Source: a candidate division TM6 bacterium GW2011_GWF2_43_87 | Lineage (GTDB): Bacteria; Babelota; Babeliae; Babelales; Babelaceae | Direction: 5' to 3' | Length of the DNA stretch: 64,000 nucleotides | Assembly: GCA_001000065.1 (NCBI GenBank) | Contig: LCGZ01000004.1 | Span: forward strand, 128,867 to 192,866 | In this document: positions 1 through 64,000 of the stretch, piece after piece | How positions within the stretch are numbered: position 1 is the stretch's first letter | Layout: the number at the start of each line of letters is the position of its first letter | Program-made: the position numbers and the translations under genes | Notes under the pieces: generated by a model | Seen by the model: the letters and a program-made list of their open reading frames with translations, nothing else | The model's database searches: none | What the model was told of the DNA's origin: nothing

Positions 1-508
1 GCATCAGCTTAGCGGTTCTATATTTCAAATTCCAAAAACACGTATAGCGGATCGAGAGCATGAGTGGCTTCAGGTGAAAATCTGTAATCAAGATCCAACG
101 CTTGCCCCACCGGGCAGGACATTGGTGACTGTTTTGATTGATTCTGACTATGACTATTGGAATCAGCTAGCGCAAAATCCTGATGAATATCGTGCGGCTA
201 AAGATGCAGTTGCAAAAGAGGTGGCGCGTCTTCTTGAGGGCGTAATTCCTGGAATTGCTGCAGATATTCAAATGCACGATGTGTCGACACCTGTAACGGT
301 TAATAGGTATACGGGTAATTGGAAAGGCTCCTACGAGGGGTGGTTGCCAACGCCAGATGCCATTATTATGCAGATGGATAAAACCGTGTCGGGACTACGG
401 AATTTTTACATGGTTGGGCAGTGGGTCCAGCCAGGAGGCGGTTTGCCTAGTTGTGCTATGACAGCGCGTGAAGTAGTGAATATGCTCTGTAAGGCGGACA
501 AGAAGTAG
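1..508 (+). CDS. FAD-dependent oxidoreductase (phytoene desaturase / amine oxidase family), C-terminal fragment; 5' end lies outside the window
   Basis: The frame is open from position 2 to the window edge. The C-terminal motif ...NFYMVGQWVQPGGGLPSCAMTAREVV is typical of CrtI-like oxidoreductases. Confidence 0.55.
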   Translation, partial: HQLSGSIFQIPKTRIADREHEWLQVKICNQDPTLAPPGRTLVTVLIDSDYDYWNQLAQNPDEYRAAKDAVAKEVARLLEGVIPGIAADIQMHDVSTPVTVNRYTGNWKGSYEGWLPTPDAIIMQMDKTVSGLRNFYMVGQWVQPGGGLPSCAMTAREVVNMLCKADKK

Positions 509-714
509 GATAGAGGTGTTGGCGTTGCTGGAATAATTTTTTATTTTTATAAACAAAGTTTTTACACTAAAATATAATTAAATTTCTAATATTGATTTTA
601 TATTCGGTAATTTGGTATAATGATTCTGGAGATGAATATCATAGAGGTGTTTGGCTGCCATTTTATGTGCGCGTTATGCGCACGGGGCACAATTTTTTGT
701 GGAGGTGGGTAGTT

Positions 715-1272
715 ATGAAGAAGATTTTAATAAGGATGCTCTTGGGAGCTAGTTTTATCGTATGTTTGAGTTTGCCGCTTTTTGTGGGAGCGGGTAGTCA
801 GTCTTACGAAGAACTGATTAATCGCATACAAAGTAAGCTTGCTTATACTTTGGGGGCTGTGTCTTTGGAGAATCCATGGGAGCTTAGTCAGGCCCTTTTT
901 GACGTTGGGAGTGTGAAAGGTCTTATTGATAATGAGGCTAGGAGCACAGCGGTTGTTTCAGTTGCAGCCAAGAGAAAACTGGATAAGGCTATTATGGCTA
1001 TTGAAGATGCCTTAAAGATTATGCAAAAAGACTGGGGCAGCGGAGAGCGTAGGCAACAGGCAGCGACGCAGAGAAAATTACTTGAGTCGGTGCAGAAGAG
1101 TTTGAAAATCGGGGTTTTTGATACAACGACAACGCAGGCACTTAAAGAAGCTCTAGATGTTGCACTTGAATCGTTTATCATCAATCTGAAGAACAATTTG
1201 CCTATTCTTGAAGAGATAAAAGAGGTTAAGGAGATTAAAAAGGCGCCGCAAGCGGCTATAGGGCAGGTGTAA
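715..1272 (+). CDS. Secreted hypothetical protein, member 1 of a 'G-F-x-TTTTQ-x-LK' paralog family
   Basis: GGAGGTG RBS then ATG at 715. Signal peptide MKKILIRMLLGASFIVCLSL. Conserved C-terminal block GVFDTTTTQALKEALDVALESF is shared with 3257..3742 and 5353..5856. Confidence 0.6.
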   Translation: MKKILIRMLLGASFIVCLSLPLFVGAGSQSYEELINRIQSKLAYTLGAVSLENPWELSQALFDVGSVKGLIDNEARSTAVVSVAAKRKLDKAIMAIEDALKIMQKDWGSGERRQQAATQRKLLESVQKSLKIGVFDTTTTQALKEALDVALESFIINLKNNLPILEEIKEVKEIKKAPQAAIGQV

Positions 1273-1310
1273 GAGCGTTGCTGTATTTTTCTTTATCCAA
1301 TTTTTTGATC

Positions 1311-1344
1311 AAAAGGGCCTTGGAATTTAACCCAAGGCCCTTTT
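1311..1344. terminator. Bidirectional rho-independent terminator hairpin between convergent genes
   Basis: aaaa-AAGGGCCTTGG-aatttaac-CCAAGGCCCTT-tt forms a perfect 11-bp stem with an A-run on the left and a T-run on the right. Confidence 0.6.
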
Positions 1345-1385
1345 GCATAGATCAGATTTAAAAATTTTATTGTTTTGTATCTGTT

Positions 1386-2228
1386 TTAATCATTGGTGAA
1401 GTTTATTTTTAGGTCATTAAAACGCAGGTTTTTGTAGGTTTCGTTTTTAAACTCTTTTTCAATGCATTTGAATACGCGTTCCAGGTTTTTGTAGAAGTAA
1501 TGCGTGTCTTGTGTAAGTAGGATGCCTGGCTTTTCTAGACTCAGCTTTTCTAGTTGGTTTTCAACCTGTGGTGTTATAACTAGTTGCGTGTGGACTTTTA
1601 GCCCTCTAAATAGGTCTGTTGCCATTTTTAACAAGGGTATAAGAGAGCGGAACTTTTTAGCGTTTTCTGGTAGGGGTTTGTTTTGCAGAAGGGCGAATAC
1701 TAGGGAGCTTACTATAGGAATTTTGAAAGCGAGTTGTGGCCCCTCTTTTTTGAATGGAATAATAGACGAGATAAGCTCTGCGCCGTTGTTGTTGGAAAGA
1801 GCCGGCGTCGATTGCTTAGGATGACCTGATGGGTTGGCGCCGGATAATATAAGAATCTTGATGATATCTAAGTTGTCGACTAAGTCGGCAAAGTGAAGGG
1901 GAGTTTTATAATGTATATTTTCTGCATTTGGGTTGGCCTTAGATGCAATGAGTTTTTTAACAATCCCTTCACATTCATGTAAACAGGCGTAGTGAAGAGG
2001 GGTGTTTTTTCTGTTATCCGATACATTGACGTTGGCGTGATCGACGTCAATGAGCTTTGTTACCAGGGGTAGGTCTCCGTTTTTTGCAGCGTCAAAAAGT
2101 TGTTTGCTAACCGGTTCTTGTGTTTGTTGCGGGTGTTGGAGGTTTTGTATTTTATTCATACCTCGTGCAGGTATTACCAAGAGGATGATGCCGAGACCAA
2201 GATATAGACGTGAATGTTTGCTAAGCAT
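1386..2228 (-). CDS. Ankyrin-repeat protein with N-terminal signal peptide
   Basis: Signal peptide MLSKHSRLYLGLGIILLVIPARG. ANK motifs NGDLPLVTKLI..., TPLHYACLHECEGIVKKLIASKANPN, and TPLHFA. Confidence 0.8.
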   Translation of the reverse strand: MLSKHSRLYLGLGIILLVIPARGMNKIQNLQHPQQTQEPVSKQLFDAAKNGDLPLVTKLIDVDHANVNVSDNRKNTPLHYACLHECEGIVKKLIASKANPNAENIHYKTPLHFADLVDNLDIIKILILSGANPSGHPKQSTPALSNNNGAELISSIIPFKKEGPQLAFKIPIVSSLVFALLQNKPLPENAKKFRSLIPLLKMATDLFRGLKVHTQLVITPQVENQLEKLSLEKPGILLTQDTHYFYKNLERVFKCIEKEFKNETYKNLRFNDLKINFTND

Positions 2229-2403
2229 GATTGCATTCCTTTAAATTAAGACAAATTGCGACATTTAAATTTTATTTTGGGGAGTAGATAAGCTTTAGTC
2301 CCTTTCAAGAGCTTATCTCATATTTCAAATTTGTCAAAAATAAATAAATAGATTTTGCGTATTTATTTGATAAAGGGAGTGAGTGGTGGGATTTAGGCTT
2401 ATC

Positions 2404-3069
2404 CTATTTTAATCCATAGATGCCTAGCTCTTTTTCTATGCTTTCGACGTCTTTTACTATAGTTTCAAAGCCTTTGTTACCAAAAAGCTGAGTCTCTATA
2501 TCCTCAAATATTTCACCAAGGTCTTCAAAGCCTTTTTTAGTAATAAGAGCGCGAACTTGGGGAAATAACACGGTATCTTCCCATGCTGCATGAGGTCGGT
2601 ACATGGTAATGAATTCTTGCATTAGGGCCTGTAGCTGTTTTTTAGTTTGGTTATTAAGGGGCTCTTTTTGTGCTACTATTTTTAATAATTGCTTCGTGAT
2701 TTTTTTGCCCTGGATGTGTTGTCTCTTTAGAGTTTTGACTAATTCAGTCTCTTTTTTGTTTTTCTCAAAGAGTGAGAATATATAGTTTTCCTCAAGTTTT
2801 TCATGATACTCTTCGATAAACGATCTGATTATATTTGCCGTTTTATAAAGCTCTTTCAGTGGAATTTTATCTTTTTTATCAATGCGCTTTATTATTTCCT
2901 CATAAATTAAGAAAATACGATGGATGACACCGTGTTCGCGCATTAAATCTTCTGTTGGTGGGATATCGAGATCTTCTTTTTTATTAACAGCATTTAACCC
3001 AGTGAAGTTTGCTAAAAAGGCTAGGGATAAGATAATGCGATAGGGTGTGCAAAAAAAAGATTTTTGCAT
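2404..3069 (-). CDS. Hemerythrin-like (HHE cation-binding) domain protein with signal peptide
   Basis: Motifs MREHGVIHRIF, EEYHEKLEE, and HAAWEDTVLFP match paired His/Glu metal-binding helices of hemerythrin-like proteins. There is an N-terminal hydrophobic leader. Confidence 0.55.
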   Translation of the reverse strand: MQKSFFCTPYRIILSLAFLANFTGLNAVNKKEDLDIPPTEDLMREHGVIHRIFLIYEEIIKRIDKKDKIPLKELYKTANIIRSFIEEYHEKLEENYIFSLFEKNKKETELVKTLKRQHIQGKKITKQLLKIVAQKEPLNNQTKKQLQALMQEFITMYRPHAAWEDTVLFPQVRALITKKGFEDLGEIFEDIETQLFGNKGFETIVKDVESIEKELGIYGLK

Positions 3070-3256
3070 TTTAAAACTCCTTAAATTTTAGCAAAACAAT
3101 TGAGCGCTGCTTTGCCTTAGTATCATAAAGCCCTGTGTAACTTTTCAAGAGTTAAGCCTTCTTTATTGATTTTGAAGGTTTGATCTTGCTACTTTAAGAG
3201 TAGAAGAAAGATGCGAAAGTGCATTTTGTAGGTGTTTTAATAAAAGCGGAGGGGTT

Positions 3257-3742
3257 ATGAAAAAACTATTATTAGCCGGATTAATTGTGGTTATAGGTTG
3301 TACGGTCTACGTGCAGTTAAGCGCAACACTTCCTGCAAACTATAAGGATCGGGTTACGCTGATAAACGTGAGGCTTAAAAATGCTCTGGGAAGTTTTGGT
3401 GGAACAATTGAAAAGTTTAACCCTGCCTATTCTATTGCAATGATTGCAACGGCTAAAAAAGTTATAAATGCAGAACCTAATGCAACGCTTTCTGTTTTAA
3501 ACAAGAAAAACCTAAATCAGATTTTGGATGAAATGGAGAATGGTTTAGCGGGTCTCAAAACGCTAAAGGGCAAAGAAAGTGACTTTAAAGCAAGGGTTGA
3601 TGTGTGTCAAAGAAGGATGGGAGATCTGCTTGATGATTTAAAGGTAGGTTTTTTCGAAACAACAACGACTCAAGATTTGAAAAAAGCTGTGCGCACAGCC
3701 GCTGAAACGTATCAAAAAGCTCTTGCCAATTTAGTGCGTTAG
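3257..3742 (+). CDS. Secreted hypothetical protein, TTTTQ-family paralog 2
   Basis: GGAGGGG RBS and signal peptide. C-terminal block VGFFETTTTQDLKKAVRTAAETYQKALANLVR. Confidence 0.6.
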   Translation: MKKLLLAGLIVVIGCTVYVQLSATLPANYKDRVTLINVRLKNALGSFGGTIEKFNPAYSIAMIATAKKVINAEPNATLSVLNKKNLNQILDEMENGLAGLKTLKGKESDFKARVDVCQRRMGDLLDDLKVGFFETTTTQDLKKAVRTAAETYQKALANLVR

Positions 3743-4026
3743 CAAATTTTTCTTTTTATGCCTTGTGGATAGATGATTTGGATTGATTTCTAAAAAGTGC
3801 GGGTGGAATCAGTATAAAATTGTAAAATATGCTGGTTCTACTCGTAGAAATTGAAAAATTTATTTGGCGCACTTCTGATCGTCAAGAAGAGGTGGATGAG
3901 GATGCACTGCAGGATTTGCCACAGTTGCTGGGGGTTAAATTAAATCTTTAAAACGTTAGCGAGCATTGGCCAGAGTGAGATTTTTCTTCTGACTAATGCT
4001 CGCTTTTCTATTTCTAAGTAAGGGGT

Positions 4027-5214
4027 TTAAACGCCTTGATCGCCTTCTTCTAATGGCATTTCATAAAAGAAATGAAACTCTTTCGGTAACGCGGTGTATG
4101 GAATTTTGCTAACAATATCGTCAAAAGAGCCTGAACAGAACGTATCCCAGAATAGAATTACTTTGTCCTTAATATTCCTTGTGTTTACATCATGCAGAAG
4201 GGCGGCAAATGTTTTTCCTGTATATGTCCCATCCAGTTTAATGCCTTCTGTTTCCCACAATAATTTAACGGCATCATGAGTTTGAGCCGAAATAGCAGCA
4301 TATCCTTTACCAACAAAATCAAAAGATACGGCGAAATCTTTTTCTGTTAACACAATGCGAGGGAAGGTTGGATCTGCTTTGATAAGGTTGTTACATGCTC
4401 CCTGTACAAGTGTTATAAGTTTGGCTGCATGTGTTGGACTTTCTTCATCTTCAATACATATAGGTATGACAACGGATTTAAGTCCTGCTGCACGGAGTCC
4501 TAGCATAAGACCTGCAGCAGTTCCGCAACTACCTAGGGCTGTGTAGATATAATCAGGTTCTGGTAGAAGCCCCTTGTCTATCTGTTGCTTAAGTTCAAAA
4601 GCAGCATTGACAAAGCCAAGGGTTCCAACAAGATCAGATCCGCCTGAAGTGATGTTATAAAGTTGCGTTCCCGTCTTTTCATAATGAAGGCTATTAAGCC
4701 GCGCAATTTCTCCATTGCGTGAGTTGTCGTCTTCATAATCAGCAATAAAGTGTTGTTCGGCGCCCCAGTAATAATCAAGTTTTAGGTTGCGCTGTAGATA
4801 TGAGGTGTTGCGTTGCATGCCTAATAAACATACGCATTCAAGTCCGCAAAGATGTGCATACAACGCCGTAGCACATACATGGTTTGAGCCGGCAAAGCCG
4901 CGAGTAAAAATGCCACGGTAACCCTTGGCAATTGCATCCGCGAGAAGAAATTCTAGTTTTCTGACTTTGTTGCCACCAAACGGGTTTCCTGAAAGATCAT
5001 CTCGTTTAATCCATAGGTTTGGTACGTTCAAGAGGGTGCCTAGCGTGTTTAGTTGCTGGACAGGGGTAGGGAGATTGCCTAGATGACAGTGAGGGATAGA
5101 TAGTGCAAGCGCTGGGTAAGCCTCAAAGAGGGGGTTTGGTTGTTCTACGTGTGCTTCTAGCATTAGCGTAACAAGGGCTAATGCCATGTACCCTATGCGT
5201 GTAAAAAACTTCAT
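4027..5214 (-). CDS. PLP-dependent enzyme of the D-cysteine desulfhydrase / ACC deaminase family, with an N-terminal hydrophobic leader
   Basis: LPTPVQQL...WIKRDDLSG..GGNKVRKLEFLLADA...GSNHVCATA matches the DcyD/ACC-deaminase fold-II PLP family along its whole length. There is an extra N-terminal MKFFTRIGYMALALVTLMLEA. Confidence 0.7.
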   Translation of the reverse strand: MKFFTRIGYMALALVTLMLEAHVEQPNPLFEAYPALALSIPHCHLGNLPTPVQQLNTLGTLLNVPNLWIKRDDLSGNPFGGNKVRKLEFLLADAIAKGYRGIFTRGFAGSNHVCATALYAHLCGLECVCLLGMQRNTSYLQRNLKLDYYWGAEQHFIADYEDDNSRNGEIARLNSLHYEKTGTQLYNITSGGSDLVGTLGFVNAAFELKQQIDKGLLPEPDYIYTALGSCGTAAGLMLGLRAAGLKSVVIPICIEDEESPTHAAKLITLVQGACNNLIKADPTFPRIVLTEKDFAVSFDFVGKGYAAISAQTHDAVKLLWETEGIKLDGTYTGKTFAALLHDVNTRNIKDKVILFWDTFCSGSFDDIVSKIPYTALPKEFHFFYEMPLEEGDQGV

Positions 5215-5352
5215 ACTAACTCAATTCCTTTTGATGGTTGAAAATAATTTCTGGTCCTTAAATTACCAAAAATTAAACAAACGTGCTACGTTTGCCAGCT
5301 CTCTATACTTTGTTTGAACAGAAGGCGCCCCTGATGGGTCTTTAAAATGCCC

Positions 5353-5856
5353 TTATTTTTGTTTATGAACCAACTTGCTTAGATAGCTTATGTAACTAGT
5401 GGCAGCATCTTTTACCGCCCCTTTAAAATCCCTGGTAGTTGTCGTATCTGAAAAGCCTATCTTGATGTCAGAGAGGTGTTTGTTGATTGCCTTTAATGCC
5501 TGTTTCACCTGTTCTTGACGACACCTGTTAGTAGCGCACCCGTTGACCAATGCCACTTCAAAACCTATCGTTTCCAAAGCATCTATTAATAGCGTTCTTA
5601 CTTTCGATGACAGGCCAGGCTCAGCTTGAATAGTCCCTTTAGCATGATTGATAGCATCTTGGATTGACTCTGTGTTTAAAACTTGAATTGAATCGCCCAG
5701 CATTTCTTTGAGTGATTGTACAACTTGAAGGTGATCTTTGTAATAGCCAAGAGTAGCTTCCTGGGACGGTGTAGCCGTTAGCTTTTTACTTGCAAACGAT
5801 ACAATAAAACTGGATATTCCTACAACCAATAAGCCTACTAAAAAAAGTCTTTTCAC
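5353..5856 (-). CDS. Secreted hypothetical protein, TTTTQ-family paralog 3
   Basis: Signal peptide MKRLFLVGLLVVGISSFIVSFA. C-terminal block IGFSDTTTTRDFKGAVKDAATSYISYL. Confidence 0.6.
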   Translation of the reverse strand: MKRLFLVGLLVVGISSFIVSFASKKLTATPSQEATLGYYKDHLQVVQSLKEMLGDSIQVLNTESIQDAINHAKGTIQAEPGLSSKVRTLLIDALETIGFEVALVNGCATNRCRQEQVKQALKAINKHLSDIKIGFSDTTTTRDFKGAVKDAATSYISYLSKLVHKQK

Positions 5857-6254
5857 AACTTACTCTTTTTCTGAACAGAACCTTAATTACTGTTTTTAAA
5901 CTTCTTATCATTTTTTGCTGCGCCTAGGCAAACATTTAAGGTGTGGAATTTTTACAGAAGACATTCGAATGTTTATGTACCGCTCGTACCCGTTCGATAC
6001 ATTGTGTCGCTGCGCCGACACAACACTCAGGGTGAGCGGTCTGGAGCTGTTTTTAGAGAATATGGTGCTGAGTTTAACTGGCAAATGAATCAGCTTTCCC
6101 CCTTCTAAGGAGACTATTAGAGGTGGTGGATCATCTACTATGCTTCTTTAGTAAGATTTGAAATGTATTGTCCAAAATTCACGCAGAGTACAACCGTTGA
6201 TAAATCAGATTTTTTGATGCACGATAATAGAGAAATTGTTCTCACTCGTTTACT

Positions 6255-6518
6255 ATGAGGAAATCCATGAAAACGTCACTTAATCTAACGCAAGAGCAAT
6301 TACAATGCGAATTTGAATTGCTACAAAAAGTAATCAAAACCAATAAACTAAGTTCACCTGAAATTGAAAGCGCCGTCAAAGCTTTTACTGCATCTCCAAG
6401 CTGTTCTACACTTACCGCTCTGTCAACTGTAGTAGAAAAGGCAGCGGAAAAGTCTGCTAAATCTGATGAATCGCCCAAAAAACGGTCGTGCTGCAGAAGC
6501 TGTTGCAAAAAGGCATAA
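6255..6518 (+). CDS. Small hypothetical protein with a Cys-rich basic C-terminus (…KKRSCCRSCCKKA)
   Basis: ORF with helical-looking composition. A competing antisense ORF at 6242..6508 looks less protein-like. No recognisable family. Confidence 0.3.
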   Translation: MRKSMKTSLNLTQEQLQCEFELLQKVIKTNKLSSPEIESAVKAFTASPSCSTLTALSTVVEKAAEKSAKSDESPKKRSCCRSCCKKA

Positions 6519-6551
6519 GAAGCATTTTTATTGGGAATTTCATCAACGGTT

Positions 6552-7790
6552 TTAAAACGGTGAGAATGAACAAGCTAGTTTTTTAACTTCTGATGCAAGA
6601 ATTGCAACACTTTTTTTAGGGCTTTGCGATAAGGCATCATGTATAATGCCGGTTAGCTTTAGCACCTCATTTTCTCTCATGCCACGAGTAGTTAGTGCTG
6701 CTGTGCCAATTCTAATGCCGCTTCCTACCATGGGGCTCTGCGTATCAAAAGGAATGCAGTTTCGGTTTACCGTTATACCTATCTGACTTAGACGTATTTC
6801 TGCATCCGCTCCCGTTATGCCTTTGTTTGTTAAATCGACCATAAAGAGGTGGTTGTCGGTCCCTCCGGCCACTATCCTGTATCCCAGACTCTCAAGGCTC
6901 TTGGCCATAAATTGTGCGTTTGCAACAACCTGTGTTTGATATACTTTGAAGGCCGGTTGATGTGCCAGTTCAAAACAGACGGCCTTTGCTGCAATTTGTT
7001 GCATTAACGGTCCGCCTTGCATGCCTGGCATTACTGCTCTATTAATGGCTGTTGCATACTGGGCTTGGCTAAGTATAAATCCTCCACGTGGCCCACGTAG
7101 CGTTTTTTGCGTGGTGCTCGTTATACAATCTGCATGTCCTATGGGTGAAGGATGACATCCAGCGGCTATCAAACCCGCAATGTGAGCAATGTCCGCCATC
7201 AAAAATGCACCCACTTTTTTTGCAATCTGGCCAAATCGCTCAAAATCTATCGTGCGTGAATAAGCCGATGCGCCTGCAATAATAAGTTTAGGCCGGTGTT
7301 CAAGAGCACATTTTTCAACGGCATCATAATCAATGCATTCAGTCGCTCTATCCACTGTGTAAAACACAAATTTAAAGAGTTTGCCTGAAAGGTTTATCGG
7401 GTAGCCGTGTGTTAAATGTCCGCCTGCAGCAAAATCCATTGCCAATACGGTGTCACCAAGGTTCAAGAAGGCGAGATATGCCGCACTGTTTGCTTGCGAT
7501 CCAGAGTGGGGCTGAACATTGGCGTATTCGCAGTTAAATAGTTTTTTGCATCGGTCAATTGCAAGTTGTTCAAGTTCATCTACAACTTCACAGCCTGCAT
7601 AAAATCTCTTTCCAACCGTTCCTTCGGCATATTTGTTTGTGAAAACGGATCCTGACGCTTCGCAAATTGCTGCATTCGCATAATTTTCAGATGCAATGAG
7701 ACTTATAGTTTCGAATTGTCGGGCTCGTTCGCGCTCTATAAGATGGGCTACGAGAGGGTCGGTGTTAATAAGGGTCATAGGGGGGTTCAC
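6552..7790 (-). CDS. glyA: Serine hydroxymethyltransferase
   Basis: Full-length match to SHMT, including the HLTHGYP and LIASENY signatures. Overlaps tsaD by 4 nt, suggesting an operon. Confidence 0.95.
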   Translation of the reverse strand: MNPPMTLINTDPLVAHLIERERARQFETISLIASENYANAAICEASGSVFTNKYAEGTVGKRFYAGCEVVDELEQLAIDRCKKLFNCEYANVQPHSGSQANSAAYLAFLNLGDTVLAMDFAAGGHLTHGYPINLSGKLFKFVFYTVDRATECIDYDAVEKCALEHRPKLIIAGASAYSRTIDFERFGQIAKKVGAFLMADIAHIAGLIAAGCHPSPIGHADCITSTTQKTLRGPRGGFILSQAQYATAINRAVMPGMQGGPLMQQIAAKAVCFELAHQPAFKVYQTQVVANAQFMAKSLESLGYRIVAGGTDNHLFMVDLTNKGITGADAEIRLSQIGITVNRNCIPFDTQSPMVGSGIRIGTAALTTRGMRENEVLKLTGIIHDALSQSPKKSVAILASEVKKLACSFSPF

Positions 7791-8848
7791 GGTGTTTTTC
7801 CCGGTCTAGTTTTTCGTTGTAAAGATATATCTAGTGCAAGATCTGCAAAGAGTCCTTGTTCTGCTCGGTAGCTCCCTACAAAGGCAACCATTGCAGCGTT
7901 ATCGGTGCAAAAATGGCGAGGAGGTGCGTAAAACAGTACATCAGATTCCTTTGCTTGTGCTGCAATGCGATCTACAAGATAACGGTTGCATGCAACTCCG
8001 CCTGCAAAGGTTATCGCTTGTGACTGTGGAAATTCATTTAAAGCCCTAGTGAGACGATCAACCAAAATGTCACCCACGCAGACCAAAAATGAGCTAGCAA
8101 CTCGTTCTTTTAGATCGGTATCATCCGGGCAGAGGAATGTTTTTGTTTTTAGGTCGAAGGCGCCTTGTTCAACCAGATTGTATAGTACAGCTGTTTTGAG
8201 CCCCGAAAAGCTGAAATCCAAGGTCTTTGCTTTTAGCCGTGGATAATGCAAAGAATCCTTAAATCCAGACTCGCGTGCTAGCCGTTCTATAGTAGGGCCT
8301 CCGGGATAGGGTAACCCAATAAGCTTTGCTACTTTATCGAATGCTTCTCCAGCGGCATCATCTCGAGTTGTACCTATAAGATTGTATTTCCCTAATTCCT
8401 CTATATAAAATAGTGATGTGTGTCCACCGGATGCGGTTAAGCAGATGTGGGGAAACGGAACAACGGTCTGAATAAGGGGGGAGAATGCATGTGCTTCAAT
8501 ATGATTAACCTCGATAAGGCGTATATGATTCGCATACGCAAGCGCCTTTGCAAAACAGAGACCTACAAGGAGTGAGCCGGGCAATCCAGGGCCTGTGGTG
8601 ACTGCAATGGCCCCTATGTCTTTTAGGTCGATGCCTGCATCATCAAGGGCCTGTTCTGTTATGCTGGTGATTTTTTCGATATGAGAGCGTGATGCAACCT
8701 CAGGAACAACGCCACCGTAGGGGCGATGGAGCTCTATTTGTGAAAACAAAACGTTAGACCTGATTCCAACTCCGATTTCATACACTGCTGCCGCAGTTTC
8801 GTCGCATGACGTTTCAATTCCTAGGACAAACGGAGTTTTCACAGGCAT
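7787..8848 (-). CDS. tsaD: tRNA N6-adenosine threonylcarbamoyltransferase
   Basis: GIETSCDETAAAVY N-terminus and Kae1/TsaD fold along its whole length. Confidence 0.9.
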   Translation of the reverse strand: MPVKTPFVLGIETSCDETAAAVYEIGVGIRSNVLFSQIELHRPYGGVVPEVASRSHIEKITSITEQALDDAGIDLKDIGAIAVTTGPGLPGSLLVGLCFAKALAYANHIRLIEVNHIEAHAFSPLIQTVVPFPHICLTASGGHTSLFYIEELGKYNLIGTTRDDAAGEAFDKVAKLIGLPYPGGPTIERLARESGFKDSLHYPRLKAKTLDFSFSGLKTAVLYNLVEQGAFDLKTKTFLCPDDTDLKERVASSFLVCVGDILVDRLTRALNEFPQSQAITFAGGVACNRYLVDRIAAQAKESDVLFYAPPRHFCTDNAAMVAFVGSYRAEQGLFADLALDISLQRKTRPGKTP

Positions 8849-8852
8849 TGTC

Positions 8853-9548
8853 CTAATCGGGGCAGTGGATATGATGAGCGCAGGGCAATGCAGCCGCTGT
8901 GGATAGGGCTGAAAGACACGAAGGACGTTCTCTACAATTTATCGCTCTCATGTCTGGACGACTCATGGTAGCAAATAGGATTGCCTCATCAAAGGCTTCC
9001 TTGGTTTTAGCGTCATCTAGTGATTTGAAAATAAGCGTAGGCAGGTTTATAGAGTCTGCACTAGGAATTTCGGTTAACGTTTCTATAAATTGTGGGTCAA
9101 TTAGGACGACAACCGCGTGTTCCGGTAAAGCTTCAGGCATATCGGCGCGTGCGACGGGTTTGATGATCCATGAATATTCTTTGATACTTTCGCCATCTTC
9201 CCCTTCCATTTCATATTCACGAGGAATAAGTGTTAGGTCCCACCAGGCACATGGTAGTGTGGTGTCGCGAACCAGGGCAGAGACTGTTTTACCGCGCATT
9301 TTAAAGGTTAAGTAAGGAGTTACAACGAGAGAGAACACCGTAGGGGAACCACACTCAGGAAGCAGCGCGCGGCCTTCACTTAATGACAGTTCAAAGCCCT
9401 TATAATATCCGCATAGTCCATCAATGCTTACTAAGTTAGGCACATGAAGATTCAGCAAGTAGGGACGCGCCGAACTCTGGAGACCATTGTGTACCAAAAT
9501 GGTTGAAATCAGGCCCAAAAGTAGGGGAATTAGCTTAAACAGTTTCAT
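8853..9548 (-). CDS. Hypothetical secreted protein (first gene of the hyp-tsaD-glyA operon)
   Basis: The start is chosen at the internal ATG (MKLFKLIPLLLGLISTILV signal peptide) preceded by AGGAAAGGA. The longer 333-aa ORF would overlap the divergent DUF2062 gene. Confidence 0.5.
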   Translation of the reverse strand: MKLFKLIPLLLGLISTILVHNGLQSSARPYLLNLHVPNLVSIDGLCGYYKGFELSLSEGRALLPECGSPTVFSLVVTPYLTFKMRGKTVSALVRDTTLPCAWWDLTLIPREYEMEGEDGESIKEYSWIIKPVARADMPEALPEHAVVVLIDPQFIETLTEIPSADSINLPTLIFKSLDDAKTKEAFDEAILFATMSRPDMRAINCRERPSCLSALSTAAALPCAHHIHCPD

Positions 9549-9639
9549 GCAAGTATCCTTTCCTATTATACTTAGGGTTAGGATAGCTGAAAAAAACATT
9601 TTTTCAAAATACAAGCTTGTTATAATAAGGAGAGACTGG

Positions 9640-10128
9640 ATGAATTCTTTTGGGAAAAAAATTATAGATCGCTTTGTTAAAAAGGGTGTATCACCACATA
9701 AAGTAGCCTGGTCTTCGTCATGGGGAATGTATTTAGCGTTTTCTCCTTTTCTGGGGATACAGACGATATTGGTATTCATTGTTGCGTTTTTTTTTAGAGC
9801 CCAAGCAAGCGTAGTATTTACGGTTTTGTATACTGTCAATAATCCTTGGACCATGATTCCTATAGTGCTTATGGACTATCTTTTTGGAGTTTGGTTGTTC
9901 CAGATTTTTGGTATTAGTATGGCAGCCTATGAACCTTATTGGATGGGTTGGGTGAATGCAAAGCTTACGCCGTACCTAACTCCATATCTTGGAGTTCAGC
10001 AGCTTAAGATCTGGCCTTACTTGGTAGGTGGGAATATTATTGCTATTATTGCTGCATGCATTACTTATCCCGTTATAAAACGAGTCTATTTGCGTGGATT
10101 TGAGGCTGCCAAAAGACGCGTCGCTTAA
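9640..10128 (+). CDS. DUF2062-family membrane protein
   Basis: AAGGAGAG RBS then ATG at 9640. MNSFGKKIIDRFVKKGVSPHKVAWSSSWGMYLAFSPFLG… matches DUF2062. Confidence 0.6.
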   Translation: MNSFGKKIIDRFVKKGVSPHKVAWSSSWGMYLAFSPFLGIQTILVFIVAFFFRAQASVVFTVLYTVNNPWTMIPIVLMDYLFGVWLFQIFGISMAAYEPYWMGWVNAKLTPYLTPYLGVQQLKIWPYLVGGNIIAIIAACITYPVIKRVYLRGFEAAKRRVA

Positions 10129-10322
10129 ATTATTGCGTTTCATGGTTTTCATTGTCTTATAGAACCAGTCCGTCAGCGCGTTCGAAAAGATATTTTTAAG
10201 CCAATCTTGTAATAAAACACTCAAAGAGCCATTTCTGCGCGCTGTTGAATTTGACAAAAAATCGAGAAGATTTATAGTGTAATTTATATCAATATTAAAG
10301 TGATCAGATGGAGGAATATTTG

Positions 10323-11231
10323 ATGGAAAAGTTTTTTATGAATAAAAAATTGAATCGCATAGTTATAGCTTTATTGTTGGGCGCTTTTGCAGGATTTATT
10401 GAAGCTGCAAATACACAGGCTACTGAAGATTTTTTTAAAGCGGTTAGTCAAAAAGACTTTGTTGCAGCTGATCAGGCTATTGCAGATGGTGCGGATATAA
10501 ATGGGGTTGATACGTTAGGCCGCACGCCTCTTCATTGCGCTACAGAGATAGATAATAATATTGAAGCCATTAAATATTTGGTTGGCAAGGGTGTGGACGT
10601 TGATAAAATCAATTACACGACACTTTGTCCGCCTTTGTACGAGGCGCTGAAGCGTGGAGATTTTGAAGCTATAGAATGTTTAGTTGGTGCAAAAGCTAAT
10701 ATAAAACTCCCTTATACCACTAACACTGCGTGGAATTTTCTTCATGATGCTGCGAGGGAAAATTGGAAGGTTTCAGTTATAAAATATTTAATTGAGCAGG
10801 GCTTAAATATTGATCAAGCTAATACTGCGGGTGAGACCCCTTTGCATCTTGCTGCACAGAACGGAAATGAAGCCGTTGTCAGGTGCTTGGTTGAAGCGGG
10901 GGCTTCTATTTCTTTAAAGAATGTGAACAATAAAACACCTCGCGATGAGGCGGTCGAAAATAAACAGTCTCTTGTAGTTGATTATTTAGATAGTTTTTCT
11001 TTGTCTTCTTCGCTTTCTTCCAAAATGAGAGCGTTTGTAAGTCGGCATAAAGTGTTGATAAGCGGTATTTCTGCGGTAGCAATTTTGGCTGCAGGTGCGC
11101 GTTTGTGGTATGCTCGTCGCCGTAGGTTGCCATTTATTCCGTCTTTTTGGGGTAAGCGAGGCCTTCCGTTTGTGTCAAAGGTGTCATCTACTCATGGGGT
11201 GATTACGCCCAATCTGTTTTCACGCGTATAA
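10323..11231 (+). CDS. Ankyrin-repeat protein with signal peptide and conserved C-terminal TM-plus-tail module (array member 1)
   Basis: GGAGGAA RBS. MEKFFMNKK…FAGFIEA signal peptide. ANK repeats. C-terminus ISGISAVAILAAGARLWYARRRRLPFIPSFWGKRG…. Confidence 0.8.
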   Translation: MEKFFMNKKLNRIVIALLLGAFAGFIEAANTQATEDFFKAVSQKDFVAADQAIADGADINGVDTLGRTPLHCATEIDNNIEAIKYLVGKGVDVDKINYTTLCPPLYEALKRGDFEAIECLVGAKANIKLPYTTNTAWNFLHDAARENWKVSVIKYLIEQGLNIDQANTAGETPLHLAAQNGNEAVVRCLVEAGASISLKNVNNKTPRDEAVENKQSLVVDYLDSFSLSSSLSSKMRAFVSRHKVLISGISAVAILAAGARLWYARRRRLPFIPSFWGKRGLPFVSKVSSTHGVITPNLFSRV

Positions 11232-11269
11232 GCTTTAAATAAGAGCCTGTGAATAGGGAGGAGTCTTTG

Positions 11270-12163
11270 ATGGAAAAATTTTTTATTCATAAAAAATTTA
11301 ATCGCATAGTTATAGCTTTATTGCTGGGCGCTTTTGCAGGATCTGTTAAAGCTGCAAACACACAGGCTACTGAAAATTTTTTTGAAGCGGTTAATCAAAA
11401 AGACTTTGTTTCAGCTGATCAGGCTATTGCAGATGGTGCGGATATAAATGGGGTTGATAAATTAGGCCGTACTCCTCTTCATTGCGCTACAGAAATAAGT
11501 AATAATATTGAAACCATTAAATATTTGGTTGGCAAGGGTGTGGACGTTGATAAAATCCATAACAAGACACGTTGTCCGGCTTTGTACGAGGCGCTGAAGC
11601 GTGGAGATTTTGAAGCCATTGAATGTTTGGTTGGTGCAAAAGCCAATATAAAACTCCCTTATATCAACACGTGGAATTTTCTTCATGATGCTGCGACGGA
11701 AAATTGGAGCGCTTCAGTTGTAAAGTATTTAATTGAGCATGACTTAAACATTGATCAAGTTAATGTTGCGTATCAGAGCTCTCTGCATATTGCTGCACGG
11801 GAAGGAAATTATGGCATTGTCAAGTGCTTGGTTGAAGCGGGAGCCTCTATTTCTTTAAAGGATGAGAACAATAAAACACCTCGCGATTTGGCGGTCGAAA
11901 ATAATCATTCTCTTATAGTTGATTATTTAGATAGTTTTTATGTGCCCTTTTATAAAATGAGAGCATTTGTAAGGCGGTATAAAGTGTTGATAAGCGGTAT
12001 TTCTGCGGTAGCAATTTTGGCTGCAGGTGCGCGCGGGTGGTATGCTCGTCGTAATAGGTTGCCATTTATACCGTCTTTTTTGGGTAAACGAGGCCTTTCG
12101 TCCGTGTCAAAGGTGCCATCTACTCATGGGGTGATTACGCCTAATCTGTTTTCACATGTATAA
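11270..12163 (+). CDS. Ankyrin-repeat protein, array member 2 (close paralog of 10323..11231)
   Basis: N-terminus and C-terminus nearly identical to member 1. ANK repeats. Confidence 0.8.
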   Translation: MEKFFIHKKFNRIVIALLLGAFAGSVKAANTQATENFFEAVNQKDFVSADQAIADGADINGVDKLGRTPLHCATEISNNIETIKYLVGKGVDVDKIHNKTRCPALYEALKRGDFEAIECLVGAKANIKLPYINTWNFLHDAATENWSASVVKYLIEHDLNIDQVNVAYQSSLHIAAREGNYGIVKCLVEAGASISLKDENNKTPRDLAVENNHSLIVDYLDSFYVPFYKMRAFVRRYKVLISGISAVAILAAGARGWYARRNRLPFIPSFLGKRGLSSVSKVPSTHGVITPNLFSHV

Positions 12164-12226
12164 GCTTTAAATAGGTGGGATTTTAGATTATAGGGTAAAG
12201 AGCCCGTGAATATGGAGGAATATTCA

Positions 12227-13309
12227 ATGGAAAAGTTTTTTATGAATAAAAAACTAAATTGCGTAGTTATGGCTCTGTTGCTGGGCGTTTTTGCAGGATC
12301 TGTTGAAGCCACTAACAATCAAAATGCTCAGGCTGATAAAGATTTTTTAAGGGCTATTGCTGATCGCAATTGTGGCGCGGCTGCTCAGGCTCTTAATAAT
12401 GGGGCGAAGATAGATGGGACTGGCGACTGGACTCCGCTTCATTATGCCGCTCTTCATGGCTGGGGCGTTAACGTGGTTCAATTTCTTATTGATAATGGTG
12501 CCAACGTTAATCAGATTAATAATAATGACGACACTCCTTTGTCATTGGCGTTTGAGCTTGGACATGTTGATATAGTGCGTTGCTTGGTTGAAGCAGGTGC
12601 CGACATAAATCAAACTGATAAGGTGGGATGGAGTCTACTTCATTATGCTGCATTTAATGGGTGGGACTTTGCATGTTTCAATTATTTGGTTAGTAAGGGC
12701 GCGGATATTCAAAAAATTAGTGATGACAATGATTCTCCGTTGTCTTGTGCTTTTCAAAGTGGGTATCTTGATGCGGCTCGTTGTTTAATAAAAGCTGGTG
12801 CTTCTATAAATGTTATTGCTCCAGATGGTAGTAACTTGCTTCATCGTGCTGCCTATGATAATTGGAATGTGAAAAGTGTTAAATATCTGATTGAGCAGGG
12901 TGTGGCTATTGATAAAGTCAATAATAATAACGAGACGCCTTTATTGTTGGCAGCGCAGAGGGGTCACCTTGACGTTGTTCGGTGTTTGGTTGAAGCAGGA
13001 GCTTCTTTCTCTATAAAGAATACTGCGGGTCAAACAGCCCGCGATTTGGCAGTCCAGGGAATACATCCACTGGTAGTTAGTTATTTAGATAACCCATTTT
13101 TAAAGTTATATAGAGCAAAAGCGTTTGTAAAAAGGCATAAATTTTCACTAACAGCGACTGCCACTTTGGCCACAGTAGGTGTTCGTTGGTGGTATGCTCG
13201 TCGCCATGGGTTGTCATTTGTGCCATCATTTTTTAGTAGGCGGGGCTTCTTTTCAGTTTCAAAGATGACGCCTGTTCAAATAGCCCCGCGCACGCAGTTT
13301 TGTCTGTAG
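12227..13309 (+). CDS. Ankyrin-repeat protein, array member 3
   Basis: MEKFFMNKK signal peptide. Multiple ANK repeats. C-terminus RWWYARRHGLSFVPSFFSRRG…. Confidence 0.8.
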   Translation: MEKFFMNKKLNCVVMALLLGVFAGSVEATNNQNAQADKDFLRAIADRNCGAAAQALNNGAKIDGTGDWTPLHYAALHGWGVNVVQFLIDNGANVNQINNNDDTPLSLAFELGHVDIVRCLVEAGADINQTDKVGWSLLHYAAFNGWDFACFNYLVSKGADIQKISDDNDSPLSCAFQSGYLDAARCLIKAGASINVIAPDGSNLLHRAAYDNWNVKSVKYLIEQGVAIDKVNNNNETPLLLAAQRGHLDVVRCLVEAGASFSIKNTAGQTARDLAVQGIHPLVVSYLDNPFLKLYRAKAFVKRHKFSLTATATLATVGVRWWYARRHGLSFVPSFFSRRGFFSVSKMTPVQIAPRTQFCL

Positions 13310-13313
13310 GTTG

Positions 13314-13940
13314 TTAATCAGTAACTTTAAGTATAACGTCGGGTGCCGTTAGAGCATACGGTACTCCTTTGGCTGTTAATATCATGCCATCTTCATTGAT
13401 GAGAGTTATCTCTCTTCCCACAGAGCCTTGAGCTAACCATTTTCCTTTTTCATCAATTAAAACAAGCTGTTCAGGCTTCCCTCGTAGACTATTTTCGCCT
13501 GGTACACCCGTGGCAAATTTGGCATCTACGTCAACGCGTCGGATATTAGATAAGGATTGACCGCGATAGTTTCCATCAACCCAGATATCTAGAGGTTTAT
13601 GTTTGTTGCCTTCAAATTCAACACGAGCTCCACGCAACACGTGTTTGTCAAAAATGCCTCCAAAGACATTGAGTTCTAAATGTCCAATCCAGTCGTACAT
13701 CACGGCTTTGCCTGGTTCTACGGTTATGATTCTATCGGAAAAGACAAATCCTTTAGATAGTGTTTCTCGTGCTGTTTCTGTCCAAATGTAAGGTTTTATA
13801 AATACCCTACCTTTGGTGAAGTTCTCAAAATATATATCAATGTTAGGGGCAAACGGGTTGGCGTTTGCTTGTATTAGGGATCCACAAAAGAGTGGAATGA
13901 TAATTAAAAAAAATCTATTTTTCATAATGGTTTTCCTCAT
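13314..13940 (-). CDS. Secreted hypothetical protein, triplet paralog A
   Basis: Signal peptide. Conserved core KPYIWTETAR…VMYDWIGHLE…RGARVEFEGN…IWVDG is shared with the next two genes. Confidence 0.6.
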   Translation of the reverse strand: MRKTIMKNRFFLIIIPLFCGSLIQANANPFAPNIDIYFENFTKGRVFIKPYIWTETARETLSKGFVFSDRIITVEPGKAVMYDWIGHLELNVFGGIFDKHVLRGARVEFEGNKHKPLDIWVDGNYRGQSLSNIRRVDVDAKFATGVPGENSLRGKPEQLVLIDEKGKWLAQGSVGREITLINEDGMILTAKGVPYALTAPDVILKVTD

Positions 13941-14527
13941 TTTGATTTAAAGACAAATTCAGCATCTGGTGATGCTAAGGGATAACTGACACCGCGAATG
14001 GATACTTTAAGTGTTTCATCGTCAATAGAATCTTCTTGCCATACTTCTGCTCCATTTGCTATCCAGCTTCCCGAGAGGGTTGGCTTTTCTGCAGGTCCTT
14101 TTAGAGCATTGATACCGATGGTGTCTTTTGCCAGGAATGTTCCCGCGATGATGCCTCTTACAAAGCCTTTTGTGATTGCACCATACCAAATTTCGATGGC
14201 AGGGTGACTGTTATCCAAAAATTCTACTCGAGCACCGCGAATAATCTGTCTAAAAGGACTTATCTCCCCACTGACTATCCAATCAAACATGACGGATTCT
14301 TGTGGATTTACAAAGTAAGGTTTTCGGTTTGAGTTGATTATCCATCCATTTGGAGTCCAGACATAGGGAAGTGCTTTTAAGGTTGTGGTAGGTAAAAGAT
14401 TTTTTATCCACCCTTCTGCACTAAGATTGGGGGAGGATTTTATAGGCGCTATAAATGCAAAAGCAGCTCCGATTAAAAGGAGGCTTGGATGCATTGCCAT
14501 AATTATCCATCGATAAAGATTTTTCAT
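13937..14527 (-). CDS. Secreted hypothetical protein, triplet paralog B
   Basis: Signal peptide. LPYVWTPNGW…VMFDWIVSGE…RGARVEFLDN…IWYGA. Confidence 0.6.
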   Translation of the reverse strand: MKNLYRWIIMAMHPSLLLIGAAFAFIAPIKSSPNLSAEGWIKNLLPTTTLKALPYVWTPNGWIINSNRKPYFVNPQESVMFDWIVSGEISPFRQIIRGARVEFLDNSHPAIEIWYGAITKGFVRGIIAGTFLAKDTIGINALKGPAEKPTLSGSWIANGAEVWQEDSIDDETLKVSIRGVSYPLASPDAEFVFKSK

Positions 14528-14538
14528 GATTTAATCCT

Positions 14539-15150
14539 TTATATTTTTTTGAATAAGAAGCGTACGTCTGGTGATTGAGTAATGGGGTAAGCGACGCCCT
14601 CAGCCGCAATTAAAAGACCTTCGCCTTTATAAAATTCAATACGATTTTCCTTGAATCCCTGAGCCATCCACCAATTTTTTGCATCTTTTAGAACGGGCTG
14701 ATCAGGATGACCTACAATACACCCTTGTCCTATGACGGGCGTTGCAAGAGAGACGCAGGCTTCGGCGCGTCGAACATTTATTAAAGGTCCATCTCCACTA
14801 AAGGTAGCTGCAAACCAGATTTCAAAATTTCTGTCACCGACCTGAACAAGTGCACCTTTCATAAATGTTTTTCCAAAGGCGGCTGCTATTCCCGATGCTT
14901 CAATTCCCCAAATCCAGTCAAACATTACGCGTTCACCGGGCTTTACAATATAGGGAGCGCGGGCTGTATTTAAGACCCACCCTTTTGAATTTGTGTCTCG
15001 AGCCGCAGCGGTCCAGACAAATGGCTTGACTATAACATCTTGGTCAAAGTCATTGTGAATCCAACCCTGAAGATTGCCGTCCGTATTCGCGTTTGCAAAG
15101 AACGAACATAACAGAATGACTAGAGGTACATAATTTAATTTATTCCACAT
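14539..15150 (-). CDS. Secreted hypothetical protein, triplet paralog C
   Basis: Signal peptide. KPFVWTAAAR…VMFDWIWGIE…KGALVQVGDRNFEIWFAA. Confidence 0.6.
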   Translation of the reverse strand: MWNKLNYVPLVILLCSFFANANTDGNLQGWIHNDFDQDVIVKPFVWTAAARDTNSKGWVLNTARAPYIVKPGERVMFDWIWGIEASGIAAAFGKTFMKGALVQVGDRNFEIWFAATFSGDGPLINVRRAEACVSLATPVIGQGCIVGHPDQPVLKDAKNWWMAQGFKENRIEFYKGEGLLIAAEGVAYPITQSPDVRFLFKKI

Positions 15151-15410
15151 GAAACCTACTCCTTTTGGTTTTATTTAGTTTTTATAGTATCCATCTCTTA
15201 TTTTAGACTAACAAAATTCATTTCAATTTTGCAATAAAAACATTGAAAAAGTCGGGCATTTTTCCCTTGTTTTTGACAAAAAAGAAGATTGTTTTATACT
15301 ATAGTTCATGTTGTATGCTTGGCACCAATGTCACTAAATTTCCAGCGAGTCAAAATTAAGAATGTTCTCGCCATTGCATTCAGCAAGAACATTTTATGGA
15401 GGAAAATTCG

Positions 15411-17750
15411 ATGATTAAGAAAAGTTTATATCTATTTCTTTTGCTACCACTTTGTCTGTTTGTTTTTTCCATGCGCGCTATGGAAATTAATGAAAAGCCT
15501 GTTCCTGGTGATGCCGAGCCTGAGATTCAAGAGAAAGAAGTAGTAATTGATCAAGAGGAGACTCTTTTTCAATTGATAGAGGCTGGTGATACACAGAAAT
15601 TTTTAGAGGTGTTTTCAGAGCAGCTATTAAAAAAAGATATTGATTTAGAGTATTTTAGAGAAGAGGATCATCAAACACTTCTTTCACTTGCTGCGAGCAA
15701 GGGAAATATTACGGTAGCTAAGGCGCTTATAGATGCCGGAGCTATGATTGATAATAATAACAAAAACAACGACCTGCCAATAGAAGGAAACGGTCGTTTA
15801 CCTTTGCATGAGTCTATAGAGCATGGACAGCTTGAAATGATTAAGTATTTAATTTGTAACTTTTCTCTTATGCGAGATAAAAAAGCCGCCATGTCTAAAC
15901 GCATTGCTTTTTTGTCCTGTAATATAGACCCGTTTAATGGCAAAACTCCATTGCATAAAGCCGTTGAATCTGGATCTTGTCAAATTACACAATTCCTTTT
16001 GGATAGCTTTATAGAAAGTTTTAAGGATAAAGAGTTAGGCGCGCATGAATGCGCGATTAACTTTATGAGTATTACTGACTATGCCGGAGAATCTGCGTTG
16101 CACCGGGCTGTTGTGAGTGGTAACATTGAAATGGTTAAGCTTCTCATACATTATTTTTCTTCTACATTATTTGAAGTTGTTAACGGGAACGTGATTTCAT
16201 TAAAAAATTTTGTGAACGCATACTCAATTCGAAGTGCCCGTTGTATAGCAGGGGGGCTTGCGCCGCTGCATATGGCTGTAAAAAATAATGATCTTGCTAT
16301 GGTCAAATGTTTGGTGGAAAGCGGTGTCGGTGTTGAGATAGATGCGCAGGATGATTGGGGGCTGACTCCGGTGCAGAGAGCGGCGACATGTGGCTATTTT
16401 GAGATAGTCACATATTTGCTCGAAAAGGGAGCGGATCTGTTTTGTCCTAGCTTTGCCATGGAGGATGGAAAGCAACTGTTTTTTAATCGGATGAAGGAGC
16501 AGCGGGAAAAGTGGGAAGTAGAGCTTCTTGCAACCGTCAAGTCTCTTGCGACTGCTGAGTTGGAGAAATGCGAGATTGAGCAGGAGCTTAAGAAGGGTGA
16601 AAGAGAGCCTTTGTGCTGTGTGCCCTTGAAGAAGCGGTTGCTTAGACGGGAGCAATTGCTTAAGGTGTTTGCGCAGAAAAAAATAGAACTAGAGCAGCAG
16701 ATAAAAAATATGTCGCAGACGCTACTATTTTTGGAAACACAATTTCCTGATGAGCATAAAGAGAAGGTTAAAGAAGCGAAAATTAATGAAGAGCCCGTTG
16801 TTGTTGATGCTGAGCTCGTGGCATTGTGTCCAGATGAACTTCTGTTCACGGCATTAGAAAGAGGGGTCTTGCAAGAGGTTAAGCACGCCCTTGAAGAGAA
16901 ATTTGCAAATATTGAAGGGTGTGATGCCTATGCGTGCACGCCTCTTTTGGCTGCTGCGTCTAAGGCTGGTCCTGCTTATGTTACTATTGTAAAGTATTTG
17001 ATTGATCAGGGTGCTGATTTGACGGCCGTTGATTTTTACAAAAATTCGGCTCTCCATTTAGCTGCTTTGAATGAAAATATGGGGACGATTAGGGTTCTGC
17101 TTGAAGCAGGAGTTTCGTGCGATGCTGTAAATAGTGAAAATGTTTCGGCAGGAGCAATGGTTGCAAAGGCAGCGGCATTTGATGCGGTTGATTCTGGTGA
17201 TATTAATCGCGTTCGAGGAGTAATCGGCGCGCAAATGCCAATAGATACCTTGGCAAACAAACGCGGGGAAAAGCTTTTACATTGTGCGGTTTTGACGGGG
17301 AGTTGTGACGTTGTACGTTTCTTAGTTGTTGAGCGAAGTGCAACTATTAATGTTGTGGATGCTAATGGAAATACACCAATGCACAATCTTGCATGTATGA
17401 TAAACCCTGCTCCCATTATGAATTTTTTGCTTCAGTTTAACCCGGATGTTAATAAGAAAAATAATGCAGGCCTAACCCCTTTGGATCTAGCTGTTAAAGA
17501 GAATAACTTAGAAGTACAACAGATCTTTAAGGGATATGCTGCGCGGCGGCAGCCTAGCTCATTATGGGGGAAGAGATGGTTTAAGGGGTTTGTTGTAGGC
17601 GGGAGTATTTTTGCAGGCATGAGCTTGCGGTGGTGGTATGCGCGTCGGCATGGCGTGTCTTTTATACCTAAATTTAATTGGTTTGGTAAGCAGAGAATTT
17701 CTGCAATGCCAAAGGTAACAGGTCCAGTTATTGCACCAATGGCTGTATGA
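15411..17750 (+). CDS. Large ankyrin-repeat protein (~780 aa) with signal peptide, central coiled-coil-like region and the conserved C-terminal module (array member 4)
   Basis: GGAGGAAAA RBS. Many ANK repeats in two blocks. C-terminus LRWWYARRHGVSFIPKFNWFGKQRISAMPKVTGPVIAPMAV. Confidence 0.8.
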   Translation: MIKKSLYLFLLLPLCLFVFSMRAMEINEKPVPGDAEPEIQEKEVVIDQEETLFQLIEAGDTQKFLEVFSEQLLKKDIDLEYFREEDHQTLLSLAASKGNITVAKALIDAGAMIDNNNKNNDLPIEGNGRLPLHESIEHGQLEMIKYLICNFSLMRDKKAAMSKRIAFLSCNIDPFNGKTPLHKAVESGSCQITQFLLDSFIESFKDKELGAHECAINFMSITDYAGESALHRAVVSGNIEMVKLLIHYFSSTLFEVVNGNVISLKNFVNAYSIRSARCIAGGLAPLHMAVKNNDLAMVKCLVESGVGVEIDAQDDWGLTPVQRAATCGYFEIVTYLLEKGADLFCPSFAMEDGKQLFFNRMKEQREKWEVELLATVKSLATAELEKCEIEQELKKGEREPLCCVPLKKRLLRREQLLKVFAQKKIELEQQIKNMSQTLLFLETQFPDEHKEKVKEAKINEEPVVVDAELVALCPDELLFTALERGVLQEVKHALEEKFANIEGCDAYACTPLLAAASKAGPAYVTIVKYLIDQGADLTAVDFYKNSALHLAALNENMGTIRVLLEAGVSCDAVNSENVSAGAMVAKAAAFDAVDSGDINRVRGVIGAQMPIDTLANKRGEKLLHCAVLTGSCDVVRFLVVERSATINVVDANGNTPMHNLACMINPAPIMNFLLQFNPDVNKKNNAGLTPLDLAVKENNLEVQQIFKGYAARRQPSSLWGKRWFKGFVVGGSIFAGMSLRWWYARRHGVSFIPKFNWFGKQRISAMPKVTGPVIAPMAV

Positions 17751-17765
17751 GTTTTTTAAAATGGA

Positions 17766-18446
17766 ATGGGATTTTTGTTAGCGGCATTACTCTGTTCTTT
17801 TGCAGGGTTTGTTAAAGCTCAAGATACAAGAAGTCAGGTCACTGAAGAGTTTATGGATGCCGTTGATAACTCTGACTTTAATTTAGCCGACGAAAAGTTA
17901 GCACATGGTGCAGACATAAATGGGGCTGACAAAGATGGATGGGCTGCTTTGCACTTTAGGGCTTTGTCAGGTGATTTGCGTGGTGTGTGGTATTTGTTTG
18001 CTTGTCATGCAAATATAAATCAAAAGAATGTTGAGGGTAAAACTCCTTTGCATTTGGCGGCAGCATATGGCCATCTTGGCGTTGTAAAATATTTAGTTGA
18101 ACAAGGTGCCGATATTTTTAGTAAGGACAATGACGGGAAAACTGCTCGGGATCTTGCAGCTGATGGTAAGCATCAACTGGTGGTTAGCTATTTAACTAGT
18201 GCTGTTATATGGCAGGCGCGCCTAGATAGAAGCCGTAGTTTTGATAAATCCCGTGGTTTTTTAGAGAGCCGTAAGGATTTAATGGTCTGTTTTTCTGCAG
18301 CGGCAGTTCTTGTGGTTGGTTTGCGCTGGTGGTATGCGCGTCGGCATGGTCTGTCTTTTATACCTAAAATCAATTGGTTTGGTAGGCAGAGAATTTCTGC
18401 AATGCCAAAGGTAATGGGTCCCGTTATTGCATCAATGGCTGTATGA
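17766..18446 (+). CDS. Ankyrin-repeat protein, array member 5 (short leader)
   Basis: ANK repeats plus C-terminus RWWYARRHGLSFIPKINWFGRQRISAMPKVMGPVIASMAV. The leader MGFLLAALLCSFAGFVKA is shortened relative to member 6. Confidence 0.7.
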   Translation: MGFLLAALLCSFAGFVKAQDTRSQVTEEFMDAVDNSDFNLADEKLAHGADINGADKDGWAALHFRALSGDLRGVWYLFACHANINQKNVEGKTPLHLAAAYGHLGVVKYLVEQGADIFSKDNDGKTARDLAADGKHQLVVSYLTSAVIWQARLDRSRSFDKSRGFLESRKDLMVCFSAAAVLVVGLRWWYARRHGLSFIPKINWFGRQRISAMPKVMGPVIASMAV

Positions 18447-18461
18447 GTTTTTTAAAATGGA

Positions 18462-19154
18462 ATGGGATTGTTTATGAATAAGATATTAAATAGCATGTTG
18501 TTAGCGGCATTACTCTGTTCTTTTGCAGGGTTTGTTAAAGCTGAAGATACAAGAAGTCAGGTCACTAAAGAGTTTATGGATGCAGTTCGTAACTCTGACT
18601 TTAACTTAGCCGACGAAAAGCTAGCAAATGGTGCAGACATAAATGGGGTTGATGAAGATAGTTGGATTGCTCTTGGTGACCGCGCTTTTTTCGGAAAATT
18701 GGATGCAGTTAAGTATTTAATTGACCATAATGCAGATATTGAAAGCGGATATAGTAGTAATTGTCAAACTCCACTGAGCCTCGCCGCAGAGGAAGGGGAG
18801 TTTGAGGTTGCAAAGTATTTGGTTGAAGCGGGTGCTGATATTTACAGCAGAGATGAAGATGGTAAAACTCCGCGCGATTTTGCAGTTGAAAAAACCCATC
18901 AACGGGTAGTTGATTATTTTGATAACCTCACTTTTTTGCAGCGGCGTTTTTATAAAATCAGAGCCGTCGTAAAAAGACATAAAATTTTATTAGCTAGTCT
19001 TTCGACAGCGGCAGTTCTTGCGGGCGGCTTGCGGTGGTGGTATGCACGTCAGCATGGTGTGCCTTTTATACCTAAATTCAATTGGTTTGGTAAGCAGAGA
19101 ATTTCTGCAATGCCAAAGGTAACAGGTCCAGTTATTGCACCAATGGCTGTATGA
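18462..19154 (+). CDS. Ankyrin-repeat protein, array member 6
   Basis: Signal peptide MGLFMNKILNSMLLAALLCSFAGFVKA. ANK repeats. Conserved C-terminus. Confidence 0.75.
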   Translation: MGLFMNKILNSMLLAALLCSFAGFVKAEDTRSQVTKEFMDAVRNSDFNLADEKLANGADINGVDEDSWIALGDRAFFGKLDAVKYLIDHNADIESGYSSNCQTPLSLAAEEGEFEVAKYLVEAGADIYSRDEDGKTPRDFAVEKTHQRVVDYFDNLTFLQRRFYKIRAVVKRHKILLASLSTAAVLAGGLRWWYARQHGVPFIPKFNWFGKQRISAMPKVTGPVIAPMAV

Positions 19155-19169
19155 GTTTTTTAAAATGGA

Positions 19170-20036
19170 ATGGGATTTCTCTGTTCTTTTGCAGGGTTTG
19201 TTAAAGCTGAGGAAGAAGATACAATAAGCCAGGTTACTGAAGAGTTTATAGATGCAGTTGATCACTCTGACTTTAACTTAGCCGACGAAAAACTAGCAAA
19301 TGGTGCAGACATAAATGGGGCTAATAAAGGTTGGACGGCTCTTGATGGCGGCGCTTTTTCCGGAAAATTGGACGCAGTTAAGTATTTAATTGATCGTAAT
19401 GCAGATATTGAAAGCGGACATAGTAGTGATTGTCAAACTCCATTGAGCTACGCCGCAGAGGAAGGGGCGCTTGAGGTTGTAAAGCATTTGGTTAAAGCGG
19501 GTGCCTGTATTGAAAGTCACAAGTATGGGAAAACTCCATTGAGCTACGCCGCAGAGAAAGGGAAGCTTGAGGTTGTAAAGTATTTAGTTGAAGCGGGTGC
19601 CTATATTGAAAGTGGAGCTAGTGATGATAAAACTCCACTGGACTTCGCCGCAGAGGCAGGGGAGCTTGAGGTTGTAAAGTACTTGGTTGAAGCGGGTGCC
19701 TATATTGGAAGTGGAGATAGTGACGATTATCAAACTCCGCGCGATCTTGCGGTTGAAGAAAACCACCAACTGGTAGTTGATTATTTTGATAGCCTCACTT
19801 TTTTGCAGCGGCGTTTTTATAAAACCAGAGCCGTCGTAAAAAGACATAAAATTTTATTAGCTAGTCTTTCGACAGCGGCAGTTCTTGCGGGCGGCTTGCG
19901 GTGGTGGTATGCACGTCAGCATGGCGTGTCTTTTATACCTAAATTCAATTGGTTTGGTAAGCAGAGAATTTCTGCAATGCCAAAGGTAACAGGTCCAGTT
20001 ATTGCATCAACGAATGTTTTGCCTAAGTTTATATAA
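19170..20036 (+). CDS. Ankyrin-repeat protein, array member 7 (very short leader, near-identical internal ANK repeats)
   Basis: Contains 4 near-identical 33-aa ANK units (TPLSYAAE[EK]G.LEVVK.LV.AGA.IES…). The conserved C-terminus diverges only in its last 10 aa. Confidence 0.7.
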   Translation: MGFLCSFAGFVKAEEEDTISQVTEEFIDAVDHSDFNLADEKLANGADINGANKGWTALDGGAFSGKLDAVKYLIDRNADIESGHSSDCQTPLSYAAEEGALEVVKHLVKAGACIESHKYGKTPLSYAAEKGKLEVVKYLVEAGAYIESGASDDKTPLDFAAEAGELEVVKYLVEAGAYIGSGDSDDYQTPRDLAVEENHQLVVDYFDSLTFLQRRFYKTRAVVKRHKILLASLSTAAVLAGGLRWWYARQHGVSFIPKFNWFGKQRISAMPKVTGPVIASTNVLPKFI

Positions 20037-20092
20037 AATTAGCTTAGGGCGATGGATTAAGGTAGTTGATTTAGAGATCGGTGGGGGTTGAT

Positions 20093-21220
20093 ATGTGTAG
20101 ATGTTTGGCCAAACGATTTTTGTTGTTGTCGCTTATGACTGGTTTGATGGTGCATATGCCTGCAGATGCAGTAAGATGGTTTGATTTTAAACTGTCAGAA
20201 CAGACTAAGGCTCGGGTAAAAAAGGCATCTTTGGGTGTTTTTGGTTTTGGTGCTTTGGCATGGGCAGGAGTACGTTTGTGGCCACATCCCAACCGTAATG
20301 GGAGTGACCATCGTGCCGTGAAAGCGCTTGGCTTTGACCCTTGTCTAACCGAATATTGTAAGAGTGGGGCTCGAACGGAAACTGCCGTTGTTTTTGCTCA
20401 TGGATTTGGCAATCAGGCTATTTCGTCTAGTGATGAACGGGTTATGTCAGATGTATACACAGGCGTGGTGTTTGAATTTGCCGATTCGCGGCGTTTTAAA
20501 CCATTTGGATATCGTTGTGCTAATTTGGGTGGTGAGTTTGATTTAAGAACCTTGCTTTATGTGTTGGTTCGTTGCCGTGAGATGGGTTATAAGCAGATTG
20601 TATTATGGGGTGAATCACGCGGTGGTGCAACGGTGTTAAGGGCCTTGCATGCTCTTACAAAACCGCGGCTATATGAGAAAAGCTGGAGGGCTTTAGGTGT
20701 TTTAACAGAGTCTGAGGATTTAGATTTTGTTACGATTCGCGAGCTTAGAAAGATGGTTGAAATGGGGCGCGTGATACTTGCACAACCTTTGCTTAGTACT
20801 CATTCTGTTCTTAGAAAAATGGCTCGAGATAAAGTTAAATGTGCAACTCCGCGCTGTTGCCATTCTCTCATTGGTCCTGTTAATTACGTTGGGCACGTGG
20901 TTATAGAAGCGGTCTTTGCAGCGCTGACTAACTACAATCCTTTTATAGAAACACCGTTAGTACTTCTTAAAGATTTAGCTTTTACTTCGAAAGCTGAAAA
21001 CCCACAGTTTTCAATTTTTATGACGTTGCGTGATCAAGATGGGGTGATCGGTAATGAGCTTGATGATGAGGTTATTAAGCTTTCCGCTAAGATGAAGAAT
21101 AAGTCAACCGTTAGGCTTATGGTGGTAAAAGACCCTTCTGCGGGAACGGGTTTTGAAAATCATACCAACGTTAAAAAGGCCACAAAATATCTACAGCTTA
21201 TCGCTTCGGGACTGGAATAA
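20093..21220 (+). CDS. Alpha/beta-hydrolase fold protein (esterase/lipase-like) with N-terminal hydrophobic segments
   Basis: GGTGGGGG RBS. HGFGNQ (oxyanion-hole-like) and GESRGG (GxSxG nucleophile elbow) motifs. Confidence 0.5.
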   Translation: MCRCLAKRFLLLSLMTGLMVHMPADAVRWFDFKLSEQTKARVKKASLGVFGFGALAWAGVRLWPHPNRNGSDHRAVKALGFDPCLTEYCKSGARTETAVVFAHGFGNQAISSSDERVMSDVYTGVVFEFADSRRFKPFGYRCANLGGEFDLRTLLYVLVRCREMGYKQIVLWGESRGGATVLRALHALTKPRLYEKSWRALGVLTESEDLDFVTIRELRKMVEMGRVILAQPLLSTHSVLRKMARDKVKCATPRCCHSLIGPVNYVGHVVIEAVFAALTNYNPFIETPLVLLKDLAFTSKAENPQFSIFMTLRDQDGVIGNELDDEVIKLSAKMKNKSTVRLMVVKDPSAGTGFENHTNVKKATKYLQLIASGLE

Positions 21221-21290
21221 TAAGTGCAGAAGCTTTACCTTTTCAAACCCTCTGTCGTATACTAAATAGTAAGCAGAGGGATTTGAATTT

Positions 21291-21752
21291 ATGAAGATAA
21301 TAACGCAGAACAAAAAAGCTTTTTTTGATTATACAGTACTGGAAACCTTTGAGGCAGGAATTGCATTGACGGGCGACGAGGTTAAATCCTTGCGTGCGGG
21401 TAATGCTAACTTGGTGGGCGCTTTTGTTACTCCTCATGCAGGTCGCCTTTCTATGATTAATGCGTATATTGGGCCTTATTCACACGCATATCAAAAGACC
21501 AATGACAATGAATCTCGTCGGACGCGGTATCTGTTATTGCATCGGCGCGAGATAAACAAGCTTATGGGAGAAGTTTCTCGTGGTGGAGTAACTCTTATCC
21601 CTCTAAAACTCTATTTCAATGATCGTGGATTTGTAAAAGTAGAGATTGGTCTATGTAAGCACAAAAAAGCCCATATGAAAAAAGAAGAGCTCAGGGAGCG
21701 TGACATTAAGCGTGACACGCAGCGTGAGCTCAGAGGGAAATACGATTATTAA
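21291..21752 (+). CDS. smpB: SsrA-binding protein
   Basis: Typical SmpB sequence: FDYTVLETFEAGIALTGDEVKSLR… with a basic C-terminal tail. Confidence 0.9.
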   Translation: MKIITQNKKAFFDYTVLETFEAGIALTGDEVKSLRAGNANLVGAFVTPHAGRLSMINAYIGPYSHAYQKTNDNESRRTRYLLLHRREINKLMGEVSRGGVTLIPLKLYFNDRGFVKVEIGLCKHKKAHMKKEELRERDIKRDTQRELRGKYDY

Positions 21753-21762
21753 GGGTTGTATC

Positions 21763-22566
21763 CTATTTTAATAAGCGTTCTATGTAGTCTAATAGATATG
21801 CTGTATTTGGTTTTTTATTTAAGCAAAATGCTTTCCACTGCTTTGCATAATCTTTTGCAGTTCGTTCAAAGCCGTCTTGTTCTGCAAAAAGCTCAGGGCA
21901 ATGGGCATCTACATAGCGAATTAGTTCTCGGGCAAAGTTATAAATAGGCTTTATTAAAAAGTTTGGTAGATCAGCATCTTCATAGGGCCCGCACGCAAGA
22001 TCGGTAAGAAGATGGAGCGTTGTCCCCCATGAACCGGTTTTTTCTATTAGTTTGTATTCGCTTCTGGCCATTAGTCGAATAGTGTCGTAAGCCCAGTCAG
22101 GATCAAAGAGCACGACCATAACCAAAGAAGCTAGTGCCATAGTGATTACTCTATTTGAGAACCACTCTTGAGCATCTGGGGCTCGAACAATTCCATCTAA
22201 TACCTTAACGGCATCTTTAAAAAGATCGGCTCTTAACAAAAGAGCTATGGCAAGTCCTGCTTTTGTAGGAAATTTCTCAAATAAGACCTTTTGAGTCCAG
22301 GTGCGCATAAAAACTGCATGGTCTGAAATGGTGGGTGCAAGAGGTTTGATAATTTTCTTAAAGACCTCTTGTGGTTCAAGTAAATCAGAAAATGAGAAGG
22401 CCTGGTTCATTAGGACGGTGAACGTAGTGGACGTACTATTTTCTTCAAATTCAAGGAATGCGTATTCAAAGTCTTCTTCAGTTACTACGATTCGATCTAT
22501 AATTTGGACCGAGGCGCCTGCGGTTACGGTTGCAAGCATTAGGCAGGCAAAAAGAGCTTTTTTCAT
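21763..22566 (-). CDS. Hypothetical secreted protein
   Basis: Internal ATG with signal peptide MKKALFACLMLATVTAGASV. No recognisable family. Confidence 0.45.
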   Translation of the reverse strand: MKKALFACLMLATVTAGASVQIIDRIVVTEEDFEYAFLEFEENSTSTTFTVLMNQAFSFSDLLEPQEVFKKIIKPLAPTISDHAVFMRTWTQKVLFEKFPTKAGLAIALLLRADLFKDAVKVLDGIVRAPDAQEWFSNRVITMALASLVMVVLFDPDWAYDTIRLMARSEYKLIEKTGSWGTTLHLLTDLACGPYEDADLPNFLIKPIYNFARELIRYVDAHCPELFAEQDGFERTAKDYAKQWKAFCLNKKPNTAYLLDYIERLLK

Positions 22567-22610
22567 CAAGATATCCTTATGTAAAATTTTATGAGATAGA
22601 AAATAGAAAG

Positions 22611-23144
22611 TTACGGACAGTTTCGCATGGTTTTTCTTTTTTCTCTTCCCTTCCATCTTCCCTGAGCATCCATATTAAACGAATTCCATGCAGCTTTTTG
22701 ATTTGGACTCCAGGCTGTGAAAAGATCTTTTTGTTCCTGGGTCCAGTGTTTTGGCATGCCATCATGGCCAAGAAAGCCTCCTCTGCCTCGACCGCGCCAA
22801 AACCCTCCTCGCCCTCTGCCACCTCCAGAGGGAAATTGCACACAGGGGAATTTGATGAGTTCTAATCGCTCTTGCAGTGTCAAAAGGTTCCATGCGTTTT
22901 TTTCGTTGGTATCCCAGGAGTTATAGCCTTGTGGATAGGGAGATTTGATAAGTCCTACACGCTCTGGTTCACTTAACGATTCCCATAGCGCCTTTTGTTT
23001 AGGCTTCCATGTGTTAAAATCTGATGGGTAAGTTCCCTTTGCTATCGTAGCAAGGCTTTGTGCCAGATTATTAAGTTCATCGCCAAGCGCTCTGCCTACG
23101 AGGCAGAGCGAGCTAAGGTAAAGAGCTAAGATTTTTAGTTTCAT
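22611..23144 (-). CDS. Secreted protein with three Trp-containing ~30-aa repeats and an RGG box (GGGRGRGGFWRGRGRGG)
   Basis: Signal peptide MKLKILALYLSSLCLVGRALG. Repeats of the form W….K..W..L…ER..LIK.P. A Gly/Arg-rich RGG segment. Confidence 0.55.
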   Translation of the reverse strand: MKLKILALYLSSLCLVGRALGDELNNLAQSLATIAKGTYPSDFNTWKPKQKALWESLSEPERVGLIKSPYPQGYNSWDTNEKNAWNLLTLQERLELIKFPCVQFPSGGGRGRGGFWRGRGRGGFLGHDGMPKHWTQEQKDLFTAWSPNQKAAWNSFNMDAQGRWKGREKRKTMRNCP

Positions 23145-23265
23145 TATGTTATCTCGTAAAATAACGGAAATGTTAGTTCGTCGACATCCTAGTTTGTCGC
23201 GCAGGCAAAGTCAATGGATTAGGGTTGGATCACGATAGGATTTTCAGATTTTTTGAAATAAAAAA

Positions 23266-23294
23266 CTTGACTAATATTTTGAACTCTATTAGAA
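23266..23294 (+). promoter_or_regulatory. Candidate sigma70-type promoter for ssrA (TTGACT, 17-nt spacer, TAGAAT)
   Basis: Consensus-like -35 and -10 boxes about 45 nt upstream of the mature tmRNA 5' end. Confidence 0.35.
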
Positions 23295-23337
23295 TTAAAC
23301 TATATAAGTGATTATATGCAAATTCTTTGAAATCTTT

Positions 23338-23776
23338 GGGGGCGTACTGGCTTCGACGCGTTGTGCCTGTTGCAGAGAGCATGTCGAGCTTTGGTTTTGT
23401 GCTCGTTAAACAAAATACCAAAACAATAAGTGCAGCGACTAATATCCCTGCCGGTAGCTTATTTGCCTTGCTTCTTTCGGGCTTAATTGCACTCTTTGGT
23501 GCAGTTGCTCCTAGGAAACAAGAAGCTTTTGCTTAAAGCGTAAGCTACTACCTCTTTTTCGTGGCGTGTCCATCAGCTGCGTTTAAAGAGTATTACCAAG
23601 ATGGAACTGACACATAAGATTTTTTCGTTGTGGTAATGTGTCTGATCACTATAACGGGCTATCGCATTTTTCTCGTGTCTCTACGGGAATGCAGATAGTA
23701 TAATTAGAGAATAAGCATGTAGCGCTGGGCAATTGACAGGGCGTGGACATGGGTTCGACTCCCATCGCCTCCACCA
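23338..23776 (+). ncRNA. ssrA: tmRNA (transfer-messenger RNA, SsrA)
   Basis: 5' GGGGGCGTACTGGCTTCGACG pairs with 3' …GGGTTCGACTCCCATCGCCTCCACCA to form an acceptor stem with the G3-U70 alanine identity pair. There is a T-arm and an encoded CCA. The internal tag reading frame ends …KQEAFA-TAA (23432..23536). It lies about 1.6 kb from smpB. Confidence 0.85.
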
Positions 23777-23790
23777 GATTATTTTTTAAA

Positions 23791-23832
23791 ATAGGCTGTT
23801 GCAAACTATTGAGTTGCGACAGCCTATTTTTT
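23791..23832 (+). terminator. Rho-independent terminator after ssrA
   Basis: ATAGGCTGTTGCAAC-tattga-GTTGCGACAGCCTAT (15-bp stem with one G-U) followed by TTTTTT. Confidence 0.65.
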
Positions 23833-23881
23833 TATGCTTAAAACAGTTTTTATAACGTGTGGCATAAAGGGTGGGACGTGT

Positions 23882-24583
23882 ATGAAAAATTGTTTTATCG
23901 TAATGTTTTTGCTTTTAGGTGCGCCGTGCATCCTAGCAATGGAGAACAAAAATTATGGCTCCACAAGTTCTTTAGCCAAGCCAAATGTTAATGAAAATAT
24001 TATTCCAAAGAAGGAGTCTGACTTTCATGAAACCGAGATAATACTGACTACTGAGCAGCTAAATAAAAAAGAAAAAGAGTTTGATCTTAATAGCCTAGAA
24101 CCCAAAAACCAACAAAACAATGGGGGAGGAGGGTCGGTTCTTAATTCTAATAGTCCACTTACTCCAGAGCAATTTTGGAAAGCGGCCTTATTAAACAGAG
24201 GGTTTAAGCAAACCAAAAAAAACAAAAAAATTAAGAAGAGCTCTGGTTTTTCAACAAAAAATCCTTACCGATCGACTGATTTTTATATACAGCCTAAGTT
24301 GCAGGCTGTACCGCTTAAAACTAGTGATTTACTTGAGCAGTATAATAATCTTACTCAAACCGGGATGATAGATTTGCTTCAACAGATAAACAATTTATTC
24401 CAAGATGCTTTAAACGAGCGTACGACGGAGTTGAAAGAAGATATTGGTTCAGTGCAAAAAAAACAGCAATCAACTTTCCGAGATTGGCTCCACGAGGGAA
24501 CAGGAGCCATCCGATCTGGAGTTACAGTAGCAGTTCTAGGTCTAGGGTACTGGCTCATGAACCGATACATTTTACCTAAGTAA
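23882..24583 (+). CDS. Hypothetical secreted/membrane protein with a poly-Asn/Gly low-complexity region and a C-terminal TM segment
   Basis: Signal peptide MKNCFIVMFLLLGAPCILA. C-terminal hydrophobic segment VTVAVLGLGYWLM. Confidence 0.45.
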   Translation: MKNCFIVMFLLLGAPCILAMENKNYGSTSSLAKPNVNENIIPKKESDFHETEIILTTEQLNKKEKEFDLNSLEPKNQQNNGGGGSVLNSNSPLTPEQFWKAALLNRGFKQTKKNKKIKKSSGFSTKNPYRSTDFYIQPKLQAVPLKTSDLLEQYNNLTQTGMIDLLQQINNLFQDALNERTTELKEDIGSVQKKQQSTFRDWLHEGTGAIRSGVTVAVLGLGYWLMNRYILPK

Positions 24584-24696
24584 AAAACGAAGAATCATTT
24601 TTTTGAGATTGAGAGCATCTATAATAGATGCTCTCTTTTTTGTATACTGGAAGAACTAGTTTTATATGGTTTAACCATTATGTAAGGGATTGACTC

Positions 24697-25533
24697 GTGA
24701 AGCAGATACTTAGCGTGTTATATTTAGTTGCAACAGCAGCTGTTTTTGGTGGTAGTGCAATCGTAGCTCTTAATACCGGATCAATAGTTCCAACTCCTGC
24801 AGTTTCTGGTATTGAAGTTACGGCACCTGGACAACAAGTAACTCCACAGACTTTGGTAGCAGAAGAGGTAGCGCACGCGGCGGAGGCAGTAGAGCCTTTG
24901 GCAGTTCCAGAAGTTGCGGCAGAGGTAGTTGCAGAGTCTGCCCCAGTGGTAGCTGCTGCACCAAAAGCAAAGCCTGTATCAAAGCCCGTTGAAAAGAAAG
25001 CTGAAAAAGCATTTGCTCCTGCAGCGCGTGTTGCTTACATTGATTTTGAAGAAGTTCTTATGACCTGTGATGAGGCTAAGGAACAGATTGTTATCATTCA
25101 ACAAGAAATCCGTGAAAAAGCGGAAGAGCTTGAAAAACGTTTTGAATCTTTAGAAAAGAAACGTACATCGGGACAAATTAATCCTACAGACTACGCTAAA
25201 GAGCGTGGATACCTTGAAGTTGACCAACGCGATCTTGAAAGTCTTGCTCAACAGCGTCAATATGAAATTCAGCGAGTAATTGCGCCTCACGTGATTGAAT
25301 CAATTAATAAAGTTGCTGAAGCTCTTTCATTAGATGGTGTTTCGCCTAAGGTCTTTTATGCAAAAGAGTCGGCTGTAATTACCGAACGCGTTCGCAAAGA
25401 GATGAACGATGCCTATGCGCGCAGCAAAAAAGAGGCTAAGTTTAAAAAGACGGGTGAAAAGAAACCAGCGGTTGCCAAGCCGGTCAAAAAAACAGAGGTT
25501 AAGCCTGCAGCTGTAAAAGCCCCAAAAAGCTAA
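24697..25533 (+). CDS. OmpH/Skp-family periplasmic chaperone-like protein with an Ala/Val/Pro/Glu-rich N-terminal extension and a Lys-rich C-terminal tail
   Basis: GTG start. The core AYIDFEEVLMTCDEAKEQ…LEKRFESLEKK…LEVDQRDLESLAQQRQYEIQRVIAPHV matches OmpH-like coiled-coil chaperones. Confidence 0.55.
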   Translation: MKQILSVLYLVATAAVFGGSAIVALNTGSIVPTPAVSGIEVTAPGQQVTPQTLVAEEVAHAAEAVEPLAVPEVAAEVVAESAPVVAAAPKAKPVSKPVEKKAEKAFAPAARVAYIDFEEVLMTCDEAKEQIVIIQQEIREKAEELEKRFESLEKKRTSGQINPTDYAKERGYLEVDQRDLESLAQQRQYEIQRVIAPHVIESINKVAEALSLDGVSPKVFYAKESAVITERVRKEMNDAYARSKKEAKFKKTGEKKPAVAKPVKKTEVKPAAVKAPKS

Positions 25534-26003
25534 TAATTAGTTTTTTTAGAGCTTTGACTCCATAGTCTGAAGGCTTCCAAGGCACGATCGTGCGCACTAT
25601 GTTTGGTAGTAATGACGCGGTGGTCTATCGGGCGTGTTATTTCTTCGTAAATGAAGGAATCATCAAATCCGATGGCTGCCGCGTTTTCTTTTGTAGCCGC
25701 AAAATAAAGCGTCGATATTCGTGCCCAATAGAGTGCACCTAAGCACATGGGGCAGGGCTCGCAGGATGAGTAGAGTGAACATTCGGTTAATTGGAATGAG
25801 GATAATTTTGCACAGGCTGTACGGATTGCACAGATTTCGGCATGGGCTGTTGGATCATTAGTTGTAGTAACTAAATTTACGCCCTCTGCAATGATAAGGT
25901 CATTCTTTACAAGTACGGCGCCAAAGGGACCCCCTTTGTTCGAACGTACATTTTCTATAGCGAGTTCAATAGCACGGTCCATATATTTTTTATGGTAGGT
26001 CAT
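25530..26003 (-). CDS. Guanine deaminase-like nucleoside/nucleotide deaminase (CMP/dCMP-type zinc deaminase fold)
   Basis: HAEICAIR … SCEPCPMCLGALYWAR zinc-binding motifs. Very close to the Bacillus GuaD-type small guanine deaminase (recalled from memory). Confidence 0.7.
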   Translation of the reverse strand: MTYHKKYMDRAIELAIENVRSNKGGPFGAVLVKNDLIIAEGVNLVTTTNDPTAHAEICAIRTACAKLSSFQLTECSLYSSCEPCPMCLGALYWARISTLYFAATKENAAAIGFDDSFIYEEITRPIDHRVITTKHSAHDRALEAFRLWSQSSKKTNY

Positions 26004-26143
26004 AGGGTACTCCTTGGTTACGTAGGGGGTGTTTTGACCTTATTGTGCGGTGAAAAAATGAGAATGACAATGCACCAATTTCATGGCAGGGTAAAAGCAT
26101 ACAGAGCAAACTGTTATAACCTTGGTTTAGAAGGGATTGGTAG

Positions 26144-26674
26144 ATGATTGCACTTAAGGCTATTGTGGGTTTGGGTAATCCGGGGATGGCTTATTTAAAT
26201 ACGCGACACAATGTTGGATTTAAAGTAGTAGACGCATTGGCAAAGAAACATGGAGCGGAGTGGCGCTTGCGCAATGCATTGGAATTTGCCGAGGTAATGG
26301 CCCCAGGCGGTAAGATAATACTTCTAAAGCCCCTAACCTTTATGAATGCTTCGGGCACTGCATTTCCCTTTTTAACAAAGCAAGGTATAAAACCCGAAGA
26401 GGTTTTGGTAGTGCATGATGAGCTTGAGCTTCCATTTGGTAAAGTTACAATGCGGCAGGGTGGGAGTGCGCGAGGGCATAATGGCTTGCGTTCGATTATT
26501 GCCACAGTTGGCGAAAATTTTCATCGCATGCGGTGTGGTGTAGGCCGTCCCCAAGATAATACCCCCGTGGGAGACTATGTATTAAAATCGTTCTCCGAAG
26601 GGGCTGAGGCGGTTAATGAGCTTATTGAAAAGGCCGTTGTTTTACTTGAAAAAAGTGTGGGTTTGACCGATTGA
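26144..26674 (+). CDS. pth: Peptidyl-tRNA hydrolase
   Basis: IVGLGNPG…YLNTRHNVGF N-terminus. Typical Pth length. Confidence 0.9.
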   Translation: MIALKAIVGLGNPGMAYLNTRHNVGFKVVDALAKKHGAEWRLRNALEFAEVMAPGGKIILLKPLTFMNASGTAFPFLTKQGIKPEEVLVVHDELELPFGKVTMRQGGSARGHNGLRSIIATVGENFHRMRCGVGRPQDNTPVGDYVLKSFSEGAEAVNELIEKAVVLLEKSVGLTD

Positions 26675-26935
26675 GTAGTGTCGGAGCCTGGTCACCCCAT
26701 CGTGTCCGCCATAATCAAGTTATGCTGAGCTTGACGAAGCATGTCCTGAGGTTTATCGAAGGGTAGGAGATTGTCGTAGGGTGAGTGGAATTGACCGTAG
26801 AAGAATCGGCCATCCTGAGTCTGTTTAACAAGGTTGTATTTACTGACATTTTAAAGTGCAGCAGAAAAAGAGATAGCCCTAATCCTTTAGGTTGATTTAT
26901 TGAACTAAGATTCTTGTTTTATGTAGAGTAAATCT

Positions 26936-28975
26936 GTGAATCTTGATGTATTTTATGGGGAGGATGGGTTGATGAAGCTATATATATATTTCTTAATAGC
27001 TATTTGGCTTCTGGCTCTTGGGCATGTGGACGGGCATTCCAAATTTGCAACGCATGGTTTAATTATAATAAATGACATTTCTGAGAGAGCTGATGCAGTT
27101 GGTGCAGTATTAAACATGGTAGGCTATGCATTTACGAATACAAAAGTACCTCTTATGCTCCCAGGAAGATTGTTGTATGAATATATTGAAAACCCTCTTT
27201 CTTCTTTTTCTTCATATGGAAAGCGTTTCCAATATTTTCTTTTGCCACGGGGTGGGCTTGGTAACATTCAATTTGTTCTTTGTATGCCAGATTCAATTTT
27301 GAAGCATGCATTAGGTTCAACCATTATTAATGACCTTGCTATTGAGAAAGTAGAATTAACAGACAATGATAAGGCGCAAGAAATTTTTCCTGCTGTGGTA
27401 ACGGAAAGCGAAGAAAAATATGGTATTTTATTGGACCATTTCAAACGAATAACAGTTGATTTTGCGAATATAGATTCTTTTAAAAAAATGCTTTTGGATG
27501 AGGAGTGGATGCTTGAATCTGGGGCTTCTGGGAATGGAAATAGGCATCCCGCAAAACAGACAGGATTTGGTGGATTTTCCTTATTTTCCATGTATTTAAC
27601 ATCAGAACGAGCTGCTCAGTCTCTTCGTTATGTACTTAAAAGATTGTTTGTACCTCGGGCGTCTTATACAAAAGAGGAAGCGGCCTTGTGGGTTTTATGC
27701 TTTGCAGGTCATGGGAGCCAATATGAAGCAGAAACGAACAGTAAGCGATTAGAAGTTGGGGCCGATTTTTTGAGAAGAAGAGGAGATATTTCCTGTCTAG
27801 ATAGCCGAATCTTTGGGTTGGTAATATCAGAACTTAGCAGAAAAATTAGTATAAGAATGATTGATATATTCTCCTGCTTTGGAGGTGGAATAAACCTAGG
27901 TGATCTGTTGCGCGATGTTGAGACGGGCGTAATCCCTCCATATAATTTTATTTTGGGAGGTCATACGGTTGTTGGCGATGCGACTATTGATTTAACCATG
28001 GGAGTTAAATTTGAACATTTTTTTGATACTTTTTTAGATTTAGACTTTAAGGCTCCTGAGGTTGATTGGGAAAAGGTTTCCCCAGAGAAATCATCTCTTG
28101 AGCAGGCGTATAAGATTCTTCAGACTGCATATGACAAGGTATATGCAGTCTTGGCAACTGCATATAAAAACTTTATGCCGGCGTTAAAAAATGCGACTGT
28201 AACTGCAAATAATCTTCCAGTCTATAAGCCCATAGAAACAAATTATTTTGTAGAAATTCCGTTTCCATGGCTAATGAGAATTGGAAAAAAGGAAAAAGAA
28301 GGGTGCAAGGGCTTACTTCAAATTCCCAAAGGCATAAAAAAACTATTGCTATACGCCACTACTATTCCATGCACGTTAAAATTTGAAAATTGGGGGGACG
28401 TGGACTCTTTTATATCCGCTATTCCTGGCGATACATTTCATTCTATTGAGAGGTTAGAAGGAACGGTTACGGCTGATGAATTGATCAGAAAGTTTTGTGT
28501 TGTAGATCATTTAGAAGCTATAAAATACTTCTATATAAAAAAAGTGGATCATATAAAACTTATGGACCAAGTGAAAAAGCATATTGATGGCCCTGGATCG
28601 GTGATAGTAAAACTGGATCGCAACGATGTTTCGGCGATTGTTTTTTCCGAGAAAGATGGGGCTTGTTGCCAACTTGAAGGAAAATGGGAAGGGAAGAAGA
28701 ATGTTTTTGGATCTCTTGATTATAAGGTTGGCGAATTTAAGATAGAAGCGACTACAAAAGAGGAGTGGCTAAAGGTACTTGAAGACTTAGATAAAGAGAT
28801 AATCATGTTGAAAAAGATTGCTCAGGCTCAGTCTCCCTACCGATTTTTGAAAGATGCAGATATTGATTTGCTTCCGTGGGGCTATGTAGCTCCTGTTAAG
28901 GATGATCCAAAAGAGACCGAAAAAATTTTTCAGGAGCTTGCCCGATCTTTGCACCAGATAGCAACAACCAATTAA
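26936..28975 (+). CDS. Large hypothetical protein (about 670 aa) with an N-terminal hydrophobic leader
   Basis: Long ORF with protein-like composition. Candidate start MKLYIYFLIAIWLLALG at 26972. No recognisable domain. Confidence 0.5.
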   Translation: MNLDVFYGEDGLMKLYIYFLIAIWLLALGHVDGHSKFATHGLIIINDISERADAVGAVLNMVGYAFTNTKVPLMLPGRLLYEYIENPLSSFSSYGKRFQYFLLPRGGLGNIQFVLCMPDSILKHALGSTIINDLAIEKVELTDNDKAQEIFPAVVTESEEKYGILLDHFKRITVDFANIDSFKKMLLDEEWMLESGASGNGNRHPAKQTGFGGFSLFSMYLTSERAAQSLRYVLKRLFVPRASYTKEEAALWVLCFAGHGSQYEAETNSKRLEVGADFLRRRGDISCLDSRIFGLVISELSRKISIRMIDIFSCFGGGINLGDLLRDVETGVIPPYNFILGGHTVVGDATIDLTMGVKFEHFFDTFLDLDFKAPEVDWEKVSPEKSSLEQAYKILQTAYDKVYAVLATAYKNFMPALKNATVTANNLPVYKPIETNYFVEIPFPWLMRIGKKEKEGCKGLLQIPKGIKKLLLYATTIPCTLKFENWGDVDSFISAIPGDTFHSIERLEGTVTADELIRKFCVVDHLEAIKYFYIKKVDHIKLMDQVKKHIDGPGSVIVKLDRNDVSAIVFSEKDGACCQLEGKWEGKKNVFGSLDYKVGEFKIEATTKEEWLKVLEDLDKEIIMLKKIAQAQSPYRFLKDADIDLLPWGYVAPVKDDPKETEKIFQELARSLHQIATTN

Positions 28976-29064
28976 AAATAGGCTTATGATAATTATCCCT
29001 GGCTGACAATCAATCGGTCAGGGATAATTTGTTTGGCGGTTTTAGTTGGATTCTAAGTCTGCTA

Positions 29065-29475
29065 TTATTCTTTCTTGTCGTTTTGGCTGTTGTTGTTCGA
29101 TTGCGCGGATATTTCTTGGAGTTTTTCCAAGGTTTTCAAAGCGGCAACGGATAGAGTAAGTAATGGGAAGAGATTTGAGTTTGTTTTTTTCTCATTAGAA
29201 TCCACAACAAGCGGCTTTTGCTCGTGGGGTGTTTGAGTTAGGGGTGTTTTGAAAAGTGCAGTGATATGCACGTATTTATCGCTAGGGCGACGTATGTAAT
29301 AGTAGTTATCTTCGAATTGCAACGTACTGAAAAGATTATCATTCTCGTCGACATAGGTCCGTATTTGGAGTCCAGGATAGGGGGTGTCTTGTATGTTGCA
29401 ACACCAGCTCACACAGCTTACTCCAGCCACACTCAAAAATAACAGTAGTATGCATAGCGCGTTAAAGCGTTTCAT
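29065..29475 (-). CDS. Small hypothetical secreted protein
   Basis: Signal peptide MKRFNALCILLLFLSVAGVSC. No known family. Confidence 0.4.
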   Translation of the reverse strand: MKRFNALCILLLFLSVAGVSCVSWCCNIQDTPYPGLQIRTYVDENDNLFSTLQFEDNYYYIRRPSDKYVHITALFKTPLTQTPHEQKPLVVDSNEKKTNSNLFPLLTLSVAALKTLEKLQEISAQSNNNSQNDKKE

Positions 29476-29510
29476 CGTTAGTCCTTCTTTGTAGGATTAA
29501 AGTACAGTTT

Positions 29511-32111
29511 TTAAGCTTTCATATTACTTTCAAGCCACAGACGCAGATCATTTTTCAATGTCTGAGGAATCTGGACAGCACCACCTTGCATTGTATCACC
29601 CGAACAGCCCCCCTTTAATCCTTTTGTAGTAAGCCATGCAGCGCATGCACGAAGGTCAAAGGCATTTGCAAATGCGGCAGCCCGGAGAGCAAAGAAGGTT
29701 GAAGAACTTTCTCCGTGCGAAAGTAAGAAATAAAAGCCCGGTTTTTTTTGTACCAGAATTTGTCCTAGTTCGCGTAACTCTTTACCCGACATTTCTTCTG
29801 CAACAATAAAACCAAACGGCATGCCGCGAACAAGTTCTGAGTTATTAAGCCATTCAGGAATCTGCAGAGATGCGAGTTTTTGGCGAATTTCACGCAGAGC
29901 TTGTGTTAGCTCTTTCTGTTCATTTTGCAGCCGATTAACGGCATCAACTACTTCATGCGTTTGCACTTTAAAGTGCTGGGAAAGTGTTTTTACCGTTGTA
30001 AGTGTTTCGTCAAATAGTTCTCGCGCCGCATCTCCGGTGACTGCTGTAATACGTTTAACTCCCGTTGAAAGCGCCGCGCTGGACGTGATTTTAAAGAGAC
30101 CGATTTCGCCCGTGGCTTGCACATGCGTACCGCCGCAAAGCTCAGATGAAAATCCAGTAACTTCGACTACACGTACTGATTCGGGGTTATATTTTTCGCC
30201 AAAGAATGCTATAACTCCATCTTCTAGAGCCTGTTTGTAGTTTGTGGTACGTACGTTTACGGGTAGGTTTTCAAGAATTTTTTGATTAACTAATTCTTCA
30301 ATTTCCATGAGTTTGCTTGAGGAAAGTGTATCATGGTGGGTGAAGTCAAATCGAAGATAGTCAGCACTTACCAAAGAGCCTGCTTGTTTGACATGCGATC
30401 CTACCAATTTCATTAGAGCAGATTGCAAAAGATGCGTAGCCGTGTGGTTGCGAGCCGAGCTTTTTCTATTTTTTTTGTCCACGGTTAGGGTAACTTTGTC
30501 CCCCAATACCAATTTCTCTGGTGCATCGATAGTCAGGAGGTAGGCATTACTTACTTTTTTAATGTTCTTTATCAAGGATGAATTGCCGTGCGACGTGGAA
30601 AGATATCCGGTATCCTCCATTTGGCCCCCACCAGCAATGTAGAAAGGGCTCTGCTTTGTTATTACAATGCATTCAGTTCCACGTTCAACCGATTTTATAA
30701 ACTGTCCGTCAAGCATGAGAGCTATGATTGATGAGTGCACAACAAGCTCATTGTATCCTACAAATTCTGTAACGATAGTCGGATCAAGAACTATCTTCTC
30801 TACGGTTTCTACCTTCTTGCCAGATTGCTCACGCTGCAGTGACATAGCCTTTTCAAAGCCGGGCTCATCCACCGTAAACCCTTGTTCATAAGCAACCAGC
30901 GAGGTTAACTCAAAAGGAAAACCGTAGGTGTCATACAATTTGAAGGCTTGTTCGCCCGAAATAACTTTAGTCTCTGTTGAATCCTTAAGGTACTTTTGTA
31001 AAATTCCCTGTCCTTGAATTAGGTTGTGGGAAAATTTTTCAAGTTCACTCGTTATAATACTAATGATTAACTCACGGCTAGTATAAAGCTCAGGATAGAT
31101 AGGCCCCATGTTTTCTATTAAGACAGGTGCAAGCCGGGCAAAGAACATAAGGTCGCCTAGTTTTTGAGCAAACAAAGCGGCTCGCCGTATAATTTTGCGA
31201 AGCACATACCCGCGTCCCTCGTTTGAGGGCATGCCACCGTCAGCAATACAGAGACTGGTGGAGCGTATGTGATCAGCAAGAACGCGGAACGCTGTTTGAG
31301 TTTCTGCGTCTGACGATTTGTATGACCTCCCGGAGAATTTTTCAAGAGCGGTCATGAGAGGTTCAAATAGATCGGTATCAAGAACGGTGCTAGCATTTTG
31401 AAGTACTGCAGAGATCCGTTCTAGCCCCATTCCAGTGTCAATGCCTTTTCGTTCAAGAGGAAGTTCTTTCCCATCGGCTTGCCGGTCAAATTGCATAAAT
31501 ACTAGGTTCCAGATTTCTAAAAAGCGTTCGCACTCATCACCAACTTTTAGATTTACTTCGGATTCATCTTTAGGGCCACGATCATAATAAATTTCGGAAC
31601 AGGGGCCGCATGGACCTGTATCGCCCATCTGCCAGAAATTATCTCGTCTGCCTAAACGCACGATGTGATCTGCAGGAATTCCTATTTCTTTGTTCCATAT
31701 TTGGTAGGCTTCGTCATCCGCCTCGTAGACGCTGATGTAAAGTTTGTCAGGAGAGAGATTAAGTTCTTTGGTTAAAAAGTCCCATGCAAAACGGATGGCA
31801 TCCTGTTTGAAGTAGTCTCCAAAGGAAAAGTTGCCAAGCATTTCGAAGAAAGTTAAATGGCGAGCTGTGCGCCCTACATTATCAAGATCGTTATGTTTGC
31901 CACCAGCTCTCATGCATTTTTGTATGGTTACGGCTCGAGAATAATGCCGTTTTTCTTTGCCAAGGAAGATGTCTTTAAATTGGTTCATGCCCGCATTGGC
32001 AAACAAGAGTGTTGGGTCATCAGCGGGGATAAGCGAGGAGCTTGCAACGTGTGTATGCCCGTTCTTTTTAAAGAATTCGAAGAACTTTTGACGAATCTCA
32101 ATCGATTTCAT
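29511..32111 (-). CDS. alaS: Alanine--tRNA ligase
   Basis: MKSIEIRQKFFEFFKKNGH…, FANAGMNQFK, and an 866-aa AlaRS architecture ending in a DHHA1-like C-terminus. Confidence 0.95.
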   Translation of the reverse strand: MKSIEIRQKFFEFFKKNGHTHVASSSLIPADDPTLLFANAGMNQFKDIFLGKEKRHYSRAVTIQKCMRAGGKHNDLDNVGRTARHLTFFEMLGNFSFGDYFKQDAIRFAWDFLTKELNLSPDKLYISVYEADDEAYQIWNKEIGIPADHIVRLGRRDNFWQMGDTGPCGPCSEIYYDRGPKDESEVNLKVGDECERFLEIWNLVFMQFDRQADGKELPLERKGIDTGMGLERISAVLQNASTVLDTDLFEPLMTALEKFSGRSYKSSDAETQTAFRVLADHIRSTSLCIADGGMPSNEGRGYVLRKIIRRAALFAQKLGDLMFFARLAPVLIENMGPIYPELYTSRELIISIITSELEKFSHNLIQGQGILQKYLKDSTETKVISGEQAFKLYDTYGFPFELTSLVAYEQGFTVDEPGFEKAMSLQREQSGKKVETVEKIVLDPTIVTEFVGYNELVVHSSIIALMLDGQFIKSVERGTECIVITKQSPFYIAGGGQMEDTGYLSTSHGNSSLIKNIKKVSNAYLLTIDAPEKLVLGDKVTLTVDKKNRKSSARNHTATHLLQSALMKLVGSHVKQAGSLVSADYLRFDFTHHDTLSSSKLMEIEELVNQKILENLPVNVRTTNYKQALEDGVIAFFGEKYNPESVRVVEVTGFSSELCGGTHVQATGEIGLFKITSSAALSTGVKRITAVTGDAARELFDETLTTVKTLSQHFKVQTHEVVDAVNRLQNEQKELTQALREIRQKLASLQIPEWLNNSELVRGMPFGFIVAEEMSGKELRELGQILVQKKPGFYFLLSHGESSSTFFALRAAAFANAFDLRACAAWLTTKGLKGGCSGDTMQGGAVQIPQTLKNDLRLWLESNMKA

Positions 32112-32168
32112 ATAGTGCTACCTGCGGTAAAAGGTCATGTATAAAGACATGAGTAAGTATATAATCTT

Positions 32169-33626
32169 TTGCTTATTTTGAAAAAGCACGTTCTAAAAAA
32201 AGGCGCATTTTCTATGGAGCGACTTTTACATATAGGAATTTTGGCACTGCCATTTGTTTGCATGTTAAGTGCTTTTGGTGGGGATATAGAGGCGGAAGAT
32301 CAATCGGATAAGCCATCAATAACTTTTTCTGAAAAAATTAGATGGTGCGATAATTTAGGCTGTTCATGCACAAAGCTAGAACCCACCCCCAAACCTACAT
32401 TAATTTTAAGTGGGTATGTGAATGCACAGCAGTGCTTTGATACACGTCAGGTGTATAGTTCTCGGGATGGAGAGGGCTTAGAGTATCCCTTTAAAAAAGA
32501 TATTGTAGCCTGCGGGGTTGATGCGAATAAGCAGGGTTCATTTTCGATGTATCTCTTTAACGTGCTTTTGGCTTTTTACGCGTGTGGAAAGCCTGTATGG
32601 GGAACTAAGAAAACGTATGCTATTATTTCGACTGATTTTCGAGGTATGGATGCCACTACTATCGAATTGTTGCGAATGCGCGATGCCTACGTTGTTTTTG
32701 ATTGGGAGCGAACGCAGCTTTTAACGGGTCAAAAATTACACCCTTTCTTTATAGACGATTGTTATCCCAATACGGTTGCAGGTGGTCCATTGGAGGTTTT
32801 TACCAATATTCCTATGGTTCGGTTAACCCAGAAACTGAATGGCGCGTATAAAAAGCCTAGTGATAATTTGATTTTTACCCTGGGTACACAGTGCCCGGCA
32901 ACTATGAGTAAAAGCCCAACTTCAGATGCGCCTGGAACGTCTTTTGTGAGAAGTACGCTGGTGGGACGCAACGGGGTAATGCCTATACTGCAGGTTCAGT
33001 GGCGCCATTATTTTGGTACGGATAATTTCTTTGGGATCATGATTGAGGGTCAACGGCTTCGTCCTCGTCTTAAAACAGCTGCATCTATACCCTATGCTGA
33101 AAAATGTTCTGCGTTTACTGAATGCATGTGTGGCATGTATGCAAAAATAGTTTCTGATTGTGCCATTTTAAAAACCAAGGCATCGTTTATTCAAGACGGC
33201 AGTGAGCTGGGATTTATGGGAGGATACGCGGTTGAGGACCAAGCTTCGTTCTCAAAGCGACAAAAATACACTCCTTTAAGGTCGATTTCCTTCTGGTTTG
33301 ACGTAGATTTTTGGCCAGATCAGGAGCTTTCTCCAGGGTTTATTGTTGCATTCTCAAAAAATTTGGGAGCAGGAAAATTGTTATTCCTGGATGCAAATAA
33401 ACAGCCAACCATTTACTGTTATGGACCGGGTGGATCGGCTGCAAGTATTGATACATTTTTTAAGGTTTCACCGCGATTGTGGTTTTCGAAGGGTGTGATA
33501 AATATAGGGGCAGAGATTGATTGGACTCGGGCTGGTTATGGGACTATTGATGAATATGGAGCGGTGCAGAATGCAGTTCCAGTAAATAATGTTAGATTCC
33601 AGTTATCGATATTTTATAAATTCTAG
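32169..33626 (+). CDS. Cys-rich outer-membrane beta-barrel protein (porin/MOMP-like family), paralog 1
   Basis: Signal peptide (MERLLHIGILALPFVCMLSAFGG). Many Cys. C-terminal beta-signal …VRFQLSIFYKF with alternating hydrophobics and a terminal Phe. Confidence 0.55.
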   Translation: MLILKKHVLKKGAFSMERLLHIGILALPFVCMLSAFGGDIEAEDQSDKPSITFSEKIRWCDNLGCSCTKLEPTPKPTLILSGYVNAQQCFDTRQVYSSRDGEGLEYPFKKDIVACGVDANKQGSFSMYLFNVLLAFYACGKPVWGTKKTYAIISTDFRGMDATTIELLRMRDAYVVFDWERTQLLTGQKLHPFFIDDCYPNTVAGGPLEVFTNIPMVRLTQKLNGAYKKPSDNLIFTLGTQCPATMSKSPTSDAPGTSFVRSTLVGRNGVMPILQVQWRHYFGTDNFFGIMIEGQRLRPRLKTAASIPYAEKCSAFTECMCGMYAKIVSDCAILKTKASFIQDGSELGFMGGYAVEDQASFSKRQKYTPLRSISFWFDVDFWPDQELSPGFIVAFSKNLGAGKLLFLDANKQPTIYCYGPGGSAASIDTFFKVSPRLWFSKGVINIGAEIDWTRAGYGTIDEYGAVQNAVPVNNVRFQLSIFYKF

Positions 33627-33658
33627 TTTGAAGTGGTTTAAAAAGGGGTGTGTAGCTG

Positions 33659-35127
33659 ATGACCATGGGTAGGAGATTGAGGATACTGAGCGTTTTATGG
33701 ATAGGTATTTGTACTGTTAGTGGTTTTGCGTATAATTATGCTCAGAGTAAGAATTTTGGCGAAAAGACGCAAAAAAAATTAAATACCCGAGTGATTCATA
33801 AAGCATCAGGTGAAAATTTTGACTGCTCTTGTTTAAAATTAGCGCCTACTTCTAAGCCTGTAATTACGGCTAGTGGATATGTAGATATTGAGCATTGTTT
33901 TGATACGCGTCAAATCTATGGATTTCGTGATGGTGAAAGCTTGGTATACCCTTTAAAGCGCGATTTATGTGCGTGTGGAGTTGATGCACATAAACAGGGA
34001 GCTTTTTCTATGTATCCATTTAATGTTCGGTTGGATCTGCTTATTCAACCACCCCCTGGAGTAGCCGTGGGGAATACTAAGAAGACATGGGCCTGTATAT
34101 TAACGGATTTTTATGGAATAAGTGACAGTATTACTGAACTTTTGCGTATGCGAGAAGCTTATGTTGTTTTCGAGTGGCCTGAGTCTCGGTTGTTGGTGGG
34201 ACAAGATTTACATCCATTTTTTATCGAAGATTGTTTTCCTAATACCGTGTCTTTTTCTAATGGCGCTCCTATGGAAGTTTCCACTTATATTCCTGTTGTT
34301 CGTTTTACACAAAATCTGAATAGTATATCTGGGATAAGTAAAAAAAAACCGATCAATTAATTTTTGTTTTGGCAGGTTCGCAATGTATGTTTACCAAAAG
34401 TCAAAGTCCTCTTTTTGATGCTGTTACTTCTCCAGCATCCGTTTCGTCCACTTTGGTAGCGCGCAATGGAGTAATGCCTGTTATGCATGTTCAATGGCGT
34501 CACTGTTTTGGCGGGGATAATTTTTTTGGGGTTTTGATTGAGGGACAGCGGCTTCGTCCACGTCTAAAAACCGGAACAACTCCAGCTTTTGCAGAACATG
34601 ATTCGGCTTTTACAGAATGTCTAGCGGGGGCATATGTAAGAGTTGGGTCAGATTGTGCTGTTTTGAAAGCCAAGGCGATGTTTGTTCAGGATGGGAGTGA
34701 GTTAGGATTAATAAGTGGCTATGCCGTGGAAGAGATGGCGCCAGTATCCCACAAACAAAAATATACGCCTACACGTTCTGTTGCAGCTTGGGTTGATTTA
34801 GATTTGTGGCCAGATCAGAAATGGGTGCCAGGGGGGGTGGTTGCGTTTGCAAAAAATTTGGGTGCAGGTAAGCGATTATATGTAAATCCTTCAACCGGGA
34901 GCCCGGTTGTATATGGTCTTGGACCAGTTTCTGGAGCGGCATCTACCATTGATATTGTTTTTAAAGTAGCTCCTAGATTGTGGATTAAACGAGCGGTTGT
35001 TGAGGTAGGTCTTGAGATTGATTGGACTCAGGCTAGGTATGGGACTATTGATGAATATGGGGCGGTACAGAATGCAGTTCCAGTAAATAATGTTAGATTC
35101 CAGTTATCGATATTTTATAAATTCTAA
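33659..35127 (+). pseudogene. Paralog 2 of the Cys-rich OMP family, split into two ORFs by a frameshift in an A9 homopolymer (34340..34348)
   Basis: ORFs 33659..34360 and 34369..35127 together align end-to-end with paralogs 1 and 3. Removing one A restores …ISKKKTDQLIFVLAGSQCMF…. Confidence 0.6.
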
Positions 35128-35252
35128 AAAAGGCGTTAATAACTTTTGACGAATTGCAATCGATTTCATATAGTGCTACCGGTAGCAAAATTTAGGCGTA
35201 ATATGGACGTAAGCTTATAGAAGCATGTTTTTGAAAAAGAGGGGAGCCGTAT

Positions 35253-36761
35253 ATGAAGCAACTTATAAAAATTAGCACTGGTTTCGTCGCCTCTGTCTGT
35301 ATATTGCAGATTTGCGCGGCTGATGAGGCGTCTAAAAAATTGGCAGATAAAACAGAAAAAGTTCTAGAAAGTGCTGCAGTTAAACCAGTAAAAACACCTT
35401 ATGAAAAAACCAGTTTTTGTGAGAAATTTGGCTGCTCGTGTACAAAGCTAAAGCCGCATAAAAAGCCAGTGATAACTATCAGCGGATTTGTTGATGCAGA
35501 GCACTGTTTTGATACGCGCCAGGTTTATGGATCTCGTGATGGAGAAGGGTTTTATTACCCGCGGGAGAAAGATCTTGTCGCTTGCGGGGTGGACGCTAAC
35601 AAACAGGGCTCTTTTTCAATGTTTCCGTTTAACGTTCGTTTGCTTTTCCAGATTGAGGGAGATCCGGTAGCAAATATGAAAAGAACGTATGCATTTATTG
35701 GTACGGATTTCCGTGGTACAGCTGATACTACCATTGAGCTTTTACGTATGCGTGAAGCGTACATAGTTCTCGATTGGGAGCGCACGCAGATTTTAGCGGG
35801 GCAAAAATTACATCCTTTCTGTAGTGATGACTGCAACCCTAATACGGTTTCGTATTCCAAGGGTGGCCCGATGGAAATCTATACCTATATTCCCATAGTT
35901 CGTCTAACACAGACTTTAAATGGAACCTATGAAAAACCTGCAGACCAGCTCTTTTTAATTCTTGCGGGTGGTCAATGCCCTGCAACCCAAAGTAAAAGTC
36001 CGTTGACAGATGCTCCTGGGGCGACATCTACAACGGTAGGAACTGCTAGCGCTGCAACTACTTTGGTGGGACGCAACAGTGTAATGCCCATTATGCAGGC
36101 GCAATGGCGTCATTATTTTGGCAAAGAAAATTATTTTGGAGTCACTATCGAAGGTCAGCGCCTAAGACCTCGTCTTAAAACTGTTGGGACGGGAAGTCCT
36201 GTTGTACCCTATGCCGAAAAATGTTCCGCCTTTACTGAGTGTATGTGTGCCGCTTATATGAAACTGACTTCGGAATGTGCGATTTTAAGGGCTAAATTAG
36301 CCTTTATACAAGATGGAAGTGAGCTAGGGTTTATTAGCGGCTATGCCGTTGAAGACCAAGCGAGTGTATCTAAACGACAAAAATATACTCCGTTGCGTTC
36401 TATCGCATCGTGGTTTGATGTAGATTTTTGGCCTGACCAGGAGTGGATGCCTGGGGCTGTAATTGGCTTTGCGAAAAACTTTGGTGCAGGCAAGAAGCTG
36501 TGGCTAAATGCCAATGGACAGCCTACCGTTTACACGTCAGGACCGGTTTCTGTAGCTAATCCAGGGGGTACAGGTGCAACTATCGATACGCTCTTTAAGT
36601 TTGCTCCACGATTGTGGATTAAAAAGGGCCCCGTGCATTTAGGCCTCGAATTTGACTGGACACGAGCTGCTTTTGGGAAGCTGGATGAATATGGTGCAGT
36701 CTATGGGGCTGTGCCGGTTAACAATTTCCGACTACAGTTTTCTATTTTCTATAGATTCTAG
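35253..36761 (+). CDS. Cys-rich outer-membrane beta-barrel protein, paralog 3
   Basis: Signal peptide. Conserved blocks CSCTKLKP…GFVDAEHCFDTRQVYGSRDGEG…ACGVDANKQGSFSM. C-terminus …FRLQFSIFYRF. Confidence 0.55.
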   Translation: MKQLIKISTGFVASVCILQICAADEASKKLADKTEKVLESAAVKPVKTPYEKTSFCEKFGCSCTKLKPHKKPVITISGFVDAEHCFDTRQVYGSRDGEGFYYPREKDLVACGVDANKQGSFSMFPFNVRLLFQIEGDPVANMKRTYAFIGTDFRGTADTTIELLRMREAYIVLDWERTQILAGQKLHPFCSDDCNPNTVSYSKGGPMEIYTYIPIVRLTQTLNGTYEKPADQLFLILAGGQCPATQSKSPLTDAPGATSTTVGTASAATTLVGRNSVMPIMQAQWRHYFGKENYFGVTIEGQRLRPRLKTVGTGSPVVPYAEKCSAFTECMCAAYMKLTSECAILRAKLAFIQDGSELGFISGYAVEDQASVSKRQKYTPLRSIASWFDVDFWPDQEWMPGAVIGFAKNFGAGKKLWLNANGQPTVYTSGPVSVANPGGTGATIDTLFKFAPRLWIKKGPVHLGLEFDWTRAAFGKLDEYGAVYGAVPVNNFRLQFSIFYRF

Positions 36762-36799
36762 ATAGTTATTCTGGACTTAAAAAAGAGGGAGAAGTAGCT

Positions 36800-37837
36800 A
36801 TGCAGGTGTTACCACGTGGCGAAGATGGTATAGGGTATGTTGCACCAGCTTTTCTTTTAGCTGGAATGGGAATTATGTCGATCTTATTAGGGGTGATATT
36901 TTACCAGGCCAGTTTTAACGTTAAGATTCGGGATCTGTACGCACCGGTTCAGACTTTGACTCCCAAAAAATTGGCTTATTTTGGAGGAACGCCTTCTGAT
37001 GTAACTGTAGGAATGTTTGTGCGAGACTTTCCCCAATTTGATGCGGTTCGAGGGACCTTTTCTGTAGATACTACCGTCTGGTTTTTATTTGACCCGCGGC
37101 TTGTTTCTATTGAGCGAATCGGAGATTTTACCTTTGAGCGGGCAGAAATTTTGAAACGATCCGAGCCCTACGTTCGCGTTGTGGGTAATATGGTTTTTGT
37201 TCGTTATGATATGCGCATGCGGTTCAATATGTCTTTTGACTATCAAGATTTTCCTTTTGATGGTCACCGGCTTAATTTTACCATGGTGCACTACTTTCTC
37301 TCTCCTGCCGAGGTTACCTTTAACTCTTCGCGTGCCAACTTAGTAATGAGTCCTGATATTAATATTCCGGGATGGAGAAATATTGATAGGCGCGTTGCTA
37401 CAGGGTACTCAGAAGAGCGGTTAGAGACGCAAGATGGTAAGCAGGAGTCTTTTTATCCCCGTGCCGTTTTTTCGCTTGATTTTGAGCGCATTGGGACTCG
37501 TAATATTATTTCGATATTTCTCCCTCTTCTTTTGGTTTTTTTTATAGCGTTATTTACATTTTCATTTGATCCTGTTGGAAAAATGGGTGTGCAGGCTGTT
37601 ACACTTTCAGCGACATCTATTACGGCACTGATTGCCTATCGATTTGTTATTGAAAATATGTCTCCTCCCGTAGGTTATTTTATGGCGTCTGACTATATAT
37701 TTTTAATATTTCTTGTGTCGTGCTGTGCCATATTTTTTATAAATATTTTTGGAGCCTATGTATCAGGAATCAGTAAGGCAATTATAGCGGTTGTACTTGA
37801 ATCGATCATAGTAACGACGTTCTTTTTATTGGTTTAG
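36800..37837 (+). CDS. Pentameric ligand-gated ion channel (Cys-loop receptor / neurotransmitter-gated ion-channel family) homolog
   Basis: AGAGGGAGAAG RBS. About 190-aa extracellular-type domain with W..D.RL and the Cys-loop-equivalent FPFD motif. A pre-M1 Arg, then M1 with a conserved Pro (IFLPLLLVFF), M2 (VQAVTLSATSITALIAYRFV), M3, a short loop and M4. Confidence 0.7.
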   Translation: MQVLPRGEDGIGYVAPAFLLAGMGIMSILLGVIFYQASFNVKIRDLYAPVQTLTPKKLAYFGGTPSDVTVGMFVRDFPQFDAVRGTFSVDTTVWFLFDPRLVSIERIGDFTFERAEILKRSEPYVRVVGNMVFVRYDMRMRFNMSFDYQDFPFDGHRLNFTMVHYFLSPAEVTFNSSRANLVMSPDINIPGWRNIDRRVATGYSEERLETQDGKQESFYPRAVFSLDFERIGTRNIISIFLPLLLVFFIALFTFSFDPVGKMGVQAVTLSATSITALIAYRFVIENMSPPVGYFMASDYIFLIFLVSCCAIFFINIFGAYVSGISKAIIAVVLESIIVTTFFLLV

Positions 37838-37847
37838 GACGTAACTT

Positions 37848-40034
37848 ATGAGGAAGATAGTACTAGGTGTCATTCTGTTAAATACCTCTTGTGCTAATGC
37901 TTTATTTGAAACGCTTTCTGAATGTAAGAATTTTGCAAATACATACAGGGAAGATGTAGAGTGTGATAATTGTAGTTGGAGGGATCCCTCGTACTCGACC
38001 TTTTATGGTTCTGTGAGAGTCGGTTTTTTCAAACGTCTTTTAAAAAAGCTTGGAATAAAAGCGGGTGTGTGGGATTTATTGGAACTTAAGCAGCCCATTG
38101 GTAGAATAGTTCAACGTTTTAATGTGACGAAACAACAACGTTCTTGGACCCCTGAGATAACGGTTGAAGAGGGCGTAAATCTTTTTGTATGGGGTGATTT
38201 ATATGGAGCGTTTCATTCTTTTCTTCGTGATCTTGATGAACTTGCAGCACGGAAAGTGCTAAGTGAGCAACTTAAGATAAATAGTAAAACAGATTATCTA
38301 GTGGTATTAGGGAATGCGATTAATTATTCTCCTTATTCTTACCCCTTGCTTACTCTGTTACTTTCTCTGATTGAAAAAAACCCTGAGCATTTTATTTATA
38401 TACGAGGTCCTCAGGAAACTGCTGCTCACTGGAAAGATTTTTATGTAATGCGTAAGCCTCTTGTAGACCTTGGAAAGCAGCAGGGTTTTGATGTGAAAGG
38501 GAAGTTGCCGCTTGAGGACGAGTTGAATACATTTTTTGGTACCTTGCCAGATGGTGTTCTTTTTAGGCATAAAAAAGCTGAGGATCTATGTTGTCTTTCC
38601 CATTCAATAATATCGCGAAAGTTATTTTTTGACCCCAAGGTTCAGGCCGCATTGATGGGGAAATCCAGGATTGATACATATTGGTCTAATAATGGACTTG
38701 AGTTTTCAGGATTCGAGGGCAATGCTGCAACATGGTCTCTCTTTTCAGCTCCTGTGGGAATTTATCAGAAGGCTGTGAATTTCTATAGTGATAGTTTTGT
38801 AGCGGTACATGTCGGAAAGTCATTCGCGCAGAGCACTATGTCTCTATTTTCTCGCGATATTCGTTTGGTGGAAAATTTTAAGGAGCAGGTTTTTTCATTG
38901 TCTGTGGGGATGAAAATTGATCCGAGAAAAAAAACTCAAGAAATCCCGATTTTCTCGATTGGATCTACTATGCCGCTGACGGGGGGGTTGATGCCTTTAG
39001 GCGTTTCTGTAAAGCAAGGAGTTGAAGCGGCTTTTAGGAAGGTTAATGATTTGGGCGGTGTTGATGGTTATTTTTTGAAGCTTGTAATATTAGATGATCG
39101 CTATTCTCCTGGAATAGCTAGGGCAAATGTTGATCTTTTATTAAAAAAATTTGGAATTCAGACATTGATTTGTCCTGTTGGAACTCCCACTCTAAATGCT
39201 TATTTGGATCTAGTGCGCGCTGGAAAGGTGTGGGTGTTTTATCCGATTACGGGTAGTGAATTCTTTAGATCTCCAGACCTTGGAAATATTGTTAACCAAC
39301 CCTATGGTAATGATACAAAGGCTTTGATGAAATTTATGGCTTCAACCCATAAATTTGAGCAATATGCTATAGTTTATCCTCGAGATCTTTACGGAAACTT
39401 GTTGATGGAGCAGGCTCAAGATGTTCTTAAGAGTTATGGCATAAATGATGTTTTATTATTTCCTGTCTCTCCCAAACAGAGAGATTTTAAAGAAATAGTG
39501 AAAAAATTGAAAGAAGCGGATCCAGAAGTATTAGCTATCTTTTTGGCTTCAGGATCTATGGCTTCATCTTTCTTAAGTCAACTTGGTAATGCTTTTCTTG
39601 GGGGAAAGAATTTGGCTGCTCTTGCCTATTTGGATGATGCAAACTTTGGGCCGTTTTTACATAAAACGGGGTTAAAGTTTAATTTTTCGTATTTACTTCC
39701 AAATCCTTATGGAAGTGACTTTGCATTTTTAAGAGACTACCGGGAGCATTTGAAACGGTATGATGGCCCTATTGACGTTAATTCATTAGAAGGATTTTTG
39801 GGTGCAACTTGTTTTGTTGAAGCAATGAAGAAAGTTGGAAAACCATTTGCCCCTTCTGCTATTAATGATTATCTAACGCATTTAAATCCATTTCCTATCA
39901 AAGGTTTTTTGACCCTTGAGAAGGATCCTCTAACGGGAAAGCGTTATCTTCCTGTTAGCATAAAAAACGATGAGAATGAGTGGATAATGTTGAATAATCT
40001 ACAAGAGGACCATGATTTATCCAAGAGGAAATAG
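37848..40034 (+). CDS. Secreted two-domain protein 1: N-terminal PPP-family Ser/Thr phosphatase-like (calcineurin/PP1-like, degenerate motifs) fused to a C-terminal type-I periplasmic binding protein (LivJ / ANF-receptor-like)
   Basis: Signal peptide. WGDLYGAFHSF (GDxHG-like), VVLGNAINYSPYSY (GDxxDRG-like, D->N), and YIRGPQE (GNHE-like). C-terminal half IGSTMPLTGGLMPLGVSVKQGVEAAFRKVNDLGGVDGYFLKLVILDD… has a LivJ-like pattern. Confidence 0.65.
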   Translation: MRKIVLGVILLNTSCANALFETLSECKNFANTYREDVECDNCSWRDPSYSTFYGSVRVGFFKRLLKKLGIKAGVWDLLELKQPIGRIVQRFNVTKQQRSWTPEITVEEGVNLFVWGDLYGAFHSFLRDLDELAARKVLSEQLKINSKTDYLVVLGNAINYSPYSYPLLTLLLSLIEKNPEHFIYIRGPQETAAHWKDFYVMRKPLVDLGKQQGFDVKGKLPLEDELNTFFGTLPDGVLFRHKKAEDLCCLSHSIISRKLFFDPKVQAALMGKSRIDTYWSNNGLEFSGFEGNAATWSLFSAPVGIYQKAVNFYSDSFVAVHVGKSFAQSTMSLFSRDIRLVENFKEQVFSLSVGMKIDPRKKTQEIPIFSIGSTMPLTGGLMPLGVSVKQGVEAAFRKVNDLGGVDGYFLKLVILDDRYSPGIARANVDLLLKKFGIQTLICPVGTPTLNAYLDLVRAGKVWVFYPITGSEFFRSPDLGNIVNQPYGNDTKALMKFMASTHKFEQYAIVYPRDLYGNLLMEQAQDVLKSYGINDVLLFPVSPKQRDFKEIVKKLKEADPEVLAIFLASGSMASSFLSQLGNAFLGGKNLAALAYLDDANFGPFLHKTGLKFNFSYLLPNPYGSDFAFLRDYREHLKRYDGPIDVNSLEGFLGATCFVEAMKKVGKPFAPSAINDYLTHLNPFPIKGFLTLEKDPLTGKRYLPVSIKNDENEWIMLNNLQEDHDLSKRK

Positions 40035-40046
40035 TGAGGAGGTAGT

Positions 40047-42266
40047 ATGGCAAATTTATCCCTAAAGCATTTGGTAATTTTATTTTATATAGGTGTTCTC
40101 CTGTTTGATAGTCTTGGGGTGCATGCATCTTTTAACACACTCTTTGAGTGTAAAAAATTTGCAGCACGGCATGAAGAAAGTCCCAAGAGTGATGATAGTA
40201 ATTGGAATGATCCTATTTTTGCTTCCTTTTATTCAAAAATGTTGCCTAGTTTTTTAAAGCGTATCGCGTTAAAATTTGGGTTTGGATCGAATGAATGGGA
40301 TGTCTCAAGGTTGGAAATTCCTTTAAAAAGAGTGGTTGAGCTGCGCCAAAAGATAGTAAAACCTCATCCATGGACCGTAGAGATTGAGGTAAAGGAGGGG
40401 ACGCGACTTTTTATATGGGGAGATCTGTATGGGGCAATTCACTCGTTTGTTCGTGGGCTTGAAGAGCTTGAGAGACGAGAGATAATCAACGAGAACTTGA
40501 AAATCATAAAGAATGATGACTATATAGTGCTTCTAGGGAATGCGATTAATCTTTCACCGTACTCATATCAGATGCTAGAGCTTATACTTTCTTTGATGGA
40601 AAAGAATCCGGAGCGCTTTATTTATTCGCGTGGGCTGCAAGAAAAAGGGCTTAAGTGGAAAGATGGCTATGTAATGCGTCAACCACTTATTGAATTGGCG
40701 CGTAAGGCAGGGAAAATTCATACAGGCGATGTGTCTCTTGAGAATGCCCTTAGCACTTTCTTTAATACGTTACCCGATCTGATTTTATTCAAGCATATAG
40801 GGCAGGGTAAAGAACAGCTGATATGTTCACATACAGACGTCCCTTATTCTATGTTGTCTAATCCAAAAGTTATGGCCTGGCTCGCAGGAGAGCGACGAGG
40901 AGAGCTATCATGGACAACAACAGGATTATCCTTTCTCGGGTTTGACGGTAATGCAGCGAAATGGTCTCTATTGTCGGCACCTATCTCCATTTATCAGGAA
41001 TTGGCAGAATTTTATTCAGATAGCTTTATGGAAATTAGTGTTGAAGATTCATTTACTCAGAGTATCTTGAATCTTTTTTCGCGAGATATGCGGACTAAAG
41101 AGGCCTTTAAAAAAGAGAGCCATTATCTGTCTGTGGGGTTGTCTATTCCTGTTGGCGAAGCACCTAAAAAGATATCTATCTTTACCGTGGGGTCTTCTTT
41201 GTGTTTAACAGGAGCAATGCGCCCACTTGGACGTGCGGTAAGGCGAGGGATTCTTGCGGCCTTTAGGAATGTAAATGAGCAGGGTGGAGTAAGTGGTTCT
41301 TACGTTAAATTGGTGGGATTGGATGATCAATATAGTCCGCGACTTGCGCGAAAAAATATTGACCTGTTTCTTGATCAGTTTGGTATTAATGTCATCCTAT
41401 GCCCTACGGGAACTCCCACGTTAGATTCCTACCTTGATTTGGTACGCAAGGGAGATGTTTTTGTATTTTATCCGGTTAGTGGAAGTGAAACTTTTAGAAC
41501 TCCTGATCTTTTGAATCTTATTAATCAGCATGTTCCTTATGCAAATGAGGTGCAGGCTTTGATGAACTTTGTTGTTTCAGAATATAAGCTAAAGCAGTAC
41601 GCAATCGTCTATCCTGATGATAGCTTTGGAAATCCTCTTATGCGCACGGCCAAAGAAATACTTGAAAAATTGGGCGTGAAAAGTGTTGTTCCTATTCCTT
41701 TTTCTCGTGATCAGACAAGTTTTGAGGAACAGGTTAAAAAACTGAAAGAAGTTACCCCAGAAGGAATCGCCTTCTTTTTTGCTGCAGGATCTTTGGCTAG
41801 CGCATTTTTAAGCCAAACTGGAACCGCATTTTTGGTGGGGAAACATCTGGCTGCGCTTTCTTATTTGGATGACATTGTTTTTAGGCAGTTTATTACAAAG
41901 GCGGGCTTGAGGTTTACTTTTTCCTATGGGGTTCCAGATCCAAATTTAAGTGAACTTGGGTTTGTTAAAGAGTATCGGTCGCAGATGGGAAAATACCATT
42001 ATCCTATCGATAGTAATTCTCTAGAGGGATTTTTAGGGGCGTCTGCCTTTATTGAGGCAATGAAGAAAGTAGGGTCTCCTTTTAAGGCAAATAAATTAAT
42101 GGGTTATCTAGAGTCGCTGCAAGTTTCTCCTGTAAAGAATTTTATAGATGTTCCCTTTGATCGAAGAGTTAGAGGCGTTGTGTATCCCACCTGGATAAAG
42201 TCAGAATCGGGGAACTGGATTGCTGCGGATGAGAAAAAAGGGCTAGATGGAGCAGCTAAAAAATGA
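40047..42266 (+). CDS. Secreted two-domain protein 2: PPP-phosphatase-like + PBP type-I fusion (paralog)
   Basis: IWGDLYGAIHSF, VLLGNAINLSPYSY, and YSRGLQE. C-terminal VGSSLCLTGAMRPLGRAVRRGILAAFRNVNEQGGVSG…LDDQYSP. Confidence 0.65.
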   Translation: MANLSLKHLVILFYIGVLLFDSLGVHASFNTLFECKKFAARHEESPKSDDSNWNDPIFASFYSKMLPSFLKRIALKFGFGSNEWDVSRLEIPLKRVVELRQKIVKPHPWTVEIEVKEGTRLFIWGDLYGAIHSFVRGLEELERREIINENLKIIKNDDYIVLLGNAINLSPYSYQMLELILSLMEKNPERFIYSRGLQEKGLKWKDGYVMRQPLIELARKAGKIHTGDVSLENALSTFFNTLPDLILFKHIGQGKEQLICSHTDVPYSMLSNPKVMAWLAGERRGELSWTTTGLSFLGFDGNAAKWSLLSAPISIYQELAEFYSDSFMEISVEDSFTQSILNLFSRDMRTKEAFKKESHYLSVGLSIPVGEAPKKISIFTVGSSLCLTGAMRPLGRAVRRGILAAFRNVNEQGGVSGSYVKLVGLDDQYSPRLARKNIDLFLDQFGINVILCPTGTPTLDSYLDLVRKGDVFVFYPVSGSETFRTPDLLNLINQHVPYANEVQALMNFVVSEYKLKQYAIVYPDDSFGNPLMRTAKEILEKLGVKSVVPIPFSRDQTSFEEQVKKLKEVTPEGIAFFFAAGSLASAFLSQTGTAFLVGKHLAALSYLDDIVFRQFITKAGLRFTFSYGVPDPNLSELGFVKEYRSQMGKYHYPIDSNSLEGFLGASAFIEAMKKVGSPFKANKLMGYLESLQVSPVKNFIDVPFDRRVRGVVYPTWIKSESGNWIAADEKKGLDGAAKK

Positions 42267-42283
42267 TTGTGAGGGGTTAGAAT

Positions 42284-44485
42284 ATGAAGGGATATTTTTT
42301 AGTTTCACTAATGATATATGTCGGTATGGCCAATGGGGCTGTAGGGCTAGATACACTTGAAAAATGTCGCACCTTTGCAGCTTCGTATCCAGAGTTTCCC
42401 AAGGCTGATAATGACGATCTTATTGATCCTAAATATTCTTCGTTTTATGCAAGCTCTTATCCGTCATTTTTGATGCGCATATCAGCTTCTATTCGTATGG
42501 TTGATAATATATGGGATTTCTCGATTTTAGAAAAATTATTAGATAAAATAATTGCAACGGCTGGCAAAAAACCTGAATCAGGTCTTTTTATTAAGAACGT
42601 TATTGTAGAGCCTGGAGCTCGCGGTATAGTTTTTGGGGACTTGCATGGACAGATTCACTCATTTATACGAGATTTAGGCGAGCTTGAGCGTCTGGGTTTT
42701 ATGGACGGGAATCTTAAGTTTAAAGATCAGCGTACCTATGGCATTCTTTTGGGAGATGTTATTAATAGGACATCGTATTCGTACCAAATTCTGCAGGTTG
42801 TATGCAATCTTATATTAAATAATCCAGGACACTTTTTTTATATTCGTGGCAATCAAGAGCGTGAACAGCGGTGGGAGAGTGCTTTTGCTATGAATGAACC
42901 ACTGCATTGGTGGTCGAATATTCAGGGATATAGACGAGGTGCCTGTGCTTCTCTTAAGGATAAAATAAATCAGTTCTTTGACACGTTACCCGATATTGTG
43001 GCTTTGAAACTGACAACAAAGCCGAATGAGGTTGTGTATTGCGCTGCTGACACGGTGCCGGTTTCCATACTTTCACATCCGGGAGTTGAAGCTCTATTAG
43101 TAGGGGAGCAGCGCAAGCAAATGTTTCATATTCCATCAGGTCTTGATTTTATGAAGTTTAATGTGGGTGTTGCGCATTGGTCTCTTTTTTCATGTCCTTC
43201 AACCGTTTATCAATCTATGGTTGAGTTTTTTCGAGATGCGTTTGTTATTTTACGTGTTGGATCGTCATGGAGGCTATCTTCATTAGTTCTTAACTACCGT
43301 GATATTCGCAGGAAAGAGGGTTTTAAAAAAGAATTATTTGATTTAACTATGGGTATTGCATGCCCGTCAGAAAGTGATCTTGAAAAAAGTCTTAATAAGC
43401 CGGTTTATTCGATAGGTTCTAGTGTAGCGTTTTTTAGTGGCTATGGTGCAGCTGGAACATCATTAGGGCATGGCATAGAAGGAGCTATTTTAGCTGCAAA
43501 TGATAGCGGTGGTGTAAAGGGATATCTTATTAGGCCTATTGTGTTGGATGATGAAACGCTTGCGCGGCTTGCTCGGGCGAATGCAGAAAAATTAAAGAAA
43601 GAATATGGGGTTGATGTTATTGTTAGCGCTCAGGGAACTGAGCAGGTATCCTCGTATCTTGATCAAGTAAAGGCTGGAAGCATTATCTCGCTATTTCCCC
43701 GTACAGGCGCCCCACAGCTTAGGAATATGTCGATGAAAAATATGGTGCATTTTAGAACTTCCTATGATGATGAAACAACGGCGTTAATAGACTATGTGAT
43801 AAAAGAGTATAAGGTACGTTCCTTTACGTTTGTGTACCAGAATGATGGGTATGGTATTCCAGTTTTGGAAGCTGCACACAAAGCGCTTATAAAATGGGGT
43901 ATAACTACCTGGACTGATATTCCTTACTCTCGAGAGCAGGTTTCGTTTAGCGATACGGTTAAAAGAGTGAAAAAGGCTGGAGCTGAAGGATTAGGAATGT
44001 TCTTTTCTGCCCATGCTCCTATTCGAGCATTTTTGGAGCTTTTGGGAGCAGAGTTTTTCTTGGGCCGGGTAGGATTTGGTTTTTCGTTTATGATTAGCGA
44101 GGCAACTCGACAATTTTGTGAGTCACGTGGGATGCATTTTATATTGTCTTATTCAACGCCTGATCCCAACAGCGAGGATACTCCGTTTATACGAGAGTAT
44201 ACAAAGGCAATGAAACGGTATGGTATTATTCGTGATGTTAATTCTTTGGATGGATACATGGCTGGTGCGCTTTTGGTTGAGGCACTCTCCCATATTGAGC
44301 CTCCTTTTACCAAAGAAAAAATTATGAATTTTTTTGAAAATTTGAAGGACTATTCATTTGCAGGTTTCAAACTAAATTTTGATCCTGAAACCCGTCAGCT
44401 AGGATTGCCTGTTTGGGTGGTTGCTCCCGACAAAAAGGCACTTACTTTTGAGTATAAACGCTCTGTGTTAAAGGATCGGTGGTAG
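42284..44485 (+). CDS. Secreted two-domain protein 3: PPP-phosphatase-like + PBP type-I fusion (paralog with the best-preserved phosphatase motifs)
   Basis: FGDLHGQIHSF (GDxHGQ), LLGDVINRTSYSY (GDxxxR), FFYIRGNQE (GNHE with H->Q). C-terminal IGSSVAFFSGYGAAGTSLGHGIEGAILAANDSGGVKGYLIRPIVLDDE. Confidence 0.65.
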   Translation: MKGYFLVSLMIYVGMANGAVGLDTLEKCRTFAASYPEFPKADNDDLIDPKYSSFYASSYPSFLMRISASIRMVDNIWDFSILEKLLDKIIATAGKKPESGLFIKNVIVEPGARGIVFGDLHGQIHSFIRDLGELERLGFMDGNLKFKDQRTYGILLGDVINRTSYSYQILQVVCNLILNNPGHFFYIRGNQEREQRWESAFAMNEPLHWWSNIQGYRRGACASLKDKINQFFDTLPDIVALKLTTKPNEVVYCAADTVPVSILSHPGVEALLVGEQRKQMFHIPSGLDFMKFNVGVAHWSLFSCPSTVYQSMVEFFRDAFVILRVGSSWRLSSLVLNYRDIRRKEGFKKELFDLTMGIACPSESDLEKSLNKPVYSIGSSVAFFSGYGAAGTSLGHGIEGAILAANDSGGVKGYLIRPIVLDDETLARLARANAEKLKKEYGVDVIVSAQGTEQVSSYLDQVKAGSIISLFPRTGAPQLRNMSMKNMVHFRTSYDDETTALIDYVIKEYKVRSFTFVYQNDGYGIPVLEAAHKALIKWGITTWTDIPYSREQVSFSDTVKRVKKAGAEGLGMFFSAHAPIRAFLELLGAEFFLGRVGFGFSFMISEATRQFCESRGMHFILSYSTPDPNSEDTPFIREYTKAMKRYGIIRDVNSLDGYMAGALLVEALSHIEPPFTKEKIMNFFENLKDYSFAGFKLNFDPETRQLGLPVWVVAPDKKALTFEYKRSVLKDRW

Positions 44486-44496
44486 TAAAAATGTGA

Positions 44497-45501
44497 TCAG
44501 TTTTGTGACTGTTTTTTCACCACGCGAGATTTTGCTTTTGGGGCGTTTTTTAGAGCTTCTTTTAAGTGTGTGATGCACCAGGATAAACTCTCTGTTTTTA
44601 ATGAGGTGGGCTGAATTTTTGCCTGGGAATATGCATCGTTTAAGGAGAATAAAATGTAGGTGAACATCTGTTTTTTTGTGGGGATAGAAGAATTTTTACT
44701 TTTGGTAACAATGAAGCTTATTATAACTTTTAATGATTCAAAGCGTTCATTTTGAATTGCCCACTCTAGAATGGATGATATGTTTGGTTTTTTGAGATTG
44801 TTGGTGGAGAAAGGGTCGCAGAATAGATGAGAAATGGCGGTAGGAAGACCCCTTACTGTGTTATTTAGGAAGAGCGACAGAGTTTGAGGAGTGTCGTCTT
44901 TTACGTGGCTGTAAATGAGACACTTTTTTTGTTCTCTTGGAATAGCATTCCACTCTTCAAATAAGTTTTTTTTCGTTTTTGTATTCGGTTCCGTGGTGTT
45001 GCTGTCCTGTATAGGTCTTTTTTTACAGAATTTTTTTGAGGAGCCTCTTTTCCGTTTAATAGGGGGATTTTTTGTGGACGCGATTTTTTGTGGGCCCTGT
45101 TCAACTATTTTAGTTGGCTGTGGCTCGGTCTCCTCGTCTGGGTCGAAAAACTGGAAAGTTGGCATGTCAAAAAACTTGTCAGGGTCTAAGGTCATCGGTT
45201 TTAAAATGGTTGTGGGGGATTGTGGTGGTGTCACGATTCCCTGATCAACGAGCACGTTGGTTGAGTTGTTTTCTAGGTGAGCTAGTAGATCTTGTATTGG
45301 GGTATTGTTTTCATCTAGCCAAAAAGGCGTTGGGTCGGGAGTAGTTGAGGGTGGAAAGCTTGACGGCTGTTGATCATCAAGATCCAGAAGGTTGAAAGTT
45401 GGTTCTGTGTTATCGTTTTCCCATTCATTCATTGCCCACAGGCTGCTTGTGATAGAAAAGAGTAGCAGGACAATTAGCTGTGGCAGATGTTTTCTGATCA
45501 T
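44497..45501 (-). CDS. Hypothetical secreted Pro/Thr/Asn-rich protein with a basic KRKR…KKFCKKR cluster
   Basis: Signal peptide MIRKHLPQLIVLLLFSITSSLWA. Low-complexity PSSFPPSTTPDPTP. A basic patch PPIKRKRGSSKKFCKKRP. Confidence 0.5.
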   Translation of the reverse strand: MIRKHLPQLIVLLLFSITSSLWAMNEWENDNTEPTFNLLDLDDQQPSSFPPSTTPDPTPFWLDENNTPIQDLLAHLENNSTNVLVDQGIVTPPQSPTTILKPMTLDPDKFFDMPTFQFFDPDEETEPQPTKIVEQGPQKIASTKNPPIKRKRGSSKKFCKKRPIQDSNTTEPNTKTKKNLFEEWNAIPREQKKCLIYSHVKDDTPQTLSLFLNNTVRGLPTAISHLFCDPFSTNNLKKPNISSILEWAIQNERFESLKVIISFIVTKSKNSSIPTKKQMFTYILFSLNDAYSQAKIQPTSLKTESLSWCITHLKEALKNAPKAKSRVVKKQSQN

Positions 45502-45681
45502 AAAATCCTATTATTTCATAGTGTGTTTTTATTCATTAATTATGTTATTAGGATAAGGGAATAATATTTTTTGTAAAATACAGAGTATTGTTTTTCTATC
45601 TGGTTTTTCAAGGGGAATTTACGCAATAAAATATGTTAGACTAAGGGTAATGGTAAAAATTGCGGTGAGAGAAAGGGTGTT

Positions 45682-45852
45682 ATGACTGAACAAAAAAAGA
45701 AAAAGCTTATTCCCATTGGAATAGATGATTTTAAAGAGCTTGTGGAGCAGAATTATTATTTTGCGGATAAGAGTTTGTTGATAAAAGAGCTACTTGATTC
45801 TGGAGCTGCCGTAATACTTGTCCCTCGTCCTCAAAAGAGAGTTTTGTGTTGA
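45682..45852 (+). pseudogene. Truncated N-terminal fragment (56 codons) of a PF09820-like AAA-ATPase gene (paralog of 56733..58415)
   Basis: MTEQKKKKLIPIGIDDFKELVEQNYYFADKSLLIKELLDSGAAVILVPRPQKRVLC-stop is about 85% identical to the first 55 aa of the intact copy. Confidence 0.5.
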
Positions 45853-45867
45853 TTGGATAAAAATGTA

Positions 45868-45896
45868 GGGCGGATTAGAGATTAACCAATCCGCCC
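45868..45896 (-). terminator. Rho-independent terminator hairpin for the minus-strand ankyrin gene
   Basis: GGGCGGATT-agagattaacc-AATCCGCCC 9-bp stem. On the minus strand it is followed by a T-rich run. Confidence 0.5.
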
Positions 45897-45922
45897 TTAT
45901 ATGTCTGTTTCTTGCTACTATC

Positions 45923-46816
45923 TTATTTTTCGGTCATGTGTTTAAATTTAATGGGCGACTCAAACCGAATCCTTAGATCGCAAAAGCGTTTGGAGCGGTT
46001 TTTAAGGACTGTGGTTTGTTTGGCAAATTTGTTAAGCAGGTTGAGCTGTGTGATAAGGTGCCCTTTATTCATGTGATAGACTGCTTTGAGCTCTTTTTCA
46101 AGCGGGGTTCTTTTAAAAACAATATTTAAGGTACTGTTGTTTTTAAGATCTTGCATGTTTTTTGGCCAAAGATACGTAGGGTTTCTGGCTCCGAAAATTG
46201 TTTGCATATATCGATTGGCTGCATCGATTAATACGGGATCTCCATTGTAATCGCTAGGCAGTTGCGGAAGTATTATACCTTTTTGAAGTTCTTCGGCAAA
46301 CTTAGGCGCAAGGAAGTTTTTTACGAATATGACACGGTCATCCTTAGTTATTGTCTTTCCCCCTTTTTTGGTGGACATCAAGAGATTGATGAGCTGAGTA
46401 CACTGTTCTGGTTTCCAAAGATTGCCCTCTAGAAGATAGTTCAAGGAATATGCATAGCCTCCAATAAAGGGATCAGCCCCATATTTGAGGAGAAAATTTA
46501 CAAATTCAAGGTTCTTATCGAGAGTAGCGGTATATAACGAAGTGGTCGAGCCACCTATCCTGTTAACGTCTGCGCCATTTTTGACTAGTAACTTTATGAT
46601 TTCAAAGTTGCATGCATAAAAAACAGCACGATTTAGGGGTGGGTAGCCATTGTTGTTCTTGGCATTGACATCTATTTTGTGTCCCGGTTGCAGAAGAGTT
46701 TTAATCCCTTCAAGATCATTTTTGTTTATGAGCTGGTGTAAATTCGCTCCCTTTAACAGGGTAGTGCTTGGTGCAAGCAGAGCGAGTGAGAGTGCGATGA
46801 GTTTTGCAATTTTCAT
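45923..46816 (-). CDS. Ankyrin-repeat protein with signal peptide and a C-terminal domain of unknown function
   Basis: Signal peptide MKIAKLIALSLALLAPSTTLL. ANK motifs NGYPPLNRAVFYACNFEIIKLLVKNGADVN…. Confidence 0.7.
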   Translation of the reverse strand: MKIAKLIALSLALLAPSTTLLKGANLHQLINKNDLEGIKTLLQPGHKIDVNAKNNNGYPPLNRAVFYACNFEIIKLLVKNGADVNRIGGSTTSLYTATLDKNLEFVNFLLKYGADPFIGGYAYSLNYLLEGNLWKPEQCTQLINLLMSTKKGGKTITKDDRVIFVKNFLAPKFAEELQKGIILPQLPSDYNGDPVLIDAANRYMQTIFGARNPTYLWPKNMQDLKNNSTLNIVFKRTPLEKELKAVYHMNKGHLITQLNLLNKFAKQTTVLKNRSKRFCDLRIRFESPIKFKHMTEK

Positions 46817-46947
46817 AAGAATTCTTTCATTATTTTTAATAATTATTAGTTTGCTTAAATTTAGCCCGTGCTATTTTTAATTATAAATTGAATTGTATTT
46901 TTTTCAACAAAGTAACAGATATTTTTAAGTAGAATCAAAGATTAGCT

Positions 46948-47889
46948 CTACTCTTTTACCACGGGTGTCTTTGTCTGTGTACTTTTGTTCTGTATAAACA
47001 GATAGGTACCAAGCGCAACAAACGCTAATGAGACGAAGAAGGTAAGTGAAAGCGGTTCGCCGAGAATAAGGGGACCGTAAAGGTGGACAAAGAGCGGTAT
47101 GGATATTCCGCAGAGTGAGGTTAGGGTGATAGGGTATTTTTTCAGCAGTGTGCCATAAATCGAGTATCCCAGAATGTTTGCTATGGTAATGGAATACAGG
47201 CATACGGCCCAGAAGGTCCATGTTGTAGGGATAGCGTTAAAGTCAACGTTTTCGGTTAATGTTGAAGTAATTAGAGCATATGAACCGCCAATTAACATAA
47301 TAAGCCCATTGAGTTCTGTGGGCGTGTACCGTTCGCTGTGAATAACACGTTGAGCAAGAATCCATCCATATCGCGCAATAACCATGGATACGAAGGCTGC
47401 AATTTCGGGTAATGAAAGAATTCCAATTGAGAAGAATGAAGCCTCTGCAGGCGATGTAGTCCAGAGGAGTATCACTATTCCTGCAAAACTAATGGCTATG
47501 CCTAAAATTTGCGAGCGGGACATGCGTTCGCCCCAGAGAAAGTAGGCATAAAGTGCCGTTACAAACGGGTCCATGCTTGCGATAAGGGTGGCTTTGGATG
47601 AAATTAGATTTTTGAGAGCAAAAGCTTTGAGAACCGAGGGTAAGAAGGTGGTGAAGGCTCCAATAACGAGAAGATGTTTAATATCCGGCTTTAGGTGACA
47701 CATTTTCATGCGAGGAGATTTAAATGCTTGGTAGGTGAGGATAATAATTCCCGAGGCAAGCATGCGAATGCCAACATAAAAGAGGGGCGGTAAATGAAAA
47801 AGAATAAGCTTATTTAAAGTTGTAGCGCTTGCAAAGAGCGCGTAGCCGCCGAAAATGTAGAGCAGCGCGGTTGGAGAAAGGTTAACCAT
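46948..47889 (-). CDS. DMT-superfamily (EamA-like) transporter
   Basis: About 10 predicted TM helices in two EamA-like halves. Overlaps the upstream HIT gene by 8 nt. Confidence 0.7.
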   Translation of the reverse strand: MVNLSPTALLYIFGGYALFASATTLNKLILFHLPPLFYVGIRMLASGIIILTYQAFKSPRMKMCHLKPDIKHLLVIGAFTTFLPSVLKAFALKNLISSKATLIASMDPFVTALYAYFLWGERMSRSQILGIAISFAGIVILLWTTSPAEASFFSIGILSLPEIAAFVSMVIARYGWILAQRVIHSERYTPTELNGLIMLIGGSYALITSTLTENVDFNAIPTTWTFWAVCLYSITIANILGYSIYGTLLKKYPITLTSLCGISIPLFVHLYGPLILGEPLSLTFFVSLAFVALGTYLFIQNKSTQTKTPVVKE

Positions 47890-48403
47890 GGGTGCCTAGA
47901 ATTAGTTTGCTAAACGGTTCTTTTAATAAATTATAAACTATACGTAAATCTTCAGACAGCAATTTGGTCTCAGCTATAAGAGGCAAAAAGCCGGTGTCAC
48001 CGCGCCATCGAGGAATTACATGAAGGTGCAGATGTTCTGGAATGCTTCCGCCGGACGAATGATCGCCTAGATTAAACCCTATGTTTATCCCGTTGCACTT
48101 TAGTACGGTGTATAGTATGCGTTCGCTTGCACTCGCAATTTCCATCATTTCGCAGCGTGTTTGTGGAGTTAATTCATACAGGTTGGCGGCCGGTTGTTTG
48201 GGAACGATAAGTAGATGGCCTGGGTTGTAAGGATAGAGATTTAGCAAGACAATGCTATTTTCAAAGCGCCTTAGTATGAGGCATTTTTCATCATCTGTAG
48301 TTTCAAATTGTGCAGTGAATACACTTTTACCGTCTGATGATTTTTCCTTTTTTTGGATCTTTTCAGCATAGGTACCCCGCCAGGGGGCATAAAGATATTC
48401 CAT
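47882..48403 (-). CDS. HIT-family hydrolase
   Basis: C-terminal histidine triad HLHLHVIPRW. Confidence 0.75.
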   Translation of the reverse strand: MEYLYAPWRGTYAEKIQKKEKSSDGKSVFTAQFETTDDEKCLILRRFENSIVLLNLYPYNPGHLLIVPKQPAANLYELTPQTRCEMMEIASASERILYTVLKCNGINIGFNLGDHSSGGSIPEHLHLHVIPRWRGDTGFLPLIAETKLLSEDLRIVYNLLKEPFSKLILGTHG

Positions 48404-48430
48404 AAGTGGAACTTCCTTTATTAAGGGTTT

Positions 48431-49387
48431 TTACAGCTTACTCACAGGGTGACAGGTTTTTAAAAAAGCAGCAAGATCGTTGGGTAACTCCGCCTTAAAA
48501 AAGAAGGGCGTGTTGTCAAACGTAAAAGAAAGCTCTGTGGCGTGTAAAAAATGAAGTTCATTTATGCCTAGCGCTCCAGGTCTTTTATTTCCATAGAGCG
48601 TATCCCCAAGAAGTGGGTGCTCTATTGAGGCCATATGTACTCGGATTTGATGTGTTCGTCCGGTGCGTGGATAAACACGCAGTAGGGTGCCCTCTTGGAA
48701 GTAACTAACTGCTTCGAAATAAGTTTCTGCAGGTCGCCCTTCAGAGGTGAAGCAACAGGTCATACGTCGAGGGTCGAGAGCATCACGCATTATGGGTGTT
48801 GATATTGTCCCTTTTTCAGGTGTGTGACCTTGAACAAGTGCAAGATAGACTTTTTTTACGCTGCGTGTGCTAAATAATGCGCGCAGTTCATTGTAGCCCT
48901 GTTCTGTTTTGGCGATAAGAATGAGGCCTGAGGTAAATTTATCCAGTCGGTGTACAATTCCGGGACGATGCGCTTCTCCTATATTAGCTATGGACGGGTA
49001 GTCTGCAACTACTATATCGGATAGAGAAACTTCATTGTTTGCGACAGATGCAGGGTGAGTGAGCAGACCGGCAGGTTTGTTGATTACTAAAAAATGTTCA
49101 CATTCTTTTACTAGATTTTTTTTGATAAAATCTTCGTAACCTGTGAATCTAGGCTTTCGTTGAGTGGGTTGTGGGGTAGCTATTTCTACCGCATCATTGG
49201 TATAGAGTAACCGGCTAGATTTTGTGGTGATTATATCGTTTACAGTAACTAGACCTTTTTCAATAATACGCTGAGCCTCGGTGCGAGAGCAGGGTTTTTT
49301 GTGCGCAGTAATGAATTGATCAAGACGCGTAGCGTTCTCAATTTCTGAAACGTGTATCAAAAGTTTCTCTGTCATACTTTCCAACAT
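48431..49387 (-). CDS. RluA-family pseudouridine synthase (RluD-like, with S4 domain)
   Basis: S4-like N-terminus. Catalytic HRLDKFTSGLILIAK motif. Confidence 0.85.
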   Translation of the reverse strand: MLESMTEKLLIHVSEIENATRLDQFITAHKKPCSRTEAQRIIEKGLVTVNDIITTKSSRLLYTNDAVEIATPQPTQRKPRFTGYEDFIKKNLVKECEHFLVINKPAGLLTHPASVANNEVSLSDIVVADYPSIANIGEAHRPGIVHRLDKFTSGLILIAKTEQGYNELRALFSTRSVKKVYLALVQGHTPEKGTISTPIMRDALDPRRMTCCFTSEGRPAETYFEAVSYFQEGTLLRVYPRTGRTHQIRVHMASIEHPLLGDTLYGNKRPGALGINELHFLHATELSFTFDNTPFFFKAELPNDLAAFLKTCHPVSKL

Positions 49388-49472
49388 TTTTTATATTATA
49401 TATTCTCTTTTTAAGAGTAGAACGAATACAATGAAAGTCAAATAGGTCGCGTGTCAAAAACGAGGGGGCACA

Positions 49473-50828
49473 ATGGAAAGAGAAGAGTTATTTGCCGCGA
49501 TGGTTGATCATCTTGATGAGGTGGTGGCTGGAAGTTCGGATATTGGAAAGTTGTTGCACTCAAAACTGGAGGCGTTGCACCCGGCGGATGCGGCAGCTTT
49601 TTTGGGGAGCTTGAAAGATGAAGACGAACATCGTCTTTTCCTTTCTTTTTCTCGAGGGCGGCAGCTTGAGGTATTCAAGGAGCTATCTAACCCTAGTAAG
49701 GCTCATATTGTAGCATTGTTGGATGACAACCAACGGCGTGCTATTTTTACGCATTTGTCGGTTGACGAGTTAACGGACTTTCTTGAGGAGATTTCTGACC
49801 AAGCGCTAGAGCATTATCTTCGGCTCTTGCAGAAGAAGGATAGAGACCAAGTAGTTTCGGTTTTGCAGTTTGAGGCTGAGACAGCGGGACGTCATATGGA
49901 CGTAAGCGTGTTGTCTCTTATTAACGATTTTACGGTTGAGAAGAGTATTCAGCTTATACGACGGTTGCAGCCGGATCGAGAGTTGCATCGGAGTATTTTT
50001 GTAACGGATAGAGACGGTCTTTTGCGGGGGTATATTTTATTGGAAGATCTGGTTCTTAAGAATGCAGATGTGCGTCTTTCGTCATTTTTGAGAAAAAATG
50101 AAATAGTAGTAGAGAGCCACGAGGATCGGGAAGAAGTCGCCTACAAGATGATGCATTATAACGTTATGACGGTGCCGGTTGTGGATAAAAAAGGGGTCTT
50201 TTTGGGCGTTATTCCGGGCGATGAGTTGGTTGATATTATTGAAGAAGAGTCGAGCGAAGACATTTATCGCATGGCAACCATGAGCCCTATTAAAGATTCG
50301 TACTTAGAGACGTCCTTTTGGAAGCTCTTGGGCCAACGTAGTTCCATTCTCATTGTCCTGCTCTTTGTGCAATCACTTTCTACCTCGTTAATTGCTCATT
50401 ACCAGGCAGTTTTGGCTTCATTGCTTATTCTGTTTATACCGATGTTAACTAGTGCGGGTGGAAATGTAAGTAGTCAGACGTCGGCATTTGCAATAAAGGG
50501 GCTTGCAACTGGAGAGATTGACGATCAAAACTTTAAGCGTTTTATTCGTAGAGAGTTTTTTATGGCACTCATGATTGGTGCAATTTTGGGTGCATTTGCA
50601 TTTGTTCGTGTTTTCTTGTGGCATGCGGATTTATGGAGTGCTGTGGCGGTAAGTTGTTCGCTGACAGCCATTGTGGTGGTGTCTGTGATGCTTGGAAGTG
50701 CTATTCCCTTGGTGTTGAAAAAGTTTAATTTTGATCCTGCTCACTCTGCTGGTCCGCTATTAGCGACTCTTATGGATATTATAGGGCTGTCTATTTTTTG
50801 TGTAATTAGCAGTTTTATTTTGTCTTAA
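49473..50828 (+). CDS. mgtE: Magnesium transporter MgtE
   Basis: MgtE N-domain, CBS pair, and a 5-TM C-terminal domain. Confidence 0.85.
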   Translation: MEREELFAAMVDHLDEVVAGSSDIGKLLHSKLEALHPADAAAFLGSLKDEDEHRLFLSFSRGRQLEVFKELSNPSKAHIVALLDDNQRRAIFTHLSVDELTDFLEEISDQALEHYLRLLQKKDRDQVVSVLQFEAETAGRHMDVSVLSLINDFTVEKSIQLIRRLQPDRELHRSIFVTDRDGLLRGYILLEDLVLKNADVRLSSFLRKNEIVVESHEDREEVAYKMMHYNVMTVPVVDKKGVFLGVIPGDELVDIIEEESSEDIYRMATMSPIKDSYLETSFWKLLGQRSSILIVLLFVQSLSTSLIAHYQAVLASLLILFIPMLTSAGGNVSSQTSAFAIKGLATGEIDDQNFKRFIRREFFMALMIGAILGAFAFVRVFLWHADLWSAVAVSCSLTAIVVVSVMLGSAIPLVLKKFNFDPAHSAGPLLATLMDIIGLSIFCVISSFILS

Positions 50829-50894
50829 AAAGGGAGTGTTTTATTAAGATTTTTTAATTTTCGGCGAGAATAGAAAAGAAAATGATTCATTCTC

Positions 50895-50923
50895 TTGACA
50901 AAGCGATCCTCGATCCGTAAATT
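50895..50923 (+). promoter_or_regulatory. Candidate sigma70 promoter for tRNA-Lys(UUU) (TTGACA, 17 nt spacer, TAAATT)
   Basis: Consensus -35 box and a good -10 box 13 nt upstream of the tRNA. The ttctcttgaca motif is repeated before the second tRNA. Confidence 0.4.
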
Positions 50924-50936
50924 AAAATTATAACTA

Positions 50937-51012
50937 GAGCCGCTAGCTCAGGTGGTAGAGCAACAGCCTTTTAAGCTGTGGGTCGTAGGTTCGAGTCCTA
51001 CGCGGCTCACCA
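50937..51012 (+). tRNA. tRNA-Lys (anticodon UUU)
   Basis: Cloverleaf with acceptor GAGCCGC/GCGGCTC, anticodon loop cTTTTaa, T-arm GGTTCGAGTCC, and an encoded CCA. Confidence 0.9.
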
Positions 51013-51085
51013 GGTTTTTCTAAGACCTGTGTGAGGTTTTGAAATTTTGACAAGAGAAAGGCACGAGATCTAGGTCGTAGCTTCC

Positions 51086-51114
51086 TAAATTCTCTTGACA
51101 TGTTGTGGTTCAAC
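51086..51114 (+). promoter_or_regulatory. Candidate promoter for tRNA-Lys(CUU) (TTGACA, 17 nt spacer, TAACAT)
   Basis: The same ttctcttgaca -35 motif as the upstream tRNA promoter. Confidence 0.35.
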
Positions 51115-51136
51115 CCGTAACATTTGAATAGTGAAT

Positions 51137-51212
51137 GAGCCGCTAGCTCAGTTGGTAGAGCAACAGCCTCTTAAGCTGTGGGTCGTAGGTTCGAGCCCTA
51201 CGCGGCTCACCA
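51137..51212 (+). tRNA. tRNA-Lys (anticodon CUU)
   Basis: Near-identical to the first tRNA-Lys except for anticodon CTT and a few D-loop and T-arm bases. Encoded CCA. Confidence 0.9.
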
Positions 51213-51240
51213 TTCATTTACTTTCGGGTTTTCTATCCAG

Positions 51241-51318
51241 GTCCCCATCGTCTAGCCTGGTCCAGGACATCGCCCTTTCACGGCGGTAACAGGGGTTCGA
51301 ATCCCCTTGGGGACGCCA
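51241..51318 (+). tRNA. tRNA-Glu (anticodon UUC)
   Basis: Acceptor GTCCCCA/TGGGGAC. Anticodon loop CTTTCAC. T-arm GGTTCGAATCC. Discriminator G and CCA. Confidence 0.85.
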
Positions 51319-51516
51319 GCTTTCGCCAAGGCTTCAGCTGGCACGGCCAGTTTCTTTAACGGAATGATTTTATAGGTAAGTTGGTGTGGTAAGCTTAAGC
51401 GAAAGCTGTCCGCCATAGCTTAGTTAAACCTCGAAGTTATTACCCACGCAAGCGACGGCTGGACTGGCTGGCCCCATAATTAAAGTTAATTCCATTTTTC
51501 TGGTTATCTGGTCTCT

Positions 51517-51759
51517 ATGCATTACGTATATCTTATTAGATCCGTAAAATTTCCTGATCAAACTTATGTTGGTAATACAGTCTATTTGAAGCAGCGATTG
51601 GAAGTCCATAATTCTGGTGGTTCCATTCATACAGCCAATGCTAGGCCATGGGAATTAGTTATGTTTCTTGGATTTAAAGATAAACTTAAAGCAACAGCAT
51701 TTGAAAAATACTTAAAATCAGGTTCGGGCAGGGTCTTTGCCAAAAAACATCTCTGGTAA
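51517..51759 (+). CDS. GIY-YIG nuclease-superfamily protein (YhbQ-like small standalone GIY-YIG)
   Basis: YVYLIRS…YVGNT…R…H…E motif spacing of the GIY-YIG catalytic domain. 80 aa. Confidence 0.65.
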   Translation: MHYVYLIRSVKFPDQTYVGNTVYLKQRLEVHNSGGSIHTANARPWELVMFLGFKDKLKATAFEKYLKSGSGRVFAKKHLW

Positions 51760-51840
51760 AAGTCTTTGCTTGTCTTTTTCGCTAGTTCGTCGTGGCTAAG
51801 GGGTGCGACGAAGTTATTACTCATGCCCGTGCTCAAGGGA

Positions 51841-51872
51841 GCTTTAATTTGACATGAATGTCAAATTAAAGC
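51841..51872. promoter_or_regulatory. Near-perfect 32-bp palindrome (candidate operator or terminator) upstream of 51920 gene
   Basis: GCTTTAATTTGACAT-ga-ATGTCAAATTAAAGC forms 15 perfect pairs. No immediate T-run follows on the + strand. Confidence 0.3.
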
Positions 51873-51919
51873 AGGATAAATAGAAATATTAATTTTATTT
51901 TGAAGTGGAGGATTCATAA

Positions 51920-53194
51920 ATGAAAAATACGAAAATTTTAATAGCTACATTAGTTCTATTTTTGAGTTGTTCATCCCTGCAGTCCGTTGGTTCTGACAGT
52001 AGCACAAAAAATGGTTCTGTGAGCTCATTTGTTAAAAATGGGTTATGGGGGGCTGGGGCTGGTTTTGCAAGTGCTGGTTTGTTGCGTCTGGCGTCGGCCA
52101 CCAAAAAATGGGGCAACCATTCACCCACACTCAAACAGTATCTTGGGGCAGGATTTGGCGTGGGAATTAGCGTAATGGGCCTAAAATACCTCTATGATTA
52201 TTGCACCGCTCCTTATACGCCTGAACAACTGCTTAAATTGATCATAAACAACCCCAAGAAGGCGCTTGCTTACACATCGCGGCTTAATGATAAGTTTTTT
52301 GCAAATGCCGAAAAGTCTCCCAAAAAGATTTTGGAATTGGCACGACAGTACGAGCATGACTGTCCAATACTGCTCTTGGGGGAATGCATGAAGGAAGATT
52401 GGGGGCATTGCATATTGAGCAGAGATTATAATCCGAAATTTAGAGACCATTTCGAGTCAAAGGTGGTTGCTGCCATGAGCAAGAGACTTGAGGGTGGCAA
52501 GACGGTCAATTATGTCGGTTTTGGCTCGGGGGGCATGTTCCAAGACCTTGTGATTATGGCTAAGATGCTCACGAAAAATCCGACCGCTCAGATTAATATC
52601 AATCTCATAGATCCAAAATATTGGGTTTACGTGGCCATGCGTGATTACCTGAAAAATGGCCGTGAGGTAGGGCAAAAATATGATGACACGCCAACGGAGG
52701 AATTTGCAGATTATGCACTCAAAAAGGTCAAAGAGGCAGTTGGTACTATTGAAGTTAGCGATGGGGAGTTTAAGGAAAATACTAAAACAAACGCGACGTT
52801 TGAGGGAATGAAGTATAAGCAATTTATCTCATTCCTCCAAAAAGCATTTCCGAACGCATCTCTAACGCTTTCAATTCATGAATCTGCAGATAAGTACCTA
52901 GAGTATGTGGATGCTAATAACTTGCCTTACCCAGATGTTATTACTGCAGCCGATATTCAAGATGAGATGAGTTTTGGGAGTCTTAAGGACTATTTTAAAC
53001 TCTCTCTTCTCGCTAAAAAAAAACAGCCCTCTTCGATAAATCTTTGGCTTTCCAAGGGTGAAGAAAACCTAAATCCGGAGCTTGTTACATACTCATTCAA
53101 AAAGCTGCAAGGTGGGGAGAAGATAGATATCAAGGGGAAACTTGACTATGCCAAAAACATAAATCACATCTGGCAGAAGGCTGTAAAGATATAA
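51920..53194 (+). CDS. Hypothetical secreted protein (424 aa) with a Gly-rich N-terminal segment
   Basis: Signal peptide MKNTKILIATLVLFLSCSS. No recognisable domain. Confidence 0.5.
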   Translation: MKNTKILIATLVLFLSCSSLQSVGSDSSTKNGSVSSFVKNGLWGAGAGFASAGLLRLASATKKWGNHSPTLKQYLGAGFGVGISVMGLKYLYDYCTAPYTPEQLLKLIINNPKKALAYTSRLNDKFFANAEKSPKKILELARQYEHDCPILLLGECMKEDWGHCILSRDYNPKFRDHFESKVVAAMSKRLEGGKTVNYVGFGSGGMFQDLVIMAKMLTKNPTAQININLIDPKYWVYVAMRDYLKNGREVGQKYDDTPTEEFADYALKKVKEAVGTIEVSDGEFKENTKTNATFEGMKYKQFISFLQKAFPNASLTLSIHESADKYLEYVDANNLPYPDVITAADIQDEMSFGSLKDYFKLSLLAKKKQPSSINLWLSKGEENLNPELVTYSFKKLQGGEKIDIKGKLDYAKNINHIWQKAVKI

Positions 53195-53300
53195 TAATTG
53201 TGCTGTGTTATTATTTTAGCCTTTATTGACTATTCCTTTGTCAGCACTTGAATTTTCGATCGATTTTAATGAGCGGATCAAAAAAACTAATAATATGACA

Positions 53301-53639
53301 TCAATGCATTTTTTGTCCATTTTCGACCTTCAGATCGGCTGAGATTAAACAAATTCCACCATTTTTGTCTGAAAATCCAACAAGCAAAAATTGGGATAGG
53401 AAGCCCGCAATATTTTTCTCTCCTAAGTTGACGCATCCTACAATTTGTTTGCCAAGAAGTGTTTGCGGGGTGTAATGTATAGTTACCTGAGCGGATGTTT
53501 GTAATATTCCTAGTTCAGGACCAAAATCCGCCCATATCTTGAAGGCAGGCTTTTTGGCTCTTGGGAATTCTTCCACTTTCACGATCGTTCCAGAGCGCAA
53601 ATCGACGCGTTCAAAGTCTTCGTATGTGATTGTTGTCAT
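53301..53639 (-). CDS. csaA: tRNA-binding protein (CsaA / YgjH-like OB-fold, EMAP domain)
   Basis: ITYEDFERVDLRSGTIVKVEEFP…VGCVNLGEKNIAGFLSQ matches CsaA family proteins. Confidence 0.8.
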   Translation of the reverse strand: MTTITYEDFERVDLRSGTIVKVEEFPRAKKPAFKIWADFGPELGILQTSAQVTIHYTPQTLLGKQIVGCVNLGEKNIAGFLSQFLLVGFSDKNGGICLISADLKVENGQKMH

Positions 53640-54288
53640 TTTTTACTTCTTAAAAGGAGAGCGGGGATAATGACTGTCAAGCTTCATGACGCTCTCCTTT
53701 CTTGTTAAAGTTTCTCTGTGTCTTCTTCTAGGATTCTGGAGGGACAATGACTGGTCTTGGCCAGTATCTATCATGTTTAAATTTTAGTGGCAGGATGTTG
53801 GAGCTAAAAATGCGGTTGCGTCTCCCATCATCCAAACCACCCTTGAAGGGCAGGAACGGGCCGACGAACTTGAGCTCAGCACCGCTCTTTAAAAATTTTC
53901 CATCCCCATATTTTAAAAAAAAGTACTTCTGATAATGAGTGCCAAAGCTGCTTGGCGGTAGTTCCATTTTTAGCAAAGATAAAGATACGCAGCTGAAAAA
54001 TTTTTGAGTGGTAAGGTTTGGCTCTGCGGCCTGAGGTACGGCGGAAACAACAGTATGGTTATCAGAGCGATTTTAATGAGTTTCATTAGAGGACTCCCGG
54101 TTAATTAGTAAATCCCTTGCGTCCGTTGCTTTAGAATGCAAGAGGACATGGACAGTTAATTCTCATAGAAAAGCCTCGTACACCAACCCAACGAAAGTCA
54201 AGTTATTCTTCTTTCATTACTAAGTAGAAGGTTATGCGCATTTTACCTCTTAAATTGAAAGACTTTGTTTTGTGAGTCGCAAAAATAA

Positions 54289-54933
54289 TTACGCACCAAA
54301 GGGCTTTTCTAGCTGCATAGTATATGCAAAACGGTTCCCAATCATATTTTTTTCAAGAAATCCAACAGCTGTGGTCAATTGACGTACCGTTTTTTGGGAC
54401 TGAAAATGGGGATCAAAGATAACCTCGGTTATGGATAAGATGCCTCCTGGTTTGAGAGCATTAAAAAGCTCTTTTAATGCAAATTCGCGGTTAGGAATTT
54501 CGCCCAAGACGGTGACTAGTAAAATGCGGTCGTAGTAATCGTGTTCTAACTTTCCCTCGCCAATTCCGGCTTGGAGAAATCGAATGTGGGGGAGGTTCAA
54601 GGCTTCTGCCTTTTCCCGGACTCGCTGAAGCATTCCTGGTTGCATATCCATGGCTACAACTTCTCCTTGCGGACTAATTTTTTGTGCAAGGGGGATGGTG
54701 AGTCGTCCAGGGCCGCAACCGGCATCTAGAACCTTCATAGTGGGTTTCAATCCTAAAGTTTCAATAATGACGTGTGCCCGGTTGGTTTTTGTGAAGGGGT
54801 TGTCAAGTTCAACCATCCAGCCTAGCCAAGTAGGGCAGGGAAGCGTGTGGCGGCGTGAATAAAGGCGCCACATAAGGCTGATAAGTAAACCAAGCGCTAT
54901 CAATCCGAGCATAGGGTATAGGATTGTTTTCAT
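54289..54933 (-). CDS. Class I SAM-dependent methyltransferase with N-terminal TM helix
   Basis: Motif I VLDAGCGPGRLTIPLA. Methyltransf_11/25-like spacing. N-terminal hydrophobic helix. Confidence 0.75.
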   Translation of the reverse strand: MKTILYPMLGLIALGLLISLMWRLYSRRHTLPCPTWLGWMVELDNPFTKTNRAHVIIETLGLKPTMKVLDAGCGPGRLTIPLAQKISPQGEVVAMDMQPGMLQRVREKAEALNLPHIRFLQAGIGEGKLEHDYYDRILLVTVLGEIPNREFALKELFNALKPGGILSITEVIFDPHFQSQKTVRQLTTAVGFLEKNMIGNRFAYTMQLEKPFGA

Positions 54934-55772
54934 GCAAGTACCTTTTTATTGAAGAAGAATTTTTTGTTCTGAAGAACAATGATGGTTGAAATTATAAGCA
55001 AGAGGACTGTTATGATGCATTTTGTAAATTGTTCTGTTTGAAAAAGAACAGAGCTAAGATTGAACATGACATGAAACATAATGGCCGCTTGAATACTCCG
55101 GTTATTTTTATAGTAAATCCAATTTATTAGAATTGTGGCTGGCAGGATGCTGACGAAAAAATTGATGACGTAGACGATGTTTGTATTCCACAATTCGTGG
55201 TGGTAATAGCCGTTGATGAAAAACAAGGGGAGGTGCCACAGGGCCCAAAGGCTTGCAAACAGTAGGGTTGTTTTCCATAGTGTGAATTTGCTCATGAGAC
55301 TGTCTACACCGTAACCTCTCCATCCAAGTTCTTCAAGTGTTGGGGCCAGAAACAGAATAAGTAGGCTGATCAGGCTTTGCCCCCTCATGATCTTATACTG
55401 GCTAGCAAGGGAGAATTGATCGATCGACCGCCCAAATATCAGGGAGATGGTTGTTGCCAAAAATAGAACAATAGGAAGGAGTAGCAACAATGTCGGAAGG
55501 AAACGTAATTTAATTTTACGAAAGCTCAACCTATCGTAAAAATCTTTTCTAAGGTTTTTATTATTTGAACCAGAAAGAAGGATTAGAGTCGCAACGCACG
55601 GCCCGAACAAGCCAATTCCCATGAAGAGGAATTGTAAATCGGTCCCGGTTACTTGGTAACTAAAATAAGCTGAGATGAACCATGGTATCCACGTGAGTAG
55701 AAATGTAATAAGAAAAAAATGTATTGGTTTATAGGTGTGTGTTGGTTGCATTCTTTGCTTTCTAGATTTCAA
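54930..55772 (-). CDS. CPBP-family intramembrane metalloprotease (CAAX protease / Abi-like)
   Basis: LAPTLEELGWRGY (EExxxR) and FASLWALWHLP (FxxxH) motifs in a polytopic membrane protein. Confidence 0.75.
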   Translation of the reverse strand: MKSRKQRMQPTHTYKPIHFFLITFLLTWIPWFISAYFSYQVTGTDLQFLFMGIGLFGPCVATLILLSGSNNKNLRKDFYDRLSFRKIKLRFLPTLLLLLPIVLFLATTISLIFGRSIDQFSLASQYKIMRGQSLISLLILFLAPTLEELGWRGYGVDSLMSKFTLWKTTLLFASLWALWHLPLFFINGYYHHELWNTNIVYVINFFVSILPATILINWIYYKNNRSIQAAIMFHVMFNLSSVLFQTEQFTKCIITVLLLIISTIIVLQNKKFFFNKKVLA

Positions 55773-56463
55773 TTTTTGGATGATCTTTGTCTAAAATAAA
55801 TTCTTGAAATGACCCATTAGTATAGGTCGTGAGCAAGGAACGTAATTCAGCAATGGCATTTGAAAGTTCTTCATGTGTAGTATGGGAGAGCCCTTCAATG
55901 ACAAGATAAACATGGTGGATGTGTTCAGTAATTTTTGTTTTTTCTGATTCACGATAATTCCACGCACGACAGAGCACTTCTTCATCATCACTGTACACCA
56001 CCTCCCCAGCCTTCACGATTTCTGGGGTAGTTGATCCGAGCATTATAAATTTTTCTGTTCCCTGCGCGATTTTCAGAGTAATAGAGCCTTTGATTTTTTC
56101 GAGATTTCCACCGCCAACAGGCAGCATGTGCTTGATAGAAATAAGGTTATAAAGATCGACTATAGGGCTTATTGTAGGGAGTTGCTTTCCTTGGAGTATT
56201 CTTCGCACTAGTGCTTCTATTGAACTGCGATATTCTGATGGCTTAAAGCCAAATGATCGATATGCTTCTCGCCAATCTAGAATTTTAGGTAGTGAGGTAA
56301 GTTCTGCTAAATTGATAGTAGCTTTGATTTTCTCTTCAGTATCTCGCAGAAGCTTTGTGATTTCTTCGGATGGGTGCTGGTTATTAACATTTTTACCAAA
56401 CAATAATCCTATTTTTGTGTGGGGGAATTGTTGAATAACGGTGTTATCAATTTTGATAATCAT
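55762..56463 (-). CDS. B3/4 domain protein (tRNA-binding, PheT B3/B4-like)
   Basis: PIVDLYNLISIKHMLPVGGGNLEKI and the overall length fit the standalone B3/4 domain family. Confidence 0.55.
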   Translation of the reverse strand: MIIKIDNTVIQQFPHTKIGLLFGKNVNNQHPSEEITKLLRDTEEKIKATINLAELTSLPKILDWREAYRSFGFKPSEYRSSIEALVRRILQGKQLPTISPIVDLYNLISIKHMLPVGGGNLEKIKGSITLKIAQGTEKFIMLGSTTPEIVKAGEVVYSDDEEVLCRAWNYRESEKTKITEHIHHVYLVIEGLSHTTHEELSNAIAELRSLLTTYTNGSFQEFILDKDHPKIEI

Positions 56464-56662
56464 TTTTTAAAATACCTAGCGATGATACTATAACTAATCT
56501 AGCGATATAAATTTTTTCATCGACTCTCCAACTATTTTTTGGGACAATTTATTGTATCATGATCTTGATACAAATGTTTGGGGTTTGTTTTCTTTTACAA
56601 TCATTCCAGTTTTTGAGGGTTTGCAAAAATTTTTATAAGAGTTTTTAACGCGCCGCAGTACG

Positions 56663-56698
56663 CTGGTTGGTTGGGGTAAAGTTTGTTAATCTAATAAA
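56663..56698. repeat. 36-bp direct repeat, left copy, flanking the AAA-ATPase gene
   Basis: ctGgttggttggggtAaAgtttgttaatctaataaa matches 58428..58463 at 33 of 36 positions. Confidence 0.6.
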
Positions 56699-56732
56699 TA
56701 TCGGGTTGCCAAACAGACAAAAGGGTAAGTAA

Positions 56733-58415
56733 ATGACTGAGCAAAAGAAGAAAAAACTGATTCCTATCGGGATAGATGATTTTGAGCGGATTGTAGAGGG
56801 AAACTATTATTTTGCGGATAAGAGTTTGCTGATAAAAGAGCTGCTTGATTCTGGAGCCGTTGTAACCCTTATTCCTCGCCCACGACGTTTTGGTAAAACA
56901 TTGAATCTTTCTATGCTTCGTTATTTTTTTGAAAAAGTTAATCAGTCTCGTTGCCACCTTTTTGACGGGCTCAAGATTGAGCAACACGCCGACTGCATGA
57001 AGCATCAGGGGCAGTATCCGGTAATCTGGTTGACCTTTAAAGATGTTAAAAGTAAAAATTGGGCAGAGTGTTACCATTTGTTACGTAAGCAAATTTCAGG
57101 TGAATTTGCCCGTCACAGTTGGCTTGGTGAAAATCTTTTCTCGCCAGAAAGAGAGCAATTTGAAAAAATAAGAATGGGTGAAGGAGATTTGGCCGATTAT
57201 ATGCATGCGTTGCTTGATCTTTCCCGTTATCTAGAACATGTGCATAAAGCCAAAGTTATGATTCTTGTTGATGAATATGATGCTCCTATCCATGCGGGCT
57301 ACCTTAACGGCTACTATAACGAAATAATTGATTTCATGCGTGTGTTTATGGGTGCAGGACTTAAAGGCAATAATTCTCTCAACTTTGGTGTATTAACCGG
57401 AATTTTACGAGTAGCAAAAGAAAGTATTTTTAGTGGGATTAATAACTTACGAGTTTGTACGCTTGTACAGGATAGTTATGCCAATCAATTTGGGTTTCTT
57501 GAAGCTGAAGTAAGAGCGATGCTCACCTATTTTGAGTTGGAAAACAAGCTTGATGAGGTAAAGCGTTGGTATAATGGTTATCAGAGTGGTTCTTACAAAG
57601 TATATAATCCCTGGTCTATTATCAATTTGGCCGGCAATAAAGGGGTAATACACGCTTACTGGGTTAATACAAGTGATAATGCCCTTATAAAAGATCTGCT
57701 CAAACGTTGTACTCCCGAAATGAAAGAAGATCTTGAGGTTATCGTCAAAGGGGGTAAGGTAACTAAAGCTATTCAAGAAAATATTATCATGCTTGATATT
57801 GAGAAAAACGACGCAGTATTGTGGAATTTTTTGCTTTTTTCAGGATATCTAACTTTTGAAAACTATCGATTAATTGAGGACATCAACTACGCAGAGCTTT
57901 TGATTCCTAATGTTGAGGTTGGCACCACATACAAAACCTCGTTTAGTACGTGGTTTGCTGAAGGCTCTGGTATGCGCAATTATACCAAAATGCTCGAAAG
58001 TCTTGTTGCAGGAGAGATGGAGCCTTTTCAAGATTATTTTATGAAGTTTACACGAGAAACATTGAGCACTTTTGATATGCATGGTGATGAACCAGAGCGT
58101 TTTTATCATGCGCTTGTGTTGGGTATGCTTGCAACGTTAGCATCAACACATGAAGTACGTTCAAATCGTGAAAGCGGCTACGGACGTTATGATGTTTCAC
58201 TTATTCCAAAAGATCTTTCAAAATCGGGCATTATACTTGAGTTCAAAAAGGTTAATATTAAAAGAAAAGAGACGTTGAAAACTGCGGCGCAAAATGCTCT
58301 CAAGCAAATTGAAGAGAGGGATTACGAGACTGAATTGCGTGCTCGAGGACTTAATAAAATTATCAAGCTAGGCATTGCGTTTTTAGGCAAAGAAAGCCTT
58401 GTTTTGATAGGATAA
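56733..58415 (+). CDS. Predicted AAA-ATPase with C-terminal PD-(D/E)XK nuclease domain (PF09820 AAA-ATPase_like + PDDEXK_9-like)
   Basis: N-terminal KLIPIGIDDFERIVEGNYYFADKSLLIKEL is the hallmark start of this family. C-terminal GRYDVSLIP…IILEFKK is a PD-(D/E)XK motif. Confidence 0.75.
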   Translation: MTEQKKKKLIPIGIDDFERIVEGNYYFADKSLLIKELLDSGAVVTLIPRPRRFGKTLNLSMLRYFFEKVNQSRCHLFDGLKIEQHADCMKHQGQYPVIWLTFKDVKSKNWAECYHLLRKQISGEFARHSWLGENLFSPEREQFEKIRMGEGDLADYMHALLDLSRYLEHVHKAKVMILVDEYDAPIHAGYLNGYYNEIIDFMRVFMGAGLKGNNSLNFGVLTGILRVAKESIFSGINNLRVCTLVQDSYANQFGFLEAEVRAMLTYFELENKLDEVKRWYNGYQSGSYKVYNPWSIINLAGNKGVIHAYWVNTSDNALIKDLLKRCTPEMKEDLEVIVKGGKVTKAIQENIIMLDIEKNDAVLWNFLLFSGYLTFENYRLIEDINYAELLIPNVEVGTTYKTSFSTWFAEGSGMRNYTKMLESLVAGEMEPFQDYFMKFTRETLSTFDMHGDEPERFYHALVLGMLATLASTHEVRSNRESGYGRYDVSLIPKDLSKSGIILEFKKVNIKRKETLKTAAQNALKQIEERDYETELRARGLNKIIKLGIAFLGKESLVLIG

Positions 58416-58427
58416 ATAGACGAGTGG

Positions 58428-58463
58428 CTAGTTGGTTGGGGTGATGTTTGTTAATCTAATAAA
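58428..58463. repeat. 36-bp direct repeat, right copy
   Basis: See the left copy. Located 12 nt after the stop codon of 56733..58415. Confidence 0.6.
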
Positions 58464-58553
58464 ACTTGTTAAGTGGACTTTTAAAGTAATTGAGGTATGA
58501 ATGCGACAATGCATCCATGCTTCAATCACTTATCTTCGTTATCATTAAGCTTT

Positions 58554-59810
58554 TTACTGATTATTGTACTCAAACTTAAACCATAAATCGCACAATTTTC
58601 GCATCGTCTTGGCCGGAATAACTATTTTACCGTCCGTTTTTGTGTAGGCCGGTACAACTTTTTGTAGATTCCGTAAAAACATAAGGTGTTCATGCGTTAG
58701 ACTAAACTCAGCCTTCAACTGCCTCAATGACAAACGGAATACTAGCTTTTCTATCCCCATCGCACTGTTCGATCCAACCACTATCGGCCAGAGATGGGCA
58801 GGTTTCTTTGCCACAGTCGCAAACGGAGTAAATAAGAGCAAGCGCACGGCCGTTTCTATCTGATTAATCACCTGCTCAGGATTTGCAATTCCGGTATATT
58901 TGCGTAGCCCATCATTACTCGAAATTATTGGGGCGACTGTAGAATTTTGTTGCATATTTTCAGCCAAGGAGGAAACCACAAGCTCTTTAAAAATTCGACT
59001 TTTTTGCGGCTCTTCTGTCTCGGTCTCAGCTCCTGCTTCTGGAACAGAGAGCAAGCTCATTAATAATTTCTTCCGCCCTGCAGTTGTCCATTTAGAAGAG
59101 CAAATTGTTTCAATGGCCTTTTTGCCTAAAGCACCAGCCGTTGCATCTGCTCCATTCTTCAGCAACAGCTCTACCATCTTTAGATTATTCCTCCAGCATG
59201 CGCGATAGAGCGGTGTTTCCCTATCTTTATCCACTTTATTTACAGATTCTTTTGCTCCATTGTTCAGCAACAGCTTCACTATCTCTAGATTATCTTTGTA
59301 GCATGCCCAGTAGAGCGGCGTTTCTTCATTATTATTCGCCCTATTCACAGAATCCTTTGCTCCATTGTTCAGCAACAGCTCTACCATCTTTAGATTATTG
59401 TTGTAGCATGCGCAGTAGAGCGGTGTCACCCTATTATCATCTACTTTATTTACAGAGTCCTTCGCTCCGTTCTTTAGCAACAGCTCCACCATCTCTAGAT
59501 TATTATTCAAGCATGCCCAGTAAAGCGGTGCCTTACCCCACGTATTTGCTTTATTTACAGATTCTTTAGCTCCATTCTTCAGCAACAACTTCACCATCTC
59601 TAGATTACCTTTGTGGCATGCCCAGCAGAGCGAAGTCCCTCCATTTTCATTCACCTGATTTACTTCATCGTTATCCAGCTTTTCAAGGTATTTTTGCACC
59701 TCTTCAATCTTATTCTTTTCTATTAAATCAAAAAGCGTACCCCCCAGTGCTTCAGGCGCATGGGTAGATAATGCACAGATGGTAAGTAGAGCAATTTTTA
59801 TAATTTTCAT
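58554..59810 (-). CDS. Ankyrin-repeat protein with signal peptide and near-identical tandem 33-aa repeats. C-terminal domain unknown
   Basis: AAAGGTG RBS then ATG at 59810. Signal peptide MKIIKIALLTICALSTHA. Five or more ANK units of the form LLLKNGAK[ED]SVN…TPLYWAC..NNL[EK]MVE. Confidence 0.8.
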   Translation of the reverse strand: MKIIKIALLTICALSTHAPEALGGTLFDLIEKNKIEEVQKYLEKLDNDEVNQVNENGGTSLCWACHKGNLEMVKLLLKNGAKESVNKANTWGKAPLYWACLNNNLEMVELLLKNGAKDSVNKVDDNRVTPLYCACYNNNLKMVELLLNNGAKDSVNRANNNEETPLYWACYKDNLEIVKLLLNNGAKESVNKVDKDRETPLYRACWRNNLKMVELLLKNGADATAGALGKKAIETICSSKWTTAGRKKLLMSLLSVPEAGAETETEEPQKSRIFKELVVSSLAENMQQNSTVAPIISSNDGLRKYTGIANPEQVINQIETAVRLLLFTPFATVAKKPAHLWPIVVGSNSAMGIEKLVFRLSLRQLKAEFSLTHEHLMFLRNLQKVVPAYTKTDGKIVIPAKTMRKLCDLWFKFEYNNQ

Positions 59811-59992
59811 ATTGCACCTTTCTTTTGAATAAAACATTATCCGATGCTTTGTATGTGACCTACACCATTATACACTCTTTATTTTATCCCAGTTTTTTTT
59901 CGCGCTAACTCGGCTTCGCCTCCGGTTCTTCGCGCTTTAGGGTAGCATTCATCCTCAGGTTTAAAAAGACCTGGGGTTTTTTGCTTGGTTTT

Positions 59993-60112
59993 CTTAAAGG
60001 TGAAGTGAGAGCGATGCTCGCCTATTTTGAGTTAAAAAATAAGCTTGATGAGGTAAGGCGCTGGTATAACGGTTATCAGAGGGGTTTTACAAAGTATAAA
60101 ACCCCTGGTCTA
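59993..60112 (+). pseudogene. Internal fragment (about 40 codons) of another PF09820-like AAA-ATPase paralog
   Basis: The DNA aligns with 57507..57625 of the intact gene (…SDARLF-ELKNKLDEVRRWYNGYQRGFTKYKTPGLFS-like). Flanking sequence is unrelated. Confidence 0.45.
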
Positions 60113-60125
60113 TTCTCAATAGCCG

Positions 60126-61046
60126 TTACTTCTTTGTAGCATTCTGCACTTGTCCAGCAACTAGCATAGCATTGCGCATTTGTTCAGATAAATCGGTTAA
60201 TGTGCTGGGTGAATGAGGAAGCAGAATAGTGTTTGTTTGTGCGTTGGCGCTTATATCTTTGAGCGTATCGAAATATTGAGTCATAAGAACGAGAAACATA
60301 ACGTCCTGCGCGGAAGTTCCTGGAATATGCTCCCGAAATTCACTGACCGATTTACTTAGTCCTTCAATAATGGCTTCTCGTTGTTGTGCAATACCTTGGC
60401 CATGCAATGCGTTGCTTTGAGCAGCGGCTTCAGCAGCCTTTACGGTTATGATACGCTCGGCTTCACCTTTTTCAACCGCAGCAATACGTAACCGTTGTGC
60501 CGCGTTGATCTCATTCATCGAGATTTTGACTTTTTGGTCGGGTTCTATATCGGTGACGAGTGATTTGAGAATGCCATACCCAAAGTCTTTCATTACGGAC
60601 GTAATTTCATCTTTGACGGCGATAGCTATCTCATCTTTTTTTTCAAAGAGCTCGTCGAGTTTAAGGCGTGGCACACGTGCTCGGACAACATCAAAGACAA
60701 AGGATGTAATCTGTTGTTCAGGATTTTTTAGCTTGTAAAATGCTTCATACACATGTTCTTGAAACACGAAATATTGTACAGCAACGGTGACATGCACAAA
60801 AACATTATCCTCAGTCTTTGTTTCTACTTTGACATCAAGTTGAGTAATTCGTAGGCTCACGGTGCCCGCAATTTCCTCAATGAAAGGGAGTTTGAAGTTG
60901 AGCCCTGGATGTAGGATTTTACTAAAGCGTCCAAGGCGCTGTAGTATGGCTGCTGTCTGTTCGTTTACGACCACTGCAGTCATGTAGAATAGTGTAATTA
61001 CGACAAAGACGATGCAACTGATTAATACGATGATTAAAGTTGTCAT
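60126..61046 (-). CDS. SPFH/band-7 domain protein (stomatin/HflC-like)
   Basis: N-terminal TM helix. Band-7 core VVNEQTAAILQRLGRFSKILHPGLNFKLPFIE… with a coiled-coil C-terminal region. Confidence 0.85.
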   Translation of the reverse strand: MTTLIIVLISCIVFVVITLFYMTAVVVNEQTAAILQRLGRFSKILHPGLNFKLPFIEEIAGTVSLRITQLDVKVETKTEDNVFVHVTVAVQYFVFQEHVYEAFYKLKNPEQQITSFVFDVVRARVPRLKLDELFEKKDEIAIAVKDEITSVMKDFGYGILKSLVTDIEPDQKVKISMNEINAAQRLRIAAVEKGEAERIITVKAAEAAAQSNALHGQGIAQQREAIIEGLSKSVSEFREHIPGTSAQDVMFLVLMTQYFDTLKDISANAQTNTILLPHSPSTLTDLSEQMRNAMLVAGQVQNATKK

Positions 61047-61185
61047 GTGCGTAAATTCCCTTAGGTTTAGGAAATAAGATTTTTACTACATCGCCTGAGC
61101 ATAGCCCTATACTGCAATTTGGGCAAGCAGGGTTTTTCTTGCGCAGGTTTACGCTTATAAAATGTTGAAGATAAGGCTTTTCTGA

Positions 61186-61509
61186 TTATTTCTTCACCTT
61201 TGGTTTAGGTTCTGGGAGCTCTTGTGCGGTGATTTTGATTAACTGGCTTAGCCAGTTGCTATTCTCACATTTATCCTCAATCAAGAACCATAATTTTGCG
61301 CCAGGATAGGGTGGAGCTTCAGTGACATTGCCAATAAATGTTCGCCCATTCTTTGTTGGCTTTACAAAGAGCATATCATCACAGATGAGCGCCACAAACT
61401 TGCTACCGCAGTAGATCCCATACTCACCAAACATTTTTCGAAAGGTGATGTGCCCAGCTCCTTCTGCTTGGGATACAATAAAATCAACGAAAACTTGGGT
61501 TGATGACAT
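61186..61509 (-). CDS. TfoX N-terminal domain protein
   Basis: GGGAGAG RBS. FRKMFGEYGIYCGSKFVALICDDMLFVK matches the TfoX_N signature. Confidence 0.6.
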   Translation of the reverse strand: MSSTQVFVDFIVSQAEGAGHITFRKMFGEYGIYCGSKFVALICDDMLFVKPTKNGRTFIGNVTEAPPYPGAKLWFLIEDKCENSNWLSQLIKITAQELPEPKPKVKK

Positions 61510-61672
61510 AGTACTCTCCCTATTTTTTAGGATATCTAGCAAAAACTCTTTATCATTTGACAATCAATCTACATCGAATTGAATGATTTTGGTATTCAGT
61601 CGGTTTGACAAGGTTATGGGGCATTGTTACGCTAATACTGTTTTTAAATTAATACAATTTATAGGCATATTT

Positions 61673-62665
61673 ATGGTAATAAAAAAAATAACAACGCCTG
61701 GGCTTGCTATAGACGCGCGTGGGCTTGTAAAAGTGTTTGGGCAATTCCGTGCTGTTGATGGTGTTGATTTACAGGTACCTACCGGTAGTGTCTATGGTGT
61801 ACTTGGGCCAAATGGTGCAGGCAAGACAACTACGCTCAATATATTGGCAACATTGCTTAGGCCAGATGGCGGGAGCGCATTAATCTTTGGCCATGATGTT
61901 GAGCGAGAGCCTCATGTGGTGCGGCAGTTGATTGGGGTTACTGGTCAGCATGCATCGGTTGATGAGATGCTTTCTGCAACTGAAAATCTTATGATTTTTG
62001 GGTGCTTGCTAGGGTTATCCCATCGCGATGCAAAGCAAAAAGCGGCTGAATTGCTTGAAAAATTTGGCCTTACTGAGGCGGCAAAACGCCCTTTAGCAAA
62101 CTTTTCGGGTGGCATGCGGCGGCGGCTTGATTTGGCCGCGAGTCTGATTGTTCAGCCCCCGCTTATTTTCCTTGATGAGCCGACTACCGGTCTTGATCCG
62201 CGAACACGAGCCCAGATGTGGGACACCATACGTCATCTTGTTGATACGGGATCGACGGTTCTTTTAACCACACAGTATCTTGATGAAGCCGACCAGTTAG
62301 CAGATCGTATTGCCGTTATTGATCGTGGTAGGGTCGTTGCTGAAGGAACGCCGGATGAACTTAAAGAATCGGTTGGAACAGCATCGTTACATCTTCGACT
62401 TGCAGATCTTACGCAACTTGATGCCGCACACAAAATAATCGAAGCTCATCTTAAAGTAAAGGGTGTCTGTTCGCCTGAGGCCGCTCGTTTGACGATTCCC
62501 ATGGCTGATCCTGACCAGATGACCGACCTGCTTGTTGCGCTTCGTAATAATGGCATTTGTTTGAGTGAGCTTAGCATGCAAAAACCGACATTAGACGAAG
62601 TGTTTATGGCTATTACGGGGTGTGGCACAAAAGCTAAAAAAGATAATAGTGAGGACGCTAAATGA
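61673..62665 (+). CDS. ABC transporter ATP-binding protein (DrrA / ABC-2 type exporter family)
   Basis: Walker A GPNGAGKTT, signature FSGGMRRRL, and Walker B LIFLDEPTTGLD. Confidence 0.85.
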   Translation: MVIKKITTPGLAIDARGLVKVFGQFRAVDGVDLQVPTGSVYGVLGPNGAGKTTTLNILATLLRPDGGSALIFGHDVEREPHVVRQLIGVTGQHASVDEMLSATENLMIFGCLLGLSHRDAKQKAAELLEKFGLTEAAKRPLANFSGGMRRRLDLAASLIVQPPLIFLDEPTTGLDPRTRAQMWDTIRHLVDTGSTVLLTTQYLDEADQLADRIAVIDRGRVVAEGTPDELKESVGTASLHLRLADLTQLDAAHKIIEAHLKVKGVCSPEAARLTIPMADPDQMTDLLVALRNNGICLSELSMQKPTLDEVFMAITGCGTKAKKDNSEDAK

Positions 62666-63480
62666 AAAAAAGTACAATGATTGTTCCTGGAGCCGAGCGT
62701 CAGCTTAAAAACCATGCAAGTTTGCGTGAGACGATAACAGCTTCTTTTGCGATGGCATGGCGCGGATTGCTTAAAATTCGTCGTAGACCAGAGCAGCTGT
62801 TTGATGTTGTTTTTCAGCCGATAATTTTTACACTTATGTTCGCGTATATTTTTGGTGGGGCTATTAGTGGAAGTGTGCATAAATATTTGGTTATCTTAAT
62901 TCCTGGGATTCTTGTTCAGACGGTTATAACGACATCAGTGGTAACAGGAGTGCAATTGCGTGAGGATATGGATAAGGGAGTATTTGATCGCTTTAGATCG
63001 TTACCTATTGCTCGCATAGCACCACTTGCAGGAGCGTTGCTTGCGGATACGATTCGTTATGCTATTGCTACAATTTTGACGTTGGCTGTGGGATATACTC
63101 TTGGGTATCGCCCTGCGGCTGGCCTTGGAGCGTTAGCGCTTGGGGGATTGTTGGTTATAATCAGTTCATGGGCATTAAGTTGGGTGTTTGCATTCTTTGG
63201 TGTAATTGCTCGCTCAGCGTCTAGTGTACAAGGAATTTCGATGCTGATTTTATTCCCGCTTACTTTTCTTTCAAATGCCTATGTTCCCGTTGATACTTTG
63301 CCTCCTTTTTTAAAATGGTTTGCATCCGTAAATCCTGTCTCTCACTTGATTACATCGGTTCGTGAATTGGCAGATCAGGGAGTGGTTTCTGGTGAAGTAA
63401 TTTGGACGCTGGTTGGTATAACGGCAATTGTATGTATTTTTGCTCCGCTAACGGTTAGAGCGTATATGCATAAAGCCTAG
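62662..63480 (+). CDS. ABC-2 type transporter permease (DrrB-like)
   Basis: Six predicted TM helices. Translationally coupled to the ATPase with a 4-nt overlap. Confidence 0.75.
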   Translation: MKKSTMIVPGAERQLKNHASLRETITASFAMAWRGLLKIRRRPEQLFDVVFQPIIFTLMFAYIFGGAISGSVHKYLVILIPGILVQTVITTSVVTGVQLREDMDKGVFDRFRSLPIARIAPLAGALLADTIRYAIATILTLAVGYTLGYRPAAGLGALALGGLLVIISSWALSWVFAFFGVIARSASSVQGISMLILFPLTFLSNAYVPVDTLPPFLKWFASVNPVSHLITSVRELADQGVVSGEVIWTLVGITAIVCIFAPLTVRAYMHKA

Positions 63481-63646
63481 ATAAGATTGTTGGGATTTAC
63501 GCGTCTTCTAGGTATAAGCGGTTGGACGCATAAGTCTTTAAGATCCTTACAAAAAGTTCACATCCAATTTCAACATTTTTTGGTGCCATTATAATTACCT
63601 TTAAATCTTTTCTACTGACTCAATCGAGAGCTTAGCGAATAAATAC

Positions 63647-64000
63647 TTAAACTCTGTTTCCACTCAATTTTTCACCTTGTAATAACTGTATCAGGTTTTT
63701 TACATCAACAAAGGTTATTGATAAGTCACCAAATTTTCTGGTAAATGGAGTGTCTATATTAAAAGCAACAACGTAGTTTTCTCCGTTTGCATAATGGTTA
63801 CGAAAAGCCCCAAAATTTTTTGAAATTGATTTTGGGGCTTGAATATCTGATAGTATGGAAAATTTGCATTCAATGGCATGCACGATATTGTCATTGCCAC
63901 TAATAACAAAATCAATTTCAGAGCCTGATTTATCGCGCCAATAATTGATTGAACGGGTTTGCAAATGAGCATGTAATTGATTAAGTACGCAGTGCTCCCA
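63647..64000 (-). CDS. C-terminal DUF4143 portion of an AAA+ ATPase (AAA_14 / DUF4143 family); N-terminus lies outside the window
   Basis: YWRDKSGSEIDFVI… matches DUF4143. The frame stays open to the window edge (…WEHCVLNQLHAHLQTRSINYWRD). Confidence 0.55.
   Translation of the reverse strand, partial: WEHCVLNQLHAHLQTRSINYWRDKSGSEIDFVISGNDNIVHAIECKFSILSDIQAPKSISKNFGAFRNHYANGENYVVAFNIDTPFTRKFGDLSITFVDVKNLIQLLQGEKLSGNRV

Follow-up and report, generated by a model that had tools for sequence, protein, structure and literature searches.

A C-terminal helix-and-tail module shared by seven ankyrin-repeat proteins of a Dependentiae bacterium, and its possible role as a membrane tether

Background

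The Dependentiae are a widespread phylum of protist parasites, most of which have not been cultured. Large lineage-specific expansions of proteins that combine a Sec-type leader with ankyrin (ANK) repeats are found in two members of this phylum, Babela massiliensis and Chromulinavorax destructans, and a role in host interaction is presumed (PMC4378268, PMC6561590, PMC4776705). Such leaders are usual among Dependentiae ANK proteins, being present in 79 of 126 in Babela (PMC4378268) and in 78% of 98 in Chromulinavorax (PMC6561590). The seven proteins described here resemble them in leader and repeats, but the helix-plus-tail module that defines the present family is not part of the Babela and Chromulinavorax descriptions. 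Three further ANK proteins in the stretch that we analysed follow the plain leader-ANK pattern, with leaders present and the C-terminal helix and tail absent.

The ANK genes of Wolbachia, another intracellular bacterium, have likewise been shaped by duplication and recombination, and many of their products have predicted transmembrane segments (PMC2515876). In wPip, 25 of 60 ANK genes encode transmembrane domains, and the tandem genes ANK38-41 have a common non-ANK part; adjacent paralogues, as here, resemble each other most in that part (PMC2515876). However, the Wolbachia proteins have no sequence similarity to the module, only 1 of the 25 has a signal peptide, the core described below is absent after their transmembrane segments, and the bacterium that encodes them has a type IV secretion system (T4SS). 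A Sec leader and ANK repeats also occur together in Rickettsia RARP-1, to which Pseudomonas aeruginosa AnkB and Bdellovibrio Bd3460 are comparable. Experiments place RARP-1 in the periplasm and not in the host (10.1101/2022.02.23.481736). Unlike the present proteins, RARP-1 is soluble, has a long disordered region and lacks a C-terminal anchor, and homology is confined to the ANK repeats.

Two other classes share parts of this architecture. [quoted passage not shown] The present proteins have no Gly-Gly motif, and a conserved tail of 36-42 residues instead of a few basic ones. Transmembrane-domain effectors of type III (T3SS) and type IV systems also have segments of reduced hydrophobicity; they avoid the bacterial inner membrane or use it transiently, and finish in host membranes (PMC6110835, PMC11602083). 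In contrast to the proteins studied here, these effectors lack a Sec leader and require a T3SS or T4SS, neither of which is reported in Dependentiae.

Results and discussion

Genomic setting and organization of the array

The genes reside in candidate division TM6 bacterium GW2011_GWF2_43_87 (Dependentiae, Babeliales), an uncultured groundwater bacterium of intracellular type. The window is the whole analysed stretch of 64,000 nucleotides, and its relevant features are listed in Table 1. The products of seven neighbouring plus-strand genes (10308-20036; A1 to A7) each consist of a Sec-like leader, ankyrin repeats and a C-terminal module of ~66 amino acids. A tandem array of seven ANK genes with a common C-terminal module had been proposed in a preliminary description of this DNA. 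All seven ORFs, their ANK matches and their alignable tails bear this out, but the array is interrupted by three unrelated genes on the minus strand, paralogous to one another (13314-15150), which leave two blocks, A1-A3 and A4-A7. The proteins all match Pfam Ank, Ank_2, Ank_3, Ank_4 and Ank_5 above gathering scores, with Ank_2 E-values from 5e-20 to 6e-60.

Table 1. Positions of the array, its genes and its repeated elements in the window
Feature	Positions	Strand	Description	Evidence
Lineage-specific insertion, 11.1 kb	10129..21290	.	Between DUF2062 gene (9487-10128) and smpB (21291-21752)	Synteny
Promoter-like site	10251..10278	+	TTGACA-16-TATAGT, 11/12, upstream of A1	Consensus match only
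Twin promoter-like site	15273-15300		Upstream of A4	Consensus match only
A1	10308..11231	+	Leader, ANK repeats, C-terminal module; 307 aa	ORF, Pfam Ank_2 1e-24, tail alignment
A2	11249..12163	+	Leader, ANK, module; 304 aa	ORF, Pfam, tail alignment
A3	12206..13309	+	Leader, ANK, module; 367 aa	ORF, Pfam, tail alignment, hydropathy
A4	15396..17750	+	Leader, two ANK blocks with charged region between, module; 784 aa	ORF, Pfam
A5	17766..18446	+	ANK, module; 226 aa here	ORF, Pfam, assembly comparison
A6	18462..19154	+	Leader, ANK, module; 230 aa; AlphaFold2-modelled member	ORF, Pfam
A7	19170..20036	+	ANK, module; 288 aa here, 303 aa elsewhere	ORF, Pfam, assembly comparison
Module, reference copy (A6)	18954..19151	+	Basic juxtamembrane stretch, K-bracketed 16-aa apolar run, RWWYARQHGVPFIPKF core, distal basic/Pro tail	
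Module, remaining copies	11022-11228, 11954-12160, 13112-13306, 17559-17747, 18246-18443, 19821-20033	+		Alignments
152-nt junction repeat	17623..17774	+	Tail 3' end, stop codon, spacer, start of next leader	Repeat search, DNA alignment, blastn
Junction repeat, other copies	18319-18470 (92%), 19027-19178 (97%), 19894-20045 (82%)	+		

Of 31 Babeliales loci, about 25 have ~30-60 nt between the end of the DUF2062 gene and smpB, with tsaD upstream. Here, the insertion separates the two genes and contains the seven ANK genes, the three minus-strand paralogues and a gene for a 379-aa protein. The array arose by tandem duplication within this 11-kb insertion, which synteny reveals at a variable spot beside smpB. 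The two promoter-like sites are the best matches of the region, and one is in the spacer before each sub-array; the overall count of such sites is not above that in shuffled sequences. Elsewhere in the window, an Rce1-like CPBP protease is encoded at 54930-55772.

The array was recovered in four independent assemblies, and repeats are behind the differences between genome versions. Relative to GCA_003506475.1, the leader of A5 is shortened by a 27-nt deletion and that of A7 by a 40-nt deletion. In three other assemblies of this species both leaders are complete, and the truncation is specific to this assembly. A1 is identical to HBL98241.1 and belongs to the KKT23374.1 cluster; an alternative A1 start at 10323 is the coordinate used in the preliminary description.

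Features of the C-terminal module

The sevenfold recurrence of the tail is far beyond chance, because a tblastn search of the entire window with this sequence returns just the seven copies (E from 1e-4 to 1e-43), with no further match below E 0.05. Alignment of all seven modules reveals invariant K, R, W, Y, A, R, F and P positions. An apolar run of 14-16 residues, rich in Ala, Gly and Ser and bracketed by Lys and Arg in every copy, precedes a core of the form R-x-W-Y-A-R-R-x3-[S/P]-F-[I/V]-P-[K/S]-[F/I]. The core is followed by ~25 residues that are basic, aromatic and proline-containing, without acidic residues, so that 36-42 residues in total lie beyond the apolar run. The tails have a net charge of +6 to +9 and contain 5-9 aromatic residues and 3-5 prolines but neither Asp nor Glu, whereas the ANK ectodomains have a net charge of -5 to -30. 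An AlphaFold2 model of A6 has a confident ANK domain of paired-helix repeats (residues 28-155, pLDDT 83-95), one continuous 41-residue helix (158-198) and an unstructured tail (204-230, pLDDT <50). Hydropathy, charge and this model agree with the earlier proposal of a hydrophobic helix followed by a conserved basic and aromatic tail.

A leader hydrophobic core and a C-terminal hydrophobic segment are found in every member, but the latter reaches the classical Kyte-Doolittle value of 1.6 over 19 residues only in A1, A2 and A5; the helix of A3, FSLTATATLATVGV, is weakly hydrophobic. A naive, position-independent sum on the Hessa scale lies between +2.3 and +6.2 kcal/mol in the best 19-mers. Since the apolar run is short and moderately hydrophobic and this sum is positive, stop-transfer in the inner membrane is not assured. 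Both flanks of the span are basic, with 5-8 K/R and no acidic residue on the C-terminal side and 4-7 K/R within 15 residues on the N-terminal side.

Family status and distribution

We searched Pfam-A and NCBIfam with six representative tails at E-values up to 10, and found no significant or member-consistent match. The best Pfam match has an E-value of 0.012 and 15 bits, versus a cut-off of 25, and the view that the module lies outside known families stands, as both databases give sub-threshold noise only. Several known classes were considered and rejected. The GlyGly-CTERM model TIGR03867 scores 11.7 bits versus a cut-off of 19.7, and the pre-helix position is K/R-rich and the tail long. For LPXTG, PEP-CTERM and other CTERM signals, the best NCBIfam matches score 10.5-11.8 bits versus cut-offs of 27-30 and involve A1 only, the other tails having none. 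Nor are these tail-anchored proteins: each member carries a leader, and the apolar run lies 36-42 residues from the C-terminus, where the limit is ~30.

When 1.84 billion representative proteins were searched exhaustively with a profile, only the genes of this species and one further protein were recovered. That protein (P0006) is encoded on a 1.8-kb metagenome contig (L002) with two tandem members, an A4-like one followed by an A5-7-like one, the same order as in the array. The contig derives from a different organism, with a GC content of 37% versus 41% and members that are 35-47% identical. None of 31 other Babeliales smpB loci contains the module. On this evidence the module, previously undescribed, is older than the species yet very narrowly distributed, with one species and one additional contig as its known carriers.

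Homology within the family spans the leader, the N-cap, the last repeat and the tail. The seven proteins are thus one lineage-specific paralogous family from end to end, and not unrelated ANK proteins that have acquired a shuffled module. A4 is the exception, as its tail appears to have been recombined in.

Conservation and concerted evolution

The tail had been thought far more conserved than the ANK repeats, but this is true only within A4-A7. Across deep branches (A1, A3, A5, A6 and the foreign homologue), mean identity is 42% in the module and 43% in the ANK part. The exception is a 16-aa core, at 69% identity, whereas the flanking parts of the module reach 27-33%. Between the groups A1-2, A3 and A4-7, synonymous divergence is saturated and the core motif is retained (core pS 0.68, pN 0.27). 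This pattern shows that purifying selection across the deep branches, including the foreign contig, holds the 16-aa core only.

Identical DNA of more than 100 bp had also been reported among A4, A6 and A7. The longest exact runs proved shorter: 99 nt (A6-A7), 75 nt (A4-A6) and 60 nt (A4-A7). To explain the similarity of the tails, selection or gene conversion had been offered. Homogenisation resembling conversion is indeed seen, in the form of the 152-nt repeat, which extends from the tail past the stop codon and through the spacer into the next leader and therefore indicates concerted evolution. From LRWWY onward the A4 tail is of the A5-7 type in DNA, and the boundary of similarity at 17623 is sharp. 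The near-identical A4-A7 tails are thereby shown to be an outcome of concerted evolution of a tail-spacer-leader unit, and their high DNA identity reflects recombination and not selection.

It is highly improbable that the array is nothing but a trivial recent duplication or an assembly artefact with no selected C-terminal function. Some copies are certainly young: the pairs A1/A2 and A6/A7 have dS values of 0.05-0.17, and A2 is a recent duplicate of A1 (dS 0.15-0.17, with module and remainder alike). The repeats did cause assembly differences. However, the array is present in all four independent assemblies, synonymous sites are saturated between groups that keep the core, and two members with the module are found on a contig from another organism, so the objection of trivial duplication fails.

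Candidate functions of the module

Leaders of the family have a basic n-region and an apolar core of 12-15 residues (h-region Kyte-Doolittle values of 1.6-2.1 by inspection and hydropathy), with c-regions VKA, IEA, VEA, MRA and IVA that place small residues at -3 and -1 (VKA|ED, IEA|AN, MRA|ME). These are the features of predicted Sec (SPase I) signal peptides. A secretion or sorting signal for an effector family had been entertained in the preliminary description; T3SS or T4SS signals are unlikely here, because type II is the only secretion system reported in published Dependentiae genomes (PMC4378268, PMC4776705) and because the proteins carry Sec leaders, which argue against a cytoplasmic T4SS substrate.

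We hold with moderate confidence that the module tethers ANK domains, once Sec has exported them, to a membrane by a single pass. The most likely mechanism begins with the leader, which would move the ANK domain through the cytoplasmic membrane via Sec. The C-terminal helix would then stop transfer and yield a single-pass N-out/C-in protein. The Arg/Trp/Tyr core would be placed at the cytoplasmic membrane interface, with the tail on or near the inner leaflet, and the module would keep the diversifying binding surface of the ANK repeats tethered within the cell envelope. RARP-1 offers a precedent for a Sec-leader ANK protein that is kept in the envelope (10.1101/2022.02.23.481736). The basic N-terminal flank of the helix, periplasmic if the module is a tether, is atypical for the positive-inside rule.

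The same topology could serve an envelope-resident family of inhibitors or chaperones whose ANK domains bind the cell's own exported enzymes, for self-protection as with Bdellovibrio Bd3460 or to chaperone a T2SS substrate, although we think this improbable. A candidate client is the 379-aa protein, which has a GESRG motif (GxSxG) and begins 45 nt after A7 on the same strand. Periplasmic ANK proteins with bacterial partners are known (RARP-1, AnkB and Bd3460; 10.1101/2022.02.23.481736), and tandem diversified arrays look like arrays of immunity genes. However, the 379-aa protein has no Pfam match and a best PDB match of E 0.055, which leaves it unproven as an enzyme; the seven ANK proteins have only this one candidate client, and the 1.8-kb metagenome fragment is too short to reveal linkage.

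The marginal helix raises a different possibility, to which we give some weight but which we consider doubtful. After Sec export, a weak helix might slip past the inner membrane, and the protein might exit via type II secretion or outer-membrane vesicles. Once in the host cytosol, it would be fixed to the membrane of an organelle or vacuole by the module, which would behave as a tail-anchor or signal-anchor of the kind seen in mitochondrial outer-membrane or peroxisomal proteins. The short apolar run with its marginal hydrophobicity and the basic residues on both flanks are consistent with this, as are the acidic ANK domains, a type normally directed at cytosolic host targets. Low hydrophobicity lets transmembrane segments of host-membrane effectors evade inner-membrane insertion (PMC6110835), leader-bearing Dependentiae ANK proteins are generally presumed to be secreted, with the T2SS as sole system (PMC4378268, PMC4776705), and Chromulinavorax remodels host mitochondria (PMC6561590). 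A resemblance to the Tom70 anchor is one of style only and is insignificant (E 0.04). Conversely, tail-anchored proteins by definition have no signal peptide and at most ~30 residues after the helix, unlike the present proteins, and a tail of +6 to +9 would need to cross the host membrane. An exposed apolar helix would be awkward for the T2SS, whose substrates are folded, soluble periplasmic proteins, and the helices of A1, A2 and A5 are sufficiently hydrophobic for ordinary stop-transfer.

The module could instead be a cleavable C-terminal sorting signal, on the model of GlyGly-CTERM/rhombosortase substrates of the type II system, but this is unlikely. The helix and basic region would hold the protein until an intramembrane protease cuts, leaving the ANK domain surface-bound or released. 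This idea accounts for the tripartite layout of passenger, Gly/Ser/Ala-rich helix and basic cluster, and it suits a phylum whose sole secretion system is the T2SS (PMC4378268), on which, together with Sec, GlyGly-CTERM surface proteins depend (PMC6219818). There is a weak, sub-threshold likeness to several CTERM and sortase-signal models, but all score 10-12 bits versus cut-offs of 20-30. The Lys/Arg-rich pre-helix position lacks a Gly-Gly, LPXTG or PEP motif, and known signals stop a few residues past the helix, whereas the present tail is conserved and 36-42 residues long. Among the scanned proteins of the 64-kb window, neither a rhomboid nor an exosortase was found.

Implications

The locus is a clean example of how concerted evolution across gene junctions can imitate strong selection on a protein terminus, and of how the DUF2062-smpB junction acts as a hot spot for lineage-specific genes of exported proteins. 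The conserved, easily fused module of ~66 amino acids is a concrete reagent for asking whether such proteins belong to the bacterial envelope or to host membranes, a choice on which we favour the tether. We propose only tentatively that the module is a new, Dependentiae-specific targeting device, either a host-organelle anchor on ANK effectors delivered by Sec/T2SS or vesicles, or a processed signal that hands tethered proteins to the type II system. If this were true, it would be the first sequence handle on the placement of effectors on membranes in a phylum without T3SS or T4SS.

Architecture of the array and its C-terminal module

Seven ankyrin-repeat (ANK) genes, A1 to A7, encode proteins with a leader, ANK repeats and a shared C-terminal module. 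Each of them scores far above threshold with Pfam ankyrin models and, as the preliminary description had proposed, they have a common C-terminus: the last ~66 residues can be aligned, and K, R, W, Y, A, R, F and P occupy invariant columns. Searches by tblastn with three of the tails detect exactly seven copies in the whole 64-kb window (E 1e-4 to 1e-43), the remaining matches being noise. Because three minus-strand paralogous genes interrupt it, the array consists of two sub-arrays. A central Glu/Lys-rich, coiled-coil-like segment of A4 lies between two ANK blocks and has no Pfam match.

Features of the array and its surroundings (positions in the window)
Feature	Position	Strand	Remarks
Three further ANK genes	1386-2228, 45923-46816, 58554-59837	-	Leader-like N-termini; soluble-looking C-termini; no helix-tail module
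Insert	10129-21290		11.1 kb, exactly at the DUF2062-smpB junction
Sigma-70-like matches	10251-10278, 15273-15300		Two best in region, one before each sub-array; consensus match only
A1	10308-11231	+	ANK ORF; alternative ATG at 10323
A2	11249-12163	+	ANK ORF
A3	12206-13309	+	ANK ORF
Three tandem ~200-aa paralogues	13314-15150	-	28-34% identity; leader-like N-termini; no Pfam match
A4	15396-17750	+	ANK ORF
A4 central segment	16440-16840		Residues ~350-480
A5	17766-18446	+	ANK ORF
A6	18462-19154	+	ANK ORF
A7	19170-20036	+	ANK ORF
152-nt unit copies	17623-17774, 18319-18470, 19027-19178, 19894-20045
Terminator-like hairpin and T-run	17640-17658, 19044-19062, 19911-19929	+	In tail-coding DNA (WYARRHGVSF codons)
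27-nt deletion	~17776		L001 9289-9315
40-nt deletion	~19178		L001 10711-10750
379-aa protein	20081-21220	+	Starts 45 nt past A7; N-terminal hydrophobic segment; LWGESRGG (GESRG, GxSxG-like) motif
tmRNA gene	23338-23776	+	One-piece; predicted tag peptide APRKQEAFA
Three tandem ~730-aa paralogues	37848-44485	+
CPBP/Rce1-like intramembrane protease family gene	54930-55772	-	~35 kb from array

The leaders of A1 to A7 are Sec/SPase I-like, with a Lys/Arg n-region and an apolar core of 12-15 residues, and inspection of the sequence places VKA, IEA, VEA or MRA before the predicted cut. Three other signals were rejected from the sequence: there is no [GAS]-Cys where the leader ends (lipobox), the RR is positioned after the helix and not before it (Tat motif), and a Cys near the C-terminal end is found in A3 only, at -2 (CaaX box). 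Compared with the corresponding locus of assembly GCA_003506475.1 (L001), 27 nt are missing from the leader-coding DNA of A5 in the window and 40 nt from that of A7. The 226-aa A5 and 288-aa A7 are the forms of the GW2011 assembly; since three other assemblies carry full leaders, the short ones are peculiar to this assembly or strain rather than typical of the family. Either the repeated DNA was collapsed during assembly, or strains differ and export of two members is disabled in this one.

The last ANK repeat ends in VVDYLDS and is followed by a basic stretch, such as RRFYKIRAVVKRHK, and then by 14-16 apolar residues, among which Ala, Gly, Ser and Thr are frequent. This apolar run is flanked by Lys on its N side (Asp in A5) and by Arg on its C side throughout the nine known members. 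Next comes a 16-aa core, which reads RWWYARRHGVSFIPKF in A4 and RLWYARRRRLPFIPSF in A1, and ~25 more residues end the module. The part beyond the helix lacks Asp and Glu, has a net charge of +6 to +9 and contains 5-9 aromatic residues as well as 3-5 prolines; the ANK domains are acidic (net -5 to -30). In an AlphaFold2 model of A6 the ANK domain is confidently modelled (pLDDT 83-95). One unbroken helix is predicted for residues 158-198 (pLDDT 54-70), from the basic stretch through the apolar run to RWWYARQ, and the final 27 residues are unstructured (pLDDT <50), although this tail prediction, built on a shallow nine-sequence family alignment, is weak evidence.

Distribution of the module

The preliminary description could place the module in no known family, and this assessment holds: Pfam-A and NCBIfam, searched with six representative tails at E up to 10, returned only inconsistent, sub-threshold hits. 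Among them, matches of the A1 tail at 10-12 bits, to the Tom70 anchor and to several models of sortase/CTERM sorting signals, reflect a generic "helix plus basic residues" likeness. A cleaved sorting signal resembling GlyGly-CTERM (PMC6219818) is improbable, as the tails neither carry the defining motif nor reach the required model scores.

An exhaustive hmmsearch with a profile of the tail, run on 1.84 billion representatives at 50% identity, yielded six hits: four genes of the same species, one spurious repetitive ORF and one true relative. The spurious ORF (P0005, E 4e-24) encodes 1732 aa of tandem repeats, whose many weak per-repeat matches sum up. The true relative, P0006 (293 aa, E 6e-9), has a leader, ANK repeats and the module, with the core RLWYARRTGGSFIPKI, and resides on a 1.8-kb ENA metagenome contig of 37% GC (L002; ERZ27284381 k139_920005). 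Upstream of it, another gene is represented by its 3' part: the ANK region most resembles the end of A4, at 41% over 98 aa, and the terminal module, with the core RLKYAKNHNISFFPSI, has diverged further. A third gene starts downstream. Within the species, A6 is encoded identically on contig DOAP01000002.1 of GCA_003506475.1, and the cluster members for the array proteins are KKT23374-KKT23383 (GW2011_GWF2_43_87) and also entries named "Candidatus Dependentiae bacterium".

Other scans were negative. A tail pattern had 47 matches in GTDB representative genome contigs, none of them confirmed, and the source species itself is evidently absent from the GTDB representatives. No module was found in viral contigs (IMG/VR) or in any of the 31 Babeliales smpB neighbourhoods examined. 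An alignment including the most divergent tail, that of the upstream gene on L002, was too variable to provide a metagenome pattern. The sole JGI metagenome "relative" (L083, 3230-3334) resembles the core motif only by chance: AAWWYARRHGLPF is a cytoplasmic loop of Lgt (prolipoprotein diacylglyceryl transferase) from a high-GC organism, situated at the membrane interface right after a transmembrane helix. A word-index protein search with the seven-tail alignment gave zero hits, even to the window's own proteins, a result that we ascribe to a limitation with short profiles because the exhaustive HMMER search recovered these proteins. Full-length searches with A6 and P0006 were dominated by generic ANK proteins, none of which (0 of 119) carries the tail, and a leader combined with a C-terminal hydrophobic segment occurs in none of the 119 generic homologues of P0006. 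As the other ANK genes of the window, which bring its total to ten, also lack this combination, the helix-tail module is the family's distinguishing feature.

Taken together, the exhaustive search, the genes on L002 and the remaining null scans indicate a real family that predates the species and has a very narrow distribution. A match to a known domain, or confinement to the array, had been held out as grounds for dismissing the module; neither was found, and P0006 and its neighbour on L002 retain the module outside the array.

Conservation and evolution of the array

The seven proteins are homologous over their whole length, through the leader, the N-terminal cap (Q-x-T-x-x-F...GADING), the last repeat and the module, and differ mainly in repeat number. 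A4 is exceptional in that only its end is common with other members. The tail had been thought far more conserved than the ANK repeats. Mean pairwise identities among A1, A3, A5, A6 and P0006 bear this out for the 16-aa core (69%) but not for the whole module (42%, versus 43% for the ANK part); the juxtamembrane stretch (33%), the apolar run (27%) and the distal tail (32%) are more variable. Synonymous sites are saturated between deep groups (pS 0.55-0.70), and the values of the core between these groups, pS 0.68 and pN 0.27, indicate that purifying selection acts on the core alone.

The DNA identity among A4 to A7 has a different origin. It stems from a 152-nt unit whose copies are 82-97% identical and which starts sharply at the LRWWY codons and spans the stop codon, the spacer and the start of the next gene. 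Uninterrupted identity reaches at most 99 nt (A6-A7), 75 nt (A4-A6) and 60 nt (A4-A7), short of the >100 bp of identical DNA reported earlier. Replacement sites within the unit are no more conserved than silent sites or non-coding bases, which is a signature of unequal crossing-over or gene conversion. Of the two causes first suggested for the similarity of these tails, conversion is therefore retained and selection on the peptide is not. The terminator-like hairpin occurs three times only because the underlying DNA is repeated. Trivial duplication as an explanation of the whole family is contradicted by the module on L002, the presence of the array in other assemblies, the saturated synonymous sites and the pS and pN values of the core.

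Genomic setting

The best relatives of the window's smpB are from Babeliaceae/Babeliales MAGs. Of 31 Babeliales loci, ~25 share one gene order (tsaD, small ORF, DUF2062 gene, smpB), with ~30-60 nt between the end of the DUF2062 gene and smpB. In the window this junction holds the insert, which contains the seven ANK genes, the three ~200-aa leader-bearing paralogues and the 379-aa protein. The two closest relatives (L003 and L005) have other leader-bearing paralogue families in this place, which thus acts as a hot spot for exported proteins peculiar to a lineage. The 379-aa protein has no Pfam hit and a best PDB match at E 0.055; it may be an exported hydrolase.

Elsewhere in the window, two unannotated minus-strand ORFs lie between smpB and the tmRNA gene, and two of the three ~730-aa paralogues resemble branched-chain amino-acid binding proteins weakly, at scores far below threshold. 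The CPBP/Rce1-like gene represents the type of enzyme that a processed-anchor hypothesis would need.

Possible roles of the module

Our comparisons establish the domain composition of the family, the anatomy and restricted distribution of the module, how selection acts on it and in what way the array evolved. By established principles of bacterial protein export, a cleavable leader, one C-terminal hydrophobic helix and a basic segment make a single-pass protein, in which the N-terminal ANK domain would be outside the cytoplasm and the tail inside. A core of Arg, Trp and Tyr is expected at a membrane-water interface facing acidic lipids. This export logic and the interfacial core favour a membrane tether for the exported ANK domains, and we infer, with about even confidence, that this is the module's role. 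Leader-bearing ANK proteins that act in the envelope have precedents in RARP-1, AnkB and Bd3460 (10.1101/2022.02.23.481736).

The shortness of the apolar run, its marginal hydrophobicity in four of the seven members and an equally basic upstream flank count against a simple inner-membrane anchor. They fit the main alternative, possible but tentative, whereby the helix would escape the bacterial membrane, be exported by a type II system (T2SS) or in vesicles, and then anchor in a host membrane. The T2SS is the only system known in the Dependentiae phylum (PMC4378268, PMC4776705), and the logic of host-membrane anchoring follows the principle of reduced hydrophobicity that has been described for membrane effectors of T3SS/T4SS (PMC6110835). 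A role as inhibitor or chaperone is, like the cleaved sorting signal, improbable.

Expansions of leader-bearing ANK proteins are already recognised as a hallmark of Dependentiae (PMC4378268, PMC6561590), and Wolbachia has ANK genes with transmembrane segments and tandem paralogues that are alike in their non-ANK part (PMC2515876). What is new is the specific C-terminal module, which is without described relatives. Although the family is confined to one species and one contig, its module is a genuine orphan with clear limits and lends itself to use as an experimental probe.

Follow-up and report, generated by a model that had tools for sequence, protein, structure and literature searches.

Background

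Much of the structural work on Cys-loop receptors has been done on GLIC, ELIC, sTeLIC and DeCLIC. Other receptors and binding-protein-dependent sensors include iGluRs, GABA-B receptors and class C GPCRs as well as MBP-Tar, LuxP-LuxQ and TorT-TorS. [quoted passage not shown] According to Tasneem, Iyer, Jakobsson and Aravind 2005 (PMC549065), bacterial pLGICs of Magnetospirillum and Bradyrhizobium are N-terminally fused to a type-I periplasmic binding protein (PBP-I) domain, and others share operons with free-standing PBP-II or Cache proteins. They propose that the periplasmic domain senses or concentrates ligand for the channel. The earlier note on this DNA had mentioned such associations, and it is correct on this point.

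The window, which is the whole stretch of 64,000 nucleotides analysed here, comes from the candidate division TM6 bacterium GW2011_GWF2_43_87. Dependentiae (TM6) live as obligate parasites inside protist cells. TM6 genomes encode no synthesis of amino acids or nucleotides, for which the cells rely on uptake (PMC4776705). The window encodes a Cys-loop-type channel together with proteins bearing a periplasmic small-molecule-binding domain, as do the systems described in PMC549065. By the yardstick applied there, namely a PBP fused to or operonic with a pLGIC, the association is operonic at every testable locus and fused in four proteins. In contrast to the fusions described there, however, the PBP-I domain resides on a separate secreted protein or at the channel C-terminus and always follows a domain derived from PPP-type phosphatases, and the arrangement extends to one to seven PBP domains, 1 to 5 or more genes per locus and phylum-wide conservation. 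In the passages of PMC549065 that were searched, neither a phosphatase-like domain among the fused or operonic pLGIC partners nor a C-terminal or stand-alone PBP variant with a PPP-like domain was found. Jaiteh et al. 2016 (PMC4795631) and two Dependentiae genome papers, including PMC4776705, do not mention the association. In the iGluR, GABA-B, class C GPCR, MBP-Tar, LuxP-LuxQ and TorT-TorS systems the membrane partner is a tetrameric iGluR, 7-TM receptor, chemoreceptor or kinase; here it is a Cys-loop-type pentamer. Most likely, the secreted proteins are accessory subunits of the channel that have a sensor function and have not been described before; such a binding-protein-modulated channel would add a variant to the pLGIC-PBP associations reported in 2005.

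A divergent pLGIC heads four closely spaced genes

Four genes on the forward strand are separated by gaps of 10, 12 and 17 bp, and the coordinates agree with the earlier description. Gene 1 (36800..37837) encodes a pLGIC subunit of 345 aa, with an N-terminal transmembrane helix (residues 16-39; 36845-36916), a beta-sandwich extracellular domain (about residues 62-232; 36983-37495) and the membrane segments M1-M4 (residues 234-344; 37499-37831), all on the same strand. It had been read as a pLGIC homologue, and profile, AF2 model and Foldseek all support this identity. The channel family profile matches sTeLIC (E=3.8e-12) and GLIC (E=4e-12) in the PDB. The AF2 model (pLDDT 93.7) has strands at residues 66-230 and helices at 234-255, 263-287, 296-316 and 323-344, and Foldseek relates it to GluCl, GLIC, GABA-A and GlyR at E ~1e-17 with probability 1.0. 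A Pfam search of the protein returned no match, and the NCBIfam model LGIC_1 gives E=2.4e-9 with 37 bits against a model cut-off of 500. A Pro-loop with an absolutely conserved proline is the family criterion (PMC4795631). The loop FPFD occupies residues 150-153, and P152 is invariant among 64 homologues; F151, the pre-M1 Arg234 and the M1 Pro242 are invariant or nearly so in the same set. Judged from profiles and the predicted structure, the gene 1 product is a divergent but genuine pLGIC. Because the Pro-loop, the pre-M1 Arg and the M1 Pro are kept, the channel also looks functional.

The fold and layout, with a beta-sandwich extracellular domain, four transmembrane helices and a short M3-M4 loop, are common to GLIC, sTeLIC, ELIC and DeCLIC, as are the FPFD Pro-loop, the pre-M1 Arg and the M1 Pro. 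However, the window channel is only ~15% identical to them, has an extra N-terminal transmembrane helix and belongs to a type that is always adjoined by dedicated partner genes. Unlike DeCLIC, it has no fused N-terminal periplasmic domain.

Accessory proteins combine a PPP-like domain with a PBP-I domain

The next three genes encode accessory proteins 1 (37848..40034; 728 aa), 2 (40047..42266; 739 aa) and 3 (42284..44485; 733 aa), each with a signal peptide; proteins 1 and 2 are 48% identical. Domain limits were set by HMM domain matches. The N-terminal PPP-like domains, putative pseudo-phosphatases in proteins 1 and 2, span 37848-38930, 40047-41159 and 42284-43372, and the PBP-I domains span 38937-40031, 41166-42263 and 43394-44467.

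A LivJ-like PBP-I domain had been proposed for the C-terminal half, and Pfam and fold comparison both bear this out. Peripla_BP_6 scores 121, 136 and 114 bits in proteins 1, 2 and 3 against a cut-off of 31.7 (E=9.2e-35 for protein 1 and 4.3e-39 for protein 2). The domain has the two-lobe Venus-flytrap fold common to the ligand-binding domains of mGluR, taste, CaSR, GABA-B and iGluR receptors; its models lie 2.1-2.3 A rmsd from ligand-binding proteins, and the fold matches include Leu/Ile/Val-, aromatic-acid-, urea- and amide-binding proteins. Its nearest relatives are substrate-binding proteins of ABC transporters, and 31 columns of the LivJ-like core are at least 80% conserved. Alignments onto liganded LivJ-like structures were too partial for the mapped pocket residues to point to a ligand. 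Compared with LivJ/LivK-type proteins (Peripla_BP_6), the window proteins carry ~360 extra N-terminal residues, and the adjacent partner is the channel instead of a LivHMGF-type permease/ATPase: in the window and in L001-L012, where genes were called, the fusions have no ABC permease or ATPase gene next to them.

The N-terminal domain has a metallophosphoesterase fold nearest to the PPP family. The fold and the motif alignment uphold the earlier description of a PPP-like domain with variably substituted motifs. The expected Metallophos match in Pfam was obtained in part, being above the cut-off in protein 3, as in many of its relatives, at 14.2 bits in protein 1 and absent from protein 2. The three motifs read GDLYG/GNAINY/GPQE in protein 1, GDLYG/GNAINL/GLQE in protein 2 and GDLHG/GDVINR/GNQE in protein 3. 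At the positions of PP1 D64/H66/D92/D95/R96/N124/H125/H173, protein 1 has D,Y,N,N,Y,P,Q,H and protein 2 has D,Y,N,N,L,L,Q,H. Protein 3 keeps five of these eight residues (D64, H66, D92, R96 and N124 equivalents) and has Ala in place of H173. Across an alignment of eight close homologues, which includes accessory proteins 1, 2 and 3, Gln replaces the general-acid His and Asn replaces its Asp partner. PP1, PP2A, PP5, calcineurin and BSU1 differ from the window domains, in which catalytic and metal residues are variably substituted. In contrast to eukaryote-type PPP phosphatases and pseudophosphatases, the window protein is secreted, begins with a family-specific extension of ~100 residues and is fused to PBP-I.

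An exhaustive HMMER search places ~3000 clusters at 50% identity in the N-domain family, which rules out the fusion being a rare one-off. The family size is taken from this search; a word-index search with the N-domain profile returned two generic Metallophos proteins only. Most of the top-scoring members carry one to seven PBP domains, always preceded by a single N-terminal copy of the N-domain, and some weaker matches are ordinary phosphoesterases without PBP. The canonical D-H-D-D-R-N-H set is complete in only one of 62 full-length members. Catalytic positions are 31-79% conserved (R162 at 71%), whereas 26 core columns reach at least 80%, and G157, N180 and E192 are invariant. On these alignments, the N-domain is most likely catalytically dead across the family. 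With a conserved scaffold but poorly kept catalytic and metal residues, it probably serves as a pseudo-phosphatase adaptor. Nearly canonical phosphatase motifs persist in a few members, so that catalysis may be important in some lineages.

Channel and accessory genes are paired across loci

A synteny search in other genomes had been proposed as a check, and its outcome is strongly positive, with channel and fusion genes paired at all testable loci. From the channel side, 1 to 5 or more fusion genes directly follow the channel in nine of nine look-ups, at channel identities of 37-68% and with the fusion starting at most 23 nt after the channel, including a 1-nt overlap in L010. From the fusion side, an adjacent channel gene is present in all 21 metagenomic loci with usable neighbouring sequence; two further fusion-bearing loci without a channel are cut by the contig end and stand outside the 21. 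The organism of most metagenomic loci is assigned by similarity only. L012, found via a three-PBP fusion, has the channel too, and a scan of genome contigs with the single channel protein found one close relative, L003. L017 carries four tandem channel-fusion pairs, and L019 and L025 have two channel genes each, every one directly before fusion genes. The outer flanks vary between loci and include UvrB, AlaRS, NTase toxin and Ank genes. An unrelated ABC system lies 9 kb distant in L004. A megablast search of a plasmid collection matched nothing.

In four proteins (L030, L022, P0194 and P0265), channel, N-domain and PBP form a single chain, and a short basic linker takes the place of the signal peptide where the channel part ends. 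Read-through or sequencing artefacts are ruled out by the mutual identity of 30-43% and by the missing junction signal peptide in all four. The C-terminus of M4 is periplasmic in the pLGIC topology. The position of the accessory part in the fusions therefore fits the signal peptides on the free accessory proteins, for which a periplasmic location is predicted. Adjacency alone could reflect co-regulation, and the direct argument for contact comes from the fused clade only: four mutually diverged single chains without an internal signal peptide imply a physical complex. The suggestion of the earlier note that the PBP proteins serve the channel gains independent support from the natural fusions; gating by the PBP domain is a proposal.

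Porin-like paralogues upstream of the channel

Three tandem porin-like paralogues occupy 32169-36761 on the forward strand. Paralogue A (32169..33626), a predicted DcaP-like protein of 485 aa from the listed TTG start, ends in ...YKF and is paralogous to 35253-36761 (phmmer E=6.5e-203); a Pfam search of it gave no match. Paralogue B (33659..35127) is disrupted, its N-terminal half (33659-34360) and C-terminal half (34369-35127) lying in different frames and matching paralogue C at E=1.5e-71 and 2.5e-105, respectively. A gap of 38 bp separates paralogue C (35253..36761; 502 aa) from the channel gene that follows it; in L001, the gene immediately before the channel shares 34% identity with paralogue C (E=6e-89). 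Unrelated insertions as an account of the four upstream ORFs are ruled out by their membership of a family that recurs at cluster borders: homologues adjoin the cluster in eight loci, the window included. At the N-terminus the proteins resemble a signal peptide, and at the C-terminus they end in an aromatic residue (...YRF or ...YKF); the sole PDB match of the family profile is the DcaP-like porin of Acinetobacter baumannii (6eus), weak (E=1.8e-5) and partial, covering 120 residues. From this one weak profile match, the family is predicted to be DcaP-like outer-membrane porins. The unit probably starts upstream with these paralogues, paralogue C being its probable first gene. The best promoter-like site of the region (35146-35174) has 10/12 matches, and in the promoter and terminator scan the counts equal the shuffled expectation, so that they give no firm indication of operon limits.

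A proposed binding-protein-modulated channel and its alternatives

The reading that we prefer, at about even confidence, is that the window carries a conserved Dependentiae envelope module whose accessory proteins sense a solute and modulate the pLGIC. An inner-membrane pLGIC is co-encoded with one to several secreted accessory proteins, each consisting of a PPP-derived domain followed by one or more LivJ-type PBP-I domains. A small solute, possibly an amino-acid-like host metabolite, would pass the outer membrane, for which the adjacent porin is a possible route, and would be bound by the PBP-I domain in the periplasm. The pseudo-phosphatase domain would hold the accessory protein on the periplasmic face of the channel, close to the extracellular domain and the C-terminal end of M4; both structure predictions are of single chains. 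Closure of the flytrap would be relayed to the channel to modulate or trigger gating, thereby converting solute availability into ion flux or a change in membrane potential. The three window paralogues may represent three ligand specificities or a mixed accessory ring. A stronger form, which is tentative and somewhat short of even confidence, sees the PPP-like/PBP-I proteins as auxiliary subunits that the channel cannot do without and that crown the pentamer on its periplasmic side, with the pseudo-phosphatase as a new kind of channel-docking adaptor and ligand capture by the flytrap gating the channel. The channel's own extracellular domain, however, may bind an agonist at a conventional site, in which case gating could do without the accessory proteins.

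Binding-protein-dependent facilitated uptake, in which the PBP hands a porin-admitted small charged metabolite to the pLGIC and the pore is a conduit into the cytoplasm, would make the module a channel-based analogue of ABC, TRAP or TTT systems and not a sensor. The kinship of the PBP domains with ABC substrate-binding proteins despite the lack of an adjacent ABC permease, the adjacent porin genes in eight loci, the import dependence of TM6 genomes (PMC4776705) and the multiplication of the module up to four times in small genomes speak for it. Known pLGIC pores, however, pass small inorganic and only very small organic ions, transport would be purely electrodiffusive, the pore sequence gave no sign of unusual width, and the canonical gating residues are kept as for a gated ion channel; we consider uptake unlikely. 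An active periplasmic phosphoesterase could instead cleave a phosphorylated host compound, the product being bound by the PBP and acting as channel agonist or being passed on. This agrees with the Metallophos scores of paralogue 3 and many relatives, with the five residues kept by paralogue 3, with GNHE in some relatives such as L030 and with the conservation of R162. Yet the Gln and Asn replacements affect all three paralogues, H66, D92, R96 and N124 are lost in paralogues 1 and 2 and the H173 equivalent in paralogue 3, the full signature is confined to one member, and few core columns are less conserved than the catalytic ones, which leaves this reading quite unlikely.

The pairing down to 37% channel identity with changing flanks, the co-duplicated pairs and the four diverged single-chain fusions argue against co-regulation of physically independent proteins that share an operon for envelope physiology and form no complex. 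Contact-free sharing of an operon is common, and the window itself offers adjacency only, but we regard this account as improbable. A structural or assembly role is equally improbable. Here the accessory proteins would act in the periplasm as scaffolds or chaperones that, for instance, anchor the channel to the cell wall or outer membrane or aid pentamer assembly, with PBP ligand binding lost. Arrays of up to seven PBP domains are more scaffold-like than a single sensor, and pseudo-enzyme domains often turn into scaffolds. However, the well-kept LivJ-like core and the closeness of the PBP models to ligand-binding proteins stand against loss of binding, and the divergent paralogues fit a diversification of specificity.

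Significance

The strict phylum-wide pairing of a pLGIC with secreted PBP-I proteins, together with the natural fusions, offers a testable system for external control of a pentameric channel, and the PBP domains offer a route to native pLGIC ligands. The N-domain family is large and apparently unnoticed, its best members being PPP-derived putative pseudo-phosphatases with one to seven PBP domains, and pseudo-enzyme biology would gain a secreted bacterial example. If the accessory proteins do form an obligate periplasmic crown, this would be the first pLGIC to be gated by a binding protein and the first from a prokaryote to have dedicated auxiliary subunits, and the sensing logic of iGluR and GABA-B receptors would have been invented independently on another channel chassis. 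It would also be a phylum-wide host-sensing device of the Dependentiae, possibly working with its own outer-membrane porin. The module is a candidate device for the sensing or uptake of host metabolites in the reduced, import-dependent genomes of the Dependentiae (PMC4776705).

Identity of the channel and its gene cluster

The cluster consists of four genes, all on the + strand, for a pentameric ligand-gated ion channel (pLGIC; 36800-37837, 345 aa) and for the accessory fusion proteins 1 (37848-40034, 728 aa), 2 (40047-42266, 739 aa) and 3 (42284-44485, 733 aa), separated by gaps of 10, 12 and 17 bp. The layout agrees with that described in an earlier note, made by a model reading the sequence alone. 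Identical proteins are annotated in a Candidatus Dependentiae bacterium (locus tags DDZ86_01320 and DDZ86_01335).

A Pfam search with the channel protein returned no match, and its score for the NCBIfam model LGIC_1 lies far under the cut-off of that model. A word-index search found 142 channel homologues, and all those with a source name come from Dependentiae, TM6 or Babeliaceae. A profile built on 64 homologues matches sTeLIC (E=3.8e-12) and GLIC (E=4e-12) in alignments that span the outer beta-strands to M3 or M4. The AF2 model of the channel (pLDDT 93.7, pTM 0.84) has four helices after a beta-sandwich, and Foldseek retrieves GluCl, GLIC, GABA-A and GlyR chains with it (E ~1e-17). Among the 64 homologues, P152 in the Pro-loop motif FPFD (residues 150-153) is invariant, and the pre-M1 Arg (R234) and the M1 Pro (P242) vary little or not at all. 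The profile matches, the model, the Foldseek hits and the Pro-loop thus confirm the earlier assignment of the first gene to the Cys-loop family.

An additional hydrophobic helix (residues 16-39; 36845-36916), modelled with pLDDT above 90, lies ahead of the extracellular domain. If it is an uncleaved signal anchor, as it may be, each subunit would have five membrane helices, which is probably unusual among pLGICs. A manual alignment with GLIC suggests that M2 (within 37499-37831) has Phe at 16' and, in place of the usual Leu or Ile, Thr at 9'. Both residues appear to be kept in the family consensus, and neither -1' nor -2' would be acidic.

A phosphatase-like domain in the accessory proteins

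Each accessory protein opens with a short hydrophobic stretch resembling a Sec signal peptide, and the N-terminal half (about 360 residues) resembles the PPP phosphatases. A profile of eight of these N-domains retrieves only eukaryote-type PPPs from the PDB, with BSU1 (4.6e-6) ahead of PP2A, PP1 and PP5. Alignment with PP1-alpha by hhalign gives 96.6% probability and E=5.6e-10, the PP1-alpha sequence used being approximate, with small errors possible. The profile and hhalign results together bear out the PPP-like domain proposed for the three long proteins. A conserved WSLLSxPxxxYQ stretch also appears, by eye, to resemble the PPP motif SAPNY.

Residues were mapped onto PP1 by hhalign and the family alignment. 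At the positions of PP1 D64, H66, D92, D95, R96, N124, H125 and H173, protein 1 has D, Y, N, N, Y, P, Q and H, protein 2 has D, Y, N, N, L, L, Q and H, and protein 3 has D, H, D, N, R, N, Q and A, so that the PPP motifs are variably substituted, as had been noticed before. In the eight closest homologues, Asn for D95 and Gln for the general acid H125 are both invariant. Among 62 full-length relatives, the complete D-H-D-D-R-N-H set occurs in only one, and conservation at these positions is 31-79%. By contrast, conservation reaches 80% or more in 26 other PPP core columns, and 90-100% in neighbouring columns such as G118, H125, S126, R129, G157, G189, E192 and W197. This residue pattern indicates that the fold of the N-domain is selected and its chemistry is not, which is the usual signature of a pseudo-enzyme.

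The rarity of the family suggested by a word-index search (4 matches) was overturned by an exhaustive HMMER search with the N-domain profile, which brought up 3035 clusters at E<1e-3, of which 1635 remain at E<1e-10 and 487 at E<1e-30, the lowest-scoring matches including ordinary phosphoesterases without a type I periplasmic binding protein (PBP) domain. Among the best 147 matches, 78 carry the N-domain with one PBP domain, 16 with two, 5 with three, 2 with four, and one each with five, six and seven; 41 have the N-domain alone, many of them probably fragments, and 2 are single chains of channel, N-domain and PBP. There is one N-domain per protein in these 147, ahead of the PBP domains without exception. 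Giant relatives with one PPP-like domain include P0145 (3020 aa, seven PBP-I domains), P0228 (2821 aa, six) and P0249 (2274 aa, five). A weak relative of the PBP half, P0005 (795 aa), combines Peripla_BP_6, fn3 and a purple acid phosphatase N-terminal domain (PF16656), a second and different joining of PBP-I with a metallophosphoesterase-associated domain.

Conserved pairing of channel and fusion genes

The synteny search proposed in the earlier note found the pairing in other genomes from both sides. On the channel side, nine channel homologues were sampled (37-68% identity, including the channels adjoining the related proteins P0003 and P0004), and a fusion gene is the next gene in 9/9 loci, at a distance of at most 23 nt or, in L010, with an overlap of 1 nt. 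The channel is followed by one fusion gene in L004, L006 and L010, at least one in L002, where the contig ends, two in L009 and L011, three in L001 and in the window, and four in L007; L012 has one fusion gene before the channel, one after it and a stand-alone PBP gene. The outer genes vary among these loci (UvrB, AlaRS, NTase toxin and ankyrin genes). In L003, whose channel is 85% identical, the order is the same up to the contig limit. Locus L010 also contains tandem channel paralogues (8795-9844 and 9974-11038) ahead of its fusion gene and, after it, a gene (13254-14309) for a 330-aa protein with a PPP-like domain alone and no PBP.

On the fusion side, scanning metagenomes with the N-domain profile gave 31 loci, and a channel gene is adjacent in 21/21 of those that carry a fusion and have usable sequence around it. 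Contig ends interrupt 2 of the 31, and 8/31 have an N-domain match without PBP. One of these, L038, has a channel directly upstream and is included in the 21; the seven that lack both PBP and channel look like ordinary phosphoesterases. The conserved unit is therefore the channel plus its fusions. It also forms arrays: four channel-fusion pairs stand in tandem in L017 (59-12619), L019 and L025 have two channel genes apiece with fusion genes directly after each, and L021 (4567-17068) has a single channel with a run of at least five fusion genes behind it. It is almost certain that the domain assignments are right and that the conserved pairing is real.

Single-chain fusions

An uninterrupted ORF of 1105 aa in locus L030 (1537-4851) joins channel, N-domain and PBP in one chain. 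At the junction, M4 is followed by a basic linker of about 22 residues and then by the start of the mature N-domain, the signal peptide being absent. L022 has the same junction, with the reading frame broken further downstream, and the related proteins P0194 (1113 aa) and P0265 (1109 aa) share the architecture. These four are 30-43% identical to one another, which rules out an assembly artefact and argues for an established clade. Because the C-terminus of M4 in the pLGIC fold lies on the extracellular or periplasmic side, the tethered module shares its compartment with the free proteins that bear signal peptides. The single-chain fusions are the strongest evidence available for contact between the accessory proteins and the channel, and for the N-domain as the part that would lie nearest to it. 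The accessory proteins and the channel probably form a complex.

Porin-like neighbours and the surrounding window

Four ORFs on the + strand upstream of the channel, none with a Pfam match, represent three tandem paralogues: an intact copy (32169-33626), a split copy (33659-34360 and 34369-35127; 233 and 252 aa in different frames) and a second intact copy of 502 aa (35253-36761). The two ORFs of the middle copy correspond to the N- and C-terminal halves of its intact neighbours; the split reflects either a pseudogene or a frameshift from assembly. The 502-aa protein is 34% identical (E=6e-89) to the product of the gene directly upstream of the L001 channel. Homologues adjoin the cluster in eight loci, directly upstream in the window, L001, L003, L010 and L025, and, in L012, L032 and L034, directly on the downstream side in convergent orientation. 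The family profile has one match in the PDB, the DcaP-like outer-membrane porin 6eus (E=1.8e-5), and the proteins have a C-terminal aromatic residue. They are likely porins, weakly supported as this assignment is.

The window suits a Dependentiae origin: its GC content is about 41%, it holds several ankyrin-repeat genes, and a related metagenomic contig has the same gene order EamA, HIT, pseudouridine synthase and MgtE. A 334-aa ORF (44497-45501, - strand), of low complexity and rich in Pro, Thr and Lys, separates the cluster from the EamA gene. It has no Pfam match and no homologue in the loci compared, L001 being empty at this position, and is possibly a secreted or effector-like gene specific to the lineage. 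Ankyrin-repeat proteins, which are typical of host-associated Dependentiae, are encoded at 15396-17750, 45923-46816 and 58554-59837, and a protein with AAA-ATPase_like and PDDEXK_9 domains at 56733-58415. The window also contains a tmRNA gene (23338-23776), whose tag peptide reads APRKQEAFA, and, at 50937-51318, clustered genes for tRNA-Lys(ttt), tRNA-Lys(ctt) and tRNA-Glu(ttc).

Proposed mechanism and biological meaning

The best-supported reading is that a periplasmic binding-protein module is attached to a pLGIC. The PBP-I flytrap would capture a solute, the pseudo-phosphatase domain would dock the accessory protein, and the protein so docked and loaded would modulate or gate the channel; the chances of this full mechanism are about even. 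It is unlikely that the channel itself is the conduit for the bound solute. That an active phosphoesterase generates the ligand is slightly less likely still: relatives such as L030, which retains GNHE, are closer to canonical PPPs, so some members may be active, but the catalytic-residue pattern speaks against this explanation. Mere co-regulation of channel and accessory proteins is improbable, since the single-chain fusions speak against it, and a role of the accessory proteins as structural scaffold seems just as improbable.

Attachment of a binding-protein module to a pLGIC has precedents. Tasneem et al. 2005 (PMC549065) describe N-terminal fusions of PBP-I to bacterial pLGICs as well as pLGIC operons with stand-alone PBP-II or Cache proteins, and propose that these domains sense or concentrate channel ligands. 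Reports of fused or adjacent PBPs, which the earlier note had mentioned, therefore exist, and the present cluster varies a known association. Compared with the systems described there, the accessory protein here is separate or fused C-terminally, a PPP-derived pseudo-enzyme adaptor is added, PBP domains and genes are multiplied, and the arrangement is conserved phylum-wide with a recurrent porin-like neighbour. The interpretation of the earlier note is supported and extended. In recent DeCLIC papers (PMC12664993), the accessory periplasmic domains of prokaryotic pLGICs still count as little understood, and a search of the open-access literature found no paper that connects ligand-gated channels to Dependentiae, or periplasmic binding proteins to pseudophosphatases. 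Because Dependentiae cells have a periplasm between two membranes and do not synthesise amino acids or nucleotides (PMC6561590, PMC4776705), a device of this kind for sensing or taking up host metabolites would be biologically sensible.

Follow-up and report, generated by a model that had tools for sequence, protein, structure and literature searches.

A very divergent Pro-loop receptor homolog and its binding-protein partner genes in a Dependentiae bacterium

Much of the structural understanding of neurotransmitter receptors comes from the bacterial pLGICs GLIC, ELIC, sTeLIC and DeCLIC, whose native physiology and ligands are largely unknown. GLIC (Gloeobacter) and sTeLIC are minimal bacterial Cys-less pLGICs, and DeCLIC (Desulfofustis) is a calcium-regulated multidomain pLGIC with two N-terminal periplasmic jelly-roll lobes on the same chain. 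Periplasmic binding proteins serving one membrane component are known from MBP-Tar, from LuxP-LuxQ, and from LivJ and LivK, which share LivHMGF. Bacterial pLGICs with PBP-I fusions, or in PBP-II or Cache operons, were described by Tasneem, Iyer, Jakobsson & Aravind (2005). Across the superfamily, the tip of the beta6-beta7 loop displays the motif [F/Y]-P-x-D, of which the proline is the sole absolutely conserved residue (Jaiteh et al. 2016, Table 1).

The window (the whole stretch of DNA analysed, 64,000 nucleotides) belongs to a Dependentiae (TM6) bacterium, an intracellular parasite of protists. Dependentiae lack amino-acid biosynthesis, draw their ATP from the host and need importers (PMC4776705, PMC6561590). 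One gene of the window encodes a protein (Table 1) that is a genuine, very divergent pLGIC (Pro-loop receptor) homolog; a preliminary description had given its coordinates exactly. A chlamydia-like origin was rejected, as identical proteins were found in TM6 bacterium GW2011_GWF2_43_87 and in a Dependentiae MAG. The window contained no further copy of the channel, and a 334-aa ORF (44497-45501, minus strand) was not a paralog.

Table 1. Position, strand and basis of the features around the channel gene, in window coordinates.
Feature	Position	Strand	Basis or remark
Top promoter-like site of the region	35146-35174		Sigma-70 scan; just upstream of porin gene
Secreted outer-membrane porin, 502 aa, 16-strand barrel	35253..36761	+	AF2, Foldseek, signal peptide
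Shine-Dalgarno AGAGGGAG	36784..36791	+	Read from sequence; 8 nt before ATG at 36800
pLGIC-like (Pro-loop receptor) subunit gene, 345 aa	36800..37837	+	Profile, fold and signature-residue evidence
TM0, extra N-terminal transmembrane helix before ECD (residues 16-37)	36845..36910	+	AF2 helix, pLDDT >90
Periplasmic beta-sandwich (residues 55-230)	36962..37489	+	AF2 secondary structure; GLIC alignment; family conservation
Pro-loop FPFD (151-154)	37250-37261	+	Within beta-sandwich domain
Pre-M1 Arg R230	37487-37489	+	End of beta-sandwich domain
M1 (residues 234-255), kink proline P242	37499..37564	+	GLIC alignment
M2 pore helix (residues 263-287)	37586..37660	+	Ungapped HMM alignments to GLIC and sTeLIC
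9' Thr T275	37622-37624	+	M2 register from GLIC/sTeLIC alignments
M2-M3 loop SPPVGYFM (residues 288-295), invariant P289	37661..37684	+	Conservation, GLIC alignment
M3 (296-316), 6-residue M3-M4 loop, M4 (323-344)	37685..37831	+	AF2; sTeLIC alignment through M4
Partner A, 728 aa; signal peptide, degenerate PPP-type phosphoesterase, type-I (Leu/Ile/Val-binding-protein-like) binding domain	37848..40034	+	Pfam, motifs
Partner B, 739 aa, tandem paralog, 49% identity to A	40047..42266	+	Peripla_BP_6 E=4e-39
Partner C, 733 aa, tandem paralog, 32-34% identity to A/B	42284..44485	+	Peripla_BP_6 E=1.6e-32, Metallophos E=3.7e-7

Curated models did not recognize the channel protein. Pfam PF02931 and PF02932 were silent, a search with the Neur_chan_LBD and Neur_chan_memb HMMs giving zero matches at E<=10, and the NCBIfam model LGIC_1 (NF033918) stayed below its cut-off (E=2.4e-9, 37 bits, cut-off 500). 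A Pfam scan of 108 family members returned Neur_chan_LBD in 17 of them, only at sub-threshold level (best E 0.002), and Neur_chan_memb in none (0/108). The preliminary description had named the absence of a significant Pfam match as grounds for refutation, a rule under which the homolog would be wrongly rejected; profile and fold evidence overrule it, and the failure of the curated models reflects limited model sensitivity, with homology not contradicted. The family profile aligned with 170 pLGIC chains of the PDB, including GLIC (2.3e-12) and sTeLIC (3.2e-12, with an alignment running through M4). The AF2 model (pLDDT 94.4, pTM 0.86) showed the superfamily fold, in which a ten-strand beta-sandwich at the N-terminus precedes four TM helices, and Foldseek matched it to 1106 chains at E<=1e-3, the best matches being all pLGIC. 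Identity to any solved pLGIC was about 15%.

All seven signature residues of Jaiteh et al. (2016) were present (7/7), each in 82-100% of the family, with conservation counts taken on the 108-member alignment. The segment F151-P152-F153-D154 aligned with GLIC F119-P120-F121-D122 and was conserved at F151 (107/108), P152 (108/108) and D154 (89/108). As previously claimed, this FPFD within QDFPFDGHRLNF had no flanking Cys; the loop NMSFDYQDFPFDGHRLNFTM was Cys-free, without the disulphide Cys pair of the strict metazoan-type Cys-loop, and the channel is of the Cys-less (Pro-loop) type. The beta9 tryptophan W192 (108/108) aligned with the 'TGW' of GLIC, whose W160 is an aromatic packing in the ECD core. 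R230, found in 89/108 members, was located 12 residues before the M1 proline as in GLIC, and the HMMER alignment placed this pre-M1 Arg in register with R192. The kink proline of M1 (P242, within IFLPLLLV) and the proline of the M2-M3 loop (P289) were both found in 108/108 members and aligned with GLIC P204 and P247, respectively. Also correctly anticipated were this M1 with its conserved Pro, the pre-M1 Arg, a polar M2 containing TLSATSITAL, and a very short M3-M4 loop (6 residues) leading into M4. The announced W-x-x-D-P-R-L block was present as TVWFLFDPRL (residues 92-101), but its spacing is W-x-x-x-DPRL, and this portion of the ECD aligned with GLIC only non-significantly (profile search, domain 1). 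The claim of a Cys-less pLGIC homolog, with a beta-sandwich ECD and M1-M4, was thus borne out by the profile, AF2, Foldseek and the signature residues.

An ectodomain beta-sandwich with four C-terminal TM helices had been expected and was found, but the extra N-terminal helix TM0 was not foreseen; also missed were the Thr at the 9' position, which departs from the canonical residue, and the partner genes with their conserved placement. A hydrophobic N-terminal segment was present in 107/108 family members, and some variants carried about seven further TM helices ahead of TM0, so that TM0 is probably more than a signal peptide that is cleaved off. Such cleavage is also unlikely given this conservation, the 22-residue length of the helix, and the lack of a basic n-region or AxA site in the window protein. 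The Shine-Dalgarno motif 8 nt before the ATG supports the long N-terminus including TM0. An inverted topology with a cytoplasmic ECD, suggested by the charges around TM0 in the window protein, was rejected on family-wide K+R counts, which favour the canonical topology, and is countered as well by the signal peptides on free partners and by partner fusion after M4. The AF2 model of the channel protein had no intracellular domain, which leaves ion flux as the sole plausible output.

The channel family encompassed 396 clusters at 50% identity in Dependentiae, where it is common, often multi-copy and unannotated. The earlier statement that pLGICs are rare in obligate intracellular lineages does not apply to these host-dependent bacteria, in which the family is found in a conserved operon. 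Some members came from MAGs labelled Pseudomonadota, Myxococcales or Parachlamydiales, through either mislabelling or gene transfer. A literature search returned nothing relevant on pLGICs in Dependentiae, Babela or TM6, nor on pLGICs with an additional TM helix. This large clade, with hundreds of sequence clusters missed by domain databases, implies that Pfam-based surveys undercount pLGICs, and it adds a five-helix subunit to the known repertoire.

Three tandem paralogs followed the channel gene, partner A beginning 10 bp past it. Partner A carried the signal peptide MRKIVLGVILLNTSCANA, matched Peripla_BP_6 (E=9e-35) and, weakly, Metallophos, and had LIVBP homologs as its closest solved structures (E=3.8e-13). 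A signal peptide was likewise present in partner B, and its PPP motifs were degenerate. The motifs read GDLYG / GNAINYS / GPQE in A and GDLHG / GDVINRT / GNQE in C. As GDxHG, GDxxDRG and GNHE were degenerate in all three window paralogs, an active periplasmic phosphatase was rejected, and none of the fused examples inspected retained all three PPP motifs.

In 38 of 46 GTDB-representative loci, a same-strand partner homolog began 15-320 bp past the channel gene, and an adjacent partner was also present in 5/5 loci retrieved independently; none was detected adjacent to the channel gene in 8/46. The ratio was one channel gene to 1-3 partner paralogs. A paralog with 9'-Pro sat after its partner, not before. 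Among cluster representatives, six proteins were channel-Metallophos-PBP fusions (about 970-1110 aa) and two were channel-PBP fusions (about 750 aa), and fused single ORFs were also found in two loci (L023 and L052). The post-M4 linker of the fusions was Lys/Arg-rich, an uncommon composition for a segment in the periplasm. Fusion occurred after M4, and the fused forms lacked the partner signal peptide that free partners possess, which fits M4 ending in the periplasm. Gene-calling artefacts were discarded as an explanation, since the fusions come from 8 separate 50%-identity cluster representatives in addition to L023 and L052, in two architectures, all without partner signal peptide. Such adjacency and fusion establish that channel and partner are functionally linked, though not which of them controls the other.

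Upstream, 38 bp ahead of the channel gene, the porin gave no match in the Pfam scan. Its AF2 model was all-beta (pTM 0.72), and Foldseek placed DcaP first (6eus, E=3.4e-15, TM 0.80), followed by Omp32, PorB and OmpF. Porin homologs directly upstream of the channel gene were found in a minority of loci (L005, L007, L009-L013, L033 and L041). The sigma-70 promoter and terminator scan yielded counts no higher than in shuffles, and only the position of the top site was suggestive.

Typical but not defining features of the pLGIC superfamily are a Leu (75%) or Phe (13%) at 9' and a cationic 0' residue (79%), both of which the channel lacks. Its M2 displayed 2'T, 6'T, 9'T, 13'A, 16'F, 17'V and 19'E, with a small or polar lining (Thr/Ser/Gly/Ala at 2', 6', 9' and 13') and a pore-facing periodicity exactly as in GLIC. 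Family members harbored Thr (86), Ser (14) or Leu (3) at 9' (Thr/Ser in 100/108), and none of 57 reference-genome genes encoded Leu, Ile or Phe at this position. The 0' residue was Ile, Ala, Gly or Val, with Lys/Arg in 0/108, and the charged selectivity ring was absent, so that both canonical selectivity motifs are missing; 16' Phe was found in 107/108. In the alpha7 nAChR, L9'T raised agonist sensitivity 660-fold, abolished desensitisation and let the receptor open spontaneously (PMC4548482). The natural 9' Thr pore is the wild-type counterpart of this classic gain-of-function mutation, and bears on the location of the gate.

By homology, the protein would form a pentamer and act as a gated, ion-selective conductor. 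With a probability of roughly 60%, the protein is an inner-membrane pLGIC subunit that would have handed ligand sensing over to the binding proteins. Five subunits would assemble into a channel, and a small solute from the host, most probably an amino acid, may reach the periplasm through the porin and be caught there by one or another of several interchangeable binding proteins. Once loaded with ligand, this protein would dock on the periplasmic domain and open the channel, with the 16' Phe ring as putative gate. In this way host metabolites could, by opening the channel, alter the parasite's membrane potential or its ion content.

It seems rather unlikely that the channel is instead gated autonomously by ligand or pH, its own beta-sandwich binding the agonist as in GLIC and ELIC, with binding proteins that merely concentrate or present the ligand or serve a related pathway step without contact. 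To our knowledge, every pLGIC characterised so far is gated through its own ECD, and here the complete interface coupling ECD to TMD (Pro-loop, pre-M1 Arg and M2-M3 loop) was the most conserved part of the protein, near-invariant aromatic residues being found in the ECD as well (W94, F95, F97, Y203 and H156). The classical agonist loops, however, were the least conserved (loop C 0.32, loop F 0.39), and the partner genes have multiplied into paralogs next to a channel gene that remains single. Loci without an adjacent partner (8/46) speak for autonomous gating, and concentration or presentation of the ligand by binding proteins is the reading favoured by Tasneem et al. (2005), whereas repeated independent covalent fusions argue for physical association over a loose pathway link.

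It is doubtful that porin, PBP and pLGIC-type pore together form a previously unrecognised binding-protein-dependent channel, in which the binding protein itself would be the agonist or, in a stronger version, a wide polar pore would conduct amino acids or metabolites and provide ATP-free uptake to an energy parasite. An uptake channel proper, with porin, PBP and pore achieving ATP-independent, envelope-spanning import of amino acids or small host metabolites, appears improbable. The operon does combine a porin, a channel and three LIVBP-like proteins in a lineage unable to make amino acids and relying on host ATP and importers, and the small polar lining without a charged ring could pass solutes larger than inorganic ions, but the invariant 16' Phe and the 17' Val ring would form a narrow hydrophobic girdle, and a passive channel is unable to accumulate solutes. 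ABC, TRAP and TTT transporters all rely on binding proteins and offer a precedent for such use; we know of no pLGIC acting as an amino-acid transporter, and the porin was linked in only a minority of loci.

It is very improbable that the protein is a non-conducting pLGIC fold that serves to anchor the periplasmic pseudo-phosphatase/binding protein in the membrane or to scaffold it. The missing canonical gate and selectivity residues, a TM0 that is superfluous for a channel, and partners sometimes just tethered to M4 would suit such a role, but the strongest conservation was displayed by the M2-M3 loop (mean top-residue fraction 0.86, the highest of all family segments) and M2 (0.60), with the GLIC-like pore-facing periodicity retained. 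A mere anchor would not keep the gating triad of Pro-loop, pre-M1 Arg and M2-M3 Pro, and the lack of a cytoplasmic domain leaves it no alternative output. Chance resemblance of an unrelated membrane protein with FPFD-like and LP motifs, for which the absent Pfam match and the low identity to solved pLGICs could be invoked, is refuted by the PDB profile alignments, the family signature residues and the fold comparison, and has next to no likelihood.

Conserved synteny and repeated natural fusions provide the clearest genomic case so far for a 20-year-old hypothesis of cooperation between periplasmic binding proteins and bacterial pLGICs. The Dependentiae channel is a natural test system for gating of pLGICs by a partner protein, and the natural 1:1 fusions are ready-made cryo-EM constructs. 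The family also hints at a way in which protist parasites with an obligate intracellular life might detect or import metabolites of their hosts.

Compared with GLIC and sTeLIC (about 15-18% identity), the channel adds an N-terminal TM helix and a dedicated binding-protein partner, has an M1-M2 loop 3 residues longer, and is not recognised by Pfam. Its family displays Thr/Ser at 9' where GLIC and sTeLIC have Ile/Leu, and it lacks both the -2'/-1' acidic ring and the 0' Arg/Lys. While the accessory lobes of DeCLIC are N-terminal and on the same chain, the pseudo-phosphatase/PBP module is separate or C-terminally fused here. With the proteins of Tasneem et al. (2005), the channel has in common a pLGIC core combined with a periplasmic PBP-superfamily module, by fusion or operon, leading to the same inference of functional cooperation. 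In those proteins PBP-I is N-terminal, before the ECD, whereas here it is a downstream gene (a separate one in the window) or a C-terminal fusion after M4, and the partner carries an extra degenerate PPP-phosphatase domain. The lineage also differs (Dependentiae versus proteobacteria), and the partner link is far more systematic here (38/46 loci). By analogy, the ratio of one channel to 1-3 partners would resemble that of membrane components sharing several binding proteins and fit the pattern of MBP-Tar, LuxP-LuxQ and LivJ/LivK, the membrane component being an ion channel here rather than a chemoreceptor, a kinase or an ABC permease.

The 345-aa protein encoded by the channel ORF is almost certainly a pLGIC homolog. 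The preliminary description had placed the ORF exactly and proposed a Cys-loop receptor homolog from sequence alone, naming a Pfam search as the test. The Pfam scan of the channel protein gave zero matches at E<=10, neither Neur_chan_LBD nor Neur_chan_memb being found; among its 108 aligned homologs (alignment A1, hereafter the family), Neur_chan_memb was absent from all members and Neur_chan_LBD occurred only below threshold, in 17 (best E=0.002). The evidence from outside Pfam was nevertheless decisive, so the inference was right although its own test failed. NCBIfam LGIC_1 matched the channel at E=2.4e-9 (but its 37 bits fall short of the cut-off of 500), and phmmer with the single channel sequence retrieved pLGICs exclusively from the PDB (best 3.5e-4). 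A profile built from the 108 homologs matched 170 pLGIC chains in the PDB, including GLIC (2.3e-12) and sTeLIC (3.2e-12), with alignments spanning the Pro-loop to M3 and extended through M4 for sTeLIC. As expected beforehand, the AlphaFold2 monomer on alignment A1 (pLDDT 94.4, pTM 0.86) displayed a beta-sandwich and four C-terminal TM helices with a very short M3-M4 loop, in the order short helix, beta-sandwich (66-230), M1 (234-255), M2 (263-287), M3 (296-316), a 6-residue loop and M4 (323-344). Foldseek with this model returned 1106 PDB chains at E<=1e-3, the top matches all being pLGIC subunits, and chance resemblance to pLGICs is a negligible explanation.

All seven residues defining the pLGIC superfamily (Jaiteh et al. 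2016) were present in the channel, in register with GLIC in the family alignment: the Pro-loop aromatic F151 (107/108 family members), proline P152 (108/108) and Asp D154 (89/108), the beta9 Trp W192 (108/108), the pre-M1 Arg R230 (89/108), the M1 kink proline P242 (108/108) and the M2-M3 loop proline P289 (108/108). The motifs quoted earlier were all recovered, among them FPFD at residues 151-154 within the Cys-free loop QDFPFDGHRLNF, the pre-M1 Arg, the M1 string IFLPLLLV with its conserved Pro (P242) and the M2 string TLSATSITAL. Lacking the Cys pair, the channel is therefore a Cys-less Pro-loop receptor, as had been stated. The string TVWFLFDPRL was found at residues 92-101, but its spacing is W-x-x-x-DPRL and not the announced W-x-x-D-P-R-L; this block was the weakest of the motifs, since its region (domain 1 of the profile search) aligned to GLIC only non-significantly.

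The channel subunit has the pLGIC fold and an intact gating interface. It lacks a cytoplasmic domain, its pore is atypical and polar, and at its N-terminus an additional transmembrane helix (TM0, spanning residues 16-37 at pLDDT >90 in the AlphaFold2 model) precedes the beta-sandwich. TM0 was kept in 107 of 108 family members, and a literature search of limited coverage found no such helix reported for pLGICs. Some variants of about 550 aa (cluster representatives P0207, P0242, P0223, P0238 and P0254) carried about seven additional TM helices ahead of TM0, in an added N-terminal membrane domain (about 215 aa) that contains an internal repeat around 'FGISHL' / 'FATSHI' and has no Pfam match. 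The M2 register was gap-free against both GLIC and sTeLIC and anchored on the invariant M2-M3 Pro; in this sequence alignment the pore residues are 2'T, 6'T, 9'T, 13'A, 16'F, 17'V and 19'E. Positions 16' (Phe, 107/108) and 17' (Val, 108/108) were essentially invariant in the family. The gate of ELIC is a 16' Phe ring, and by analogy the gate of the channel may be the same ring. At 9', 86 of the 108 members have Thr, 14 have Ser and just 3 have Leu, and none of the 57 family genes in reference genomes encoded Leu, Ile or Phe there; Lys or Arg never occurred at 0' in the 108 members, and no acidic ring was found at -1' / -2'. The superfamily norm is 9' Leu (75%) or Phe (13%) and 0' Arg/Lys (79%) (Jaiteh et al. 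2016). Engineered L9'T in the alpha7 nAChR shifted agonist sensitivity 660-fold, abolished desensitisation and produced spontaneous openings (PMC4548482); the channel may likewise be easily opened.

Features of the channel locus in the window, and 9'-Pro paralogs in other family loci (L numbers, reference genomes)
Feature	Coordinates	Strand	Remarks
Second porin paralog	32169-33626	+	61% identical to the 502-aa porin, 1.6 kb upstream
Two domain-less ORFs	33659-35127	+	233 and 252 aa, between the two porin genes
Porin			502 aa, secreted; 38 bp upstream of the channel gene
Shine-Dalgarno	36784-36791		AGAGGGAG, strong, 8 nt 5' of the channel ATG
Channel	36800-37837	+	single-copy in the window
Partner A	37848-40034	+	begins 10 bp after the channel gene; GDLYG/GNAINYS/GPQE
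Partner B	40047-42266	+	tandem paralog of A; GDLYG/GNAINLS/GLQE
Partner C	42284-44485	+	tandem paralog of A/B; GDLHG/GDVINRT/GNQE
334-aa ORF	44497-45501	-	convergent with the operon
Ankyrin-repeat protein	45923-46816	-	Ank_2/Ank_4
9'-Pro paralog, L028	8193-9032
9'-Pro paralog, L029	6228-6989
9'-Pro paralog, L034	4954-5943
9'-Pro paralog, L037	5070-5927

In the window, the channel is linked to both a porin and three tandem partner genes. Partners A, B and C (32-49% mutual identity) each bear a classical signal peptide, a PPP-type phosphoesterase domain with catalytic motifs degenerate relative to the canonical GDxHG/GDxxDRG/GNHE, and a type-I periplasmic binding domain (Peripla_BP_6, E=1e-32 to 4e-39) whose closest solved structures are Leu/Ile/Val-binding proteins (E=3.8e-13). 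The 502-aa porin had no Pfam match and was modelled by AlphaFold2 as a 16-strand porin (pTM 0.72), with DcaP as best Foldseek match (E=3.4e-15, TM 0.80), followed by Omp32, PorB and OmpF. In a scan overall not above chance, the top-scoring promoter-like site lay directly 5' of the porin gene and no convincing internal terminator was found within the operon. The 334-aa ORF, without Pfam match, combines a signal peptide with a long low-complexity region rich in Pro, Thr and Asn, and its cluster of basic residues, KRKRGSSKKFCKKRP, resembles a eukaryotic nuclear-localisation signal; judged on these features, its product could be a secreted host-targeted effector.

The genetic or physical link of the channel to a secreted pseudo-phosphatase/LIVBP-like protein is conserved. 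A Peripla_BP_6 protein of 730-780 aa lay 3' of the channel gene in 5/5 independently retrieved loci (35-100% identity), and in 38 of 46 GTDB-representative loci a homolog of the window's partners, present in one to three copies, began 15-320 bp 3' of the channel gene on the same strand; some of the 8 loci missing an adjacent partner are short contigs or hold the most divergent members. Fusions occurred as channel-Metallophos-Peripla_BP_6 (six cluster representatives, about 970-1110 aa), as channel-Peripla_BP_6 (two, about 750 aa) and as single fused ORFs in L023 (twice) and L052. The fused proteins have lost the partner signal peptide and carry a polar linker after M4, as expected for the canonical topology, in which the end of M4 is periplasmic; family-wide K+R counts (4.4 in predicted cytoplasmic segments vs 1.9 in periplasmic ones) agreed. 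Porin homologs lay directly upstream of the channel in nine further loci, not counting L001 and L002 (copies of the locus in the window); these nine include tandem porin-channel-partner modules. In L010, L011 and L012 the whole module was tandemly duplicated (porin-channel-partner-channel-partner-partner), so the unit was duplicated as a block. A distinct paralog type, 'TDVPSIAAAGVPALFAYRFVIES', with Pro at 9' (also in L048 and L053), immediately followed the partner gene in four loci as channel-partner-channel2 operons, a position hinting at possible heteropentamers.

The family is common and lineage-typical in Dependentiae, and no sporadic rarity: when 1.84 billion cluster representatives were searched exhaustively with the profile, 396 clusters reached E<=1e-30, and a single motif pattern recovered the family in 47 GTDB species-representative genomes. 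Identical proteins (HBL98266.1 / KKT23400.1, annotated "hypothetical protein") came from a Candidatus Dependentiae MAG and TM6 bacterium GW2011_GWF2_43_87. As far as named sources show, the family is confined to Dependentiae, all named homologs being from Dependentiae, TM6 or Babeliales; a literature search, likewise of limited coverage, found nothing connecting Dependentiae with pLGICs. Some loci lay in MAGs labelled Pseudomonadota (L023, L024, L039, L040, L042, L043, L047, L050, L051), Myxococcales (L032) or Parachlamydiales (L052), labels that could reflect mislabelling, binning contamination or horizontal transfer. The ankyrin-repeat gene, typical of Dependentiae host-interaction gene content, supports the Dependentiae assignment of the window.

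The best overall explanation (probability about 0.6) is a pLGIC homolog that works with its partner and is gated by it. The channel probably functions together with the partner; that the partner is its gating agonist is a more tentative proposition, at somewhat below even odds. The subunit would form a homopentameric inner-membrane channel, on whose periplasmic domain the binding proteins would dock as interchangeable ligand-sensing subunits and open it. In the family alignment the ECD-TMD coupling interface was most constrained (M2-M3 loop 0.86, pre-M1/M1 0.65, beta10 0.62, Pro-loop 0.60) and the classical agonist loops least (0.32 for loop C and 0.39 for loop F). An autonomous ligand- or pH-gated channel, for which the binding proteins merely concentrate ligand, as Tasneem et al. 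proposed for bacterial pLGICs, is unlikely. A binding-protein-dependent conduit for solute uptake is less likely still, and a non-conducting scaffold, set beside the constrained coupling interface, very improbable. Dependentiae are obligate intracellular protist parasites with genomes of 1-1.5 Mb and no amino-acid biosynthesis (PMC4776705, PMC6561590). For the partner-gated channel, the ligand would probably be a host amino acid or similar small solute let in by the porin, and the output in the parasite an ion flux or an altered membrane potential.

By sequence and fold, the family stands nearest to GLIC and sTeLIC; conceptually, it most resembles the pLGICs fused to PBP-I or encoded in PBP-II/Cache operons, predicted in 2005 (Tasneem et al.), and DeCLIC, which has accessory N-terminal domains. 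In PBP-I-fused pLGICs and DeCLIC the accessory part is N-terminal, whereas here it is encoded downstream or fused C-terminally. Unlike the compared systems, the Dependentiae family has a pseudo-phosphatase domain on its accessory protein, five TM helices in the channel and Thr/Ser at pore position 9', and it is missed by Pfam.
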